From assembly GCF_002113885.1 (NCBI RefSeq), contig NW_018479869.1, positions 22,321 to 83,639 of the forward strand: a stretch of DNA of 61,319 bases, written 5' to 3'. The notes below the pieces were generated by a model. That model made no database searches. It worked only from the letters and a program-made list of their open reading frames with translations, and was not told the DNA's origin. This document shows, in pieces, positions 1 through 61,319 of this stretch; position 1 is the first letter of the stretch; every line of letters begins with the position of its first letter. The position numbers and the translations under genes were made by a program. Source of the stretch: Mizuhopecten yessoensis. Lineage: Eukaryota.

Positions 1-264
1 GTAAACAGTATTCAGCATACTGAGTATTAAGTAAACAGTATTCAGCATACTGAGTATTAAGTAAACAGTATTCAGCATACTGAGCATTAGGTTAACAGTA
101 TTCAGCATACTGAGTATTAGGTAAACAGTATTCAGCATACTAAGCATTAAGTAAACAGTATTCAGCATACTTAGGATTAAGTAATCAGTATTCAGCATAC
201 TGAGTATTAAGTAAACAGTATTCAGCATACTGAACATTAAGTAAACAGTATTCAGCATACTGAG
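1..264. repeat. 30-bp tandem repeat (GTAAACAGTATTCAGCATACTGAGTATTAA), ~9 copies, truncated by the window start
   Basis: Unit read directly; the same family recurs at 1863-2097. Confidence 0.95.
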
Positions 265-1035
265 AAAGCCATTAGGATATTAAGGATCCCAGCACCACTG
301 CCAGCACTTTTCTATGCGTGATTTAGTTTATACTTCTTTATCTTATGGAGCCCCTTGGTTTTGTTCTCTTTGACTTTTCCGAACGTCCCCGTTTAAATCG
401 TTTCTTTATTTATATCATTCATTTTGAGTTTGAAGAACGGTTTGTTGACATTTACGGATTTTCTTCTTTTTCCACGTAATGCTTATGTATGATGCTATTC
501 ATTAGCCCCCTGGCCTGAAGGACCGAGATGAGCTTGTGCCTTATCGTGGCGTTACAGAAATCCAATCGTCAATTGAAGATTGTTTATATAAATGGAGGAA
601 TAAGGCAGGGTTTCTTTTGGGTAATTTCAAATGAAAAGTGTTTTGTTTTCTCAATAATTTCCATTCTAATTTATATTTTGAGTTGAAATTGACCTCTGGA
701 CTCATTTGAGTACACGTACATCAAATGCTTATTCACTACACGCTTTCCTTTTGTTTTATACTGAGTTATGGCTTCTGGACATATCACAAACCTGACTATT
801 TCAAATATCTCTCAAACTTAATTAAATTAAAAGGTGCAGGACACCCTTTATATGCTATAAGTATTAGATATTAAGAGTAAAAATTGTACATAATATATAT
901 CCTATAATATTTGCTCAACATCTCTGTCTGAAGAGAGTTCCAGGTCCTGATTTGTTTTCTTACTTATCAAAGTGAACTTACAAATTAAAAATGACATTTG
1001 AGCCCTAAAATCCCAATCCTAAAACAAACATGTAT

Positions 1036-3860
1036 ATTCTACCAGAATGGCACTAAGGTCTGACCCTAACCATGGAGATTCTACCAGAACGGCACTTAGG
1101 TCGGACCCTAACCATGGAGATTCTACAAGAATGGCACTAAGGTCTGACCCTAACCATGGAGATTCTACCAGAATGGCACTAAGGTCTGACCCTAACCATG
1201 GAGATTCTACCAGAATGGCACTAAGGTCTGACCCTTACCATGGAGATTCTACCAGAATGGCACTAAGGTCTGACCCTTACCATGGAGATTCTACCAGAAT
1301 GGCACTAAGGTCTGACCCTTACCATGGAGATTCTACCAGAATGGCACTAAGGTCTGACCCTTACCATGGAGATTCTATCAGAATGGCACTAAGGTCTGAC
1401 CCTTACCATGGAGATTCTACCAGAATGGCTCTAAGGTCTGACCCTAGCCATAAAGATTCTACCAGAATGGCACTAAGGACTGACCCTTACCATGGAGATT
1501 CTACCAGAATGGCACTAAGGACTGACCCTTACCATGGAGATTCTCCCAGAATGGCACTAAGGTCTGACGCTTACCATGGAGATTCTACCAGAATGGCACT
1601 AAGGTCTGACCCTAATCATAGAGATTCTACCAGAATGGCACTAAGGTCTTACCATTACCATGGAGATTCTACAAGAATGGCTCTAAGGTCTGACCCTAAC
1701 CATAAAGATTCTACCAGAATGGCACTAAGGTCTGACCCTTACCATGGGTATTCGACCAGAATGGCACTAAGGTTTGTCCCTTATCATGGAGATTCTACCA
1801 CAATGGCACTAAGGTCTGGCCCTTACCATGGAGATTCTACCTGAATGGCACTAAGGTCTGACTCAGCATACTGAACATTAAGTAAACAGTATTCAGCATG
1901 CTGAGCATTAAGTAAACAGTATTCAGCATACTGAGTATTAGGTAAACAGTATGCTTAATACTGTTTACCTAATACTCAGTATGCTGAATACTGTTTACTT
2001 AATGCTCAGTATGCTGAATACTGTTTACTTAATACTCAGTATGCTGAATACTGTTTACTTAATGCTCAGCATGCTGAATACTGTTTACTTAATACTCTTC
2101 TGGTAGAATCTCTATGGTTAGGGTCAGACCTTCGTGCCATTCTGGTAGAATCCCCATGGTTAGGGTCTGACCCTAACCATGGAGATTCTACCAGAATGGC
2201 ACTAAGGTCTGACCCTTACCATGGATATTCTACCAGAATGGCACTAAGGTCTGACCCTAACCATGGGGATTCTACCAGAATGGCACTAAGGTCTGACCCT
2301 AACCATGGAGATTCTACCAGAATGGCACTAAGGTCTGACCCTTATCATGGAGATTCTACCAGAATAGCACTAAGGTCTGACCCTAACCATGGGAATTCTA
2401 CCAGAATGGCACTAAGGTCTGACCCTTATCATGGAGATTCTACCACAATGGCACTAAGGTCTGACCCTAACCATGGAGATTCTACCAGAATGGCACTAAG
2501 ATTTGACCCTTATCATGGAGATTCTACCAGAATGGCACTAAGGTCTGACCCTTACCATGGAGATTCTACCAGAATGGCACTAAGGTCTGACCCTTACCAT
2601 GGAGATTCTACCAGAATGGCACTAAGTTCTGACAGTAACCATGGAGATTCTACCAAAATGGCACTAAGATCTGACCCTAACCATGGAGATTCAACCAGAA
2701 TAGCACTAAGATTTGACCCTTATCATGGAGATTCTACCAGAATGGCCCTAAGGTCTGCCCCTTACCATGGAGATTCTACCAGATTGGCACTAAGGACTGA
2801 CCCTTACCATGGAGATCCTACCAGAATGGCACTAAGATCTCACCCTTATCATGGAGATTCTACCAGAATGGCACTAAGGTCTGACCCTTACCATGGAGAT
2901 CCTACCAGAATGGCACTAAGGTCTGACACTAACCATGGAGATTCTACCAGAATGGCACTAAGATCTGACCATTATCATGGAGATTATACCAGAATGGCAC
3001 TAAGGTCTGACCCTAACCATGGAGATTCTACCACAATGGCACTAAGGTCTGATCCTAACCATGGAGATTATACCAGAATGGCACTAAGATCTGACCCTTA
3101 TCATGGAGATTCTACCAGATTGGCACTAAGGTCTGACCCTGACCATGGAGATTCTACCAGAATGCCACTAAGGTCTGACCCTAACAATGGAGATTCTACC
3201 AGAATAGCACTAAGGTCTGACCCTTACCATGGATATTCTACCAGAATGGCCCTAAGGTCTGACCCTAACCATGGAGATCCTCCCACAATGGCACTAAGGT
3301 CTGATCCTAACCATGGAGATTAGGTCTGACCCTTACCATGGATATTCTACCAGAACGGCACTAAGGTCTGACCCTAACTATGGAGATTCTACCACAATGG
3401 CACTAAGGTCTGACCCTAACCATGGCACTAAGATCTGACCCTTACCATGGAGATTCTACCAGAATGGCACTAAGATCTGACCCTTATCATGGATATTCTA
3501 CCAGAATGGCACTAAGGTCTGACCCTAACCATGGATATTCTACCAGAATGGCCCTAAGATCTGACCCTTATCATGGAGATTCTACCAGAATGGCACTAGG
3601 ATCTGACCCTTATCATGGATATTCTACCAGAACGGCACTAAGGTCTGACCCTAACCATGGAGATTCTACCAGAGTGGCACTAAGGTCTGACCCTAACCAT
3701 GGCACTAAGATCTGACCCTTACCATGGAGATTATACCAGAATGGCACTAAGATCTGACCCTTACCATGGAGATTCTACCAGAATGGCACTAAGGTCTGAC
3801 CCTAACCATAGAGATTCTACCAGAATGGCACTAAGGTCGGACCCTTACCATGGAGATTAT
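1036..3860. repeat. 42-bp minisatellite (ATGGCACTAAGGTCTGACCCTWACCATGGAGATTCTACCAGA), ~60 copies, interrupted at ~1863-2168
   Basis: Unit read directly; it accounts for the MALRSDPxHGDSTR ORFs. Confidence 0.95.
1863..2097. repeat. Block of the 30-bp satellite, forward and then inverted, embedded in the 42-bp array
   Basis: CAGCATACTGAACATTAAGTAAACAG units up to ~1950, then ATGCTGAATACTGTTTACTTAATRCTCAGT (reverse complement) to ~2097. Confidence 0.9.
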
Positions 3861-4021
3861 GAGGCCTGGTCATCCCTTTCATCGAGATCCTAACCCAATA
3901 ACCATACATATGCAAAAATGATAATATAAAAAGGCAAAGCCTTAAAAGAGCGTAGCTTTTGTTGATCTCTGATATTTACTGATTCAGAATACTGCTTTCA
4001 GAATGAGATTAATAGAATATC

Positions 4022-4144
4022 TCATCCCCTTGGGGGCGAGATAGGGGAATCACAACCATAGGGGGAAGATTCTTATGTTTGGCAACTTACGAATCTTTCC
4101 CCGAGGGTTGAGATTCCCCTGCTATCTTACCCACAAGGGGGTGA
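4022..4144. mobile_element. Long imperfect hairpin, probably part of a non-autonomous DNA element
   Basis: Arms CCCCTTGGGGGCGAGATAGGGGAATCACAACCATAGGGGGAAGATTC / GAATCTTTCCCCGAGGGTTGAGATTCCCCTGCTATCTTACCCACAAGGGG around an ~18-nt loop. Confidence 0.5.
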
Positions 4145-4613
4145 ATGATTATTTTTCTCTTATCCTGTTCTCCCAATGTGTATCATATACACAATGTAAT
4201 GATAACGTTACATGCTAAATCCAGGGTTGACGTGACGTTGATGGATTGTTGACATGACTTTGATGGATTGTTGACGTGACTTTGATGGATTGTTGACGTG
4301 ACGTCATTGTATTTTTGAAGTGACTTAATACCATTGTTATGATTTTCTTTCTATCTTCTCAAAAGTAAATTTCTCCTGTTTAGTAATTTTACATTAGAGT
4401 TTTCCTCATCATTTTTTTGTGTGAATGCCCAGCCAACTTAACTGCAGTTGTAAATATTAGCTCAAAAAAAATATCAGGGGTGGCCGAACTTGCCCTGGTC
4501 TCCCGTTTGCAGATTTTTTTGTTTTATTGATGATTGGTAAAAATGTATTCACAATATAAATTTGTTGCATCAATGATGCCATTTTCTTCCAGTCCAAGCT
4601 TAAGTAGATACTT

Positions 4614-4706
4614 GGTCGGGTGGTGCAGTGGATAGCGCGCCCGTCTTCACCAAGATGGCGGGATTCAATACCGGTTACCTGCCCGACCATGCAGGTTTTC
4701 TCAGGA
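4614..4706 (+). mobile_element. Degenerate tRNA-derived SINE (V-domain type), internally deleted
   Basis: GGTCGGGTGGTGCAGTGG A-box-like head; ACCTGCCCGACCATGCAGGTTTTCTC matches the copies at 5507-5656 and 18509-18650. Confidence 0.55.
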
Positions 4707-5506
4707 TCCTCTTTTATCCTGCCACATAAAGAATTAAATCCTCCGCGTGCTTCCGTCAGGTCACAAAAAGAATGATTGAGATAAGTTGGGAAAAACTGTT
4801 TGGTAATTGCTATAGAAAAAAAGTGCATAAGACATATTTGACGATAAGTCTATGTAAACACTGTGGTCAAACGACACGGTATAGGTTCCGGAAATAGCGA
4901 TCCTAAGCGAGGCAGTTATTGAAGACCACAGCATGCTTGTGATCATAGACATGTTTTCGGTATACTATCATCATTACGAAGGTGGGTACAAATCAATAAG
5001 TGTATTATAGATCAACCTTTGTTATGAACTTGAAATATCCCAGAAATGAAACTTAAAACCACATTAAAATATAACGAATCAGTGAGTTTATCATGGCCCG
5101 AAGTCGACAATCTCACAGATTATGTCAATAATTAACTCACAGATCTCCTTTGACACATGGTTTATGTATTTTCTCATTATTCCATTATTCATAAATTCAA
5201 AACACACATTAACGAAAATATTTATGTTTTTAAACATAATATAAACAATGATTGTAAATAACACCTATAGACCAGACTGTAGGTTAATAGCGATTGTGGC
5301 TTTAATTACTGTATGGTTTATTGGATTATTTTGTCTGCTGGTGGGAAAAAACTTTCTCTCACACAGATGGATAATTTCGAGTTCAGTTACTGCCAAAAGA
5401 GCTTTACAGAGTTTAGTGAAATAATTCAACATTATAATGCAAGACCACGGAACTAAGGAAGAACGGTTAAACAAACGAAGAATTGCCGTTATACTTTCTC
5501 GAGCAG

Positions 5507-5656
5507 GGTGCCTTACTGTGGCAGGAAACCGAGTACCCAGAGAAAACCCACATGGTCAGGTAGGTGACCCCATACCTTTTCATGTCGGATCGGGGAATCG
5601 AACCCCGGCTGCCTTGGTGAAAGGCACGTGCGCTTTCCACTTCATCACCCGACCAC
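5507..5656 (-). mobile_element. tRNA-derived V-domain SINE
   Basis: Minus strand: tRNA-like head with GGTTCGATTCC B-box, followed by GTGGGTTTTCTCTGGGTACTCGGTTTCCTGCCAC (V-SINE core-like). Confidence 0.75.
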
Positions 5657-6199
5657 CCAGTACAGTAAAGAAATTACCTAAGTATTTGACTATTCTATTT
5701 CAGTTGAAAATGGTCGTATGCTTAGCCTCAGACTTTTCCCATGTAAATATTTAAAGTTGATGAGGTAATTTGTGGAAAAACTTCAAAATCTTGCTGTTTC
5801 AATTTAATGATTGTTTTTCTCAAAAAATTATGAAACATCAATTTCAGAAAATAAGACAGGCATTTTTGTTCAGGCACAGAATATGTTATTCCTATTTTAA
5901 ACACTATTTTTATTTTATTTTTGTAGATAATAAATAACAAGTTCTGTTTTGATCATTTCCCATCATTTTATTAGCCAAGGAAAATGTGAATACTCATTTT
6001 AGCCTCAGTTTCTACATCCAGTAAACACTTTGACATGATGAAAACCCTATACAACTTGTACAGTCACAGAAAGACAGTCCTTACGCCAGAACAAATGGAC
6101 TGAATAGAATAGTCACTGAAATGCACTACATGTATTAATCTAAAAGTAGATTTCAAACACAGTATGTCATCATTCCTTTGTTTGGATAGATCACCAATA

Positions 6200-6410
6200 T
6201 GAGATTAATTACATCTAGAAGTAGGCAGGGAAGGTACTTGCAAATATTTTTGTAGAGGTAGCAGGCATATGTTGCCAACTTGGTGGCAATCCTTTAGCAT
6301 CTAACCCCACTGGAAGACATTCAGGAATGACTGTCCCTCTCATTACTAGTCTCACATCAGTATCCTCCCCGTCAAGTGCAGGCTTCACCTTTAGCACCCC
6401 TGAAATGAAA
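6200..6410 (-). pseudogene. Isolated exon-like fragment, possibly the C-terminal tail of a decayed DNA transposase
   Basis: TTTCAG acceptor then GVLKVKPALDGEDTDVRLV...LDAKGLPPSWQ; a shifted frame continues YLYKNICKYLP, which recalls a GL-x-x-x-RQ-x-YLY-x-x-I-R tail (recognition from memory only). Confidence 0.25.
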
Positions 6411-6918
6411 TGAAATTACATGTAGTGTATATATATCAACAGAAAGTATATGCATTAAATAGCAGTTGATACATACAAGGTTTGGTGATCATCTATGCCA
6501 CACAATATACAAAAATGTCCTTTTTTTTTGCGAAGTAAAAAAGTTTTATAAAAAGAATGCATTCTTTACACATTCATTGGACGTAAAAAACAACATTATC
6601 AATCAGAAACGATGGAGTTCAGGGGGAAGATGACCCAATCTCAACCTATGCAACTCCCCCACTCCCCGCAAGGCACACACTCAAACAGGTACATGTATTA
6701 ACAAATTTGATACATGTATTTTGTCAGGATTGGAGGTTGGGAAGCAATTCAAATGGTACATCTAAACAGTTTCAGGATATTAAAGTCAAAAATATTATAT
6801 TTCGAGCAACTAAATATTGTATTTATGAGGAATATATATCCCTGCTTTAAAGAAAGATACAGTATTGATCATTGGCAAAGCTTGCTAGGTCTTCTGTTTG
6901 CAAATTTAGTGGATTAAA

Positions 6919-7107
6919 TTTGCGTGAGAACATCAGTTTGAATGTATAACCTTACATATAAGTTACACTGTACATTATATGGCATTTTAACCTCTATCAA
7001 GGTCAACAGAAGTCAGCGATTTTGCGTGAGAATATCAGTTTGGATGTTTAATCTTACATATAAGTTACACTGTACATTATATGGCATTTTAACCTCTATC
7101 AAGGTCA
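6919..7107. repeat. Direct duplication of an ~87-bp segment (period ~103 bp)
   Basis: TTTGCGTGAGAAYATCAGTTTG...CCTCTATCAAGGTCA occurs at 6919 and 7022. Confidence 0.85.
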
Positions 7108-7580
7108 TTTAAAGTGTTTATGTCATCAAATACGATGCACGTATTCAATGTCAAAGATCGCGTTCAGCCTTGGAAAATCATTTATCTATATTAAAGCTTC
7201 AACTCCGCACAAACATGGCTTCGCCGACATCAACTAATATATGTGGTTAACGTTTCATTTTCTTTGTTAGGAAAAAAAACAAACTTTTGCAACTCCAGAA
7301 ATGTGTGAAAACCATTTTTCTAATGAAATCTTATTTGCACAAAAGTAACATTTATTTCTCTCTCTCGTTTTTTTACGAGATCTAAACTTTAAATGAATAG
7401 ATGCACCAACAGGGCTAAAAGACGTTTCCTCTACCATAACATTACAGAATTGTGCAGAAATCGTAACTGGTAACCGTTGCTTTAAATAATATTGTGTTCA
7501 TTATTCTTATTTTATCGTATTTTATTGTATGAATAAACAAATGTATCTGTTGTTATTTGATGACGTCATATTTTTTCTAG

Positions 7581-10500
7581 TGAGCTACTTCACCGACGTC
7601 ATGACTTACACGATGCTGGCAGGGATGATATCATCATTTATTGCTGGACAGGTGTTTGAGGCACAAAACAGGTGGTTTACAGGTAAGTGGTACATGTATA
7701 ATTAACAGGTGGTTTACAGGTAAGTGGAACTGATATAATTAACAGCTGGTTTACAGGTAAGTGGTACATGTATAATTGACAGGTGGTTTACAGGTAAGTG
7801 GTACATGTATAATTGACAGCTGGTTTACAGGTCAGTGGTACATGTATAATTAGCAGGTGGTTTACAGGTAAGTGGTACATGTATAATTGACAGGTGGTTT
7901 ACAGGTAAGTGGTACATGTATAATTGACAGGTGGTTTACAGGTAAGTGGTACATGTATAATTGACAGGTGGTTTACAGGTAAGTGGTACATGTATAATTA
8001 ACAGGTGGTTTACATATAAGTGGTACATGAATAATTTACAAGTGATTTACAGGTAAGTGGTACATATATAATTAACAGCTGGTTTACAGGTAAATGGTAC
8101 ATATATAATTAACAGCTGGTTTACAGGTAAATGGTACTGATATAATTAACAGCTGGTTTACAGGTAAGTGGTACTGATATAATTAACAGCTGGTTTACAG
8201 GTAAGTGGTACATGTATAATTAACAGGTAGTTTACAGATAAGTGGTACACATATAATTAACAGGTAGTTTACAGGTAAGTGATACACATATAATTAACAG
8301 GTGGTTTACAGATAAGTGGTACACATATAATTAACAGGTAGTTTACAGGTAAGTGGTACACATATAATTAACAGGTAGTTTACAGGTTAGTGGTACTTAT
8401 ATAATTAACAGGAGGTTAACGGGTAAGTGGAACATGTATAATTAACAGGTAGTTTACAGGTAAGTGGTACATATACAATTAACAAGTGGTTTACAGGTAA
8501 GCGGTACTTATATAAGTAACAGGTGGTTTACAGGTAAGTGGTACATATATTATTAACAGCTGGTTTACAGGAAAGTGGTATATGTATAATTAACAGGTGA
8601 TTAATAGGTAAGTGGTGTATGTATAATTAGCAGCTGGTTTACAGGTAAGTGGTATATGTATAATTAACAGGTGGTGTACAGGTATGTGGTATATGTATAA
8701 TTAACAGGTGGTGTACAGGTATGTGGTATATGAATAATTAACAGCTGGTTTACAGGTAAGTGGTATAAGTATAATTAACATCTGGTTTACAGGTAAGTGG
8801 TATAAGTTTAAGTAACAGCTGGTTTACAGGTAAGTTGTACTTATATATGTAACAGCTGGTTTACAGGTAAGTGGTGCATAAATAATTCACACGTTATATT
8901 CTGGCATACCTGTAACTTACAGGCGTGATTGTTTGAAATAATACAGATAGACATCTGTTTTAAATGAAGAGGGGATTATCGGGTGTATTTGTCTTTTCCT
9001 TTTATTGAGGGAGGATGTGGTAAGGTTGTCCGACGGGTAAGACTTATTATCTCTTTCAATGTGACACGAATACAGTGTAGGTAATTGGTTTATTACTAAG
9101 AATATCTTTGGAAAGCTACTGGAAATTATAGGACAAACACCAATCCCAAAGTACATCCATATTGCACGCATAGTATATGTTTGCGACAGCATGCCGTAAA
9201 ACAATAAAATCTGTTTATTTACATCCTGAAATCTATCAAATTGTAAACTTATTGTTTTTTGTGTGCCTATCGTCAATCAAGTAGTTGTCCCATTTTAACA
9301 GATATCTTTGGAAATTAATCGTTGGTGACACGTGACATTGGACAACAGGTTCAAAGCGTTTACAATTCTTCTATTTTCCCTAATTGGCGTATTACTATGT
9401 GAACTTATCTATTCAATATATAGTATACAGTGTTAATATTTCGGTCAATTTTTAATGTACATGTCTATTATAGAAATATAAGGGCAGGAGTAAGGTTAAA
9501 AGGGAGATCACTCCAATATTATGTTCGTCGTAATACGAACATATTACGGATCCCCGTACCGCTGCCTAAGTACTGTGTTCATTGGAAAGTTTCCCCAGCA
9601 GTACTAAAACTTTGATCTATCATTTTGGGAAAGAAGACGATACTTTGAGGAACTTTATTTGAAAAAGAATAAACTAGAATAATATTTACGACAGTACTTG
9701 GAGTGTTAGTACACCGGGGTGATACAGAACACTGAACCCCAGATCATGGTGTTATTGCTTTATGCAACTGGGTAGCATGGTCAACGTAAGACCTCTGACC
9801 CCGAGGGCTACAGTCATAATCAAAACTAAATTAAGGGGAGTTCACTGTGTTGACAAAAATCTACGGTGGAATCTCTAATGTTTTGCCTATGGTGGGACAG
9901 GTACCCTTAAGTATAAACGAGGCATGTAATAACAGTATTAAACGCTATACCAAAAGAATGTATCAATTTACATTGACTATATAACATTTAAATAATAATC
10001 TCAGTCACTTGAGCGATTTAATTGTTTCAAAGTGATTGGTACATGTATGGAAAGTTCGATGTCAGGGATCACGTTGACAGGTAGGACAGACAGATTGTTT
10101 TATATTGGTTGGCAGACATACACACTATACCAACCACTACTATGAAACAGAAAACGAAATATTCACATAGATTCGAGTTTGTGAAGAAAAAGGCATATAT
10201 TATATATATTCCGTGTTTAAATAATGATTCTGTTGCATTAAAAGTTTTAAAAAATGTGAAAATCTAGTATGGCATATATTTTGTTACTTTTCAGGAACGA
10301 TGAAGACAGTAATCCCCCTCACAGTGACGTCATGCTTGGCCATTCTGTTATCCTCCCTCGCCTTCCTGTCCTCGACGGCTGTTCTGTACGCTGACTTTGT
10401 TGTGCTGACCTTTTTCCGTTCCTTCGTTTTCAGTGTTAACATGGATTTTATCATAATTTCGTGAGTAAATATTTATCTACATTCTTTTTAAATATAAGTT

Positions 10501-13500
10501 ACTTCATTCAGATTTACATATCACTTTACATGTGCTCATTCACAATTGTAGTGACGTCACATTATTCAATTTAAATAGTTTAAGGTAGCTGACGTCAGGA
10601 CCATTTGAAAGCGTCGTAATGACGAAGGGTTGTTTCGATTTAATCAGAACAGTGACTCAATAAGCACTTAAATCATTTCAATTATAAAGGGGTGGTAAGA
10701 ATTGTGAATGTGTACTGATATTAAATGTTGATTTATTACGTAACTGGTTAAGTTGGTCGAGTTTAATAAAGCATTTGCTTCATGCCTAATCAGTCAACAG
10801 CCAAACTGTTTTCACTCGGAGCTGGGCCCCACCAGTCGAACTAGCAGCTTCCCTCGGGTCAAAAGTCCTCGGAGGTGTATTTTTTAATGTTGATTTATCA
10901 GGCATAAAACAGCTGTATGATATGTGACGTTAAAGTCTCTTTATCTTGTACGTTTATATATATAAGATACTGTGCCTGGATTCTTCCTTGGTGAAAACGT
11001 GAATTTCAGTCAGTTGTTATTGTCGTATTCAGGTTTCCTCAAAAATTTATGAGTCTGCTCTTCGGCCTCGTGATTTCGGTTTCCGGTGTCGTGACCTTAA
11101 CCCAGTACGCCTTATTCACGTGGACAAAAAAATACGACAAGGCGATGACACACGTAAGTTGTCCTACTTATTCTGCAATACCTATCCTTTATAAAGAACT
11201 ATCTACTTGATCAAAACAGGTTTTCACAGCGATTGCATCTTCAGTAGGACTACTTTTAATAAAGAATTGATACGCGTACACTTATTGATTTGAAACACTG
11301 CTATTATATGGCACAGATGGTCGTCGTAGTAAGGATTTTAACTGTTTTTGTTTTTAAAATAAAAACATTCCAATAGTTACAATTGTGTCAGTTGAACTAT
11401 CAAATTATTTTTACTCGTACGAAATGATTTGTCAATAATTTCAATCGTAAAAAAAATCAATTAAATCATTAATCTTAATACACATGGTATAATCGTGGGA
11501 TATTATAGAGAGTACCAACTACATAACAGGTCATCTGACATTTTATCACATACCTGTTGAATCTTGTTATAGGAATACAAGTAATTTTCAGACCCTGAAA
11601 TACAACGTTCTGTATTGCACATGTGCAATACGGAATGTTGTATTTACCTACTAGCCGGAAGTACTTTTTATGGGAATCCCCTTGTCATGGCGAACTGAAA
11701 AGTTCCCGTTATTTGCAAAAAATATCAAAGTTTATAAAATCTTTGTATCTTTCTCTACCAAATACGGAAGGTATGTAATAAAAGCAAGACCACACACTTG
11801 TGTTTTTCTAACGAATTAGAAAGCACTCATTTATTGCGCGGAGAGCGCACTCGTGAATATATTCGTCCGCGCAATAAACTCGTGCTTTCAGATTCGTTAG
11901 AAAAACACAAATGTGTGGTTTTGCATATATATATATCAAATATTCAACCTACCACCACAACAGGGAGCGTAAAACAGATAAAGTCATACAACATTAAACC
12001 AACCATCACAACAATGAGCGTAAAACAGATAAAGTCATACAACATTCAACCTACCACCACAACAAGGAGTGTAAAACAGATAAAGTCATACAACATTCAA
12101 CCTACCACCACAACAAGGAGCGTAAAACAGATAAAGTCATACAACATTCAACCTACCACCACAACAAGGAGCGTAAAACAGATAAAGTCATACAACATTC
12201 AACCTACCACCACAACAAGGAGCGTAAAACAGATAAAGTCATACAACATTCAACCTACCACCACAACAAGGAGCGTAAAACAGATAAAGTCATACAACAT
12301 TCAACCTACCACCACAACAAGGAGCGTAAAACAGATAAAGTCATACAACATTCAACCTACCACCACAACAAGGAGCGTAAAACAGATAAAGTCATACAAC
12401 ATTCAACCTACCACCACAACAAGGAGCGTAAAACAGATAAAGTCATACAACATTCAACCTACCACCACAACAAGGAGTGTAAAACAGATAAAGTCATACA
12501 ACATTCAACCTACCACCACAACAAGGAGTGTAAAACAGATAAAGTCATACAACATTCAACCTACCACCACAACAAGGAGTGTAAAACAGATAAAGTCATA
12601 CAACATTCAACCTACCACCACAACAAGGAGCGTAAAACAGATAAAGTCATACAACATTCAACCTACCACCACAACAAGGAGCGTAAAACAGATAAAGTCA
12701 TACAACATTCAACCTACCACCACAACAAGGAGCGTAAAACAGATAAAGTCATACAACATTCAACCTACCACCACAACAAGGAGCGTAAAACAGATAAAGT
12801 CATACAACATTCAACCTACCACCACAACAAGGAGCGTAAAACAGATAAAGTCATACAACATTCAACCTACCACCACAACAAGGAGCGTAAAACAGATAAA
12901 GTCATACAACATTCAACCTACCACCACAACAAGGAGCGTAAAACAGATAAAGTCATACAACATTCAACCTACCACCACAACAAGGAGCGTAAAACAGATA
13001 AAGTCATACAACATTCAACCTACCACCACAACAAGGAGCGTAAAACAGATAAAGTCATACAACATTCAACCTACCACCACAACAAGGAGCGTAAAACAGA
13101 TAAAGTCATACAACATTCAACCTACCACCACAACAAGGAGTGTAAAACAGATAAAGTCATACAACATTCAACCTACCACCACAACAAGGAGTGTAAAACA
13201 GATAAAGTCATACAACATTCAACCTACCACCACAACAAGGAGTGTAAAACAGATAAAGTCATACAACATTCAACCTACCACCACAACAAGGAGTGTAAAA
13301 CAGATAAAGTCATACAACATTCAACCTACCACCACAACAATGAGTGTAAAACAAATAAAGTCATACAACATTCAACCTACCACCACAACAAGGAGTGTAA
13401 AACAGATAAAGTCATACAACATTCAACCTACCACCACAACAAGGAGCGTAAAGCAGATAAAGTCATACAACATTCAACCTACCACCACAACAATGAGTGT

Positions 13501-25652: not shown

Positions 25653-26751
25653 GTTATGATATTGACGAGGCAATCACACATCATATCCCCTCACACGATC
25701 ATATTTCCCTTATTAGGAACCCCTCTAGAAAAACTGGGCAGGAGCCACGGCAACTGAAATCCGAATGACGGAATTCGAAGCAGATGACAACAATGGCGCG
25801 TCAACCTGACCTTTTCTGTTATTGTTTGATTATTTTTGATTAAATAGTTTTGCCCTCACTGTATAATATTTGTCCGCGTTGATGGACAGTAGATTTGTAA
25901 GATGTGCCCGGTAAGTGACACTAATGGTGTGTATGGATGTACCTAGATACTCAGGTACAAAAACCACAAATCGTCCCGTCCGGTTGTTGACTGTATGATC
26001 GATTGGTTATGGATGTTTGTAAAAGTAAACAGTGATGATGGGCACCTACAGGGAATCATGAAATATATATTCCACAAGTTAAAATATAACCCACAAAATG
26101 TATAACTAAAATTAAGTATATGTTAAATGCATAATATATCAAAAAAAAATCACGATTCCCGCCAAAAGTTTGTTCCTCTAAAAATTAATTAAGTTGTCTT
26201 ATCCGAAAAAAAAATGCATTATTGGTCTTTTTTTAGGACACCATCAATTCATAACTACCATAATTACCAGAACAAGATCGCATCAGGTAATGTTGTAAAT
26301 GTTTAATATCTAAATGCCTTGTTGAGAAAAGTATTAGCATTGTGATATAAAATCATCCATTTTCATTGGCGAGAAGAATTAAAGAAACTGCCAGCTTGTT
26401 TTCTACTGTTACGCCGCTTTTCATTTGAATGTACAATAAAGGAATTTTGTTGAAATCACTATTTTTTTTCTAAATTGGTAAATACCCCCATTGACCCCCT
26501 TCTAAATGTAAAGGAAACGTATAGGTCTGATCTAAGTTACACGTGTTCTCAGATAGATTGAGTTTATACAGAGCCACCTATCCTGTGTTACCACAAACGA
26601 ACAGACATTTCAACACCGAACGTCAATGAAGCACATTCCCAAGCGAAAATCTTGAATGTGCCTTCAAACTTACCTTTCCAAAGAACCTGTTTCGATTTAA
26701 TTTAAAATAATAAGGATTAATTTGATAAAACCAGCTTTATTTTGATTAACA

Positions 26752-29700
26752 ATGGAAAGATTCTCTTTTTGTATTTTGTTTGTTTTGACTATGATGTTGC
26801 TCGGCGCATTGTTTCCGGTTTCCACTGAGGCTGAAGATTCACCAGAGCTGGGAGAAGACATTAAAGAGGTGAAAATGGAAGTAGTAAGGAAACCGAAATT
26901 TTGTCTCCGGAAAGCAAAGACAGGAGACCTTTTGCTGCTGAAGATGGAAGGGAAAATTTTCTCTACCGGGGAAATATTTGATACAAAGTAAGTAATACTC
27001 TTCCAATGTCGTGTACGAACTGTGGTTCTTGTATCACTAATACTAACTCTGACATTGGAATCAATACATTGGTTTATACTTCGGATCAATATTTATTTCA
27101 TTAAGTATGCTGTTCGTGTCTTAAACTATTTTCAATTGTGGACTACTTCTTCCAACAAAGTGACTGATTATGCCCGTAGACTTTATACTCCTGACGTTTG
27201 TCTAAGTCTTGTTGCTGGAATTTATTATGGTACGTCTTTCCATAATTTTCGAGATAATTTCCAGGAAAAGAAAGATGATTCTCGAATTATTTACCAAAAG
27301 AAAATGTGTCGATTGGTAAAAAACGTAGTGTTCGTCTACTATATCAGCCACTGGATCTGCCATGAACTGTATTTTTACACACGAGTAGGGGGCCTATTGC
27401 TTTATGCTATTGTTATTATTAATTCTATTCTTTCTCCTTTTCCTTCTCATTATTCTTCTCCGACAAACGCTTTTCTGAATATTTTCAGAATCTACCGGCC
27501 AGATTATTATAGAAGTTTTTATAGTCGGATTTTGTACAAACTGAATATGGCATTTCGAATTCTTTCCAATACATTACTTGCGACTTAAGGCGCAGTTTGA
27601 GGGACTTTTTATCGGGACCCGATACACATTGCACTTGTTTTTATTTCAGATAATAGAGTGCAGATCATTCATCATCACTAAACTATAGTCTTGCTAAAGT
27701 TACACATGAGCTTGTTATTATTAAAATGTATTTTAAAGGAGTGTGTGCAACTAACTGTTTACAGCATGAAAGAAAAGCAGCCCTACATATTCCAATATCG
27801 GGGAGGTCAGCTCGACCCGGAAATGGAGAATGCTATGACTGATATGTGTGCGGGAGAAATAAGGAAGATTCGTATACCAGGGGGCGGTGATCGACAGACC
27901 TTCACCGCGAAAACCGGTATGTAACTTAGACAAAAATACTCAGCTAGGAGATTTTCGTCTTCAATAGCTTTTTTGGAATCTTACCTCCTCAGTCACAGTT
28001 GTAATCGTACATTGACTTGGGACAGGAATCTATCAAAGTGTCAAAATGTTGTCGTCTGCCTAGTGTTTTGATTAAGAAAAACATCAACATATATACATGT
28101 ATTATGGCCTGTAAGTCAATATGACCAACACCGTCCACATGATAAGGGCGTGTTTTTGCACGTGCAAATAATGGTCAGGTGATGCCACGTTTCATTTCAT
28201 CAACAAGCATATATCACATACTCTGGACGTTTTAGGCTGGCATTTTTGCATGGGTTTAAGTTGAAACGATTTGATATGAACGAATGGATTTTAATTGCAA
28301 TAGGAAGGAGACTTGTGGAAGAGCGATGCACGCACATGTACTGTTATTGCGTCTTAAATAACGAAAAGCGTTTCCAAAACAAGGTCATGATAGAATATGA
28401 ATTGCCGCACAGCGCAATTATTGTTATTCAAATAGCTCTCAAAGCCTACTCAGTGAAAGACCAGCATTTAAGAACAACTAGAGCTCTTAATTAATAAATA
28501 CTGTTTTACTATTGTTGATTTCAGGTGTACAGGTATCGGCCAACTCTACTCTAGAGTTTGTCGTGGAACTACAAGATATCCAAGATAGTCCCGATCACGT
28601 GATGGTGTTTAATTTATTAAACAATGACAAATCAGGAACACTGTCGGTGGCACAGGTAATTAAACAACTCTATCTGACGAGAGCTATGTTTAGTCACACG
28701 GTACAGATATATTTTCAACATAGGATCAATTAACGGCATTATTTGTACTAAAGCACCACCCATTCTTATATGGGTTATTTTTGATAACATTACCGACATC
28801 CTAAAGGCATCATAAAATTGCTCTTAACTTCATTCCATATGTAAAAGCAGGTATTGTCCATAACTAACCCGCACGGATAAGCGATTAATGTATTTATCAA
28901 AGGTTGTACGGAGATAAAGAATATCCATACAATATCATACAATTATGGACATTTGTGCCCGTGAATATGATGTGATATGAACCTGAAAAATCGATATTAA
29001 CCGAGGCGAAGCCGAGGTCAATATCATTTTTTCAGATTCATATCACAAAATATGCACCAGCACAAAAGCCCTTATCTGTTTTATTATATGCTTCAACAAT
29101 TTTTTTTATATTGTTAACCTTTACTGGAACGAGCCTTCGAGTAACATTTAGACTTCCCAGACGACCAGAGCGTTACAGGCCAAGTACCACACAACGAGAC
29201 GTGAAATGAACATGATTTACATATACGCTCCTAAAAGTAGTCCCAACACATTTATAAATGTCATTCCAGTAGTCAAGTTTCAAGTTTTATTTTTACACTC
29301 ATGACACACGAGGTGTGTTACAAGAGGTCAACATATTAATACATTTCAATTACATAGCAATGTGAGTACAGATTGTGTATACAACATGTAAATATATAAT
29401 ACTACAGAATAATAGCACTGCATTTATCTTATGTCACCTGAAGCCTTCATTGTTTTCTCTAGAAAACGACTTATTTTAGGTAAAACATTTAAATTACAAA
29501 TATAAATCATTCCTTTTAGCTTAAAATTGCTTGGGTTTGTAGTGTAATCATTATGGATATATAATTTTCTTATTGATGATATATAAGAATTTTGGCATTT
29601 AAACAAATAATGTGGTTCATCACCTATACCTGTTTGACATAAAGGACATATTCTATCGATTTTGGAGTTGTATTCCAGCATCCAGTCTCTATTGGGAAAT

Positions 29701-32350
29701 TTAGATTAGACGTTCGGAATTTACAAATAATTTTTCTATCTTTTTCATTAAATTTTGTCGGATATGATTCATACTGAATGATTGTCTTAGATATGGAGTA
29801 GAAATTACCACGAGAAGAGTTTTCTATCTCTTGGAACCATTTCTGTATCAATTGATCTTTTAACCGCTGTTTAACTACAGCTTTGAAATGATTTCTATTT
29901 TAATTACATATATTTTGAAAAACCACAAATTGCTAAAACCTAACTTGTTTAATATATCTTTTATGTAATTATTCCATTTAAAATGCATTTGTTCATTTGA
30001 TTGTAAAATATATGTCATTTTGTATATCAGACTAGATATCTTGCTCCCGCCAGTTAACAACTTAAACCAGAACATAATCATTCTTGTCTTGATTTCTACT
30101 TCCAGAGGATATCTCCCGGTTTCTCCATAAATCATGTAATTCGGAGTAGATTTTTTCACATTCATGACTCTTTTACAAAATTACAAATGCATTCTTTCTA
30201 TGGTAATAGTGTTTTCGAATCCCTATATCTCACAAGCATACAATAGGATCGGTGAAACAAGAGAATCAAATAACTTAAGTTGCAAATCAACAGACAATGG
30301 AATATTTCTTACTTTCTTGCACAATGCCTATAGTGTCTTTTTAGCTTGTTCAGTTAATTTTGTTTTTGCTTTACTAAATGTACCATTGCTATTAAATAAT
30401 ATGCCCAGATATGAATAAGAATTTTGGACTTCTAAATTTTCTTCATTCAATTTAAACACATATTGTTGTCTACGTTTTCTTTTTTCGAAGATGACGACTT
30501 TCGTTTTCTGTACATTAATAGTCAACTTCCAACTTCTACAATAGTTTTAAAACACACTCAGGGCATATGCATGTTGTAACCCCTCGGGTGTCTCAGCCAT
30601 TAGCACAGTAACATCCGCATACAGTATTACAAATAGTTTAAGATACATTCAAATGTTAATTTGGCGGAGTGTTTCTACATCATTGATACGCAACATCATT
30701 ATGGTTTGAAAATTGTCAAGATCATCCAGATATAGGGAAAACAAAAATTGGGATAAATTTTCCCCCTGTTTTAATCCGACATTGCAAACGAAAAATTCCG
30801 AAATTTCATTTCCGTGTTTAACACATGACTTTGTATTAAAATATATAAGTTTTTGATAACCTTAAACACTTTTCCATTTATGTTACTTTTTAACATCTTT
30901 TGCCATAATCCCGCTCGCCAAACTGTGTCGAACGCTTTTCGAAAATCAGCAAATGTACAGTACAGCCTTTTTACCTTGGGCAAAATACGTGTTTATTAAT
31001 GAGTGTAATATAAAAATATTTTGAGTCGTCGAGTAACCTTTTCTAAACCCTGCCTGAGAGGGAGAAATTAGGTTAATTTCATCAGCTAGTTTAGTTAATC
31101 TATTATTGGTGATATGAGTAAACACTTTCCCCAAGCAAGACACTAGAGTTATAGCTCTATGGTTGTCCGGGTCGCAAGTTTCTCCTTTATTTTTATAAAT
31201 AGGCTTAATTATTCCAACTGTCCAAGAGTCTGGGACTAATCCAGTATTTAGTATACTGTTAAATAACATTGTATATAACGGCATAAAGTTAGTTAATGTA
31301 CTCTTGATATGCTCATTTAAAATGACATCATTTCCACATGCTTTGTAATGTTTTAATTTTTTTACCGCATGTATAACCTCGTCTAGTATTTGGTAAAAAG
31401 TATTATTTTCTTGTTCGGGAATATATATGTTATCATCATCCCGGTCATCAGTTGAATTGTTCAGCTTTTTGAAATACTCACAAAGTTCATTTATTGGTAT
31501 GTCAGATTTATTAGATTTAGCTTTACCAGATACTTTATTTAGTAAGTTCCATAGGGTAGTCCGATGTGACGGCTCCGCGGTCAAAAACAATAAGAAGAAT
31601 GACAGTTTCAACACATTCAACCGAATGGGCATGTTTTGTGATTACATCATATACGTATAGTGGAATTTAACCTCGTGAGTCATGACAGTAATAAGGGACA
31701 TCGTCGGTAGTAGTTAGATCAGTAGCCGGACTATGACTATTAGATATGGTATGGGTTACACTTCTTTAAGAGATGCCATCTTGATATGGTTAACGTAAGA
31801 GGGTTCAACTATAAGCGCTAATGTATGACGTCACAAAACATAATGTATCAGGGGACACAAATAAGGAAATAACATCCTTATTTGTGTTACGTCAATCATA
31901 TGACGTCACAGCAAGCTTTGGGTAGATGCCATTTAAGTACATCGTGATATACATTTGTTATCATGTTTGGAGAGCAAGCACGTAATGTACCATGTAGTTT
32001 CACGCTTTGTAAATGGGAATGATATGTGTTGTGTATATAGAACAAATTAAAGTATGACATCCTATTTTCAGTTCATGGCGATAGCAGCACAGGGCCTTGA
32101 AATGTTTCCATTGATTTCGACACTTGAAGAAATGGAAGTGGTCATTGTGGAGGCTTTCCGTCTGGCCGACAAGGACGGCGATGGTCGCCTTGACCTTGAA
32201 GAATATCTCGACTCCCCATTGGTCAGTAAAGAGAATCCTGAACATGAAGAGGCCATCCAGAAGAGAATGAATGAATACAGAGAGAAAGAAGCGGAAAAGG
32301 CTGAAGAGGCTAAAAAAGCCAAAAGTAAACCAAAAAATGAGGAATTATAG
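26752..32350 (+). CDS. ER-lumen FKBP7/14-like protein (paralogue B), ~265 aa: signal peptide, degenerate FKBP domain, two EF-hand-like motifs, NEEL; exons 26752-26987, 27765-27916, 28525-28655, 32072-32350
   Basis: GT-AG junctions with phases 2,1,0. Motifs CLRKAKTGD, IFDT, DMCAGEIRKIRIP, ANSTLEFVVELQDI. EF-hand loops NNDKSGTLSVAQ and DKDGDGRLDLEE. KDEL-like end. Confidence 0.88.
28953..29063. mobile_element. Hairpin with CCGAGGCGAAGCCGAGG core (non-autonomous Crypton-like element) in intron 3 of paralogue B
   Basis: Arms GTGATATGAACCTGAAAAATCGATATTAACC / GGTCAATATCATTTTTTCAGATTCATATCAC; family assignment is from recollection of this core. Confidence 0.55.
29275..31555 (-). mobile_element. 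5'-truncated, frameshifted CR1/L2-group LINE (RT plus C-terminal CCHC), antisense in FKBP-B intron 3
   Basis: Fragments KACGND, PDNHRAITLVSCLGKVF, QAGFRKG, ADFRKAFDTVWR, QGENLS, LYADV, YLGI, ICPLC...DEPHYLFKC. AATAAA plus (ACTTGA)-like tail at ~29275-29295. GTAGTC is duplicated at 29269-29274 and 31556-31561 (TSD). Confidence 0.9.
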
Positions 32351-34446
32351 GCTTGGCTACTTAGTATCTATGACATTAAATTATGAAAGTGAATTCGATA
32401 TTTCAAAAGAAACTAATTGCTGAGCGAAAGCTCAACTCAACCGCGATTGAAAAGGTTTTAAATTCTTTTTATGAAATTCTCTTTTTTAACTAAGAATCAT
32501 TTAGAATCATGAAAGTCATAATGAAGCAGCAATTAAGAACCTTGTTAATTGAGATTGTTTTTTGAGTGAATAGGATAATAACTACATGATCTATCTGACT
32601 GAGTAGATCTTTGTAAATGTTCAACACGCTTTCCGAGCGGGGTATCTCAGATAACGTTTTTTCAAAAATATTCATGATATTTTATATTTTTGTTTTTTAT
32701 TTAATATCTGAAAATGACAAGTACCACTTAAAATGGTCGATTTTGAAATGTACATTATGTTCGTTATAGAAATCTTAAATCATATTCATATTTGCCTACA
32801 ATGGAAAATGAAACCCATTAGTTACCGACCTTCGCATGGGAAATACCAATCGAAAAGATTTCTTTTTTTGAGATATGATTACAGATGAACAAAAGAAGAT
32901 GTGTATCATATATCTGATCAAATTAATATACAATACACTCATTGTATATTTCTTATTGTCATCGACACAAATGAAGTAATTAAGATTGAGAGTTATGGTA
33001 CAAATTAATACGCACGACATATAACTAATATCTCTTCTACAAAGTTCCCTTTCTAAAAAAATTCTTTTGTTAATTTTTAAATTTTGAATACTTCTTTGTT
33101 GAGATTTGTTCATGTTCTCGCGAGTCTTATAATGAAAAGACGCTAAAATACGGACCGGAACAGGCCGAAAAACTCAACTTTTGGTTAAAACTTTCCACCA
33201 AACGTTAATGAAAGCTTTTCTTTCTAGTATATAAATCATAACTCGTTTCACAAAAATGGTTGTCCGTTCGCATTTTTGTTTTGTTTTACTTTTCATGGAA
33301 ATCGCTATTTTGAAAAACGTCCCTCCCCCTTTCACATGATGAATTGCTTAAGATGTCCTCTGAAATGCCTTATTTCCGAGCATTTCTAGACTATACATGT
33401 GTAGTAAAATAAGTACCAGAGATATGTATAATCATTATGTCAATAACTTTGATGAACAGATATTTTTTCATTATTTTTGGATGATTTCCAAGTTACGACT
33501 TAGCATTATTTTCTATAACCGAATCTCAATTATTAATGCTATATTAATTTCATCACAACTTCTGTTGCATTCTTTTTCTCTCGGAGTTATCCGTGATGCT
33601 TAACCAAAGATAAATTGGACAAATGGACGTTAGCCTGGTGTTTTGGGGAATGTGCTGGCGATCTTTGCGCGAAGATTATAATTCAAGAAAAAATAGTAAT
33701 ACAAATAGTACTTATGAACGCTTTGACCAATAAAATCCTTTAAATAATGTTCGGAGGCCCAATAGTTGAACATCTTTAATAGCGATACAAGGTTTGTATG
33801 TAAACACGAATTGTAATTTCTACTTTTGGTTTTACATATATATATAAATATAGAAAAGTCTGCAAAATGATTGATTGGGCTATCAGCCAATGGAATCACT
33901 AAGAAAAATATGTTAACGAGAAAATGTTGATAATATCCATTTGTCCCGGGATCACTATAAAAGGGAGGTAACTCTGAGAAAAATAGATGTAAGTCAACAA
34001 TAGAAATCACGCTCACTTCTATATCTGATACTGTGACGTAATACTGTGACGTAATACTGTCATGTGTTATCTCCAACAAGTTTCTCTGCATGAAATAAAG
34101 ATCCGGGTGACTGAGACCGGAGTTGTGTTGTTATTGACTCTATATGATAACTATTGTTATTTACGTTACACCAAACGGTACTACGTATAATGTAACTACG
34201 CAATGTCCATGTTCTCAATGAGATAAACATTACTTACGGAAATTAATTTCTTGATTCGAAAAAAGTTTTGGAAACAAGAAAATAATTGTGTCCATATCTG
34301 AACGAACATAGAAACAGAGAAATATAATTGCTACTTTTCATTTGATTATGAAAGGTTTCAGGGAGGGAAAATGGCGTTATGCTTATAGGTGACATTAAAA
34401 GTTATAAAATACCTGAAAGACATGTTTTTGAGTTTCTTTTTAACAA

Positions 34447-34556
34447 TTGATAAGATGTACCTATACCGGGATCTGTGTTGATTGATAAGATGTACCTATA
34501 CCGGGATCTGTGTGGATTGATAAGATGTACCTATACCGGGATCTGTGTTGATTGAT
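34447..34556. repeat. 35-bp tandem repeat x3
   Basis: GATAAGATGTACCTATACCGGGATCTGTGTKGATT. Confidence 0.9.
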
Positions 34557-36704
34557 TTCTGTGATCACTTTCCCATTTGGAGCCGAACACAACTATAACA
34601 AAGAAGCGTAACAAGAATCCCAGCATATATATTTCCAGAAGAAACGTAAAGACACGAGTTGCTCCGAATGCAAGTTGTTTGTAATTTAATTTCATAGTTT
34701 CTCTGATCTGTATATAGAGGATAAGAAATACGGGGAATCAGAATGGAAATATCGCCGGAAAAAATGTTGACGACGGACAATGAACGATTTAATAAAACAC
34801 TGCTACCAATCTACATACTCATTTCTCACTTCTCACACAAGTAAAACCATGTTGATTTCGATGTGTTTATTTGAAATTTGATACTGATGTGGCAACTGAC
34901 ATGTGCATCTATACGTTTTGCATAGTGTAACAGTGGGTAGTATTTTCTTGTCCGAATAATTTTGCGGATCGACCCTGTCTGCAGCAATAAAACGTCACCG
35001 TGTTGCCCTTAAACAATGATCTAAAGTGCATAATTAACGCACACGTGTTTAAAATAAATCAGAAACAGTAACAATTAAACCCCACCTTACTCACTGGATA
35101 GCTAGGGATAGAAGACTTGGCTGTAGTAGTGATAGAAATGACTGAATTCAGTAAAGTCCTGTTGAGTAAACAATTTGTTTGTTTACGAGCGGAGTGCTTG
35201 GAACAACATGTGATAACTACAAGAGCCATTACATGTTCCTATAATGTTCATATCGAGATCGTGTAGTAACGGAACATGACTTTACAGCACAGACGTGATA
35301 AATTCATGTTAAAGTGCTATCGATGTTCTCAGAAGAATTTCATTTCAAAGTATTTCTGCCCTGAGAAGCCGGCAAAGTATGCTCTGCGAGTAATAATTGG
35401 AAGTTATTAGATAAATCCTGCAACCAATCAAAGATACACAAAATGCAAGAATTGAAAACTCTCGGGTAGATTCTAGATTATGAGATATAATGTTTATTTG
35501 ATTAAAGCAACGTAAGGAAAATAACTCGTACACTAACCATGTGTAATAGTTGTAAGGTAGCATACAACCTTAAGTTTTATTTAACATCGGTACGTAGCTG
35601 AAATGGTTACACAAATAACGTCTGTTTAAAGTCAAAGATATTTTCCAGAAAATGGTTATTAATTACCAATCCATCCTAAATACCTATCTCCTATATGAAC
35701 ATCATAAACTGCAAACTCTCGTCAAAAGTTATTCTGTTAATATTAAAATATATCTGTATACATTACAGCTGACCTTCGTGACGTTTACATGACACTGATT
35801 ATAGATAAATATGGCATACCAGTATTTGTCTACTTAGACAATCTGCAGTACGAAGACTTCCTAAGGACTCTTCTCGGGAAACATGTTCCAGCAGAAAAAC
35901 TAGAAAGTAAAAGAGGAATACCAGGAATTCCTCTTGGACAGTGGCAAATTTATCAGAAGTGCTGTCCATGTGTTCTTATCAAATGATAATCCACCCTGAC
36001 TTTTAATATATTCTGTACCAGTGTACCAACAAAAGTAAAATGATTTTACTCATGCATTCGAGGAAGAACTGTATCAAAATAATGGTATAGACTCAACACG
36101 TTCAAATTAATTTGATGTAAATAACTCTTTCTTTTTGTAAATCTCTTAACAGAGGAATAAAAATATTTGATTTGATTTGATTGATTTGATACATTACGGG
36201 ATAAGAAAGTGTAGTTTTGATAATAAAGTGTTAAAAGGGAAGACAAAAACAGACTTTTTAAAATACACTTTCAATTTACCTACGTTTTAACGGTAACACT
36301 TCATTGAAATAAAAAGATATTATTGCCCTAGGGAGCCGATACACACGGAAGTACGAGTCCGGTATAATTCTCCATACACGTACATGCACACCGCTATACA
36401 TATCGGAACGTCCTGCTCTACGTTGGCCCGGGGGGCACGGATCACCGAAATCGGAACACCCGGGGTACTACCAGGATATGATTGACAGGACAGATACGTG
36501 TACCGAAAAATCAATGAAGTGAGACAGTCGACTCAAACACTACAAAAGGAGCTGGTCGGCTGTTTCGGATTATCGTCTGCTGGATAACCGAACTACTCGG
36601 TAGTGAAGCGGACGGAAAACCTATCAATCAATCAATCATTTTTTTCGGACTGGACATCAGGAAAAGGGTCAGTTTCGTTTCGATACTCGAACTGTGAACA
36701 CAAA

Positions 36705-39067
36705 ATGATGGCGTTAAGGAAACTTTTAGCTGCTCTCATTATTGTAGTAGTAACAGCAATTGCTCTGGCAGAAGATGAAGGCAACAAACGAGGTGATTTG
36801 CCGGAAGTGGAAATTGAAGTGCTAGTTGCTCCAACAGAAGCAGACTGTACCCGGAAATCCAAAGCCAAAGATGTTCTGAAAGTTCACTATGACGGATTCT
36901 TACAGGACGGTACTCCATTCGACTCCAGGTAAAATCATTCTTTGAATTGTGTGTTATAAATTAAACTATACATTCCTAATGTACCGACAGGGGTACCTGA
37001 GGAGCATCATTAGGAGATGTCTTATAAATAAAATTAAATTTTCAAGGGATATGACAGGGAGAACATTTGTTGATTTTGCTGGAGGCCGTACAGTCAGAAA
37101 TAACTATCTCCTTTACAAAATATTATTGGGCAGAGCTAGTCCGAAATTCTTCCCTGGAGTGTTTTTGAAATAAATTGGGTACCACCAGGCTTGGTGCACA
37201 CTTCGATTATTTTGTTTGTTTTATACTGGACTATGCTGGACTATGCCCGTATATTTTATACTGGACAATGCCCGTATATTTTATACTGGACTATGCCGTT
37301 ATATTTATACTGGACTATGCCCGTATAGCTTATACTGGACAATGCCCGTATATTTTATACTGGACTATGCCGGTATATTTATACTGGACTATGCCCGTAT
37401 ATCTTATACTGGACAATGCCCGTATATTTTATACTGGACTATGAATCATCAAACAAGATGGAAGGTGTAAAAATTTGTAAGGATGAAAGGACTGCATTTG
37501 TCAGGGAGAATTTGTGACGTCATAATTGAAATGACATTTTAGGATTAACCTGCTGGTTCTATAAATAGTAAAACTTAGTAAATATTACAAATCATCGACC
37601 TTCACCTGATTATGATACAACCAATGAGAACGTAGGAATATGTGTCATTTAGTCTTATCTTTGGGGGTTTATAATACCATACCGGTATACACTACGTCAG
37701 AAAACGAACTAACGTGATTGTGTAATTCCTACAATGTATATAATGAACGCGTTCTGAAAAGACATATCTTTTACTCTGTGTACACATTTCACTCATTCTC
37801 AGCTAATGTGTGTTTTCCCTTCACAGCCGTTCTAATGGCGCCAACCCGATGTTTGTCCAGCTTGGAAGTAAGACAATCATTAAGGGATGGGATATAGGCC
37901 TCGTAGATATGTGTATCGGAGAGAAACGCAGACTCACCGTCCCACCAAGGTTCGCATACGGCTCACAGGCTCGAGGTAAGGTCAACTTAAGCAGCTTTTG
38001 AGATTTTCAATATTGTAGATTTATACATTCCAGTATATTGTCATGAGACAAAACATTACAGAAAATACAAGAACTTTCATAATGGTCAGGATTTGTTTTT
38101 AAGAATTCATTGTCATTTTTATGTATAACATGCCAATAAATCTGTGCATGCCAGCAACGAAAATGTTGTTTGAACACGCAGAAAGTTGGCCCAAGAGACG
38201 AAAGTGTATACATTTCACCAGGCGAAACTTTAATTGATTTTAAATTATCATACACAATTTAACCGGGACTTGCTTACATTTAGGTGATGTGCCTGCAAAG
38301 TCAACGGTGATATTCGAGGTGGAACTCTTTGACATTAAAGGCGGGATTGGTCTGTCTGACGCCTTCCGGAGACTTGATCTAGACATGGACGGCTTCATTG
38401 ACACAGTTGAGGTGAGTGTTGTCAAAAATTCCCCTTATAATTCCACACCTATTTACAATTTTTCATTTTGCGTAATCAAAAGCAAAACTAGCATAAATTG
38501 CACTTTTTTTAAATTTGATGTTTATCAAAACTAGCCTCGAAAAGATATTAAGTATACACAAACAATATCCTATAGGACTACGAAACACGCTGTCCATTAA
38601 GTATGCAATTAGTCATGTGATTGGCCATGCTCATTAGTATGCTTTGTCGTTTCTTTGTCATTCCCTCATCTCTTACTTTGAGGACATGACATTACTTTGA
38701 TTTGACCAGGGTTTAAATGACGGGTGTCGCCGATAAAGCAGAAAACACCTACCCTTCTGGAACAGCTGGTCTTATTGATTTTGACTTCGAATGACGGTTT
38801 CGTTGACACCTCGGTATTATCTTGTTGTAGATTTTGAGGACTTACCTAGCTTTTAGTAATATATTTTTGTTTCAGTTTGAGGATCAACTGAAGGCTGCCG
38901 CTAAAACCAACGAGTTCCCCATTCCACAGGACGACTTTATGATCGGAAAAATTGTACAAATGGCTTTCCAGGCAGGCGACAAAGATCGCGATGGACTTCT
39001 CAGCGAAAAAGAGCTTGGCAAGATTCCTGGTATTAAAAACATTCTAGCAAAGAAAGATGAGCTTTAA
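36705..39067 (+). CDS. FKBP14: Canonical ER peptidyl-prolyl isomerase, FKBP14/FKBP7-like (paralogue C), ~230 aa; exons 36705-36928, 37827-37975, 38284-38411, 38876-39067
   Basis: Signal peptide; VHYDGFLQDGTPFDS, IIKGWDIGLVDMCIGEKRRLTVPPRFAYG, VPAKSTVIFEVELFDI; EF-hands DLDMDGFIDTVE and DKDRDGLLSEKE; KDEL; GT-AG phases 2,1,0. FKBP14 versus FKBP7 cannot be resolved by eye. Confidence 0.92.
37219..37442. repeat. ~25-bp minisatellite (TTTATACTGGACWATGCCCGTATAT), ~9 copies, in intron 1 of paralogue C
   Basis: Read directly. Confidence 0.9.
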
Positions 39068-40713
39068 TCATGATCGGAATAATTACAGTTGGAGCATCGC
39101 TATTATCTCATAAGATATTTCGAAAAATCCAAACCACGCATATCTTAAGAACTTATATCAGGAATGATCACTTAAGTTTAGTTATCATAGAACTGTTTAT
39201 TAAATGTATTATGGAACTTTCTAGATATCTTGGTCATTAACCAAGTCGTGTCCCGTAACGGATTAAGCAGAAATCGGGACAAAACAAGCCACACTATCTT
39301 GTTTTCTGAATAATTAAATATTTGAAATTCGTGATAAGTTTATTCATTCGGAAGCGAAAAATGGTTTGGAGTACTAGGATTTATTTCATGTTATTTGTGC
39401 GCTTGGTTTAATGACGTCATACATTATGTGACGGCTAAAGGAGGATGTGCCACGCGTTTAAAAGTGTGTAGCGGTACGATTTCTATCACTAGAGGGCGGT
39501 GGTGATGATTTACCCAGAATTCTGTGTGGCTTAAGAATGTGTTGTTGCTGTAAATGGATGAATGTGATTGGATGCTTGTATAAAGAAGACACAGTTACTG
39601 TTATTACGTACGCCTGTGTGTCATAGAATATGTAATACGCTCAATTTGTATTTATTCAAGCTCACGTCATTTATTTATATATCTACAATTGATTTGTTGA
39701 TTCATTTCATTTATTTGTCAAATACAGTGTTTAATGCTGATCACAAGATTTTTCCCTCGAGCTAAGTAGGTGTTTTTTTTATTGTACAAGGATTCGCTTA
39801 TTTCTGTCTGACATTTTTAGCGCACTCAAATTGTAGAGCTTTTCGAATTTCAATACATTAGCGCATTGGTGATTTTGCCCAACGCAACCACTAAAATATG
39901 AAAGTTGACAGTATATGAAGCTAGTAATTGCATTACTGGGATAACTCAACCCGGCATAGATTCACTACAGCCGATGATTGCGCTTTCAAGTTGTACGAAT
40001 ACAATGTATGTGTTCTGGCACGGAAAGCTAGGGTGTGCACGTAGGAGTGTGTATGTATATGTGTGTGTGTGTGTTTGTGCGTGTAATAGGGTGTGTAAAA
40101 TACATGTATGAATGTGTTCATGAAAAAGGTCATAGATATATCTATAACTTATTATCTACAATCTATATGAGTTACTGTATGATTCATTTTATTTGGTGTG
40201 AATTTGAAAGATGAATTAATGTGAGCCACAGACAACGGTTACCATAGTCACGTGACAGTGTTTCCATGGTCACGAAAAATGGATAGCATATACATTCAAT
40301 TGTTGTATTTGTTGTAAAATGTTCCGAGAATAAATTATTATAATATTTATACTAAAGCCACTCAGTGTTGAGTTACTCTCATTGTTTATTTATTTATTCG
40401 TTTATCTTTTTTCTGTTTCTCAACAAAACAAAGCGTTAACAAACAGGGGCACAATACATCGTTGATTCACCATTGTAACAGAATGCAATTTAACTCAGCT
40501 TAACTTAGCAATGACAAAGGAAACTATAGCAGCAACACGAGCAAACATTCATTTTAGCGGCAATCCAAAAGGGTAACTTACATGTAGTTCTTATATGTAC
40601 GAACAGACCACAGGAGCCGCAAAAACGCTTAAGGTAAATAACTCCACGATCTAAAATACGACGTTGGGGGTCTTTATCCTAGTCTTTCTTTCTTAACGAA
40701 ACCGTCGTGGAGC

Positions 40714-41844
40714 TAACAGTTAAATATAACACTTGTGACTTATGACGTTGTCTTTCGATCAGTACAAATGAAACGCAAATATATTAACGCCTGTAGTAAA
40801 TTTTATATCAGGCACAGATACATTTTATTTTGTCTTTTCTAAAATAGACATTTATCCGTTTTCTCAAGGTTCTAACAGCTCCCAATACATTAAAACAGGA
40901 AGTTTATATTGAAGCAAGTGTAATAAAGTGAGTGTGAGTACATACCAATCAGTCAGAATCCTACCCTACTACGAACAACTCCAGGACAGTGTAATAAAGT
41001 GAGTGTGAGTACATACCAATAAGTCAGAATCCTACCCTACTACAAACAACTCCAGACAGTATAATAAAGTGAGCGTGAGTACATACCAATCAGTCAGAAT
41101 CCTACCCTACTACAAACAACTCCAGGACAGTATAATAAAGTGAGTGTGAGTACATACCAATCAGTCAGAATCCTACCCTACTACAAACAACTCCAGACAG
41201 TATAATAAAGTGAGTGTGAGTACATACCAATCAGTTAGAATCCAACCCTACTACAAACAACTCCAGGACAATATAATAAAGTGAGTGTGAGTACATACCA
41301 GTCAGTTAGAATCCAACCCTACTACAAACAGCTCCAGACAGTATAATAAAGTGAGTGTGAGTACATACCTATCAGTAAGAATACAACCCTACTACAAACA
41401 ACTCCAGACAGTATAATAAAGTGAGTGTAAGTACATACCAATAATATAATAATCCTATAATATACGATATAAATCGTCTGTTGTAACTCATAACAGTTAA
41501 ATATAACACTTGTGACTTATGACGTTGTCTTTCGATCAGTACAAATGAAACGCAAATATATTAACGCCTGTAGTAAATTTTATATCAGGCACAGATACAT
41601 TTTATTTTGTCTTTTCTAAAATAGACATTTATCCGTTTTCTCAAGGTTCTAACAGCTCCCAATACATTAAAACAGGAAGTTTATATTGAAGCAAGTGTAA
41701 TAAAGTGAGTGTGAGTACATACCAATCAGTCAGAATCCTACCCTACTACAAACAACTCCAGACAGTATAATAAAGTGAGTGTAAGTACATACCAATAATA
41801 TAATAATACTATAATATACGATATAAATCGTCTGTTGTAACTCA
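40714..41844. repeat. Tandem duplication (~40714-41489 and ~41491-41844) containing a 70-71-bp sub-repeat (~7.5 versus ~1.5 copies)
   Basis: An identical ~200-bp block TAACAGTTAAATATAACACTTG...GAAGCAAGTG starts both copies; both end in AAATCGTCTGTTGTAACTCA. Confidence 0.9.
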
Positions 41845-43715
41845 GTTTGTGACAATATAAAGGGGGTTTATAGACACCTTTGCTTTTTCGCTGTATTCTA
41901 CATATCTCTCGGAACATTTAAGGCATGGGATTTCATTCTTATGACATTTTGTACTAATGATTATTCCCCATTGAACGAAATGGCCACATGGTGAAATACA
42001 CATTTACCATGTTAACTATAACAGGATTTAATAGGAAACGTGACGAGTGCCTGGAAATTACTTGCCTCTTTGTCCATATCATATAACAACTTAAATTTAA
42101 AATTCACTCCAGTGTATAATTTGTAAACCCCAGTTCAAGATGTTTCCAATGATTGTCGGCTGTAGCCTGTATGACCGCCTCAGGGAGATTGTTACATACA
42201 TCGACAGTTCTGTAGCCAAAGGAATGTTTCCTTATAACTAATTTACAATGTTTTTCCTGTATTTTTTGAGTATGCTCTCTTATTCAAGATGTTGAGTCTG
42301 GATCAAAGATGCCAGCTTTGGTACAAGCTTTCTGCATATACGAACAACATTTACAAATAGGTGTTCCATTCCTTTGTATTTCTAATGAGAAATGGTAACA
42401 GGTACATTGTACATGAAATTTGGGAATTACATTTAAAAAGGCATTTCATGAAGATGATTATGAATCAAAGTACTAACCGACTTATAAGCAGTGCCTTTCA
42501 TTGTGTGTTTTTAAAGAAGCAACTTTTGAAAATACGCGAGACACATTTATCACCAATAATCAGTAAATAGACAGTTAATTGGTGGACAAGGGAGTTACGT
42601 AGCTTTGCTGTGTTATCATTCATACAGTGCAATGGAGAGTGAAAACTGTCTTATACATTAAAATCCTCATAAAAACAACGGAAGGTATTTTTAAAGACGT
42701 AATCTAACGTAAAATCTTTACCTGGTCTCGATCTTACAGAGCAATACCTAGGGGTACGTACCCCCGGGTTGAGGTCGAAGTTCATCAGTAATATTATCCA
42801 AAAGATAAATACCTCAGGTTAGGAAGAACTTACGATAAAACTATGTTGCCCTGCTATATATGTATGCCTAGTGCTGTAATTTTTCATTTCTGAAATAACG
42901 GAAATCACAAACAAACAAGAAAATTGAATAATATTTTAACACACACGGCAATATATTCTAGATTCACATAGAATTCCATACACCCCATACAAACGACACT
43001 TGTGAAAGGAAAATACCAGAAAGAATGGAATGTACAAGAAGGCAACAGTGGCACGGGAAGCGACGAACTTTAGAAAAGCAGAGTGTTTTGAATAGTGGAC
43101 AGTGTACTTAGCGCCGTCTGTGTCAGAGAAGATCACTTCCACGATTTCGCATTAAATATATTCTAGTATGTTTCCCATTCGATTTCTGCCTACAGTTGTT
43201 CAAAGTTTGTATAGTTTGTATAGTTTAATGTTGTTTGTATAGTTTGTATAGTTTAGTATAGTTTGTATAGTTAAGTATAGTTTGTTTAGTTTAGTATAGT
43301 TTGTATAGTTTATATAGTTTAGTAAAGTTTGTATAGTGAAGAATAGTTTGTATAGTTAAGTATAATCTGTATAGTTAAGTATAGTTTGTATAGTTTGTAT
43401 AGTTTAGTATTGTTTGTATAGTTTAGTATAGTTTGTATAGTTTAGTATAGTTTAGTATAGTTTGTATAGTTTAGTATATTTTATTTGGTTTAGTATAGTT
43501 TGTATATTTTAGAATAGTTTGTGTAGTTTAGTATAGTTTGTATAGTTAAGTATAGTTTATTATAGTTTGTATGTTTAGTATAGTTTAGTATAGTATGTAT
43601 AGTTTAGTATAGTTTGTATAGTTTGTTAAGTTTGTATGGTTTAGTATAGTTTGTATTGTTTGCATGTTTAGTATAGTTTGTATGGTTTAGTATAGTTATG
43701 TAGTTTTTATGCTTA

Positions 43716-43896
43716 TGTGGTGTTTGTTGACGTTCTGTAAGCGTGCGAATGACTGTGAGTGAAGCATGTGAGTGACCTCGAATTGTTCATGCATGTGTTT
43801 TGTTCCAAGATAAAAAGTACCCAAGCTGAGATAGCTGTCCAGTGTTCTATATTTGTGAAGCGTATGTGTGCCGACTGTACTGGTACGAATACAACA
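43716..43896 (+). repeat. 5' LTR (181 bp)
   Basis: TGTGGTG...TACAACA; no differences from the 3' LTR seen by eye. Confidence 0.97.
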
Positions 43897-43897
43897 A

Positions 43898-43911
43898 TGG
43901 CGTCACGAGCA
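43898..43911 (+). promoter_or_regulatory. Primer-binding site, tRNA-Ser(CGA)-type
   Basis: TGGCGTCACGAGCA lies 1 nt after the LTR and is complementary to a tRNA 3' end ...CGUGACGCCA, as in metazoan tRNA-Ser(CGA) with a GUCACG acceptor stem. Confidence 0.75.
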
Positions 43912-44291
43912 TTCCCGAGTCTGTTCGCGGAGGTCATGGATACGCTAGAATCCGAGGAGAATTTCTAGTGGGATTAATACAAGAGACGTAGAATCCCGGG
44001 TAGAGGGTGCGCGCCATCTTTGATTGTCTTTTGTGTGATACACGTGTTTTGTGTTTCACGTTGTCCCAATGTTTATGTTTTGTGTTTAGAGTTGTATCCT
44101 GGGTAGAGGGAGCAATTTATTCACAAATTCATTCGATAGTTGACCCGTGTAGAAGGCCAACTACTGTCTGATACCCTTGCGTGTTTTTAAATAATAAAAC
44201 AAAAACCAAAAACGAAACAAACGGAAACGGAACGGTTATCTTAGGACAATAAAAAAATAAAATATTTAGACAACATTTTATTCGTGGTCAC

Positions 44292-44579
44292 GTTGGTTAG
44301 GTGCTCTGGTGGCGCTGTACCAATGGTAACTGATGTTTGATTAATTTAGTTTCAAGTGTATTCAGTGAGGTAGGTGTTCTGTTGACGCCAGGCTGCTCTG
44401 AATATCTATATATATATTTATTAATTTTTTTTTGCTCGCTGTGGTAGGTGTTCTGTTTGACGCTAACCCTCGAGTATTATTTATATTAAAACCACAGCTA
44501 GGGTGTCGGTTGTTTTTCTCTTACTGTTCTAATATGCAGTGTGGTGGGTGGTAATTACCGCTACCCCTGTTTAATAGAA
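44292..44579 (+). other. Four related RNA stem-loops in the Gypsy leader (44292-44324, 44359-44404, 44434-44475, 44527-44579)
   Basis: GGTGC-TCTGGTG-GCGCT, GGTGT-TCTGTTG-ACGCC, GGTGT-TCTGTTTG-ACGCT and GGTGGT-AATT-ACCGCT, each on a different complementary basal stem. Confidence 0.7.
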
Positions 44580-44653
44580 ATAAATTTTGTAAAAGGATTT
44601 GGGTATATTTTTTTTTTTTTTTTCTCTTGTTGTTTCTGTGTTAACAGATCTAG

Positions 44654-45448
44654 ATGAACAAGCGGTATGCAGGGGTACTGATCGCAGATTCAAGAGCAAA
44701 TAATTTTCAAAGATTTGGTCATCCAGAGGATTTCAACATCAAATTTATAATTCAGAGAGGCGCACAAATTCAGGACCTGGTGGCATTATCAATTCCAATC
44801 GTTCGGACATTTGAACCATCAAAAACTTTAATAATAAAAGTTGCTGCTGGCATTAATGATTTGTTAAAATTGGAACGGGAGCCAGATGGGAAAATTCTAG
44901 TACCGTCAGACAGGTCACCGGACAATATTATTGAAGAACTTTCAGAATTTAGAACACGTGTACAGGTAGTTAGACCATCAAGCCGAGTTAGTTTCATCAC
45001 CATCCCTCCTGCTTCGTTAAAAGACTTTCAACTTAATAAATCCTCCAAACCAATTAACCAAAATCTGGTAACAAAATTACAAGAACAACACAATAAAACT
45101 GTGTTGGAGGTAAATTCTAGAATTCACCATTTAAATAACCAGACAGTGCCAACGGGTTGGACAGTTAAGTGGGCAGATACCATTGTTCACAAACACAAGA
45201 AAAGGAGAGGCCGTGCACGGAAAGTGATTACCGCTTACCGGTATTCCTTTGAACAGTATTACGATGGCTTACATGCCAAATCTGATGTAAAGAAAGAGTG
45301 GTACAAACAGGTGGTTTCTGGAATTCGAGGGGATATTACCAAATTGGAAAAACCAGGAAGTGAGATTCGAATTGTCACCACAGAATCTTCAGAAGAGGAC
45401 ACTCCGGTAGACACTGACGATAAAAGTTGGAAGAGACTTAAACGGTAA
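44654..45448 (+). CDS. SGNH/GDSL hydrolase-fold protein (264 aa) encoded inside the Gypsy element upstream of gag
   Basis: Blocks in the correct order and spacing: I LIADSR (Ser), II QRGA (Gly), III AAGINDL (Asn), V YYDGLH (Asp/His); uninterrupted ORF. Confidence 0.85.
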   Translation: MNKRYAGVLIADSRANNFQRFGHPEDFNIKFIIQRGAQIQDLVALSIPIVRTFEPSKTLIIKVAAGINDLLKLEREPDGKILVPSDRSPDNIIEELSEFRTRVQVVRPSSRVSFITIPPASLKDFQLNKSSKPINQNLVTKLQEQHNKTVLEVNSRIHHLNNQTVPTGWTVKWADTIVHKHKKRRGRARKVITAYRYSFEQYYDGLHAKSDVKKEWYKQVVSGIRGDITKLEKPGSEIRIVTTESSEEDTPVDTDDKSWKRLKR

Positions 45449-45454
45449 TTGTAA

Positions 45455-45568
45455 TACGGCAGCGGGTTGGTGATCTGTTGTCGCCTTATCCCCTGCACCG
45501 TAGAACTCTTAAACGATAAGTTGAGGTTGTGGGTTGGTGATCTGTTGTCGCCTTATCCCCTGCCACAA
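45455..45568 (+). other. 33-bp direct repeat (45464-45496, 45531-45563) forming two stem-loops between the SGNH ORF and gag
   Basis: GGGTTGGTGA-TCTGTTG-TCGCCTTATCCCCTGC occurs twice; basal stems TACGG/CCGTA and TTGTGG/CCACAA. Confidence 0.8.
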
Positions 45569-46971
45569 TGACTCGTATAAATTACTGTGAGAGACAAGAC
45601 CTACTACTATTGCCGGGTATTGGAGAGCGTCTGGCGGACAAAATTCTACAAGTCCGTGAAGTAATGGGGGACATTACTAAAGAGGTTCTGTTGGCCATTC
45701 CATACCTGAGGCCCACAGAGACCATGTTAAACCAAATAGACTTTACACCGCGATATGAACGGTTTACTGACATGGGTGAGAACTTGACGGGTGAGCATCA
45801 CACCTACAAAATGGACCCACCACCAAAGGTTCAACATCCTTCACCACCACGACTACAAGTTCAAAATCCAGGACCGTATTTTGACAATTATGGGTATCCT
45901 GGCAGCCGCCAGAGAGAACATCGACAGCAGTACCAGTACACTAATTACCGAGACCCATACGAACAGGAATACCACGGTCAGCCCCGTCAACCACAGTTCA
46001 ACTTTCCACCTCCAAGGTACAATCCGGGGAATCCGCCGCCAAGACGTGGACGGGTGGTAGCTCCCAAGACGTTACGCTATGATGGAAACTCCGATTGGAA
46101 AGCTTTTTGCACAAAGTTTACTAGATTCACTGAGGCGGAGAATCTTACTGCTCGTGAATGTCGGGATAACCTTTGCTGGATACTGGAGGGCAAAGCTAGT
46201 GAGTTTTTCACTATGCTCTTGGATCGTGATTCAACGATGGAATTTTTCGATATCATGTCAAAAATGGAACGCCGTTTTGGATTCAAGGAGCTGGCCGAGA
46301 CTACCCAAGCACGCCTTCGTAACGCCCGACAGTACCCTGACGAGAAGCTAGCAGATTGGGCTGATCGGGTGTTATCTTTAGCTACCAGAGCCTATCAGGA
46401 TCTGCCCGATGAGTTTATGTATAAACAAGCGATCTCCACAATTTGCCAGGGAGCAGCAGATAAAGAAGCAGGCCAATATGTTTCTAACCTAAGATTGGGA
46501 TCTATTGAGGAAGTGGTGGACAAGATGAGACTTTTTCAACATACAAGAAAGTCTATCTATGGTCGCGACCGTCCTAGACCTTCGCCTGTCGAAGAACTAA
46601 TCATACAAGAGGAAGAAGGTACTAGTGTCAGCAGGACATTCCAGCGTAGAGTCCCAAATTCTCAGTCCTCATTCCAGCCATCTTCAGCAACAAACCAAAG
46701 GCTGTCAGCCCTAGAAGACAAGGTATCGGACATGCAAAAATCCCTTAAACAAATTTTGGAGGCTGTTCGTGTCCCAGAGGAAAGGATCAAAAGGAATGTG
46801 GTTTGTTATGGTTGTGGCCAGACAGGCCATTTTAAGTCGAACTGTCCTAATGCTGAAGATAATAAATCTGTGAAACTCCTGGATGCGGCTGAAAAGACTG
46901 AAGGTGAAGAAGTAGTCCCTGGATCTGAAGAAGTTGAGGACTCGTTAAACACCGACAGGTCGGCCAACTAG
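45568..46971 (+). CDS. gag: Gag (467 aa) with an N-terminal helix-hairpin-helix motif and a C-terminal CCHC zinc knuckle
   Basis: INYCERQDLLLLPGIGERLADKILQVR (ComEA-type HhH); capsid-like YDGNSDWKAF...LEGKASEF...RQYPDEKLADW; CYGCGQTGHFKSNC. Confidence 0.92.
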   Translation: MTRINYCERQDLLLLPGIGERLADKILQVREVMGDITKEVLLAIPYLRPTETMLNQIDFTPRYERFTDMGENLTGEHHTYKMDPPPKVQHPSPPRLQVQNPGPYFDNYGYPGSRQREHRQQYQYTNYRDPYEQEYHGQPRQPQFNFPPPRYNPGNPPPRRGRVVAPKTLRYDGNSDWKAFCTKFTRFTEAENLTARECRDNLCWILEGKASEFFTMLLDRDSTMEFFDIMSKMERRFGFKELAETTQARLRNARQYPDEKLADWADRVLSLATRAYQDLPDEFMYKQAISTICQGAADKEAGQYVSNLRLGSIEEVVDKMRLFQHTRKSIYGRDRPRPSPVEELIIQEEEGTSVSRTFQRRVPNSQSSFQPSSATNQRLSALEDKVSDMQKSLKQILEAVRVPEERIKRNVVCYGCGQTGHFKSNCPNAEDNKSVKLLDAAEKTEGEEVVPGSEEVEDSLNTDRSAN

Positions 46972-49900
46972 ACCTAAGCCCGACCTTAGATGTTAAAAAT
47001 GGTCTTCATCCTACACGGTCAACAATTACACCAGATGACCTTATCAGTGAGGTAATGACTGATAACACCACCGAATCAACCCGTGTTGAACTTGATAATA
47101 TTACCCGATTACGGTCAACATCCATGTTTCAAGTGCCTGTTATCGTGGGAGGTTTTCATACAAGAGCAGTGGTGGATACCGGTGCTGAAGTATCAATCAT
47201 ATCGGATGAGGTATACAAAAACCTTGTTGAGCCACCCTCGATATTGAAACATGTGACACTTAATGCAGCAGGCAGAGATCAACCAATTGAGAGCTATATT
47301 GTTGGACCCATCGAACTAGATATAGGATCTAAGAGTTACAAGGTTAGCATTTATGTTGGACCAATTGAAGATGATATCTTGCTGGGTCTGGACTTTCTGA
47401 AGCCCAATAATGCTCAACTTGACATTTCAGGGGATACTCTTACCCTGGGTATTGGTGGAGAGAAAATTTCAGTGAACACAGGAAAAGAATTTTTACCTGC
47501 TTCCGAAGGCAAGGTATATGTACAGAAACGGACTGTAGTACCACCGAACAGTGTAGCAAGAGTGTGTTGTCGAATTTCCGGAAAGGTAGGCAGTTCTAGT
47601 CTAATTGTGGAGCCTACAGTAGAAAATGGACTACTAATTCCGAGATCATTGTATGACACAGCCTCGCAGATCAGGTTGTACTGTGTGAATGTCACGGACA
47701 GAAATATAATTCTGAAAAGGAAAACGGAAATTGCGATAGTCAATGAGGCAAGAGAAATTATTGCGAATGTTGAAAGTCATGCGGATCCCATATTTGTGGA
47801 GACATTACGCTGTGGCGAGGAAACACCGGACATTGCGCCTTCGCATGTACAGAGTCTCATTGATGGCGCGAAAGAACAGTTGTCGGTTGAGGAGTTAAGT
47901 CAATTTGCTCAACTTATTAAGGATAATTCCGATGTTTTTGCGAAAAATGACTTTGACCTGGGACATTTTAGTGCTATCAAACACAATATTGATACAGGTA
48001 CGGCACGGCCGATAAAGCAACGTTTTCGCAGAACGCCAGCATGTTTTGCCAACGAAGAGGATTTGCATCTAAAGAAGATGCTAGATTCTGGAGTTATCGA
48101 ATCCTCTACATCCGAGTGGGCGTCAGCACCAGTGCTGATCCGTAAACGTGACGGCGGAGTGCGCTGGTGCATAGATTATCGGGGACTGAACTCGGTAACT
48201 ACTAAAGACGTGTTTCCATTACCGTTAATAGAAGAATGCCTCGACGCATTGACCGATAACGTGTGGTTTTCGAAACTAGATGCCAACTCGGCTTATTGGC
48301 AAGTCCTTGTCAATGAATCGGACAGACATAAGACTGCCTTCAGTACAAAACACGGATTGTTTCAGTTTGTCAAAATGGGATTCGGACTTTGTAACGCCCC
48401 AGCAACTTATGCCAGAGTAATGAACCTGGTTCTTCGTGGATTAACATGGAACATTGTTCTTGCCTTCCTGGACGATGTGTTGGTTCTTGGGAAGACCTTC
48501 GATGAGCATCTCCAAAATCTAGCAGAAGTCTTTGAGCGCATCAGGGCGTATCAACTGAAACTCAAACCCGCTAAGTGCGAATTCTTTAAAAAGAAGGTTG
48601 ACTTCTTAGGGCGAACAGTTAGTGAAAGTGGCATTGAAACCAGTGGCAAACACATCGAAAAGATGAAGGAGTGGCCAACACCAACATCATCTAAGGATGT
48701 TGAGCAATTCTTGGGGTTTGCCAACTACCATCGCTCATTTATTCCCGAATATGCCAAAATTGCAGCTCCTCTGTACCAATTGACAGGAAAGAATGACTTT
48801 CGGTGGGATGAGGAACAGGAAAAAGCATTTTCCAGCTTAAAATCTTCCCTGAGTTCTCCACCTGTTTTGGGAATACCGAATAACAGCGATATGTTTGTGC
48901 TCGACACAGACGCATCTGACTTTGCTATTGGTGGTGAGTTGTGCCAAATTCAAGAAGGCAAGGAAAGAACAATAGCTTATGCTAGTTATTCCCTGACATC
49001 AGAACAGCGTCGCTATTGTACAACAAGAAAAGAACTTTTGGCAGTAGTTCGCTTTACCAGACAGTTTCGCCATTATCTGCTTGGTCGCAAGTTTGTGGTG
49101 AGAACTGATCACAACAGTTTGGTTTGGTTGCTCAACTTCAAAAATCCCCAAGGACAACTGGCGAGATGGCTTGAAGAGTTAAGCCAGTATGATCTAACTA
49201 TTGTACACCGAAAAGGAAAAGACCATCAAAATGCTGACAGTCTCTCCCGGAGTCTACCAAAAGACCAGTGCGGAAACTTGAAACATGGGCAAGATCCTAC
49301 CACGTTACCATGCGGAGGATGTGCCTATTGTACTCGGGCTCATGAACATTGGCATCAGTTTATCTCTGATGTGGACGAGGCGGTCTCTCTAAGTAACATA
49401 CCCTGCGTACAAAAAGTAACCCAGTCTGACAATACTTTCGCCGTGGAAGGAAGTCTATATAGCGAGAATTTGACCATAGAAGTGTCTGCTTTTGGAATAA
49501 ATATCCTCACTAGATCTGAAAGGAGTGATATTGAAGACATGAACGTCAACGCCTTGGATATTCAATTCTCGGGTTACTCGGCAAAGGAAATCCGGACTGC
49601 TCAGGAGCAAGATCCAGAGTTATCTATACTGCTAGAGTGGGTAAAGAATAAGAAAGAGGTGGACGAAGGAGAACTGTTTGGATCCAGTAGAGCCATAAAG
49701 TATTACTGGATTAACCGTGAGTTATACTTCCTGGATGAGTCTGGTATATTGTGGAGGAAGGATCTAGAAGACACTAGCAAAACTCAATCCTTGGTTATAC
49801 CTCCCAGTATGAGAGAAGACGCTATTTCTTTGTGCCATGACATCCCGGCTAGCGCTCATCAGGGAATCAACCGAACAGAATCCATGGTTCGCCAGAGGTT

Positions 49901-51080
49901 CCATTGGTATGGCTTGCCTCGCGACGTTCAAAAGTTCGTGAAATCCTGTGTCATCTGCAACACCAAGAAAAAAGCCAGTCGAAAGGCTCGATGCCCGTTG
50001 ACTCTTTTCCAATCAGGGGAACCCATGGAAAGAGTTCATCTTGACTTCTTGGGCCCACTACCCATAACAGCAACAGGAAATGAACACATATTAGTTATGG
50101 TAGACCAGTTTACCAAATGGGTTGAATGTGTTCCCTTACCTTCGCAGACCGCCGCGACAACCGCAAAAGCAGCTGTAAACGAATTCTTCGCGAGATTTGG
50201 ATATCCGTTCCAAATTCATACAGACCAAGGTAGAAACTTTGAAAGTCGTCTGTTTAAAGCTTTGTGTGAAGTTACGCAAATTCATAAAACTCGTACAACG
50301 GCTTATAGACCTTCTGCCAATGGACAAGTGGAGAGGTATAATCGCACCATCATGAACGCAGTTCGATGCTTCATAAACTCTCAAAGTGAATGGGACATCT
50401 ATTTACCACAGCTAGCTGGCGCGCTAAGGTGTTCCGTAAACCGCCAAACTGGACATACCGCCAACAAGTTAATGCTGGGCCGGGAGACCAATCAGCCTGC
50501 AGATCTCTTGTATGCCGCTCCATCGAACAAGAAGGCGAAGGACTCTCGCGACTCTGAAAGTTATGTGGACAATTTGGTAGATGCAATTCAGCGTGCCCAT
50601 GAAACCGCCAGAAAAACCCTTGCCACAACGCAGAGGAGAATGAAACGTGATTACGATGTTCGCGTTTACACTACCGAGTTCATTGAAGGGGATGTGGTCT
50701 ACGTCTTCGACAATGCAACGCCTAAGGGACAAAATCCCAAGTTAAAGGCCGTTTGGAAAGGTCCTGGACTCATAGTCAAAAAGTACACGCCGTACGTCTA
50801 TGGAGTACAGATGGGGAAGACGCGACAAGTCATTAATCACGATCGATTAAAAATGTGTAATGACCGTAAGCGACCCCAATGGATAATCGATCTCCAGGAG
50901 CACCGAGCGGAACCGGTAGAGGAAACCCACTGTGTCTGCCATCAAACGGATGATGGGACCATCATGATCCAGTGTGACTTTTGTTTTGTGTGGTTCCATG
51001 GACGTTGTGTGGGCTTAAATGTAGAGGAAGCCGAACAGCTGGAACTTTATTGCTGTACTACGTGTGAACTATCTGTATAA
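46938..51080 (+). CDS. pol: Pol polyprotein (protease, RT, RNase H, integrase, PHD finger); frame open from 46938, first ATG at 47055
   Basis: VDTGAEVS; RWCIDYR, FGLCNAPATY, FLDDVL; DTDAS, TDH; HHCC zinc finger; DFLGP...TDQGRNFES...NGQVERYN; WKGP; terminal C4HC3 PHD. Confidence 0.97.
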   Translation, partial: GLVKHRQVGQLDLSPTLDVKNGLHPTRSTITPDDLISEVMTDNTTESTRVELDNITRLRSTSMFQVPVIVGGFHTRAVVDTGAEVSIISDEVYKNLVEPPSILKHVTLNAAGRDQPIESYIVGPIELDIGSKSYKVSIYVGPIEDDILLGLDFLKPNNAQLDISGDTLTLGIGGEKISVNTGKEFLPASEGKVYVQKRTVVPPNSVARVCCRISGKVGSSSLIVEPTVENGLLIPRSLYDTASQIRLYCVNVTDRNIILKRKTEIAIVNEAREIIANVESHADPIFVETLRCGEETPDIAPSHVQSLIDGAKEQLSVEELSQFAQLIKDNSDVFAKNDFDLGHFSAIKHNIDTGTARPIKQRFRRTPACFANEEDLHLKKMLDSGVIESSTSEWASAPVLIRKRDGGVRWCIDYRGLNSVTTKDVFPLPLIEECLDALTDNVWFSKLDANSAYWQVLVNESDRHKTAFSTKHGLFQFVKMGFGLCNAPATYARVMNLVLRGLTWNIVLAFLDDVLVLGKTFDEHLQNLAEVFERIRAYQLKLKPAKCEFFKKKVDFLGRTVSESGIETSGKHIEKMKEWPTPTSSKDVEQFLGFANYHRSFIPEYAKIAAPLYQLTGKNDFRWDEEQEKAFSSLKSSLSSPPVLGIPNNSDMFVLDTDASDFAIGGELCQIQEGKERTIAYASYSLTSEQRRYCTTRKELLAVVRFTRQFRHYLLGRKFVVRTDHNSLVWLLNFKNPQGQLARWLEELSQYDLTIVHRKGKDHQNADSLSRSLPKDQCGNLKHGQDPTTLPCGGCAYCTRAHEHWHQFISDVDEAVSLSNIPCVQKVTQSDNTFAVEGSLYSENLTIEVSAFGINILTRSERSDIEDMNVNALDIQFSGYSAKEIRTAQEQDPELSILLEWVKNKKEVDEGELFGSSRAIKYYWINRELYFLDESGILWRKDLEDTSKTQSLVIPPSMREDAISLCHDIPASAHQGINRTESMVRQRFHWYGLPRDVQKFVKSCVICNTKKKASRKARCPLTLFQSGEPMERVHLDFLGPLPITATGNEHILVMVDQFTKWVECVPLPSQTAATTAKAAVNEFFARFGYPFQIHTDQGRNFESRLFKALCEVTQIHKTRTTAYRPSANGQVERYNRTIMNAVRCFINSQSEWDIYLPQLAGALRCSVNRQTGHTANKLMLGRETNQPADLLYAAPSNKKAKDSRDSESYVDNLVDAIQRAHETARKTLATTQRRMKRDYDVRVYTTEFIEGDVVYVFDNATPKGQNPKLKAVWKGPGLIVKKYTPYVYGVQMGKTRQVINHDRLKMCNDRKRPQWIIDLQEHRAEPVEETHCVCHQTDDGTIMIQCDFCFVWFHGRCVGLNVEEAEQLELYCCTTCELSV
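46944..47005 (+). promoter_or_regulatory. Putative -1 ribosomal frameshift signal (G TTA AAC plus stem-loop/pseudoknot)
   Basis: pol is -1 to gag and overlaps it over 46938-46971; slippery heptamer at 46944-46950 in the correct phase; 6-nt spacer; stem AGGTCGG/CCGACCT. Confidence 0.75.
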
Positions 51081-51116
51081 GTGTGAACTGACTCCACAGT
51101 ATACAGGGACTTCTAT

Positions 51117-51130
51117 AAAAGAGGGAGGAA
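51117..51130 (+). promoter_or_regulatory. Polypurine tract
   Basis: AAAAGAGGGAGGAA directly before the 3' LTR. Confidence 0.9.
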
Positions 51131-51311
51131 TGTGGTGTTTGTTGACGTTCTGTAAGCGTGCGAATGACTGTGAGTGAAGCATGTGAGTGACCTCGAATTG
51201 TTCATGCATGTGTTTTGTTCCAAGATAAAAAGTACCCAAGCTGAGATAGCTGTCCAGTGTTCTATATTTGTGAAGCGTATGTGTGCCGACTGTACTGGTA
51301 CGAATACAACA
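51131..51311 (+). repeat. 3' LTR (181 bp)
   Basis: Matches the 5' LTR; followed by the CTTA TSD. Confidence 0.97.
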
Positions 51312-52803
51312 CTTAGTATAGTTTAGTATTGGCTTGTATAGTTTAGTATTGGCTTGTATAGTTTAGTATAGTTTGCAGAGTTTAGTATAAATTGTACAGT
51401 TTAGTATATTTTATATAGTTTAGTATAGTTTGTATCGTTTAGAATAGTTTGTATAGTTTGTATATTTTGAATATTTTAGTATATTTTGTATAGTTTGTAA
51501 GGTTTAGTATAGTTTATTATAGTTTGTACTTTTAGTATAGTATGTATAGTTTAGTATAGTTTGTATGGTTTAGTATAGTTTGTATTGTTTGCATGTTTAG
51601 TATAGTTTGTATAGTGTGTATAGTTTAGTATAGTTTGCATAGTTTAGTATAGTTTGTATAATTTAATATAGTTGGTATAGTTTATTATAGTTTGTATGTT
51701 TAGTGTAGTTTAGTATGTATAGTTTGTATAATTTAGTATTGTTTGTATAGTTTAGTATAGTTTAATTTAGTCTGTATTTTTAGTTTAGTTTAGTATAGTT
51801 TAGTATAGTGTGTATAGTTTAAGTTAGTTTGTATAGCTTCATATGGTTGGTATAGTTTATTATAGTTTGTTTGTTTAGTTTAGTTTAGTATAGTATCTAT
51901 AGTTTGTATAGTTTAGTATAGTTTGTAAAGTTTTATGGTTTAGTATAGTTTGTATGTTTAGTATAGTTTAGTATAGTTAAGTATAGTGTTTATAGTTTGT
52001 ATAGTTTGGTATAGTTTAGAATAGTTTACTATAGTTAAGAATAGTTAAGTATAGTTTGTATAGTGTGTATAGTTTGCATAGTTTAGTATAGTTTGTATAG
52101 TTTAATATAGTTGGTATAGTTAATCATAGTTTATCATAGTTTATCATAGTTTGTATGTTTAGTTTAGTATGTATAGATTGTATAGTTTAGTATTGTTTGT
52201 ATAGTTTAGTATAGTTTGTATAGTTAAGTATAGTTTGTATGTTTAGCATAGTTTGTATTGTTTGCATGTTTAGTATAGTTTGTATAGTGTGTATAGTTTA
52301 ATATAGTTTGCATAGTTTAGTATAGTTTGTATAATTTAATATAGTTGGTATAGTTTATTATAGTTTGTATGTTTAGTTTAGTTTAGTATGTATAGTTTGT
52401 ATAATTTAGTATTGTTTGTATAGTTAAGTATAGTTTAATTTAGTCTGTATTTTTAGTTTAGTTTAGTATAGTTTAGTATAGTGTGTATAGTTTAGTTTAG
52501 TTTGTATAGCTTCATATAGTTGGTATAGTTTATTATAGTTTGTTTAGTTTAGTTTAGTATAGTATCTATAGTTTGTAAAGTTTAGTATAGTTTGTATGTT
52601 TAGTATAGTTTAGTATAGTTAAGTATAGTGTTTATAGTTTGTATAGTTTGGTATAGTTTAGAATAGTTTTCTATAGTTAAGAATAGTTAAGTATAGTTTG
52701 TATAGTGTGTATAGTTAAGAATAGTTAAGTATAGTTTGTATAGTGTGTATAGTTAAGAATAGTTAAGTATAGTTTGTATAGTGTGTATAGTTAAGAATAG
52801 TTT

Positions 52804-53707
52804 NNNNNNNNNNNNNNNNNNNNNNNNNNNNNNNNNNNNNNNNNNNNNNNNNNNNNNNNNNNNNNNNNNNNNNNNNNNNNNNNNNNNNNNNNNNNNNNNN
52901 NNNNNNNNNNNNNNNNNNNNNNNNNNNNNNNNNNNNNNNNNNNNNNNNNNNNNNNNNNNNNNNNNNNNNNNNNNNNNNNNNNNNNNNNNNNNNNNNNNNN
53001 NNNNNNNNNNNNNNNNNNNNNNNNNNNNNNNNNNNNNNNNNNNNNNNNNNNNNNNNNNNNNNNNNNNNNNNNNNNNNNNNNNNNNNNNNNNNNNNNNNNN
53101 NNNNNNNNNNNNNNNNNNNNNNNNNNNNNNNNNNNNNNNNNNNNNNNNNNNNNNNNNNNNNNNNNNNNNNNNNNNNNNNNNNNNNNNNNNNNNNNNNNNN
53201 NNNNNNNNNNNNNNNNNNNNNNNNNNNNNNNNNNNNNNNNNNNNNNNNNNNNNNNNNNNNNNNNNNNNNNNNNNNNNNNNNNNNNNNNNNNNNNNNNNNN
53301 NNNNNNNNNNNNNNNNNNNNNNNNNNNNNNNNNNNNNNNNNNNNNNNNNNNNNNNNNNNNNNNNNNNNNNNNNNNNNNNNNNNNNNNNNNNNNNNNNNNN
53401 NNNNNNNNNNNNNNNNNNNNNNNNNNNNNNNNNNNNNNNNNNNNNNNNNNNNNNNNNNNNNNNNNNNNNNNNNNNNNNNNNNNNNNNNNNNNNNNNNNNN
53501 NNNNNNNNNNNNNNNNNNNNNNNNNNNNNNNNNNNNNNNNNNNNNNNNNNNNNNNNNNNNNNNNNNNNNNNNNNNNNNNNNNNNNNNNNNNNNNNNNNNN
53601 NNNNNNNNNNNNNNNNNNNNNNNNNNNNNNNNNNNNNNNNNNNNNNNNNNNNNNNNNNNNNNNNNNNNNNNNNNNNNNNNNNNNNNNNNNNNNNNNNNNN
53701 NNNNNNN
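52804..53707. other. Assembly gap (N run) within the satellite
   Basis: 904 N bases. Confidence 1.
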
Positions 53708-55796
53708 ATAGTTAAGTATAGTTTGTATAGTGTGTATAGTTAAGAATAGTTAAGTATAGTTTGTATAGTGTGTATAGTTAAGAATAGTTTGTATAGTGTG
53801 TATAGTTTGCATAGTTAAGTATAGTTTGTATAGTGTGTATAGTTAAGAATAGTTAAGTATAGTTTGTATAGTGTGTATAGTTTGCATAGTTTAGTATAGT
53901 TTGTATAGTTAAATATAGTTGGTATAGTTAATTATAGTTTATCATAGTTTATCATAGTTTGTATGTTTAGTTTAGTATGTATAGATTGTATAGTTTGTAT
54001 AGTTTAGTATAGTTTGTATAGTTAAGTATAGTTTGTATGTTTAGTATGGTTTAGTATTGTATAGTTTGTACAGGTTGCATAGTTTAGTAGTTTGTATAGT
54101 TTGTATAGTTTAGTATAGTTTGTATAGTTTAGTATAGTTTGTATAATTTGTATAGTTTAGTATTGTTTGTATAGTGTATATAGTTTGCATAGTTTAGTAT
54201 AGTTTGGTATAGTTTAGTATAAATTGTACAGTTTAGTATATTTTATATAGTTTAGTATAGCTTGTATAGTTTAGTATAGTTTGTATAGTTAAGTATAGTT
54301 TGTATAGTTTAGTATAGTTTGTATAGTTTAGTATAGTTTGTAGTGTGTATAGTTTTCATAGTTTAGTATAGTTTTTATAGTTTAATATAGTTGGTATAGT
54401 TTATTATCGTTTGTATGTTTAGTTTAGTATGTATAGTTTAGTATAGTTTGTATAGTTAAGTATAGTTTGTATGTTTAGTATGGTTTAGTATTGTATAGTT
54501 TGTGCAGGTTGCATAGTTTAGTAGTTTGTATAGTGTGTATAGTTTAGTATAGTTTGTATAATTTGTATAGTTTAGTATTGTTTGTATAGTGTATATAGTT
54601 TGCATAGTTTAGTATAGTTTGGTATAGTTTAGTATAAATTGTACAGTTTAGTATATTTTATATAGTTTAGTATAGCTTGTATAGTTTAGTATATTTTGTA
54701 TAGTTAAGTATAGTTTGTATAGTTTAGAATAGTTTGTATAGTTAAGTATATTTTGTATAGTTTAGTATAGTTTGTATAGTTTAGTATAGTTTGTATAGTT
54801 TAGTATAGTTTGTAGTGTGTATAGTTTGCATAGTTTAGTATAGTTTTTATAGTTTAATATAGTTGGTATAGTTTATTATCGTTTGTATGTTTAGTTTAGT
54901 ATGTATAGTTTAGTATTGTTTGTATAGTTAAGTATATTTTGTATGGTTTAGTATAGTTTGTATTGTTTAGTATAGTTGTATAGTTTTTATGCTTAGTTTA
55001 GTTTAGTATTGTCTTGTATAGTTTAGAATAGTTTGTATAGTTTAGTATAGTTTGTATAATTTGTATAGTTTAGTAAAGTTTGTAGATAGTTAAGTATAGT
55101 TTGGTATAGTGTATATAGTTTACATAGTCTTTTATAGTTTGGTAAAGTTTAGTTAGGTATAGTTTAGTATAAATTGTACAGTTTAGTATATTTTATATAG
55201 TTTAGTATAGTTTAGTTTAGATAGTTAAATATAGTTTAGTATAGTTTGTATCGTTTAGAATAGTTTGTATATTTTAGTATATTTTGTATAGTTTATATAG
55301 TTTAGTATATTTTGTATAGTTAAGTAAAGTTTGTAGATAGTTTAGTATAGTTTGGTATAGTTTAATATAGTTTGTATAGTTAAGTATAGTTCAGTATAGT
55401 TTGTATGTTTAGTATAGTATGTCTAGTTTAGTATAGTTTGTATAATTTGTATAGTTTAGTATAGTTTGTATAGTGTATATAGTTTGCATAGTTTAGTTTA
55501 GTACAGTTTAGTATATTTTATATAGTTAAGTATAGTTTGTATAGTTTCATTTAGTTGGTATAGTTTATTATAGTTTGTATGTTAAGTATAGTTTGTATAG
55601 TTTAGTATAGTTAAGTATAGTTTGTATAGTTTAGTATATTTTGTATAGTTAAGTATTGTTGGTATAGTTTAATATAGTTGGTATAGTTTATTATAGTTTG
55701 TATGTTTAGTTTAGTTTAGTATTGTTTGTATAGTTTGTATAGTTTAGTATAGTTGTATAGTTTTTATGCTTAGTATAGTTTAGTATTGTCTTGTAT

Positions 55797-55910
55797 TTTT
55801 TGTTTGTTTGATTTTTTTTAACGTCCTATTAACAGCTAAGGTCATTTAAGGACGGCCTCCCCTGTGTGCAAGATGCATGCGTGTAGTGTTTGCGTGTGTA
55901 TTTTGGGAGG
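55797..55910 (-). mobile_element. 5'-truncated SINE 3' end with a (CAAA)n tail and a 12-bp TSD
   Basis: Minus strand ...ATGACCTTAGCTGTTAATAGGACGTTAAAA...CAAACAAACAAAAA; ATTGTCTTGTAT at 55785-55796 and 55911-55922. Confidence 0.85.
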
Positions 55911-56751
55911 ATTGTCTTGTATAGTTTAGTATAGTTTGTATAGTTTGCATAGTTTGTATAATTTAGTATAGTTTGTATAATTTGTATAGTTTAGTATAGT
56001 TTGTATAGTGTATATAGTTTGCATAGTTTAGTATAGTTTGGTATAGTTTAGTATAGTTTAGTATAAATTGTACAGTTTAGTATATTTTATACAGTTTAGT
56101 ATAGTTTGTATAGTTAGTTTGTATCGTTTAGAATAGTTTGTATAGTTTGTATATTTTGTATAGTTTAGTATATTTTGTATAGTTTGTAAAGTTTATTATA
56201 TTTTGTATAGTTAAGTAAAGTTTGTAGATAGTTTGGTATAGTTTGGATAGTTTAATATAGTTTGTATAGTTAAGTATAGTTTGTATGTTTAGTATAATAT
56301 AGTTTAGTATAAATTGTAGTTTAGTATATTTTATGTAGTTCAGTATAGTATGTCTAGTTTAGTATAGTTTGTATAGTTTAGTATAGTTTGTATAGTGTAT
56401 ATAGTTTTCATAGTTTAGTAGTTTAGTTTAGTATAAATCGTACAGTTTAATATATTTTATATAGTTAAGTATAGTTTGTATAGTTTAGTATAGTTTGTAT
56501 AGTTTGGTTAGTTTAGTATAGTTTGTATGGTGAAGTATAGTTTGTATGTTTAGTATAGTTTGTATAGTTTAGAATAGTTTGTATAGTTTAGTATATTTTG
56601 TATAGTTAAGTAAAGTTTGTATAGTTTTAGTATACTATGTATAGTCTAGTATAGTTTGTAAAGTTAAGTATAGTTTGTTTAGTTTAGTATAGTTTAGAAT
56701 AGTTTGTATAGTTAAGTATATTTTGTATAGTTTAGTATAGTTTGTATAGTT

Positions 56752-59700
56752 ATTGTATATGTAGAGGTATTATGGCAACATTTGTGTGTATTCTTAAGAG
56801 CCGAAATTCTGAATCCGTCTCCGGTCGTGTTAACATTCTCTCCACAGATGTAAAGAAAACGAGAGAGGATACTTTCTGGCCTAACGGTATTCGTGTTCGA
56901 AAGTGGTATTCATATAATCAGCACTATGGTGCCAACGGTAAAGCAAACATCGATGTTGGCCAGTAACGGTCTTCTTTTTTCTTTATGCATCTATGCCTTC
57001 GTGATGGCTTCTGTGCACATTATGACTTGGAATGTGACCGGCATCATGTCGTCAGCCTCGTACCTGCACGATGCATTACAGACAGAAAACGTTGACATTT
57101 GCGGAATTTCAGAGCACTGGCTATTCGAAGAAAATGTTCACATGTTACAAAGTATTCATTCTGGTTACGACTATTTCGCCATTTGTGATTTTTCAACACA
57201 TGCCTTATCTGACCACAGAACGCGAAAATGAGGTGTAGCCCTTTTATGGAAAAAAACTCTGTCGAACCGCATAACTGTTGTTGATTCAGACGATGACCAC
57301 ATCACTATCCTAAAGCTTGTTTCTAATTCCGGTGTGTGGCATGTTATACAGGTATATCTACCCAATACGAGCTATGGTTCTGAAGCTTTTAACCAGTACA
57401 TCGACAAGATAGACGTTCTGTGCGAGTCTTTTTCTCTTCAAGGATCAACCATTATCATGGGAGACTTCAACGCTCGCCTTAGTGGTCCTCGACTACCAGA
57501 CGACTATCAAAACAACAGAGGTGCTCGCCTTCAACGGTGCCTGGATCGTCACCAGTTGTGTGCTTTAACGACATCGTTAATTTGTTCCGGTCCGTTGCAT
57601 ACTTACGTGCACTCCGATTATGGCGCCTCGTCGCTTATTGATCATGTGATTGTTGACTCTTCCAAACTTGATCTTATCTCGAACTGTCATGTTGGCGGTC
57701 AGGATTACTTAGACGTCTCAAATCACAGAACTATCTTCTGTGATATCTCCTTTCCTACCGTGTCCCAAGTTGACAGTCCTCAAATGGAACGCATCACTTT
57801 TAAATGGACTTCACCTGATGCCTCCGCCTCCGCAGGTACAGCACTTTATAACGAGAACCTTCATAGTTTTATTGTGAAGTCAAACCTTAACTCTCTCGAG
57901 TTAAAAGCATCCTCCGACATTGACATTTTTAATGATCGTTTGATCAAATGTTTACAGGACGTCTCTTTAGCTTCCCTTCAAAAGCGGAAGTTCCGGGAAT
58001 TCCTAAAGCCTTATTGGAAGGGTGAACTTAAAGGGCTACACCATGAGATGTGGAGGTTAAGGTGTATTTGGGATAACGAAGGTCGGCCTCGTGATCCCGA
58101 TTTCCATTCTTTCCGGATGTATAAGGACGCAAAACGTGAGTTTCGTCGTAAGCACCGCCGATTATCAGAGGACCACCTTTTGACTCTGAACTTAGATATT
58201 GAGAACGCAGCAGATTTAAATTTAAATTCATTTTGGTCCCTAATTAAAGCCCGGTCTAATAGAGTGTCCACTGGATCTGCCGGAGCTGAAATAGTGTTTA
58301 ATAATTTAACTGTTAGAGATCCGTCGGATTTAGCGTTGCGCTGGGGGGAGTACTTTGCTGAAATTTACTCTCACTCAGATGATAGTGTTTGTGACAGTGA
58401 TTTTGTAAAATCTGGACTTTCAGATTTTCTGCAAGGTAATGGTCCATTGGAAGAATCAGCTGCGATAGTTTTTACGGTTGAGGAAATTAAATGTTGTTGT
58501 AAAAGTTTTCCTCATGGAAAGGCACCCGGTGTAGATTCACTTGTTTATGAAAACCTTATATATGCCTGCGACTCTCTGTATAAATGCTTATGCACATTGT
58601 TTAATGCTTTTGCAAAATTAGAATATGTACCAACTTTTCTTAAACAAGGCTTGATATGCACATTATATAAAGGTCATAACAAACCTAAGAATGACCCAAA
58701 TAGCTATAGAGCAATATCGCTTTTATCAGTCATATTGAAAGTTTATGAAAAACTGTTACTGACAAGATTAGAAAGTTCAGAACTTTTTTGTGTGAATCCA
58801 TTACAACATGGATTCCAAAAACAAGTAAGTAGTACCATGACTTCATATATTGTGCATGAAGCCATTGAGTATGCAAGTGAACTTGATAGCAAGTTGTTTA
58901 CATGTTTCTTAGACGCTTCAAAAGCTTTTGACTGTGTGTGGCATGACGGTCTATTTCTCAAACTCGCACGTTTGGGTTTTAGTCGGAAATATGTATGTGT
59001 AATTATGTCCTTGTATAAAGATATGTTTAGTGTTGTTATTCATCAAAACTTTGTATCGAAAATGTTCAAGATATGCCAGGGAATCCGTCAGGGTAGTATT
59101 ATCTCCCCTTGGTTATACTTTGTTTATATAAATGATCTCTTGAATGATCTTTGTGATTCTAATTATTTCTTGAGTATCTGTGATATCAACATTACTTGCC
59201 CAACACAGGCAGACGATATATGTCTTCTTGCTTTTTCTGAACACAATTTAGATTTGCTCATTCATATATGTTAGTATAGCTGTAAATGGAGGTTTAGATA
59301 CAACCCCTCCAAATCAGTAATAATCGTTTATAACGAACGAACTAGTAACCACTCACAGTCGAACCGTAGGTGGCACTTAGGCGACAGTGACGTCACTGAA
59401 TGTACAAATGTTAAACATGTTGTGATTAGTATAAATAAGTTTAAACCAGGTCGCCCTGATGTCGATGAAGTTATCCACAAAATACGTGGTCAATGTTTTG
59501 CTCTTTTGAATTGTAATTTATTCGGCCCCAGCATCAACCCTTTAACAGGAGTGAAAATATACCTCTCTATTGTTCTCCCTCGAAGCATATTTGGCTGTGA
59601 GTTGTGGTACTCACTTACAAACTCAGATTGGCGTCGTCTGTAATCAGTACATCACTTGTGTGCCAAACTAATTCAAAATTTCCCACTGAGGACCAGATCT

Positions 59701-60715
59701 GACATCGCATTAGGTATGCTTGGTTTATCATCACTTCATTTATACGTAGATCAATGTAAGCTTCGCTTTTTTGCGGCATTATGTAGAACCAAAACTAATT
59801 GTACATCTAAACAGCTGTTTTTATTGCGATTGTATCAAAATCGCCTTGGTGTAAATAAAGCTAAAAAGGGTTTTATTGTTGATGCAATTGACATACTGTA
59901 TAAGTACAACTTTAATGACTTTTTAAATGAATTTTTTAAGTCGGGTAATTTTCCTCCAAAGTTATGTTGGAAACATCTAGTTAAAAATGTTCTTCTTTGT
60001 AAAGAATCAGAAGACTGGAAAACTCGTTTAAATCATTCGTCTTATTTTTCGAGATTCAAAAATCTTTATCCTGAAATGACACCTTCAGTGATCTGGTACT
60101 TTTCAAAATGTCATCCTTCTTTTATTGGAATTTGCAAAACTGTTTCCAAAATGTGGATTGCTCCATCTGATTGCGAACTATTTTGCGCTAATAGCAAGAG
60201 TACTTTTGAAGACGCAGTCGCCCATTGTTTGTTAGACTGCGGCGAATTAGAATTAGCAAATTTGCAGGATACACTTTTGACGAACTTTGTAAATAAATAT
60301 CCTGTGTATGTTTATGTGTCTTTCGACCAGTCAGACAGAGAAGTCCAGGTGGCTACTCTGCTTGGTGCTCCAAGCGATGTTATTTGTGATACTCTTAATG
60401 ACGATGTAAAATCGCTCACGTCTTTTATCAAAGATTGCCTAATATTTGCGGAAAAAGCGTTCTATATGACCTTCCAATAAATCTAGCTAATTTTGTAGCA
60501 GCCATTGCAATGAGTCTTCCTTTAACCACCTTTCATTGACTTATAACGTGTCTTTACATTTTCTTCAAGATGTGATTATGAAATGATATTAATATCAATT
60601 GTATCTCAATTTTTGTCAGCACCATTTTTTTGTTGTTCTCATGTCACTTGGACTCACCATTCTCATCCACATTGTACTCTTCATTATTTTGGAGGAAATA
60701 AAGATATGAATGAAT
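56752..60715 (+). mobile_element. 5'-truncated non-LTR retrotransposon (RTE-X/CR1-group-like): ORF1 tail plus near-complete ORF2 (APE-RT) with three in-frame stops
   Basis: ORF1 tail FWPNGIRVRKW. APE: MTWNVTG, ICGISEHWL, MGDFNA, IDH, SNH. RT: KAPGVD, YRAISLL, LDASKAFDCVWH, GIRQG, QADD. Stops at 57229, 59272 and 59641, with all segments in one frame. 3' AATAAA plus (TGAA)n tail. Confidence 0.92.
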
Positions 60716-61319
60716 AGTTTAGTATAGTTTGTATAGTTTAGTATAGTTTGTATAGTGAATATAGTTTGCATAGTTTAGTATAGTTTTGTTTAGTTGAGTA
60801 TAGTTTATTATAAATTGTACAGTTTAGTATATTTTTTATATAGTTTAGTATAGTTTGTATAGTTAAATATAGTTTAGTATAGTTTGTATAGTTAGTTTGT
60901 TTCGTTTAGAATAGTTTGTATATTTTGCATAGTTTAATATATTTTGTATAGTTTGTATAGTTTAGTATATTTTGTATAGTTTAGAATAGTTTGTATATTT
61001 TGTATAGTTTAGTAAAGTTTGTAGATAGTTTAGTATAGTTTGGTATAGTTTGTATGTTTAGTATAGTATAGTTTAGTATAAATTATAGTTTAGTATATTT
61101 CATGTAGTTCAGTATAGTTTGTATGTTTAGTATAGTTTGTCTAGTTTAGTATAGTTTGTATAGGTTAGTATAGTTTGTAGCGCAAAATACTGTTCTTGCT
61201 GCTTTTTTTTTGACATTAACATATATATAAATATACATACAATGTCCATGGGCGTCTAGAATCGCCTATGGGCGTATATATTAACAAATAAGTATAAATT
61301 CACATTTTGATATAAAAAA

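Follow-up and report, generated by a model that had tools for sequence, protein, structure and literature searches.

The window, i.e., the whole 61,319-nt stretch of DNA that was analysed, holds at positions 43716-51311 of its plus strand (the strand of all features below) a complete Ty3/Gypsy element of 7,596 bp with three uninterrupted ORFs. The element begins and ends with LTRs of 181 nt (43716-43896 and 51131-51311) that are 100% identical to each other, and it is bracketed by the target-site duplication CTTA, read at 43712-43715 and again at 51312-51315. A candidate primer-binding site (PBS) starts with TGG one base past the 5′ LTR (43898-43915, the 3′ bound being approximate), and a polypurine tract (PPT) of 14 purines (51117-51130) adjoins the 3′ LTR. 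The direct TG...CA repeats, the short duplication of the target, and the placement of PBS and PPT beside the LTRs are as expected of Ty3/Gypsy elements. The LTR length of 182 nt given by the repeat tool arises because the base preceding both LTRs is coincidentally the same. In a search for a match to the PBS, no tRNA gene was found in the window, and related loci yielded only one, unrelated tRNA. The three ORFs (44654-45448, 45568-46971, and 47055-51080) contain no internal stop, no further LTR or internal copy of the element occurs elsewhere in the window, and the flanks on both sides consist of the same 19-bp satellite, which marks the insertion site. The element is a structurally intact, recently inserted LTR retrotransposon and belongs to a marine-invertebrate (bivalve-type) clade of Ty3/Gypsy, with its age bounded only loosely because the zero differences fall within LTRs of merely 181 nt. 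The original prediction had placed identical LTRs, a perfect duplication, and three unbroken ORFs exactly where we find them and had rightly read them as a recent insertion, and every part of the layout that it proposed (LTR, PBS, hairpins, SGNH ORF, two hairpins, HhH-Gag, −1 frameshift, PR-RT-RH-IN-PHD, PPT, LTR) was borne out.

The first gene, ORF1 (44654-45448), encodes a stand-alone protein of 264 aa that is predicted, from conserved catalytic columns, an AlphaFold model, and Foldseek comparison, to be an esterase of the SGNH/GDSL type. Aligned with 56 relatives at 21–46% identity, it displays the full set of SGNH blocks, i.e., the catalytic Ser13 (conserved in 54/54), the oxyanion residues Gly36 (55/56) and Asn68 (48/56), and the Asp-x-x-His pair Asp204 (55/56) and His207 (56/56); block I lacks the Gly that usually precedes Asp-Ser. 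The model (pLDDT 91.6) has a three-layer alpha/beta/alpha fold and matches solved SGNH esterases with a Foldseek probability of 1.0 and target-normalised TM scores of 0.45–0.69. Among the top 50 matches listed from the PDB and a viral library, those with a functional name are mostly SGNH/GDSL-type esterases, lipases, and acylhydrolases. Pfam at threshold gave no match for ORF1 of the window, Lipase_GDSL matched only weakly and in five of the 56 family members, and a PDB sequence profile search with ORF1 found no match; the SGNH hydrolase that had been foreseen is supported by conserved blocks and predicted fold, not by Pfam. The translation shows neither a signal peptide nor a transmembrane segment, carries a basic beta-hairpin insert (aa 176-196) that contains 25–53% Lys/Arg in all 56 family sequences, and ends in an acidic tail. 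ORF1 is thus probably a small and presumably cytosolic SGNH esterase with a full catalytic set. The expectation of a lipid- or acyl-modifying enzyme is weakened in its lipid part, as the best Foldseek matches are bacterial sialate O-acetylesterases and platelet-activating factor (PAF) acetylhydrolase.

Gag (45568-46971, 467 aa) was resolved by Pfam, PDB profile search, structure modelling, and Foldseek into an HhH domain, a disordered Pro/Gln/Tyr-rich linker, a bilobed capsid, a helix, and a CCHC knuckle. The capsid domain (aa 170-333; 46075-46566) is modelled with a pLDDT above 90 and has PNMA2, dArc1/2, and Arc as its best PDB folds, and the single zinc knuckle (46801-46851) exceeds the Pfam cut-off (PF00098, 23.6 bits); the bilobed capsid is of the retroviral type. 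Single-sequence Pfam searches of Gag yielded weak Retrotrans_gag/PNMA and weak HHH_3 matches. When a Gag family profile was compared with the PDB, the HhH domain (aa 1-60; 45568-45747) became significant (EEPD1, E = 2e-10; ComEA, E = 1.5e-7), and its model (pLDDT about 95) aligns with ComEA at an rmsd of 2.7 Å over 65 columns. By both profile and fold, a predicted nucleic-acid-binding (HhH)2 domain of the ComEA/EEPD1 type occupies the slot in Gag of the retroviral matrix domain. The HhH-Gag of the original prediction is confirmed by the family profile but is less exceptional than it appeared, since the domain is common among bivalve gag relatives and, like the PHD finger of pol, runs through the clade.

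Pol lies in the −1 frame with respect to gag, a frame that opens 34 nt ahead of the gag stop (overlap 46938-46971), with the in-frame heptamer GTTAAAC at 46944-46950. Counted from the heptamer to its stop, pol spans 46944-51080, with the first ATG of the frame at 47055, and is full length, at 98–100% coverage against relatives. Eight related loci carry the in-frame heptamer at the same position (first base T in seven, G in one), and among the nine elements including the window the −1 frame is open behind the heptamer in eight, in line with the −1 frameshift that had been proposed. Of 23 gag relatives, 15 have Leu-Asn close to the Gag C-terminus. MFE folding, which does not cover pseudoknots, predicted no stable structure 3′ of the heptamer (z = −0.4 and −0.7 against shuffles). 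Along the 1341-aa pol ORF, Pfam finds the domain order of Ty3/Gypsy, i.e., aspartic protease (47133-47420; PF13975, PF13650, PF00077), reverse transcriptase (48138-48617; PF00078, E = 6e-29), RNase H (48804-49190; PF17917, PF17919), and integrase zinc-binding domain and catalytic core (49797-50312; PF17921, PF00665). These are followed by a C-terminal C4HC3 PHD finger (50931-51065, residues 1293-1337) that exceeds the Pfam cut-off (PF00628, 28.5 bits) and takes up the integrase C-terminus; Pfam matched neither a chromodomain nor a dUTPase in pol. All eight zinc ligands of the finger are present in the window, each conserved in 25–26 of 26 relatives, and its nearest solved chains are PHF2, CFP1, PHF8/KDM7, BPTF, ING, and TAF3 (E down to 1e-11). 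Of the two cage residues, Trp never varies; at the other site, 19 of the 26 relatives have Tyr and five have Phe, but the window copy has His. Judged by sequence, the finger is closest to the H3K4me3-reader type. The only insertion seen is in satellite, which is not obviously H3K4me3 chromatin. The predicted PHD-integrase holds as a C4HC3 finger but loses some of its novelty, with a PHD finger in 106 of 120 pol relatives among the matches listed and PHD-retrotransposon fusions already in the literature (PMC6673714; 10.1101/2021.11.30.470311).

Upstream of ORF1 lies a 5′ leader of 757 nt (43897-44653), with seven upstream ATGs opening short ORFs and a pyrimidine tract ending in CAG directly before the ORF1 ATG. 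The fold of the leader as a whole is unexceptional (z = −1.56). It contains four hairpins: a two-tier stem-loop at 44291-44325 (−18.1 kcal/mol, z = −3.4; covariance model E = 1e-8), two more, detected by fold and covariance model, at 44361-44402 (E = 2e-9) and 44435-44474 (E = 3e-7), and a shorter-loop variant at 44536-44570 that has the same fold shape and is missed by the covariance model. Two further copies are located in the ORF1-gag spacer (45449-45567, 119 nt), at 45459-45496 (−18.4 kcal/mol, z = −2.65; E = 4e-9) and, ending 4 nt 5′ of the gag ATG, at 45525-45564 (fold; E = 4e-10); an exact 33-nt direct repeat forms the cores of both. All six copies share one fold, and the core pattern gave four matches where 0.51 were expected, a number reached in 0 of 100 shuffles, which upholds the structured RNA array claimed for the element. 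The inner stem is 93% paired and, with copies from relatives included, shows compensatory changes on both sides in two of five pairs. The covariation score was equalled in 2 of 500 shuffles, a measure that is inflated by relatedness among the 9–10 copies from three elements. No Rfam family matches the hairpins, and among 93 sources the covariance model matches only the window and the loci L005/L006 and L010.

The ORF1 family comprises 157 clusters at 50% identity, with relatives known from scallops and sea cucumbers. In all ten contexts with downstream sequence, the order is ORF1, gag, and Gypsy pol, so that the ORF order for which a search had been suggested does recur in other elements; no homologue lies outside an element among the ten contexts read, and longer family members contain no extra LINE-type domains. 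Related copies without the SGNH ORF had been named as evidence of a one-off capture, but the nearest relatives, L005/L006 and L010, keep ORF1, arranged as ORF1-gag(-pol) and accompanied by the hairpins found here. Three further Gypsy lineages also have an ORF1 homologue before gag-pol. Four gag types follow ORF1 homologues, and pol is 30–62% identical among elements with the gene in the same position. ORF1 divergence appears to run roughly in step with pol divergence (ORF1/pol identities of 41/62, 51/61, and 76/91%), with one incongruent pair, L013 vs. L007/L011, at 52–54% identity in pol and only 32–33% in ORF1. The closest pol relatives without ORF1 are 42–52% identical to the window, compared with about 37% for other ORF1-bearing lineages; therefore, ORF1 is dispensable for related elements, and its history calls for losses or transfers. 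L006 is a contig from a scallop gill metatranscriptome (PMC10989825) with the same layout; in a relative, a single transcript spans ORF1, gag, and pol. As a practical point, genome bins of bacterial symbionts are contaminated by these elements. ORF1 is a long-standing element gene rather than a passenger, and its homologues have so far turned up solely in Gypsy elements, always in first position.

Overall, we read the locus, with a probability of about 0.8, as an intact three-gene Gypsy element with a long-standing pre-gag esterase gene, an HhH-Gag, a −1 frameshift, and a PHD-integrase, to which the following roles may be assigned. All three genes would be translated from the full-length RNA, and Gag-Pol would arise through a −1 frameshift of the ribosome. 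In analogy to the esterase of a LINE ORF1 protein, which is catalytically active and binds phospholipid (PMC3905857), the ORF1 enzyme may strip an acyl or acetyl group off a host lipid or glycan, and this hydrolysis could aid particle assembly, trafficking, or evasion of the host response. The HhH domain would keep Gag on nucleic acid, and the PHD finger could read histone H3 tails and thereby bias integration. The hairpins before ORF1 and at the gag start codon may be binding sites for packaging, for ribosome access to gag after ORF1, or for both.

Several other explanations have to be weighed against this reading. A host gene captured by chance, i.e., a one-off or recent passenger without a role for the element, would agree with the frequent family-specific capture of accessory ORFs by LTR elements (PMC5408684) and with the absence of ORF1 from close pol relatives. 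This explanation is largely refuted and hardly credible any longer, given the same gene at the same position in elements with strongly diverged pol and four gag types, the conservation of catalytic residues throughout the family, and the lack of homologues outside elements in the ten contexts read. It is also very unlikely that ORF1 substitutes for env as an extracellular, receptor-destroying sialate O-acetylesterase, as found in some enveloped RNA viruses: the bacterial sialate O-acetylesterases among its best structural matches point that way, but PAF acetylhydrolase and generic GDSL lipases match equally well, a fusion or receptor-binding domain is absent, and the protein has no signal peptide or transmembrane segment. 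We regard it as improbable that the ORF1 protein uses its SGNH fold mainly to bind nucleic acid or to act as a scaffold, with hydrolysis secondary or lost as in the OSK domain of Oskar, one of the non-catalytic SGNH proteins (as cited in PMC3905857). The near-invariant Ser-Gly-Asn-Asp-His set would be unexpected without catalysis, and the ZfL2-1 esterase showed no oligo(A) RNA binding (PMC3905857), although the Lys/Arg-rich insert common to the family, a pre-gag location that parallels LINE ORF1 proteins, and RNA hairpins on both sides of ORF1 would all suit such a protein.

For the hairpins, the main alternative to packaging signals is that they are translation elements, through which internal entry or re-initiation would let gag be translated behind the 264 codons of ORF1. 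In the window, L005, and L010, one hairpin always adjoins the gag ATG, at 4–22 nt on its 5′ side; the ORF1-gag spacers of these elements (119, 52, and 144 nt) contain no ATG, the leader has its seven upstream ATGs, and the hairpins are restricted to this ORF1-bearing sub-lineage. However, other ORF1-bearing lineages manage without this hairpin at spacers of 11–250 nt, four more copies lie far 5′ of ORF1, and Rfam offers no matching family. A purely translational function is possible but rather doubtful, and roles in packaging and translation are mutually compatible. The three-gene reading can be widened into a more general proposal, to which we would give not quite even odds: several bivalve and echinoderm Ty3/Gypsy lineages would have long passed on by vertical descent, as a third gene ahead of gag, a retroelement-specific family of active SGNH esterases, and one sub-lineage would have an RNA hairpin system coupling ORF1 and gag expression or packaging. 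If true, Metaviridae would gain a class of accessory genes not described before, and retroelements a fifth link, independent or shared, to acyl-ester hydrolysis.

SGNH esterases recur in unrelated retroelements. The family described here adds a large, conserved set of such enzymes in economically and ecologically important marine invertebrates, with intact young copies and transcribed relatives of the esterase-bearing Gypsy elements at hand. Because the same gene accompanies four gag types and close relatives do without it, the need of retroelements for an esterase becomes approachable by comparison. Similarly, HhH in the matrix-domain slot and an H3K4me3-type PHD finger on the integrase are useful for studies of integration-site choice.

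Chromoviruses are Ty3/Gypsy elements with a C-terminal integrase chromodomain that reads H3K9 methylation. They share with the present element a histone-tail reader fused to the end of a Gypsy integrase, presumably for integration targeting, whereas here the reader is a PHD finger nearest to H3K4me3 readers and no chromodomain was found. Mollusc Gypsy clades (C-clade, MolGy1-16) have been classified on RT/RNase H without mention of an extra ORF, PHD, or HhH (Thomas-Bulle et al. 2018, PMC6238403); our named pol and gag relatives come from Ostrea, Pinctada, Mytilus, Lingula, and a scallop metatranscriptome, the very hosts that this classification covered.

Esterase genes are already known from LINEs (CR1/L2/RTEX), Penelope-like elements, Ngaro, and the rotifer Vesta. 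Vesta LTR retrotransposons of bdelloid rotifers carry a GDSL esterase as ORF3, 3′ of pol (Rodriguez, Kenefick and Arkhipova 2017, PMC5408684). Like our element, they are LTR elements with a separate, env-unrelated GDSL/SGNH esterase that has intact catalytic residues and is free of transmembrane or coiled-coil segments; the idea of such a module is common to different retroelement classes. Unlike in Vesta, the esterase here is the first gene, 5′ of gag, no dUTPase was detected where Vesta pol has one, and the hosts are of marine bivalve or echinoderm type instead of freshwater rotifers. CR1/L2/RTEX LINEs such as ZfL2-1 encode an esterase-containing ORF1 protein (Kapitonov and Jurka 2003; Schneider et al. 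2013, PMC3905857), which likewise places an SGNH esterase with conserved catalytic residues in the first ORF, 5′ of the RT gene, has PAF acetylhydrolase among its structural neighbours (PMC3905857), and belongs to elements that also use PHD fingers. In contrast, the LINE esterase is one of the domains in a multimerising ORF1 protein that substitutes for Gag, and LINE replication is target-primed, whereas here a stand-alone 264-aa protein accompanies a true Gag in an LTR/integrase element. Ngaro, as far as it is described in citing work, similarly adds an SGNH hydrolase ORF of unproven function to a gag-RT retroelement (Goodwin and Poulter 2004, cited in 10.1101/2021.08.05.455354), but by that account the ORF follows the recombinase gene in an element with split direct repeats and without integrase. 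The combination was, in the original prediction, not known to be characterised in Ty3/Gypsy, and the layout as such was not found described in the literature searched, although its parts have precedents in the Vesta esterase and the PHD fusions. The known link between retroelements and esterases is extended here to a new group and to a new gene position, ahead of gag.

The element lies exactly where the original prediction had placed it, as a 7,596-bp Ty3/Gypsy retrotransposon at 43716-51311 of the window with an LTR pair, a target site duplication and three unbroken ORFs. The LTRs (43716-43896 and 51131-51311) are 181 nt each, direct, 100% identical and of the form TG...CA, and the target duplication CTTA is found on both flanks (43712-43715 and 51312-51315). 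Both flanks consist of the same 19-bp satellite, and the site as it was before insertion is still readable. A candidate primer-binding site starts with TGG one base past the 5′ LTR, a tract of 14 purines directly abuts the 3′ LTR, and ORF1 (44654-45448), gag (45568-46971) and pol (47055-51080) are encoded on the forward strand with no internal stop. No further LTRs or internal fragments of the element were found in the window. A tRNA matching the primer-binding site was not found; the window contains no tRNA genes and the related loci a single unrelated one. By its sequence, the element is best described as young and intact, which upholds that much of the claim of a recent and probably competent element, competence itself lying beyond what sequence can demonstrate; as the LTRs are just 181 nt long with zero differences, the upper bound on its age is loose.

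The surrounding DNA is mostly minisatellite and satellite repeats of 42-, 37-, 51-, 70- and 19-bp period (tracts at 1029-3860, 7667-8891, 11942-13679, 40917-41442, 43204-43702, 51316-56751 and 60714-61179), and no host gene was recognized in the window. Downstream of the element, the 19-bp satellite includes a run of N, i.e., an assembly gap, from 52804 to about 53715, which is why the composition profile drops to very low G+C there. The same satellite also harbors a LINE-like ORF on the forward strand (57334-59274) with an endonuclease/exonuclease/phosphatase domain and a reverse transcriptase (RT), and Pfam identified a separate short RT fragment further upstream on the reverse strand (30946-31632).

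ORF1 encodes a protein of 264 aa without an identical record on exact look-up. Pfam yielded no match to it and a PDB search with a sequence profile of the ORF1 family yielded a chance match only; because these sequence methods failed, structure prediction was needed to establish the fold. The predicted model is confident (pLDDT 91.6), its best solved matches being sialate O-acetylesterases, PAF acetylhydrolase Ib and GDSL lipases (all with probability 1.0), and comparison with a viral structure library returned generic SGNH hydrolases. A whole-library search recovered a family of 157 clusters of about 250-aa proteins. Across an alignment of 56 family members, which are 21–46% identical, the catalytic columns are nearly invariant, with Ser13 in 54/54, Gly36 in 55/56, Asn68 in 48/56, Asp204 in 55/56 and His207 in 56/56 sequences. 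Signature and predicted fold together bear out the proposed identity of ORF1 as an SGNH hydrolase. Neither a signal peptide nor a membrane segment was detected in the protein, and LINE-type domains were sought without success in the longer family members. A conserved Lys/Arg-rich β-hairpin insert at aa 176-196 (45183-45245; 25–53% K/R in the 56 sequences) and a C-terminal tail (45380-45445), which in about half of the family is acidic and ends in a Trp-containing basic motif (Trp within the last 12 residues in 26/56), may represent a nucleic-acid-binding site or a localization or docking motif.

ORF1 belongs to the element. The order ORF1, gag, Gypsy pol was observed in 10/10 contexts with downstream sequence, and these contexts span four types of gag: HhH/PNMA-type gag with PHD-pol in the window and in loci L005, L006 and L010 (the latter only partial), DUF7041-type gag in L001 (a Holothuria leucospilota chromosome), L004, L008, L009 and one gene table without DNA, a 319-aa CCHC gag in L007 and L011, and a PEG10-like gag in L013, where pol is called in two pieces with one break. 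ORF1 and pol identities are 41% and 62% between the window and L005, 51% and 61% between L007 and L011, and 76% and 91% between L001 and L008; the pairing is looser for L013 versus L007/L011, where pol is 52–54% but ORF1 32–33% identical. There are no differences within the locus sets L005/L006, L008/L009 and L001-L003, other pairs sharing 41–62% protein identity. The L006 contig, which holds ORF1, gag and part of pol, comes from run SRR23580857, described in its paper as a metatranscriptome of Argopecten irradians gill (PMC10989825), indicating that a relative is transcribed with these genes on one contig.

The gene is not universal among relatives. The ORF1 profile had no match in 80 metagenome loci with pol relatives, most of them short of upstream sequence, or in L014, a derivative that lacks both RT and integrase (IN). 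Where upstream sequence is sufficient, ORF1 is absent from L014, L054, L021, L022, L024 and the gene table of the related protein P0165, whose pol sequences are 42–52% identical. The original prediction had named absence of the SGNH ORF from related copies as grounds for refutation; L005, L006 and L010 possess the ORF, but these relatives at 42–52% pol identity do not. Its presence in 10/10 pre-gag contexts but absence from relatives with sufficient upstream sequence indicates that the gene is old in several lineages and patchily distributed. Either repeated loss or transfer between Gypsy lineages could have produced this patchiness, and the picture of modular exchange developed for rotifer elements fits both (PMC5408684).

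The 467-aa gag has a zinc knuckle in Pfam and weak matches to Retrotrans_gag, PNMA and HHH_3. When a profile of 23 gag relatives was compared with solved proteins, its first 66 positions matched the helix-hairpin-helix (HhH) regions of EEPD1 (E = 2e-10) and ComEA (1.5e-7). In the AlphaFold model, aa 1-60 form a confidently predicted N-terminal domain (pLDDT about 95), onto which Foldseek superposed ComEA with an rmsd of 2.7 Å. Residues 65-160 are a disordered linker rich in Pro, Gln and Tyr, the capsid, bilobed and helical, spans 170-333, and the zinc knuckle comes after a long helix at 373-400. The top Foldseek matches of the model were the PNMA2, dArc and Arc capsids. Family profile and model thus agree with the HhH-Gag originally proposed, and the HhH domain was aligned in 15/23 gag relatives, many of these from Mytilus species.

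Pol comprises protease, RT, RNase H, integrase zinc and core domains and, at its extreme C-terminus, a PHD finger; this is the Ty3/Gypsy order, and the Pfam assignments coincide with the layout first read from the sequence. It is read in the -1 frame with respect to gag, and this frame opens 34 nt ahead of the gag stop. The overlap contains, in frame with gag, the heptamer GTTAAAC (46944-46950), which recurs at the same in-frame position in 8 related loci, with T as first base in 7 and G, as in the window, in 1. The -1 frame behind the heptamer is open except in one defective relative, and the Leu-Asn encoded by it is kept near the C-terminus in 15/23 gag relatives. Given the conservation of the heptamer, the predicted programmed -1 frameshift, likewise part of the original reading, is well supported; minimum free energy folding 3′ of the heptamer revealed no stimulatory RNA structure, the fold being no better than shuffles. 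The C4HC3 motif of the PHD finger is complete in the window copy (8/8 ligands) and kept in 25–26 of 26 aligned relatives. The nearest solved proteins are the H3K4me3 readers PHF2, CFP1, PHF8/KDM7, BPTF, ING proteins and TAF3 (E down to 1e-11). The cage Trp is invariant, and at the second position of the cage 19/26 relatives have Tyr and the window copy has His. As the domain occurs in 106 of the best 120 pol relatives, with Ostrea edulis, Pinctada imbricata and Lingula anatina as named hosts, the PHD-integrase is a trait of the clade and not an oddity of the window copy.

Other modules were encountered among the relatives. A TatD-type DNase domain occurs in two relatives from the HhH-gag/PHD-pol clade, fused behind the protease in the RT- and IN-less L014 (10862-12202) and as an ORF after pol in the P0165 neighborhood. 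Precomputed Pfam assignments place a Tpt1/KptA RNA 2′-phosphotransferase domain (PF01885) in the pol relative P0240 and in the gag relative P0311 from Mytilus galloprovincialis, and it is another accessory module of the clade. Locus L011 (GCA_040505915.1, JBEVXV010000241.1), a tandem array gag-pol-ORF1-gag-pol with a period of 6824 nt, and the loci of proteins P0171, P0286 and P0288 are retrotransposon contigs within bacterial symbiont MAGs labeled ‘Sedimenticola sp.’ and ‘Candidatus Thiodiazotropha sp.’, which suggests that host DNA contaminated the bins.

The structured RNA array that had been described amounts to six two-tier stem-loops in the window, of which four occupy the leader and two the spacer between ORF1 and gag. 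Outer stems are 3–7 bp long and inner stems 5–6 bp, with a small internal loop between them, and the inner stem carries a loop of 4–7 nt. The same shape was obtained for all ten hairpins folded (six from the window, two each from L005 and L010), with z of -1.7 to -3.6. The inner stem is 93% paired on the alignment with both-side changes in 2/5 pairs, covariation statistics that, coming from three elements only, are indicative and no more; the loop-closing pair varies among A-U, C-G, G-C, U-A and U-G. A covariance model recovered 5/6 window hairpins as well as two hairpins in each of L005, L006 and L010, with no E above 3e-7; none of 90 other loci, among them other ORF1-bearing lineages and ORF1-less relatives, yielded a credible match. 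The idea that the hairpin characterizes the clade as a whole, or every ORF1-bearing element, was accordingly rejected; the structure is real and lineage-specific. The whole leader did not fold better than shuffles (z = -1.56), and Rfam at a permissive threshold gave a single chance-level match, with no ribozyme or known element. In the window, L005 and L010, one hairpin precedes ORF1 and one lies 4–22 nt 5′ of the gag ATG; no ATG occurs in any of the three ORF1-gag spacers, and the window leader has 7 upstream ATGs. We infer that the hairpins serve as a packaging signal, to couple translation of gag to that of ORF1, or in both ways. The leader also holds a stretch of 17 T and more pyrimidines (44604-44650) that ends in CAG six bases 5′ of the ORF1 ATG; it may act as a splice acceptor or bind a pyrimidine-tract protein. 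A similar tract with CAG precedes ORF1 in L010, not in L005.

Each module has precedents in other retroelements. The ORF1p esterase of CR1/L2/RTEX LINEs is an active enzyme that binds acidic phospholipids (PMC3905857), and esterase genes also occur in Penelope-like Athena elements and rotifer Vesta LTR elements (PMC5408684). The cargo role assumed for SGNH domains is documented in LINEs and in the tyrosine-recombinase element Ngaro (10.1101/2021.08.05.455354). PHD-retrotransposon fusions have been mentioned in general terms (PMC6673714; 10.1101/2021.11.30.470311), and a survey of mollusc Gypsy clades (PMC6238403) mentions no extra ORFs. We found no literature on a pre-gag esterase in Ty3/Gypsy or on an HhH-Gag, and cataloguing in Repbase or GyDB under an unpublished name is possible. 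The original prediction knew of no characterization of this combination in a Ty3/Gypsy lineage, which stands as far as the published descriptions found go but not for the modules, which are individually known; overall, the observation is confirmed and its interpretation partly supported. The three-gene Gypsy architecture is real and conserved, and it includes an RNA element specific to the lineage. Its gene order differs from that of Vesta and Ngaro: the esterase is ORF3 after pol in Vesta (PMC5408684) and follows the recombinase gene in Ngaro (10.1101/2021.08.05.455354), whereas here it lies ahead of gag.

What the first reader, a model, noticed from the sequence alone, without database searches (positions are those of the whole stretch)
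44292..45568. Six related stem-loops, five with a UCUG loop and covarying stems, bracket the hydrolase ORF
Five hairpins share GGUGN-UCUG(U/G)(U)UG-N'CGCY. The loop-closing pair covaries: C-G (44304/44312), U-A (44377/44385, 44451/44460) and A-U (both copies at 45464-45563). Each hairpin has a different but complementary basal stem (GTTGGT/ACCAAT, TATTCAG/CTGAATA, GCTCG/CGAGT, TACGG/CCGTA, TTGTGG/CCACAA). A sixth (44527-44579) keeps the stem with an AATT loop. Covariation with a conserved loop indicates selection on RNA structure. UCUG is the established high-affinity site for the single-knuckle MLV nucleocapsid, so these may be a multivalent packaging or dimerisation signal. The last hairpin ends on the gag AUG, so a role in internal initiation or translational control of the second cistron is also plausible.
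Basis: partly seen in the sequence, partly recalled or inferred. Interest (0 to 1): 0.8.

Follow-up and report, generated by a model that had tools for sequence, protein, structure and literature searches.

The report
Repeated RNA hairpins in retrotransposon leader
Six related RNA stem-loops really do flank the extra hydrolase gene of an intact gypsy-type retrotransposon and look selected for structure. Their function is untested (most likely a binding platform for the element's own Gag), and they are probably not needed to translate gag.

Summary
The motif GGTG-N-TCTG-N(2-4)-N'-CGCY occurs five times in 61 kb (shuffles give 0.008). All five copies are on the + strand, in the untranslated RNA of an intact Ty3/gypsy-type LTR retrotransposon (43716-51311). 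This element carries an SGNH-hydrolase-like ORF ahead of gag.

With a sixth, loop-divergent hairpin, the copies share a 3-bp plus 6-bp helix. All 54 pair cells are standard pairs. One core pair shows all four Watson-Crick types, and each core has 2-3 G.U pairs, so the fold exists only on the sense strand. Basal stems differ between copies yet pair better than shuffled flanks (combined p about 1e-4). The last hairpin is the exception.

The copies arose by local tandem duplications. One 33-nt hairpin segment is 100% identical between units whose flanks have diverged.

The function is not shown. I favour a multivalent Gag/nucleocapsid recognition signal. There is no specific likeness to the murine leukaemia virus system. 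The internal-initiation idea is weakened because the ORF1 family almost lacks methionine and AUGs, which points to leaky scanning to gag. Three distant relatives lack the motif.

The parts
43712..43715 (.). target-site duplication CTTA (5' copy); the 3' copy is at 51312-51315
   Evidence: read directly
43716..43896 (+). 5' LTR, 181 nt, TG...CA ends
   Evidence: 100% identical to 51131-51311
43898..43915 (+). primer-binding-site-like sequence starting TGG, 1 nt after the LTR; primer tRNA not identified
   Evidence: position and TGG start; no tRNA gene in the window
44292..44324 (+). HP1: core helix 44300-44316, loop CUGGU, basal stem GUUGGU/ACCAAU
   Evidence: flank p=0.028; core probability 0.93
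44359..44404 (+). HP2: core 44373-44389, loop CUGUU, basal stem UAUUCAG/CUGAAUA; its 5' flank reads AG|GUAGGU (splice-donor-like)
   Evidence: p=0.046; 0.54
44434..44475 (+). HP3: core 44447-44464, loop CUGUUU, basal stem GCUCG/CGAGU; tandem paralogue of HP2 (unit about 74 nt)
   Evidence: p=0.005; 0.89
44536..44569 (+). HP4: same middle and core helices (core 44547-44562) but an AAUU tetraloop; divergent member
   Evidence: p=0.037; not significant for the model; 0.62
44608..44642 (+). U16 plus pyrimidine-rich tract ending ..AACAG, just upstream of the ORF1 ATG (acceptor-like; role unknown)
   Evidence: read
44654..45448 (+). ORF1, 264 aa, SGNH-hydrolase-like, intact; no internal Met, AUG-depleted
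45455..45502 (+). HP5: core 45469-45485, loop CUGUU, lower stems UACGG/CCGUA and CAG/CUG
   Evidence: p=0.023; 0.95
45527..45568 (+). HP6: core 45536-45552, loop CUGUU; shares a 33-nt exact repeat with HP5; its proposed basal stem reaches the A of the gag ATG but is not better than chance
   Evidence: D7; p=0.49; 0.95
45568..46971 (+). gag, 467 aa, intact: weak HhH-like N-terminus, Retrotrans_gag, one CCHC knuckle
46938..51080 (+). pol reading frame (first ATG 47055), intact: PR-RT-RNase H-IN-PHD; overlaps the gag end by 34 nt in the -1 frame
51117..51130 (+). polypurine tract abutting the 3' LTR
   Evidence: read
51131..51311 (+). 3' LTR

Best explanation
The six elements are paralogous stem-loops of the sense-strand full-length RNA of an intact Ty3/gypsy-type LTR retrotransposon. 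This element has an extra SGNH-hydrolase-like ORF ahead of gag.

Each hairpin has:
- a 3-bp middle helix (GGU/ACC, GGU/GCU or GGG/CCC);
- a 6-bp G.U-rich core helix (GGUG-N-U / G-N'-CGCY);
- in five of six, a CUG(K)U loop with an unpaired G;
- usually a copy-specific basal stem.

The set grew by local tandem duplication. HP2/HP3 lie in units of about 74 nt. HP5/HP6 lie in units of about 67-70 nt that include a copy of ORF1's last codons. The hairpin shape has been kept since.

I infer, but have not shown, that the hairpins form a multivalent cis-acting recognition platform for the element's own Gag. Its single CCHC knuckle would bind the exposed G-containing loops, marking the full-length RNA for packaging.

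The hairpins are probably not what lets ribosomes reach gag. That is better explained by leaky scanning or reinitiation through an AUG-depleted ORF1.

Shown: the motif, the folds, the compensatory pattern, the duplication origin and the AUG depletion. Inferred: Gag binding and packaging.
For: - Five motif copies are present, against 0.008 expected.
- All lie on the + strand in the only non-coding transcribed segments between the PBS and gag.
- All 54 helix cells are standard pairs. Core pair 5 is C-G, U-A, U-A, G-C, A-U, A-U, and middle pair 3 is U-A/U.G/G-C.
- Each core has 2-3 G.U pairs, and the + strand always folds better than its reverse complement, for example -19.4 against -9.7 kcal/mol.
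- Flanks outside the conserved core pair better than shuffled flanks: p=0.028, 0.046, 0.005 and 0.023, Fisher p=1.2e-4.
- Core helices persist in a 1.84-kb ensemble, with probabilities 0.54-0.95, and the loops stay unpaired.
- In the HP5/HP6 duplicate units the hairpin segment is 33/33 identical while the rest is about 55% identical. HP2/HP3 show the same pattern.
- Gag has one CCHC knuckle. The position between PBS and gag AUG is where retroviral packaging signals lie, and NC knuckles bind exposed G (PMC7599994).
Against: - No binding, packaging or expression data exist.
- The three related loci that could be fetched (ORF1 29-30% identical in two; 51% over a 61-residue fragment in the third) have no copy of the motif. 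One of them has no room for intercistronic hairpins. Conservation beyond this single element is therefore unshown.
- Covariation inside the aligned core rests on one pair.
- The HP6 basal stem is at chance level.
- HP2 and HP4 are only about 0.5-0.6 probable in the ensemble.
- The knuckle shows no specific similarity to the MoMuLV NC.
Confidence: 0.4

Rival explanations
1. Translational control: the hairpins, with the pyrimidine tracts that follow them, act as internal-entry, shunt or reinitiation signals placed ahead of the two independently initiated cistrons (ORF1 and gag).
For: - Hairpins precede both start codons, and HP6 abuts the gag AUG.
- There is no AUG in the 119-nt spacer.
- Pyrimidine tracts lie upstream of both AUGs.
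- The leader is long (757 nt), structured (z=-2.5) and has 7 short uORFs. This resembles the shunt leaders of pararetroviruses (PMC5902531).
Against: - ORF1 has no internal Met, and its 11 relatives have 3 Met in 2788 residues.
- ATG in any frame occurs 6 times against 14.7 expected here, and 5 against 17.6 in L001. All of them open mini-ORFs that end before gag.
- The ORF1 AUG has U at -3 and the gag AUG has A at -3 in both elements. This is the signature of scanning through ORF1, not of internal entry.
- L001 has 6 nt and no hairpin between ORF1 and gag.
- The HP6 basal stem over the AUG is at chance level.
- Hairpins of -15 to -22 kcal/mol do not stop scanning (established knowledge).
Confidence: 0.15
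2. DNA-level sites: the 17-nt core is a binding site for a host or element DNA-binding protein. The array would be an enhancer or insulator in the transcribed leader, like the Su(Hw) site array in the 5' UTR of Drosophila gypsy (my own knowledge).
For: - The whole core, including the loop, is conserved. All copies have the same orientation and arose by tandem duplication.
- The first bases of the LTR are the next-best match to the core in the window, score 12 against a background of 11.
Against: - A DNA site does not explain the copy-specific complementary flanks (p about 1e-4).
- It does not explain the compensatory pair with four Watson-Crick types.
- As DNA the two half-sites are not palindromic (GGTG against GGCG).
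- The LTR match is barely above background and is not found by the covariance model.
Confidence: 0.12
3. Splicing signals: the G-rich 5' arms are U1-binding or donor sites and the pyrimidine-rich 3' flanks are acceptor tracts. They would produce spliced RNAs that skip part of the leader or ORF1.
For: - AG|GTAGGT lies at HP2 and TG|GTAGGT at HP3.
- An acceptor-like tract ends at 45503 inside HP5, and U16..AACAG lies before the ORF1 ATG.
- L002 has three GTAAGT motifs between ORF1 and gag.
Against: - Donor-like sequence is present only in HP2 and HP3.
- It does not explain the conserved loop and 3' arm.
- AUG avoidance in ORF1 implies that ribosomes read through the unspliced ORF1 to reach gag.
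- No transcript data are available, and I built no spliced model.
Confidence: 0.08
4. No function: the copies are neutral remnants of recent duplications of one short palindromic segment, so their pairing is inherited rather than selected.
For: - The motif is seen in this one element only and is absent from three distant relatives.
- The aligned-core covariation is statistically weak.
- Two of the copies are identical.
Against: - Inherited pairing cannot explain different basal stems that are each complementary.
- It cannot explain four pair types at one position.
- It cannot explain 33/33 identity inside units whose flanks are about 55% identical.
Confidence: 0.15

Closest known systems
Leader packaging signals of retroviruses and LTR retrotransposons (for example the MoMuLV Psi with its UCUG nucleocapsid sites; PMC7599994)
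   Same: Several stem-loops lie between the PBS and the gag AUG on the full-length RNA. They carry exposed G-containing pyrimidine-rich motifs. The Gag has a single CCHC knuckle.
   Different: - Here UCUG sits in an apical loop, partly closed by a U.G pair. It is not a linker exposed by dimerisation.
- The module is repeated five or six times and is split by an extra ORF.
- The knuckle has no specific similarity to the MoMuLV NC.
- There is no Rfam match.
- No binding or packaging evidence exists.
Leaky scanning through AUG-free ORFs in rice tungro bacilliform virus and badnaviruses (PMC5902531)
   Same: A long structured leader with short uORFs is followed by an upstream ORF with a weak start and almost no internal AUGs. 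The main gag-like ORF then starts at the next good AUG.
   Different: - This is an animal-genome LTR retrotransposon, not a plant pararetrovirus.
- Six out-of-frame mini-ORFs remain inside ORF1.
- The mechanism is inferred from sequence statistics only.
GDSL/SGNH esterase ORFs of retroelements: ORF3 of bdelloid Vesta LTR elements (PMC5408684) and ORF1p esterases of CR1/L2/RTEX non-LTR elements (PMC3905857)
   Same: A retroelement-borne SGNH-type hydrolase with its catalytic residues intact.
   Different: - Here the ORF lies upstream of gag, not downstream of pol. It is a separate cistron in an LTR element.
- It has no Pfam hit.
- The L2 ORF1p esterase was not among the listed top structural matches.
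Su(Hw) binding-site array in the gypsy 5' UTR (my own knowledge)
   Same: A tandemly amplified short motif, all in one orientation, in the transcribed leader of a gypsy-type element.
   Different: The present copies carry complementary flanks, G.U pairs and a compensatory pair. These features point to RNA rather than duplex DNA.

Membership tests
Ty3/gypsy-type LTR retrotransposon (context of the finding) | Identical LTRs with TG..CA ends, target-site duplication, PBS after the 5' LTR, PPT before the 3' LTR | tested here: met
   181-nt LTRs 100% identical, CTTA duplication, TGG.. at 43898, purine tract 51117-51130
Ty3/gypsy-type LTR retrotransposon (context of the finding) | gag with CCHC, then pol ordered PR-RT-RNase H-IN | tested here: met
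   Pfam hits in that order
Retroelement packaging signal (Psi) | Structured RNA between PBS and gag AUG on the full-length RNA | tested here: met
Retroelement packaging signal (Psi) | Bound specifically by the element's Gag/NC and needed for RNA packaging | not testable with these tools
   No binding or packaging data. The decisive functional test lies outside what this report may propose.
Retroelement packaging signal (Psi) | Conserved, with compensatory changes, among related elements | tested here: inconclusive
   Paralogues within the element show compensation. Three distant relatives lack the motif.
MoMuLV-type UCUG nucleocapsid site | UCUG as a single-stranded linker exposed on dimerisation (PMC7599994) | tested here: not met
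   Here it is in an apical hairpin loop, and its first U is paired with probability 0.6-0.7
MoMuLV-type UCUG nucleocapsid site | Nucleocapsid related to the gammaretroviral NC | tested here: not met
   The knuckle's solved-structure matches are TUT7, AIR2, lentiviral and other NCs. The MoMuLV NC did not return at E<=10.
Any curated RNA family (Rfam 15) | Match to a covariance model | tested here: not met
   No relevant match at E<=1 in 43600-45800, and none at gathering score in the window
IRES / termination-reinitiation element | Downstream cistron cannot be reached by scanning | tested here: not met
   ORF1 is AUG-depleted with mini-ORFs only, has a weak ORF1 AUG and is followed by a strong gag AUG
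IRES / termination-reinitiation element | Complementarity to 18S rRNA or factor binding | not testable with these tools
   No host rRNA sequence is at hand
SGNH/GDSL hydrolase (ORF1) | Conserved blocks with catalytic Ser, oxyanion Gly and Asn, and Asp-x-x-His | tested here: met
   S13 is nearly invariant. G66, N68, D204 and H207 are invariant. G36 is nearly invariant. All in 12 sequences.
SGNH/GDSL hydrolase (ORF1) | SGNH flavodoxin-like fold | tested here: met
   Model pLDDT 75.6, pTM 0.72. 33 PDB matches at E<=0.001, and the listed ones are nearly all SGNH/GDSL-type esterases, lipases or acyl-hydrolases. TM-scores are 0.3-0.6.
SGNH/GDSL hydrolase (ORF1) | Match to a Pfam SGNH/GDSL model | tested here: not met
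   No Pfam family at E<=0.01

The most novel reading that the evidence does not exclude
The hairpin is a self-duplicating RNA module that one retrotransposon lineage uses as a common handle on its tricistronic RNA. It would be placed ahead of each independently initiated cistron and bound by an element protein: Gag, or the basic arm of the hydrolase ORF1 protein acting in cis. One signal would then couple the choice between translation (by leaky scanning) and packaging.
Probability: 0.1. Interest if true: 0.6.

Novelty: new member of a known kind. Interest (0 to 1): 0.35.

Why it matters
Packaging and RNA-recognition signals are known for very few LTR retrotransposons, and for none from marine invertebrates. 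A small, repeated hairpin with a well-defined loop, in an apparently young and intact element, would be a tractable object for structural study of Gag-RNA recognition outside the retroviruses.

The context is at least as informative as the hairpins. An SGNH hydrolase cistron lies ahead of gag and appears to be expressed by leaky scanning. This would extend to an animal LTR element a translation strategy that I could document only for plant pararetroviruses and some other viruses (PMC5902531).

Tried and rejected
The contigs of the closest ORF1 relatives (P0001, P0002 and P0007-P0011) could therefore not be read.
2. The metagenome scan with the ORF1 alignment (flank limited to 1500 nt) gave only three distant or partial loci. 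None has the motif by regex or by covariance model, and none has an obvious analogous hairpin array.
3. Long-range pairing ideas were rejected. The HP2 3' arm is complementary to the first 8 nt of the PBS, and the HP5/HP6 loop is complementary to 8 nt just upstream of the ORF1 AUG. Such 8-mer complements are at chance level: 8 seen against 11 expected.
4. HP4 as a dimerisation site was rejected. Its 10-nt palindrome is expected about 7 times in 7.6 kb by chance (my arithmetic).
5. The LTR start as a seventh copy was rejected. It scores barely above background and is not found by the model.
6. Rfam gave nothing.
7. The test for likeness to the MoMuLV NC gave only generic CCHC hits.
8. RNAalifold on a MAFFT alignment recovers the core and middle helices only weakly, because spacer lengths differ between copies. 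I therefore tabulated the pairs by coordinate.
9. The codon-shuffle test of ATG depletion is not significant. It keeps the Met-free codon set, so the depletion lies in the amino-acid composition itself.

Full report
**Context**

The window is AT-rich, repeat-rich eukaryotic DNA. The finding lies inside one LTR retrotransposon, 43716-51311 on the + strand.

- Its LTRs are 181 nt (43716-43896 and 51131-51311), 100% identical, with TG..CA ends.
- It is flanked by a CTTA duplication. A TGG-initiated PBS-like sequence lies 1 nt after the 5' LTR, and a polypurine tract abuts the 3' LTR.
- It is inserted in a 19-nt-period satellite.
- It has three open reading frames with no breaks:
  - ORF1, 44654-45448;
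  - gag, 45568-46971, with Retrotrans_gag, one CCHC knuckle and a weak sub-threshold HhH match;
  - pol, ATG at 47055, with PR-RT-RNase H-IN and a C-terminal PHD finger.
- The pol frame is open from 46938. It overlaps the end of gag by 34 nt in the -1 frame. That is the usual arrangement, not a break.

The hairpins therefore occupy the 757-nt leader downstream of the PBS and the 119-nt ORF1-gag spacer.

**The observation**

- The core GGTG-N-TCTG-N2-4-N'-CGCY occurs at 44300, 44373, 44447, 45469 and 45536, and nowhere else on either strand. Shuffles give a mean of 0.008 hits.
- Each segment folds into the proposed hairpin, with z-scores from -1.6 to -3.7.
- In a partition-function fold of 43880-45720 (maximum span 300) the core helices have mean pair probabilities of 0.93, 0.54, 0.89, 0.62 (HP4), 0.95 and 0.95, and the loops stay unpaired.
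- A covariance model built from the five cores finds only those five copies in the window and in three related loci. HP4 scores 9.8 bits (E about 5), which is noise level.

**Evidence that structure is selected**

I tabulated the pairs by coordinate.

- All six hairpins share a 3-bp middle helix and a 6-bp core helix, and 54 of 54 cells are standard pairs.
- Core pair 5 is C-G, U-A, U-A, G-C, A-U, A-U. For the four distinct types, only 1 of the 24 possible assignments of 3' partners pairs them all (my arithmetic).
- Middle pair 3 is U-A three times, U.G once and G-C twice.
- Each core has 2-3 G.U pairs, so the fold exists only on the sense strand. The reverse complement always folds worse.
- The five copies were defined by the core alone, so their flanks give an independent test. 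Compared with shuffled flanks, the real flanks give p=0.028, 0.046, 0.005, 0.023 and 0.49 for HP1, HP2, HP3, HP5 and HP6. Fisher's p is 1.2e-4 for the four independent copies.

Caveats:
- On the MAFFT alignment of the cores only one pair covaries, and 44 of 500 column shuffles do as well.
- The HP6 basal stem, the one that reaches the gag AUG, is not supported.

**Origin**

- HP2 and HP3 lie in tandem units of about 74 nt.
- HP5 and HP6 lie in units of about 67-70 nt whose upstream part repeats the last codons of ORF1. That duplication therefore came after ORF1 was in place.
- Within these units the 33-nt hairpin segment is 33/33 identical, while the remaining aligned columns are about 55% identical. 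This means purifying selection or homogenisation of the hairpin.

**Relatives**

ORF1 has no Pfam hit but has 11 relatives. The best are 45% and 41% identical, and one is annotated from the sea cucumber Holothuria leucospilota.

- S13 is nearly invariant. G66-I67-N68 and D204..H207 are invariant, with D69 nearly so. G36 is nearly invariant.
- The AlphaFold model has pLDDT 75.6. Its listed PDB matches are nearly all SGNH/GDSL-type esterases, lipases or acyl-hydrolases.
- 'Hydrolase' is therefore supported.

To read relatives' leaders I called look-up of encoding contigs.

A metagenome scan with the ORF1 alignment gave three loci. I held the flank to 1500 nt so that no near-whole element was fetched.

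- L001 is intact over the part held.
- In L002 the ORF1 copy is broken by frameshifts: three reading frames are used, so there are at least two. Its gag is split over two frames, so there is at least one.
- L003 is a fragment cut by the contig end.
- None has the motif.
- In L001, gag starts 6 nt after the ORF1 stop.

The hairpin family is so far known only from this element. Its closest relatives remain unread.

**Translation**

- ORF1 has no internal Met, and the 11 relatives have 3 Met in 2788 residues. At 1.8% Met the binomial p is about 3e-20.
- ATG in any frame occurs 6 times in ORF1 against 14.7 expected from composition. In L001 the figures are 5 against 17.6. The gag and pol ORFs are not depleted.
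- Every one of these ATGs opens a 1-19-codon ORF that ends before the gag ATG.
- In both elements the ORF1 ATG has U at -3 and the gag ATG has A at -3.
- The leader has 7 ATGs against 16 expected, all heading uORFs of 3-23 codons.

This is the pattern described for leaky scanning through AUG-free ORFs in rice tungro bacilliform virus and badnaviruses (PMC5902531). I conclude that gag is most likely reached by scanning. The intercistronic hairpins are not required for that.

**The MLV analogy**

- The paper I read states that MoMuLV NC binds a UCUG linker between two helices, and that further UCUG sites become exposed on dimerisation (PMC7599994). That geometry differs from an apical loop.
- Searched against solved structures, the knuckle of this gag returns TUT7, AIR2, lentiviral and other NCs. 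The MoMuLV NC does not return.

The general argument survives: NC knuckles bind exposed G in pyrimidine-rich context, and the position is right. The specific argument does not.

**Other readings**

- A DNA-site array has precedent in gypsy (my own knowledge). It does not explain the complementary flanks, the G.U pairs or the compensatory pair.
- Donor-like AG|GTAGGT occurs only in HP2 and HP3, and acceptor-like tracts lie at 44608-44647 and 45486-45503. I built no spliced or joined model, and there are no transcript data.
- Complementarity of the hairpins to the PBS and to the ORF1 start region is at chance level.

**Mechanism I commit to**

The hairpins are a duplicated, structure-selected sense-strand RNA module (about 0.7 that the structure is real and selected). 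Its most likely role is a multivalent recognition signal for the element's own Gag on the full-length RNA (about 0.4). Rivals are listed separately.

- I did not fill the N runs (18614; 52804-53707).
The covariance model is a 25-position profile of the hairpin, used only for searching. I did not use the 'conserved' lines printed by the alignment tools.
- I left out a scan of the viral-contig collection, because I could not tell whether hits there would count as fetching a virus of animals.
- If the operators count LTR retrotransposon fragments from metagenomes as such a virus, then one search was a borderline step. I flag it here.

Noticed in passing
window 44654-45448; L001 1492-2316; proteins P0001-P0011: The ORF1 hydrolase family almost completely avoids methionine: 0 internal Met here and 3 in 2788 residues of its relatives. 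ATG in any frame is depleted. The ORF1 start context is weak and the gag start context is good. This is the signature of leaky scanning to gag on a polycistronic RNA.
   Followed up: yes
window 43716-51311: The element has an unusual domain set for a gypsy-type element. A separate SGNH-hydrolase-like cistron lies upstream of gag, a weak HhH-like motif lies at the gag N-terminus (18.6 bits, below the Pfam cut-off), and a PHD finger lies at the C-terminus of pol (about 50931-51065). All three ORFs are intact and the LTRs are identical, so the insertion is young.
   Followed up: partly
window 46930-47010: The gag-pol overlap (34 nt, pol in the -1 frame) sits in a segment that folds better than shuffles (z=-3.0). 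It is a candidate frameshift-stimulating structure.
   Followed up: partly
window 43204-43702 and 51313-56751 (N gap 52804-53707), also 60714-61179: The element is inserted, with a CTTA duplication, into a long satellite of 9-10-nt subunits (19-nt period).
   Followed up: partly
window 57334-59274 (+) and 30946-31632 (-): Other retroelements are present. One ORF has endonuclease plus reverse-transcriptase domains (non-LTR type). A short reverse-transcriptase fragment lies on the minus strand.
   Followed up: partly
window 11942-13679; 1029-3702; 7667-8891; 40917-41442: Several large minisatellites are present, with periods of 51, 42, 37 and 70 nt. The 51-nt array is 98% homogeneous over 34 copies and carries an open frame (11798-13528).
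   Followed up: no
window 43719-43734 and 51134-51149: The first bases of each LTR resemble the hairpin core (GGTGTT-TGTTGACG). This is the best non-hairpin match in the window but only just above background, and the covariance model does not find it.
   Followed up: yes
window 43988-44113: The leader upstream of the hairpins holds two further short direct repeats (23 nt at 43988/44091 and 20 nt at 44045/44076). An A-rich stretch lies at about 44190-44237.
   Followed up: no
L002 895-1005: In this broken relative, the ORF1-gag spacer holds three GTAAGT donor-like motifs (two within an exact 10-nt repeat) in place of hairpins.
   Followed up: no

Follow-up and report, generated by a model that had tools for sequence, protein, structure and literature searches.

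The open reading frame at positions 44654 to 45448 of the window, which we call ORF0, is almost certainly a gene carried in addition to gag and pol by an intact Ty3/Gypsy element; by the window we mean the whole stretch of 61,319 nucleotides of Mizuhopecten yessoensis DNA that was analyzed. With the same near-certainty we consider that this gene has kept its place ahead of gag across three or more divergent lineages, under purifying selection, and that its product is a soluble, strongly basic protein of the SGNH fold with a complete Ser-His-Asp triad and the oxyanion residues. As to its role, we tentatively favor, by analogy and at somewhat less than an even chance, a basic esterase that would bind anionic membranes and aid the assembly, trafficking or egress of the particle.

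SGNH/GDSL open reading frames have already been described in several classes of transposon, one LTR lineage included (PMC5408684). What is new here is the position of the SGNH gene 5' of gag, a large hidden family, distinctive surroundings of the active site, and repeated RNA hairpins. In the literature searched, no Ty3/Gypsy element was reported to have a separate SGNH open reading frame 5' of gag; one may be described in Repbase, GyDB, subscription papers or supplements. Neither esterase nor hydrolase was found as a term in PMC13524379, PMC8220671, PMC8556966 or PMC6338049, and in PMC7599744 the one match was a reference entry.

The element and its three open frames

ORF0 lies inside an intact LTR retrotransposon (43716-51311), between the primer-binding site and gag. 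The parts of this element are as follows.

43712..43715, + strand: 5' copy of the 4-bp target-site duplication CTTA; the same four bases follow the 3' LTR
43716..43896, + strand: 5' LTR, 181 bp, TG...CA ends, 100% identical to the 3' LTR
43898..43915, + strand: primer-binding site, beginning with TGG one base past the LTR
44654..45448, + strand: ORF0, predicted SGNH hydrolase, 264 aa, pI 9.85 (open reading frame, model and conserved motifs; Ser13, Gly36, Asn68, Asp204, His207)
45185..45244, + strand: Lys/Arg-rich beta-hairpin of ORF0, residues 178-197, inserted ahead of block V (alignment, model)
45350..45445, + strand: acidic/Ser tail of ORF0, residues 233-264, modeled with low confidence, ending in WKRLKR and putatively NLS-like (alignment, model)
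45568..46971, + strand: gag, 467 aa, with Retrotrans_gag, one CCHC knuckle and a weak N-terminal helix-hairpin-helix (Pfam)
46944..46950, + strand: putative -1 frameshift heptamer G TTA AAC, near-canonical, in the gag/pol overlap (sequence)
46938..51080, + strand: pol frame, with protease, RT, RNase H, integrase and a C-terminal PHD finger (Pfam)
51117..51130, + strand: polypurine tract, a purine run ahead of the 3' LTR
51131..51311, + strand: 3' LTR (self-comparison)
51312..51315, + strand: 3' copy of the target-site duplication, CTTA, matching the 5' copy

The two LTRs were the sole repeat pair around ORF0 in the self-comparison; the repeat block as matched held one further shared A at its 5' side, and it was trimmed to the TG...CA ends. 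The order of the pol domains (protease, RT, RNase H, integrase) is that of Ty3/Gypsy elements. The window holds one copy of this element, and its ORF0, gag and pol frames are all open. From the set of LTRs, primer-binding site, polypurine tract and domains, together with the three open frames, we conclude that ORF0 belongs to a very recent, apparently intact copy.

The pol and gag frames overlap at G TTA AAC, with pol in the -1 frame, and T TTA AAC or G GGA AAC occurs at all five of the related gag ends. The stem 3' of the heptamer was no better than those of shuffled sequences (z -1.07). A dUTPase was looked for with Pfam in the window element and the related loci, and no match was found. At the C-terminus of the integrase there is a PHD finger (50931-51065; Pfam PHD E 1.6e-6, above the cut-off), which is not in the three full-length related pols, and for which the literature searched holds no clear precedent. 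The element sits in satellite DNA, and the finger is possibly a chromatin-targeting module. The N-terminus of Gag shows a weak helix-hairpin-helix match (45577-45681; HHH_3 E 0.002, below the cut-off), and the related Gags begin without this N-terminal extension. In the ESM Atlas, Gag gave scores under 0.8 only. The leader also carries a 10-bp purine-rich repeat, GGGTAGAGGG, twice (43998-44007 and 44101-44110).

The satellite is a GT-skewed array of 9/19 bp at 43204-43697, 51316-56751 and 60714-61179, with a 904-base N gap at 52804-53707. Besides the LTR element it hosts a non-LTR retrotransposon with in-frame stops (56750-60710; RVT_1 E 4.8e-22). A further RT fragment lies on the minus strand at 30946-31632. 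Other tandem arrays were seen at 1-264, 1029-3860, 1863-2097, 7667-8891, 11942-13679 and 40917-41442, with units of 30, 42, 37, 51 and 70 bp, the 30-bp unit also being inverted; the long open reading frames within them are repeat artefacts.

The sequence-only reading had taken ORF0 as a stand-alone SGNH/GDSL gene 5' of gag, and the present analysis bears this out. ORF0 runs from an ATG at 44654 to a TAA at 45448, and the start of gag lies 119 nt past this stop, so that the two are separate frames within one element. When the leader, ORF0 and spacer were base-shuffled 1000 times, no shuffle reached a frame of 264 codons (longest 234, mean 89). The protein has no hydrophobic segment, the best 19-residue Kyte-Doolittle mean being 1.09. 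This value and the location 5' of gag, not 3' of pol, rule out an env-like gene, in agreement with the earlier view that the protein lacks a signal peptide and a transmembrane segment. A homodimer prediction, run without use of an alignment, gave a score of 0.00 but no verdict, and it is given no weight here.

Fold, active site and basic surface of ORF0

By sequence alone, ORF0 found no SGNH match in Pfam and no SGNH relative among PDB sequences, and just 7 of 114 family members reached Lipase_GDSL at E<=0.01. A profile search of PDB sequences gave chance matches only with a 12-sequence alignment, and one GDSL protein at E 0.17 with a 114-sequence alignment. Matches to Filo_VP24 and hemagglutinin were rejected as chance similarity at the level of helices. 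In the ESM Atlas, ORF0 matched annelid and mollusc clusters at 0.95 and, at 0.93, clusters in which a minority of members (21-30%) are Lipase_GDSL_2. Since the sequence libraries miss ORF0, its assignment to SGNH stands on structure and motif conservation.

The AlphaFold model made from 114 aligned sequences had a pLDDT of 92 and a pTM of 0.85, residues 233-264 being its low-confidence part. It shows an alpha/beta/alpha fold with a parallel sheet, as in SGNH proteins, and the SGNH core begins at residue 5. Comparison by Foldseek and VIA-align gave a best match of Z 18.9 with an rmsd of 2.2 A over 170 residues, and the best 50 matches listed were, as judged by title, SGNH/GDSL-fold entries throughout; that is, the predicted structure is the one that had been expected from the motifs. 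Among the matches listed were sialate O-acetylesterase (Z 17.5), PAF acetylhydrolase (16.9) and Oskar OSK (14.4). The listed fold neighbors, which include carbohydrate esterases, are all 8-19% identical to ORF0. The viral structure library yielded only generic phage and giant-virus SGNH proteins (8-16% identity). The ZfL2-1 esterase (4C1B) was not among the structural matches listed; because 4C1B is domain-swapped (PMC10792757), ranking it against cellular SGNH proteins is an unfair comparison.

The motifs named in the sequence-only reading are all in place: ADS at residues 11-13, RGA at 35-37, GIND at 66-69 and DGLH at 204-207, so that the catalytic set is intact; a basic run is present at 179-190 and an acidic-then-basic tail at 247-264. 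Conservation was examined in 145 aligned proteins of 200-340 aa, drawn from 183 and including the window protein, with each column counted over the rows that have a residue there. In block I, D12 was kept in 125/127 and S13 in 126/127 rows; the oxyanion glycines G36 and G66 were kept in 136/138 and 142/144; and in block V, D204 was kept in 138/142 and H207 in all 141. All five of Ser13, Gly36, Asn68, Asp204 and His207 occurred in 83 of the 123 rows covering them, figures that are partly given by construction because the rows were chosen by profile. The same residues were conserved in the 11 matches of the first single-sequence search, so that the catalytic residues hold among homologues as well. 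Asn68 was Asn in 103/144 and Cys in 41/144, and thus the oxyanion hole is not uniform across the family. In the 114-row alignment, Cys took the place of the block III Asn in 33/114 with Ser, Asp and His retained, mostly in one tree clade.

Several features set the family apart. The residue right after the nucleophile, Arg14, is Arg in 125/128 rows of the 145-row alignment and in 108/111 rows of the 114-row alignment, against 0/30 reference SGNH structures (PMC10792757 Table 2). Block II is xGA in 86/114 members and PGA in 22, and it resembles the FPGARV of the ZfL2-1 esterase in the same table. In the 145-row alignment, the basic insert ahead of block V has a median length of 30 residues, of which 8 are Lys/Arg and 1 is Asp/Glu, and its net charge is at least +4 in 110 of 114 relatives. 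It is modeled as a beta-hairpin whose strands (178-183 and 192-197) run into block V, and the model has a second hairpin after block III. From SGNH topology it follows that both hairpins should lie on the active-site face. The net charge of the core is positive in 114/114 members (median +12; +5 without the insert). The acidic/Ser tail with its terminal W-K/R-K/R is found in 44/114 members and is missing in 70/114. Such an NLS-like tail suggests a nuclear destination more than a membrane one, and it counts against the membrane role.

These features bear on two alternatives to a membrane esterase. One is a deacylase, possibly nuclear, that would free a host molecule of O-acetyl, palmitoyl or a similar acyl group and so relieve silencing or restriction. 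The intact catalytic set, the NLS-like tail, the PHD finger at the end of pol, and the sialate O-acetylesterases, PAF acetylhydrolase and carbohydrate esterases among the closest folds are consistent with it, and deacetylation and depalmitoylation are listed as possibilities for the ZfL2-1 esterase (PMC3905857). However, no substrate can be named, the fold neighbors are too distant in sequence to reveal a function, the tail is missing from most members, and the same source reports no histone deacetylase activity for the ZfL2-1 esterase. We consider this explanation unlikely.

The other alternative starts from Arg14, which, we infer, implies an anionic substrate. Aminoacyl-tRNA is an ester on a polyanion, and every complete context seen was a tRNA-primed element. 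ORF0 might cut the aminoacyl ester of a charged tRNA to give a free 3'-OH for reverse transcription, with the hairpin and Arg14 gripping the phosphates of the acceptor end. Such a primer-preparing enzyme is reasoned out purely from these features and has no precedent in the literature searched. In addition, most LTR elements prime without a tRNA-deacylating enzyme, and related esterases are carried by elements that do without a tRNA primer. It is very unlikely in our estimation. tRNA primers are treated in general terms in PMC11506809.

Related elements, purifying selection and RNA hairpins

The family comprises 797 representatives at 50% identity (E<=0.001), and 318 at 1e-10. Its named matches are a sea cucumber protein and proteins labeled as genes of Sedimenticola or Thiodiazotropha MAGs. 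No fused longer form (556-2000 aa) was found among 6092 candidates, which is weak evidence, and ten longer or divergent members had no added Pfam domain. A scan of genome contigs with the block V motif as the pattern yielded six loci (L001-L006), all from two Sedimenticola MAG assemblies (JBEVXV01 and JBEVXT01 contigs), so that genomic context covers seven members: the window element and these six. Because the loci have LTRs, primer sites, gag and pol, we think that they are probably animal-type retrotransposons binned with a bacterium. These Gypsy elements sit inside bacterial MAGs that are used as GTDB genomes, and their proteins bear bacterial labels in NCBI.

In five of the six loci the SGNH frame lies directly 5' of gag, and four of these have pol. 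The pol of the related loci is just 32-38% identical to that of the window. Together with the window element, the loci form three lineages, between which identity is 45-50% for RT-RNase H and 19-27% for Gag, and whose primer-binding sites differ. In L002 (1-12032) the element is repeated in tandem every 6826 bp, with a single LTR linking neighboring copies. The two ends of L003 overlap by 91 bp (1-91 and 6517-6607), as would be seen with a one-LTR circle or a collapsed tandem.

In L006, a tail-truncated ORF0 is followed immediately by an unrelated frame of 750 aa (2249-4498) without a Pfam match, which we take to resemble an EnSpm/CACTA-type transposase. We did not adopt the idea that a DNA transposon captured ORF0 at this locus: homology to the L004 LTR element extends through ORF0 and 60 nt beyond it, and a disrupted LTR copy is thus the simpler account.

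Between the ORF0s of L002, L003, L004 and L006, pS was 0.68-0.85 and pN 0.17-0.37, like the values for gag, and dN/dS was 0.11 and 0.18 where dS was finite. By these sequence measures ORF0 evolves under purifying selection. This bears on a further alternative, that a host or foreign esterase was captured once and has been carried as a neutral passenger without benefit. The GC content of ORF0 (0.39), which is below those of gag (0.47) and pol (0.45), agrees with capture; ZfL2-1 ORF1 was dispensable in HeLa assays (PMC3905857), and the variation of a rotifer ORF3 within one genome looked neutral (PMC5408684). In contrast, the position of ORF0 has been kept between lineages as divergent as those above, its synonymous sites are saturated while the protein is conserved, and the family numbers 797 clusters. 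The passenger explanation is largely refuted, and we regard it as extremely improbable.

The leader and the ORF0-gag spacer contain repeated RNA structures and candidate splice signals.

44293..44568, + strand: four two-stem RNA hairpins in the leader, at 44293-44322, 44366-44395, 44440-44470 and 44540-44568 (motif scan, folding)
44609..44647, + strand: pyrimidine tract (28/32) that ends near AACAG, 6 nt ahead of the ORF0 ATG; candidate splice acceptor (sequence)
45462..45558, + strand: two hairpins in the ORF0-gag spacer, at 45462-45491 and 45529-45558, within a 33-bp direct repeat (motif scan, folding)
45503, + strand: candidate acceptor AG in the ORF0-gag spacer (sequence)

The upper stem of the hairpins has the form GUGN-loop-N'CGC. 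Leader and spacer, 876 nt in all, contain six of them where 0.12 would be expected, and six were reached in 0/1000 shuffles, under a motif that had been defined after the sequences were inspected. Each of the six forms in the minimum-energy structure (z -2.5 and -3.0), and the variable stem position takes all four Watson-Crick pair types. In each of L002-L004 one similar hairpin precedes ORF0 and another precedes gag, and L006 has one past its ORF0, giving 7 observed against 0.37 expected across the six loci. The motif is not in L001 or L005, which keep ORF0. When only the window hairpins were used to build a covariance model, it picked up 3 of these 7 sites (E 0.88-2.3, not significant), its best match (E 0.047) falling outside them, so that homology of the hairpins between lineages is suggested at most. 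Rfam gave no credible match to the leader or the spacer. The ORF0 of the window groups with those of the hairpin-bearing loci L002-L004 (tree support 0.946), and identities, in place of a rooted RT tree, suggest that the relationships of ORF0 and RT are discordant.

Seven ATGs precede the ORF0 start in the leader. The pyrimidine-tract acceptor had been missed by a stricter scan. As seen by eye, a YAG lies within about 25 nt of the ORF0 start in three of the six loci. A donor-like hexamer GTAAGT, also seen by eye, lies between ORF0 and gag in all six and overlaps the hairpin motif in three. Judging from such signals, ORF0 is probably made as a separate protein from spliced RNA.

These findings allow a different account, in which a nuclear ORF0 made from spliced RNA would bind the leader hairpins through its Lys/Arg beta-hairpin, and would control, in the manner of Rev or CERV, how the unspliced genomic RNA is exported, spliced, translated or packaged, the esterase site serving as a switch or a second function. 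It is favored by the excess of hairpins and their four pair types, by their recurrence before ORF0 and gag in the loci whose ORF0s group with that of the window, and by the upstream ATGs with the acceptor-like tract. It also has precedents: CERV of the C. elegans element Cer1 is made from a spliced mRNA and is required for genomic RNA export (PMC10309623), and OSK is an RNA-binding protein of the SGNH fold. On the other hand, the motif was set after inspection and the covariance model found fewer than half of the sites, L001 and L005 hold ORF0 without the motif, and the hairpins may be mere packaging signals bound by Gag, or splice signals. Moreover, OSK has lost catalysis (PMC10792757), and the same would be expected of an ORF0 that was a pure adaptor. 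Taken comprehensively, this account is rather unlikely.

Comparison with known transposon esterases and the possible role of ORF0

Among the closest known systems is ORF3 of the Vesta LTR elements of bdelloid rotifers, a GDSL frame 3' of pol that is common to Athena elements (PMC5408684; echoed in PMC6431247 and PMC5718144). Like ORF0, it is a stand-alone SGNH/GDSL frame of an LTR element, with intact catalytic residues and without a transmembrane segment or coiled coil. It differs in lying 3' of pol, in rotifer-specific clades that bear a dUTPase, whereas the window ORF0 lies 5' of gag in an element without a dUTPase match. ORF0 is not placed with the Vesta type because of this position.

Esterase domains also occur in the ORF1s of CR1, RTEX and Penelope elements (PMC3905857). 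The esterase of the LINE ZfL2-1 (4C1B), and that of Neptune ORF1, share with ORF0 a place in the first frame, the SGNH fold, a very basic character, an intact triad, the block II xGA and an arginine-rich segment. However, the ZfL2-1 esterase forms one domain of a coiled-coil ORF1p, which stands in for Gag, whereas ORF0 is a separate single-domain protein beside a true Gag. The transposon-specific His191 of ZfL2-1, the first residue of block III and one of a residue pair needed for its catalysis, has no counterpart: at the equivalent ORF0 column 64, His occurs in 0/114. Arg replaces the gating Ile144 of ZfL2-1 in the ORF0 family, and the basic segment of ORF0 is a beta-hairpin inside the fold. 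Ser228 of ZfL2-1, likewise transposon-specific, likely corresponds to position 116 of ORF0, which is Thr/Ser in 93/114, an equivalence by spacing only. For lack of a coiled coil and of His191 in 114/114, ORF0 is not placed in the LINE ORF1 esterase class.

In amphibian Ngaro, a retrotransposon with gag and RT, an extra SGNH frame likewise occurs, but it follows the recombinase frame, and the element has split direct repeats and no integrase (PMC9210276). A Helitron-borne SGNH gene is known (PMC4021074), and plant elements can carry extra frames upstream or downstream of gag-pol (PMC7264820). CERV is likened to ORF0 by role alone, as an accessory nuclear regulator of an LTR retrotransposon made from spliced mRNA (PMC10309623). 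Oskar OSK (PDB 5A4A) has the SGNH fold, there used for RNA binding; it has lost the catalytic Ser and His, both of which the ORF0 family keeps.

By analogy, ORF0 may work like the LINE ORF1 esterase or Vesta ORF3. A membrane role is proposed for it because the ZfL2-1 protein (pI 10.8), a slow esterase, attaches through its surface charge to liposomes and anionic phospholipids but not to oligo-A RNA (PMC3905857). We speculate that the separate ORF0 protein, probably translated from spliced RNA, would dock with its basic face and Lys/Arg hairpin on a polyanionic surface, the most likely one being an anionic phospholipid membrane, as measured for ZfL2-1. There it would hydrolyze an acyl ester, whose anionic part may be held by the Arg after the nucleophile. 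ORF0 would thus be a membrane adaptor comparable to a matrix protein, and a switch for release, while the env-less particle is assembled, trafficked or leaves in vesicles. The lack of an N-terminal coiled coil and of His191 speaks against this membrane esterase. In addition, the basic hairpin of ORF0, taken with the six RNA hairpins, fits RNA binding equally well as membrane binding.

A broader conjecture, which we hold to be decidedly unlikely, is that these elements form a widespread, undescribed Ty3/Gypsy group of marine invertebrates with the plan ORF0-gag-pol, in which ORF0 would be an RNA-directed esterase. Its Lys/Arg hairpin would sit on the leader stem-loops or on tRNA, its active site would act on an RNA-linked ester (for example, in deacylation of the primer tRNA) or gate the export or packaging of genomic RNA, and ORF0 with the hairpins would move between Gypsy lineages as a modular cassette.

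LINEs, Penelope-like elements, Ngaro, Helitron and one LTR lineage have all acquired SGNH esterases, and the reason has been open since the ZfL2-1 structure. Because ORF0 is encoded beside a true Gag, the esterase is here more than a substitute for Gag. ORF0 is small, single-domain and well modeled, which makes the old question on transposon esterases directly testable. Since Pfam misses this family of hundreds of clusters, annotation pipelines would pass such elements as plain gag-pol. The ORF0-gag-pol layout common to the related elements points to a step of the life cycle that is not yet understood. If ORF0 acts on RNA or tRNA, it would be an accessory protein of a kind new to retroelements; if its part is to help egress at membranes, it would be a candidate for an env-independent route of cell-to-cell or horizontal spread.
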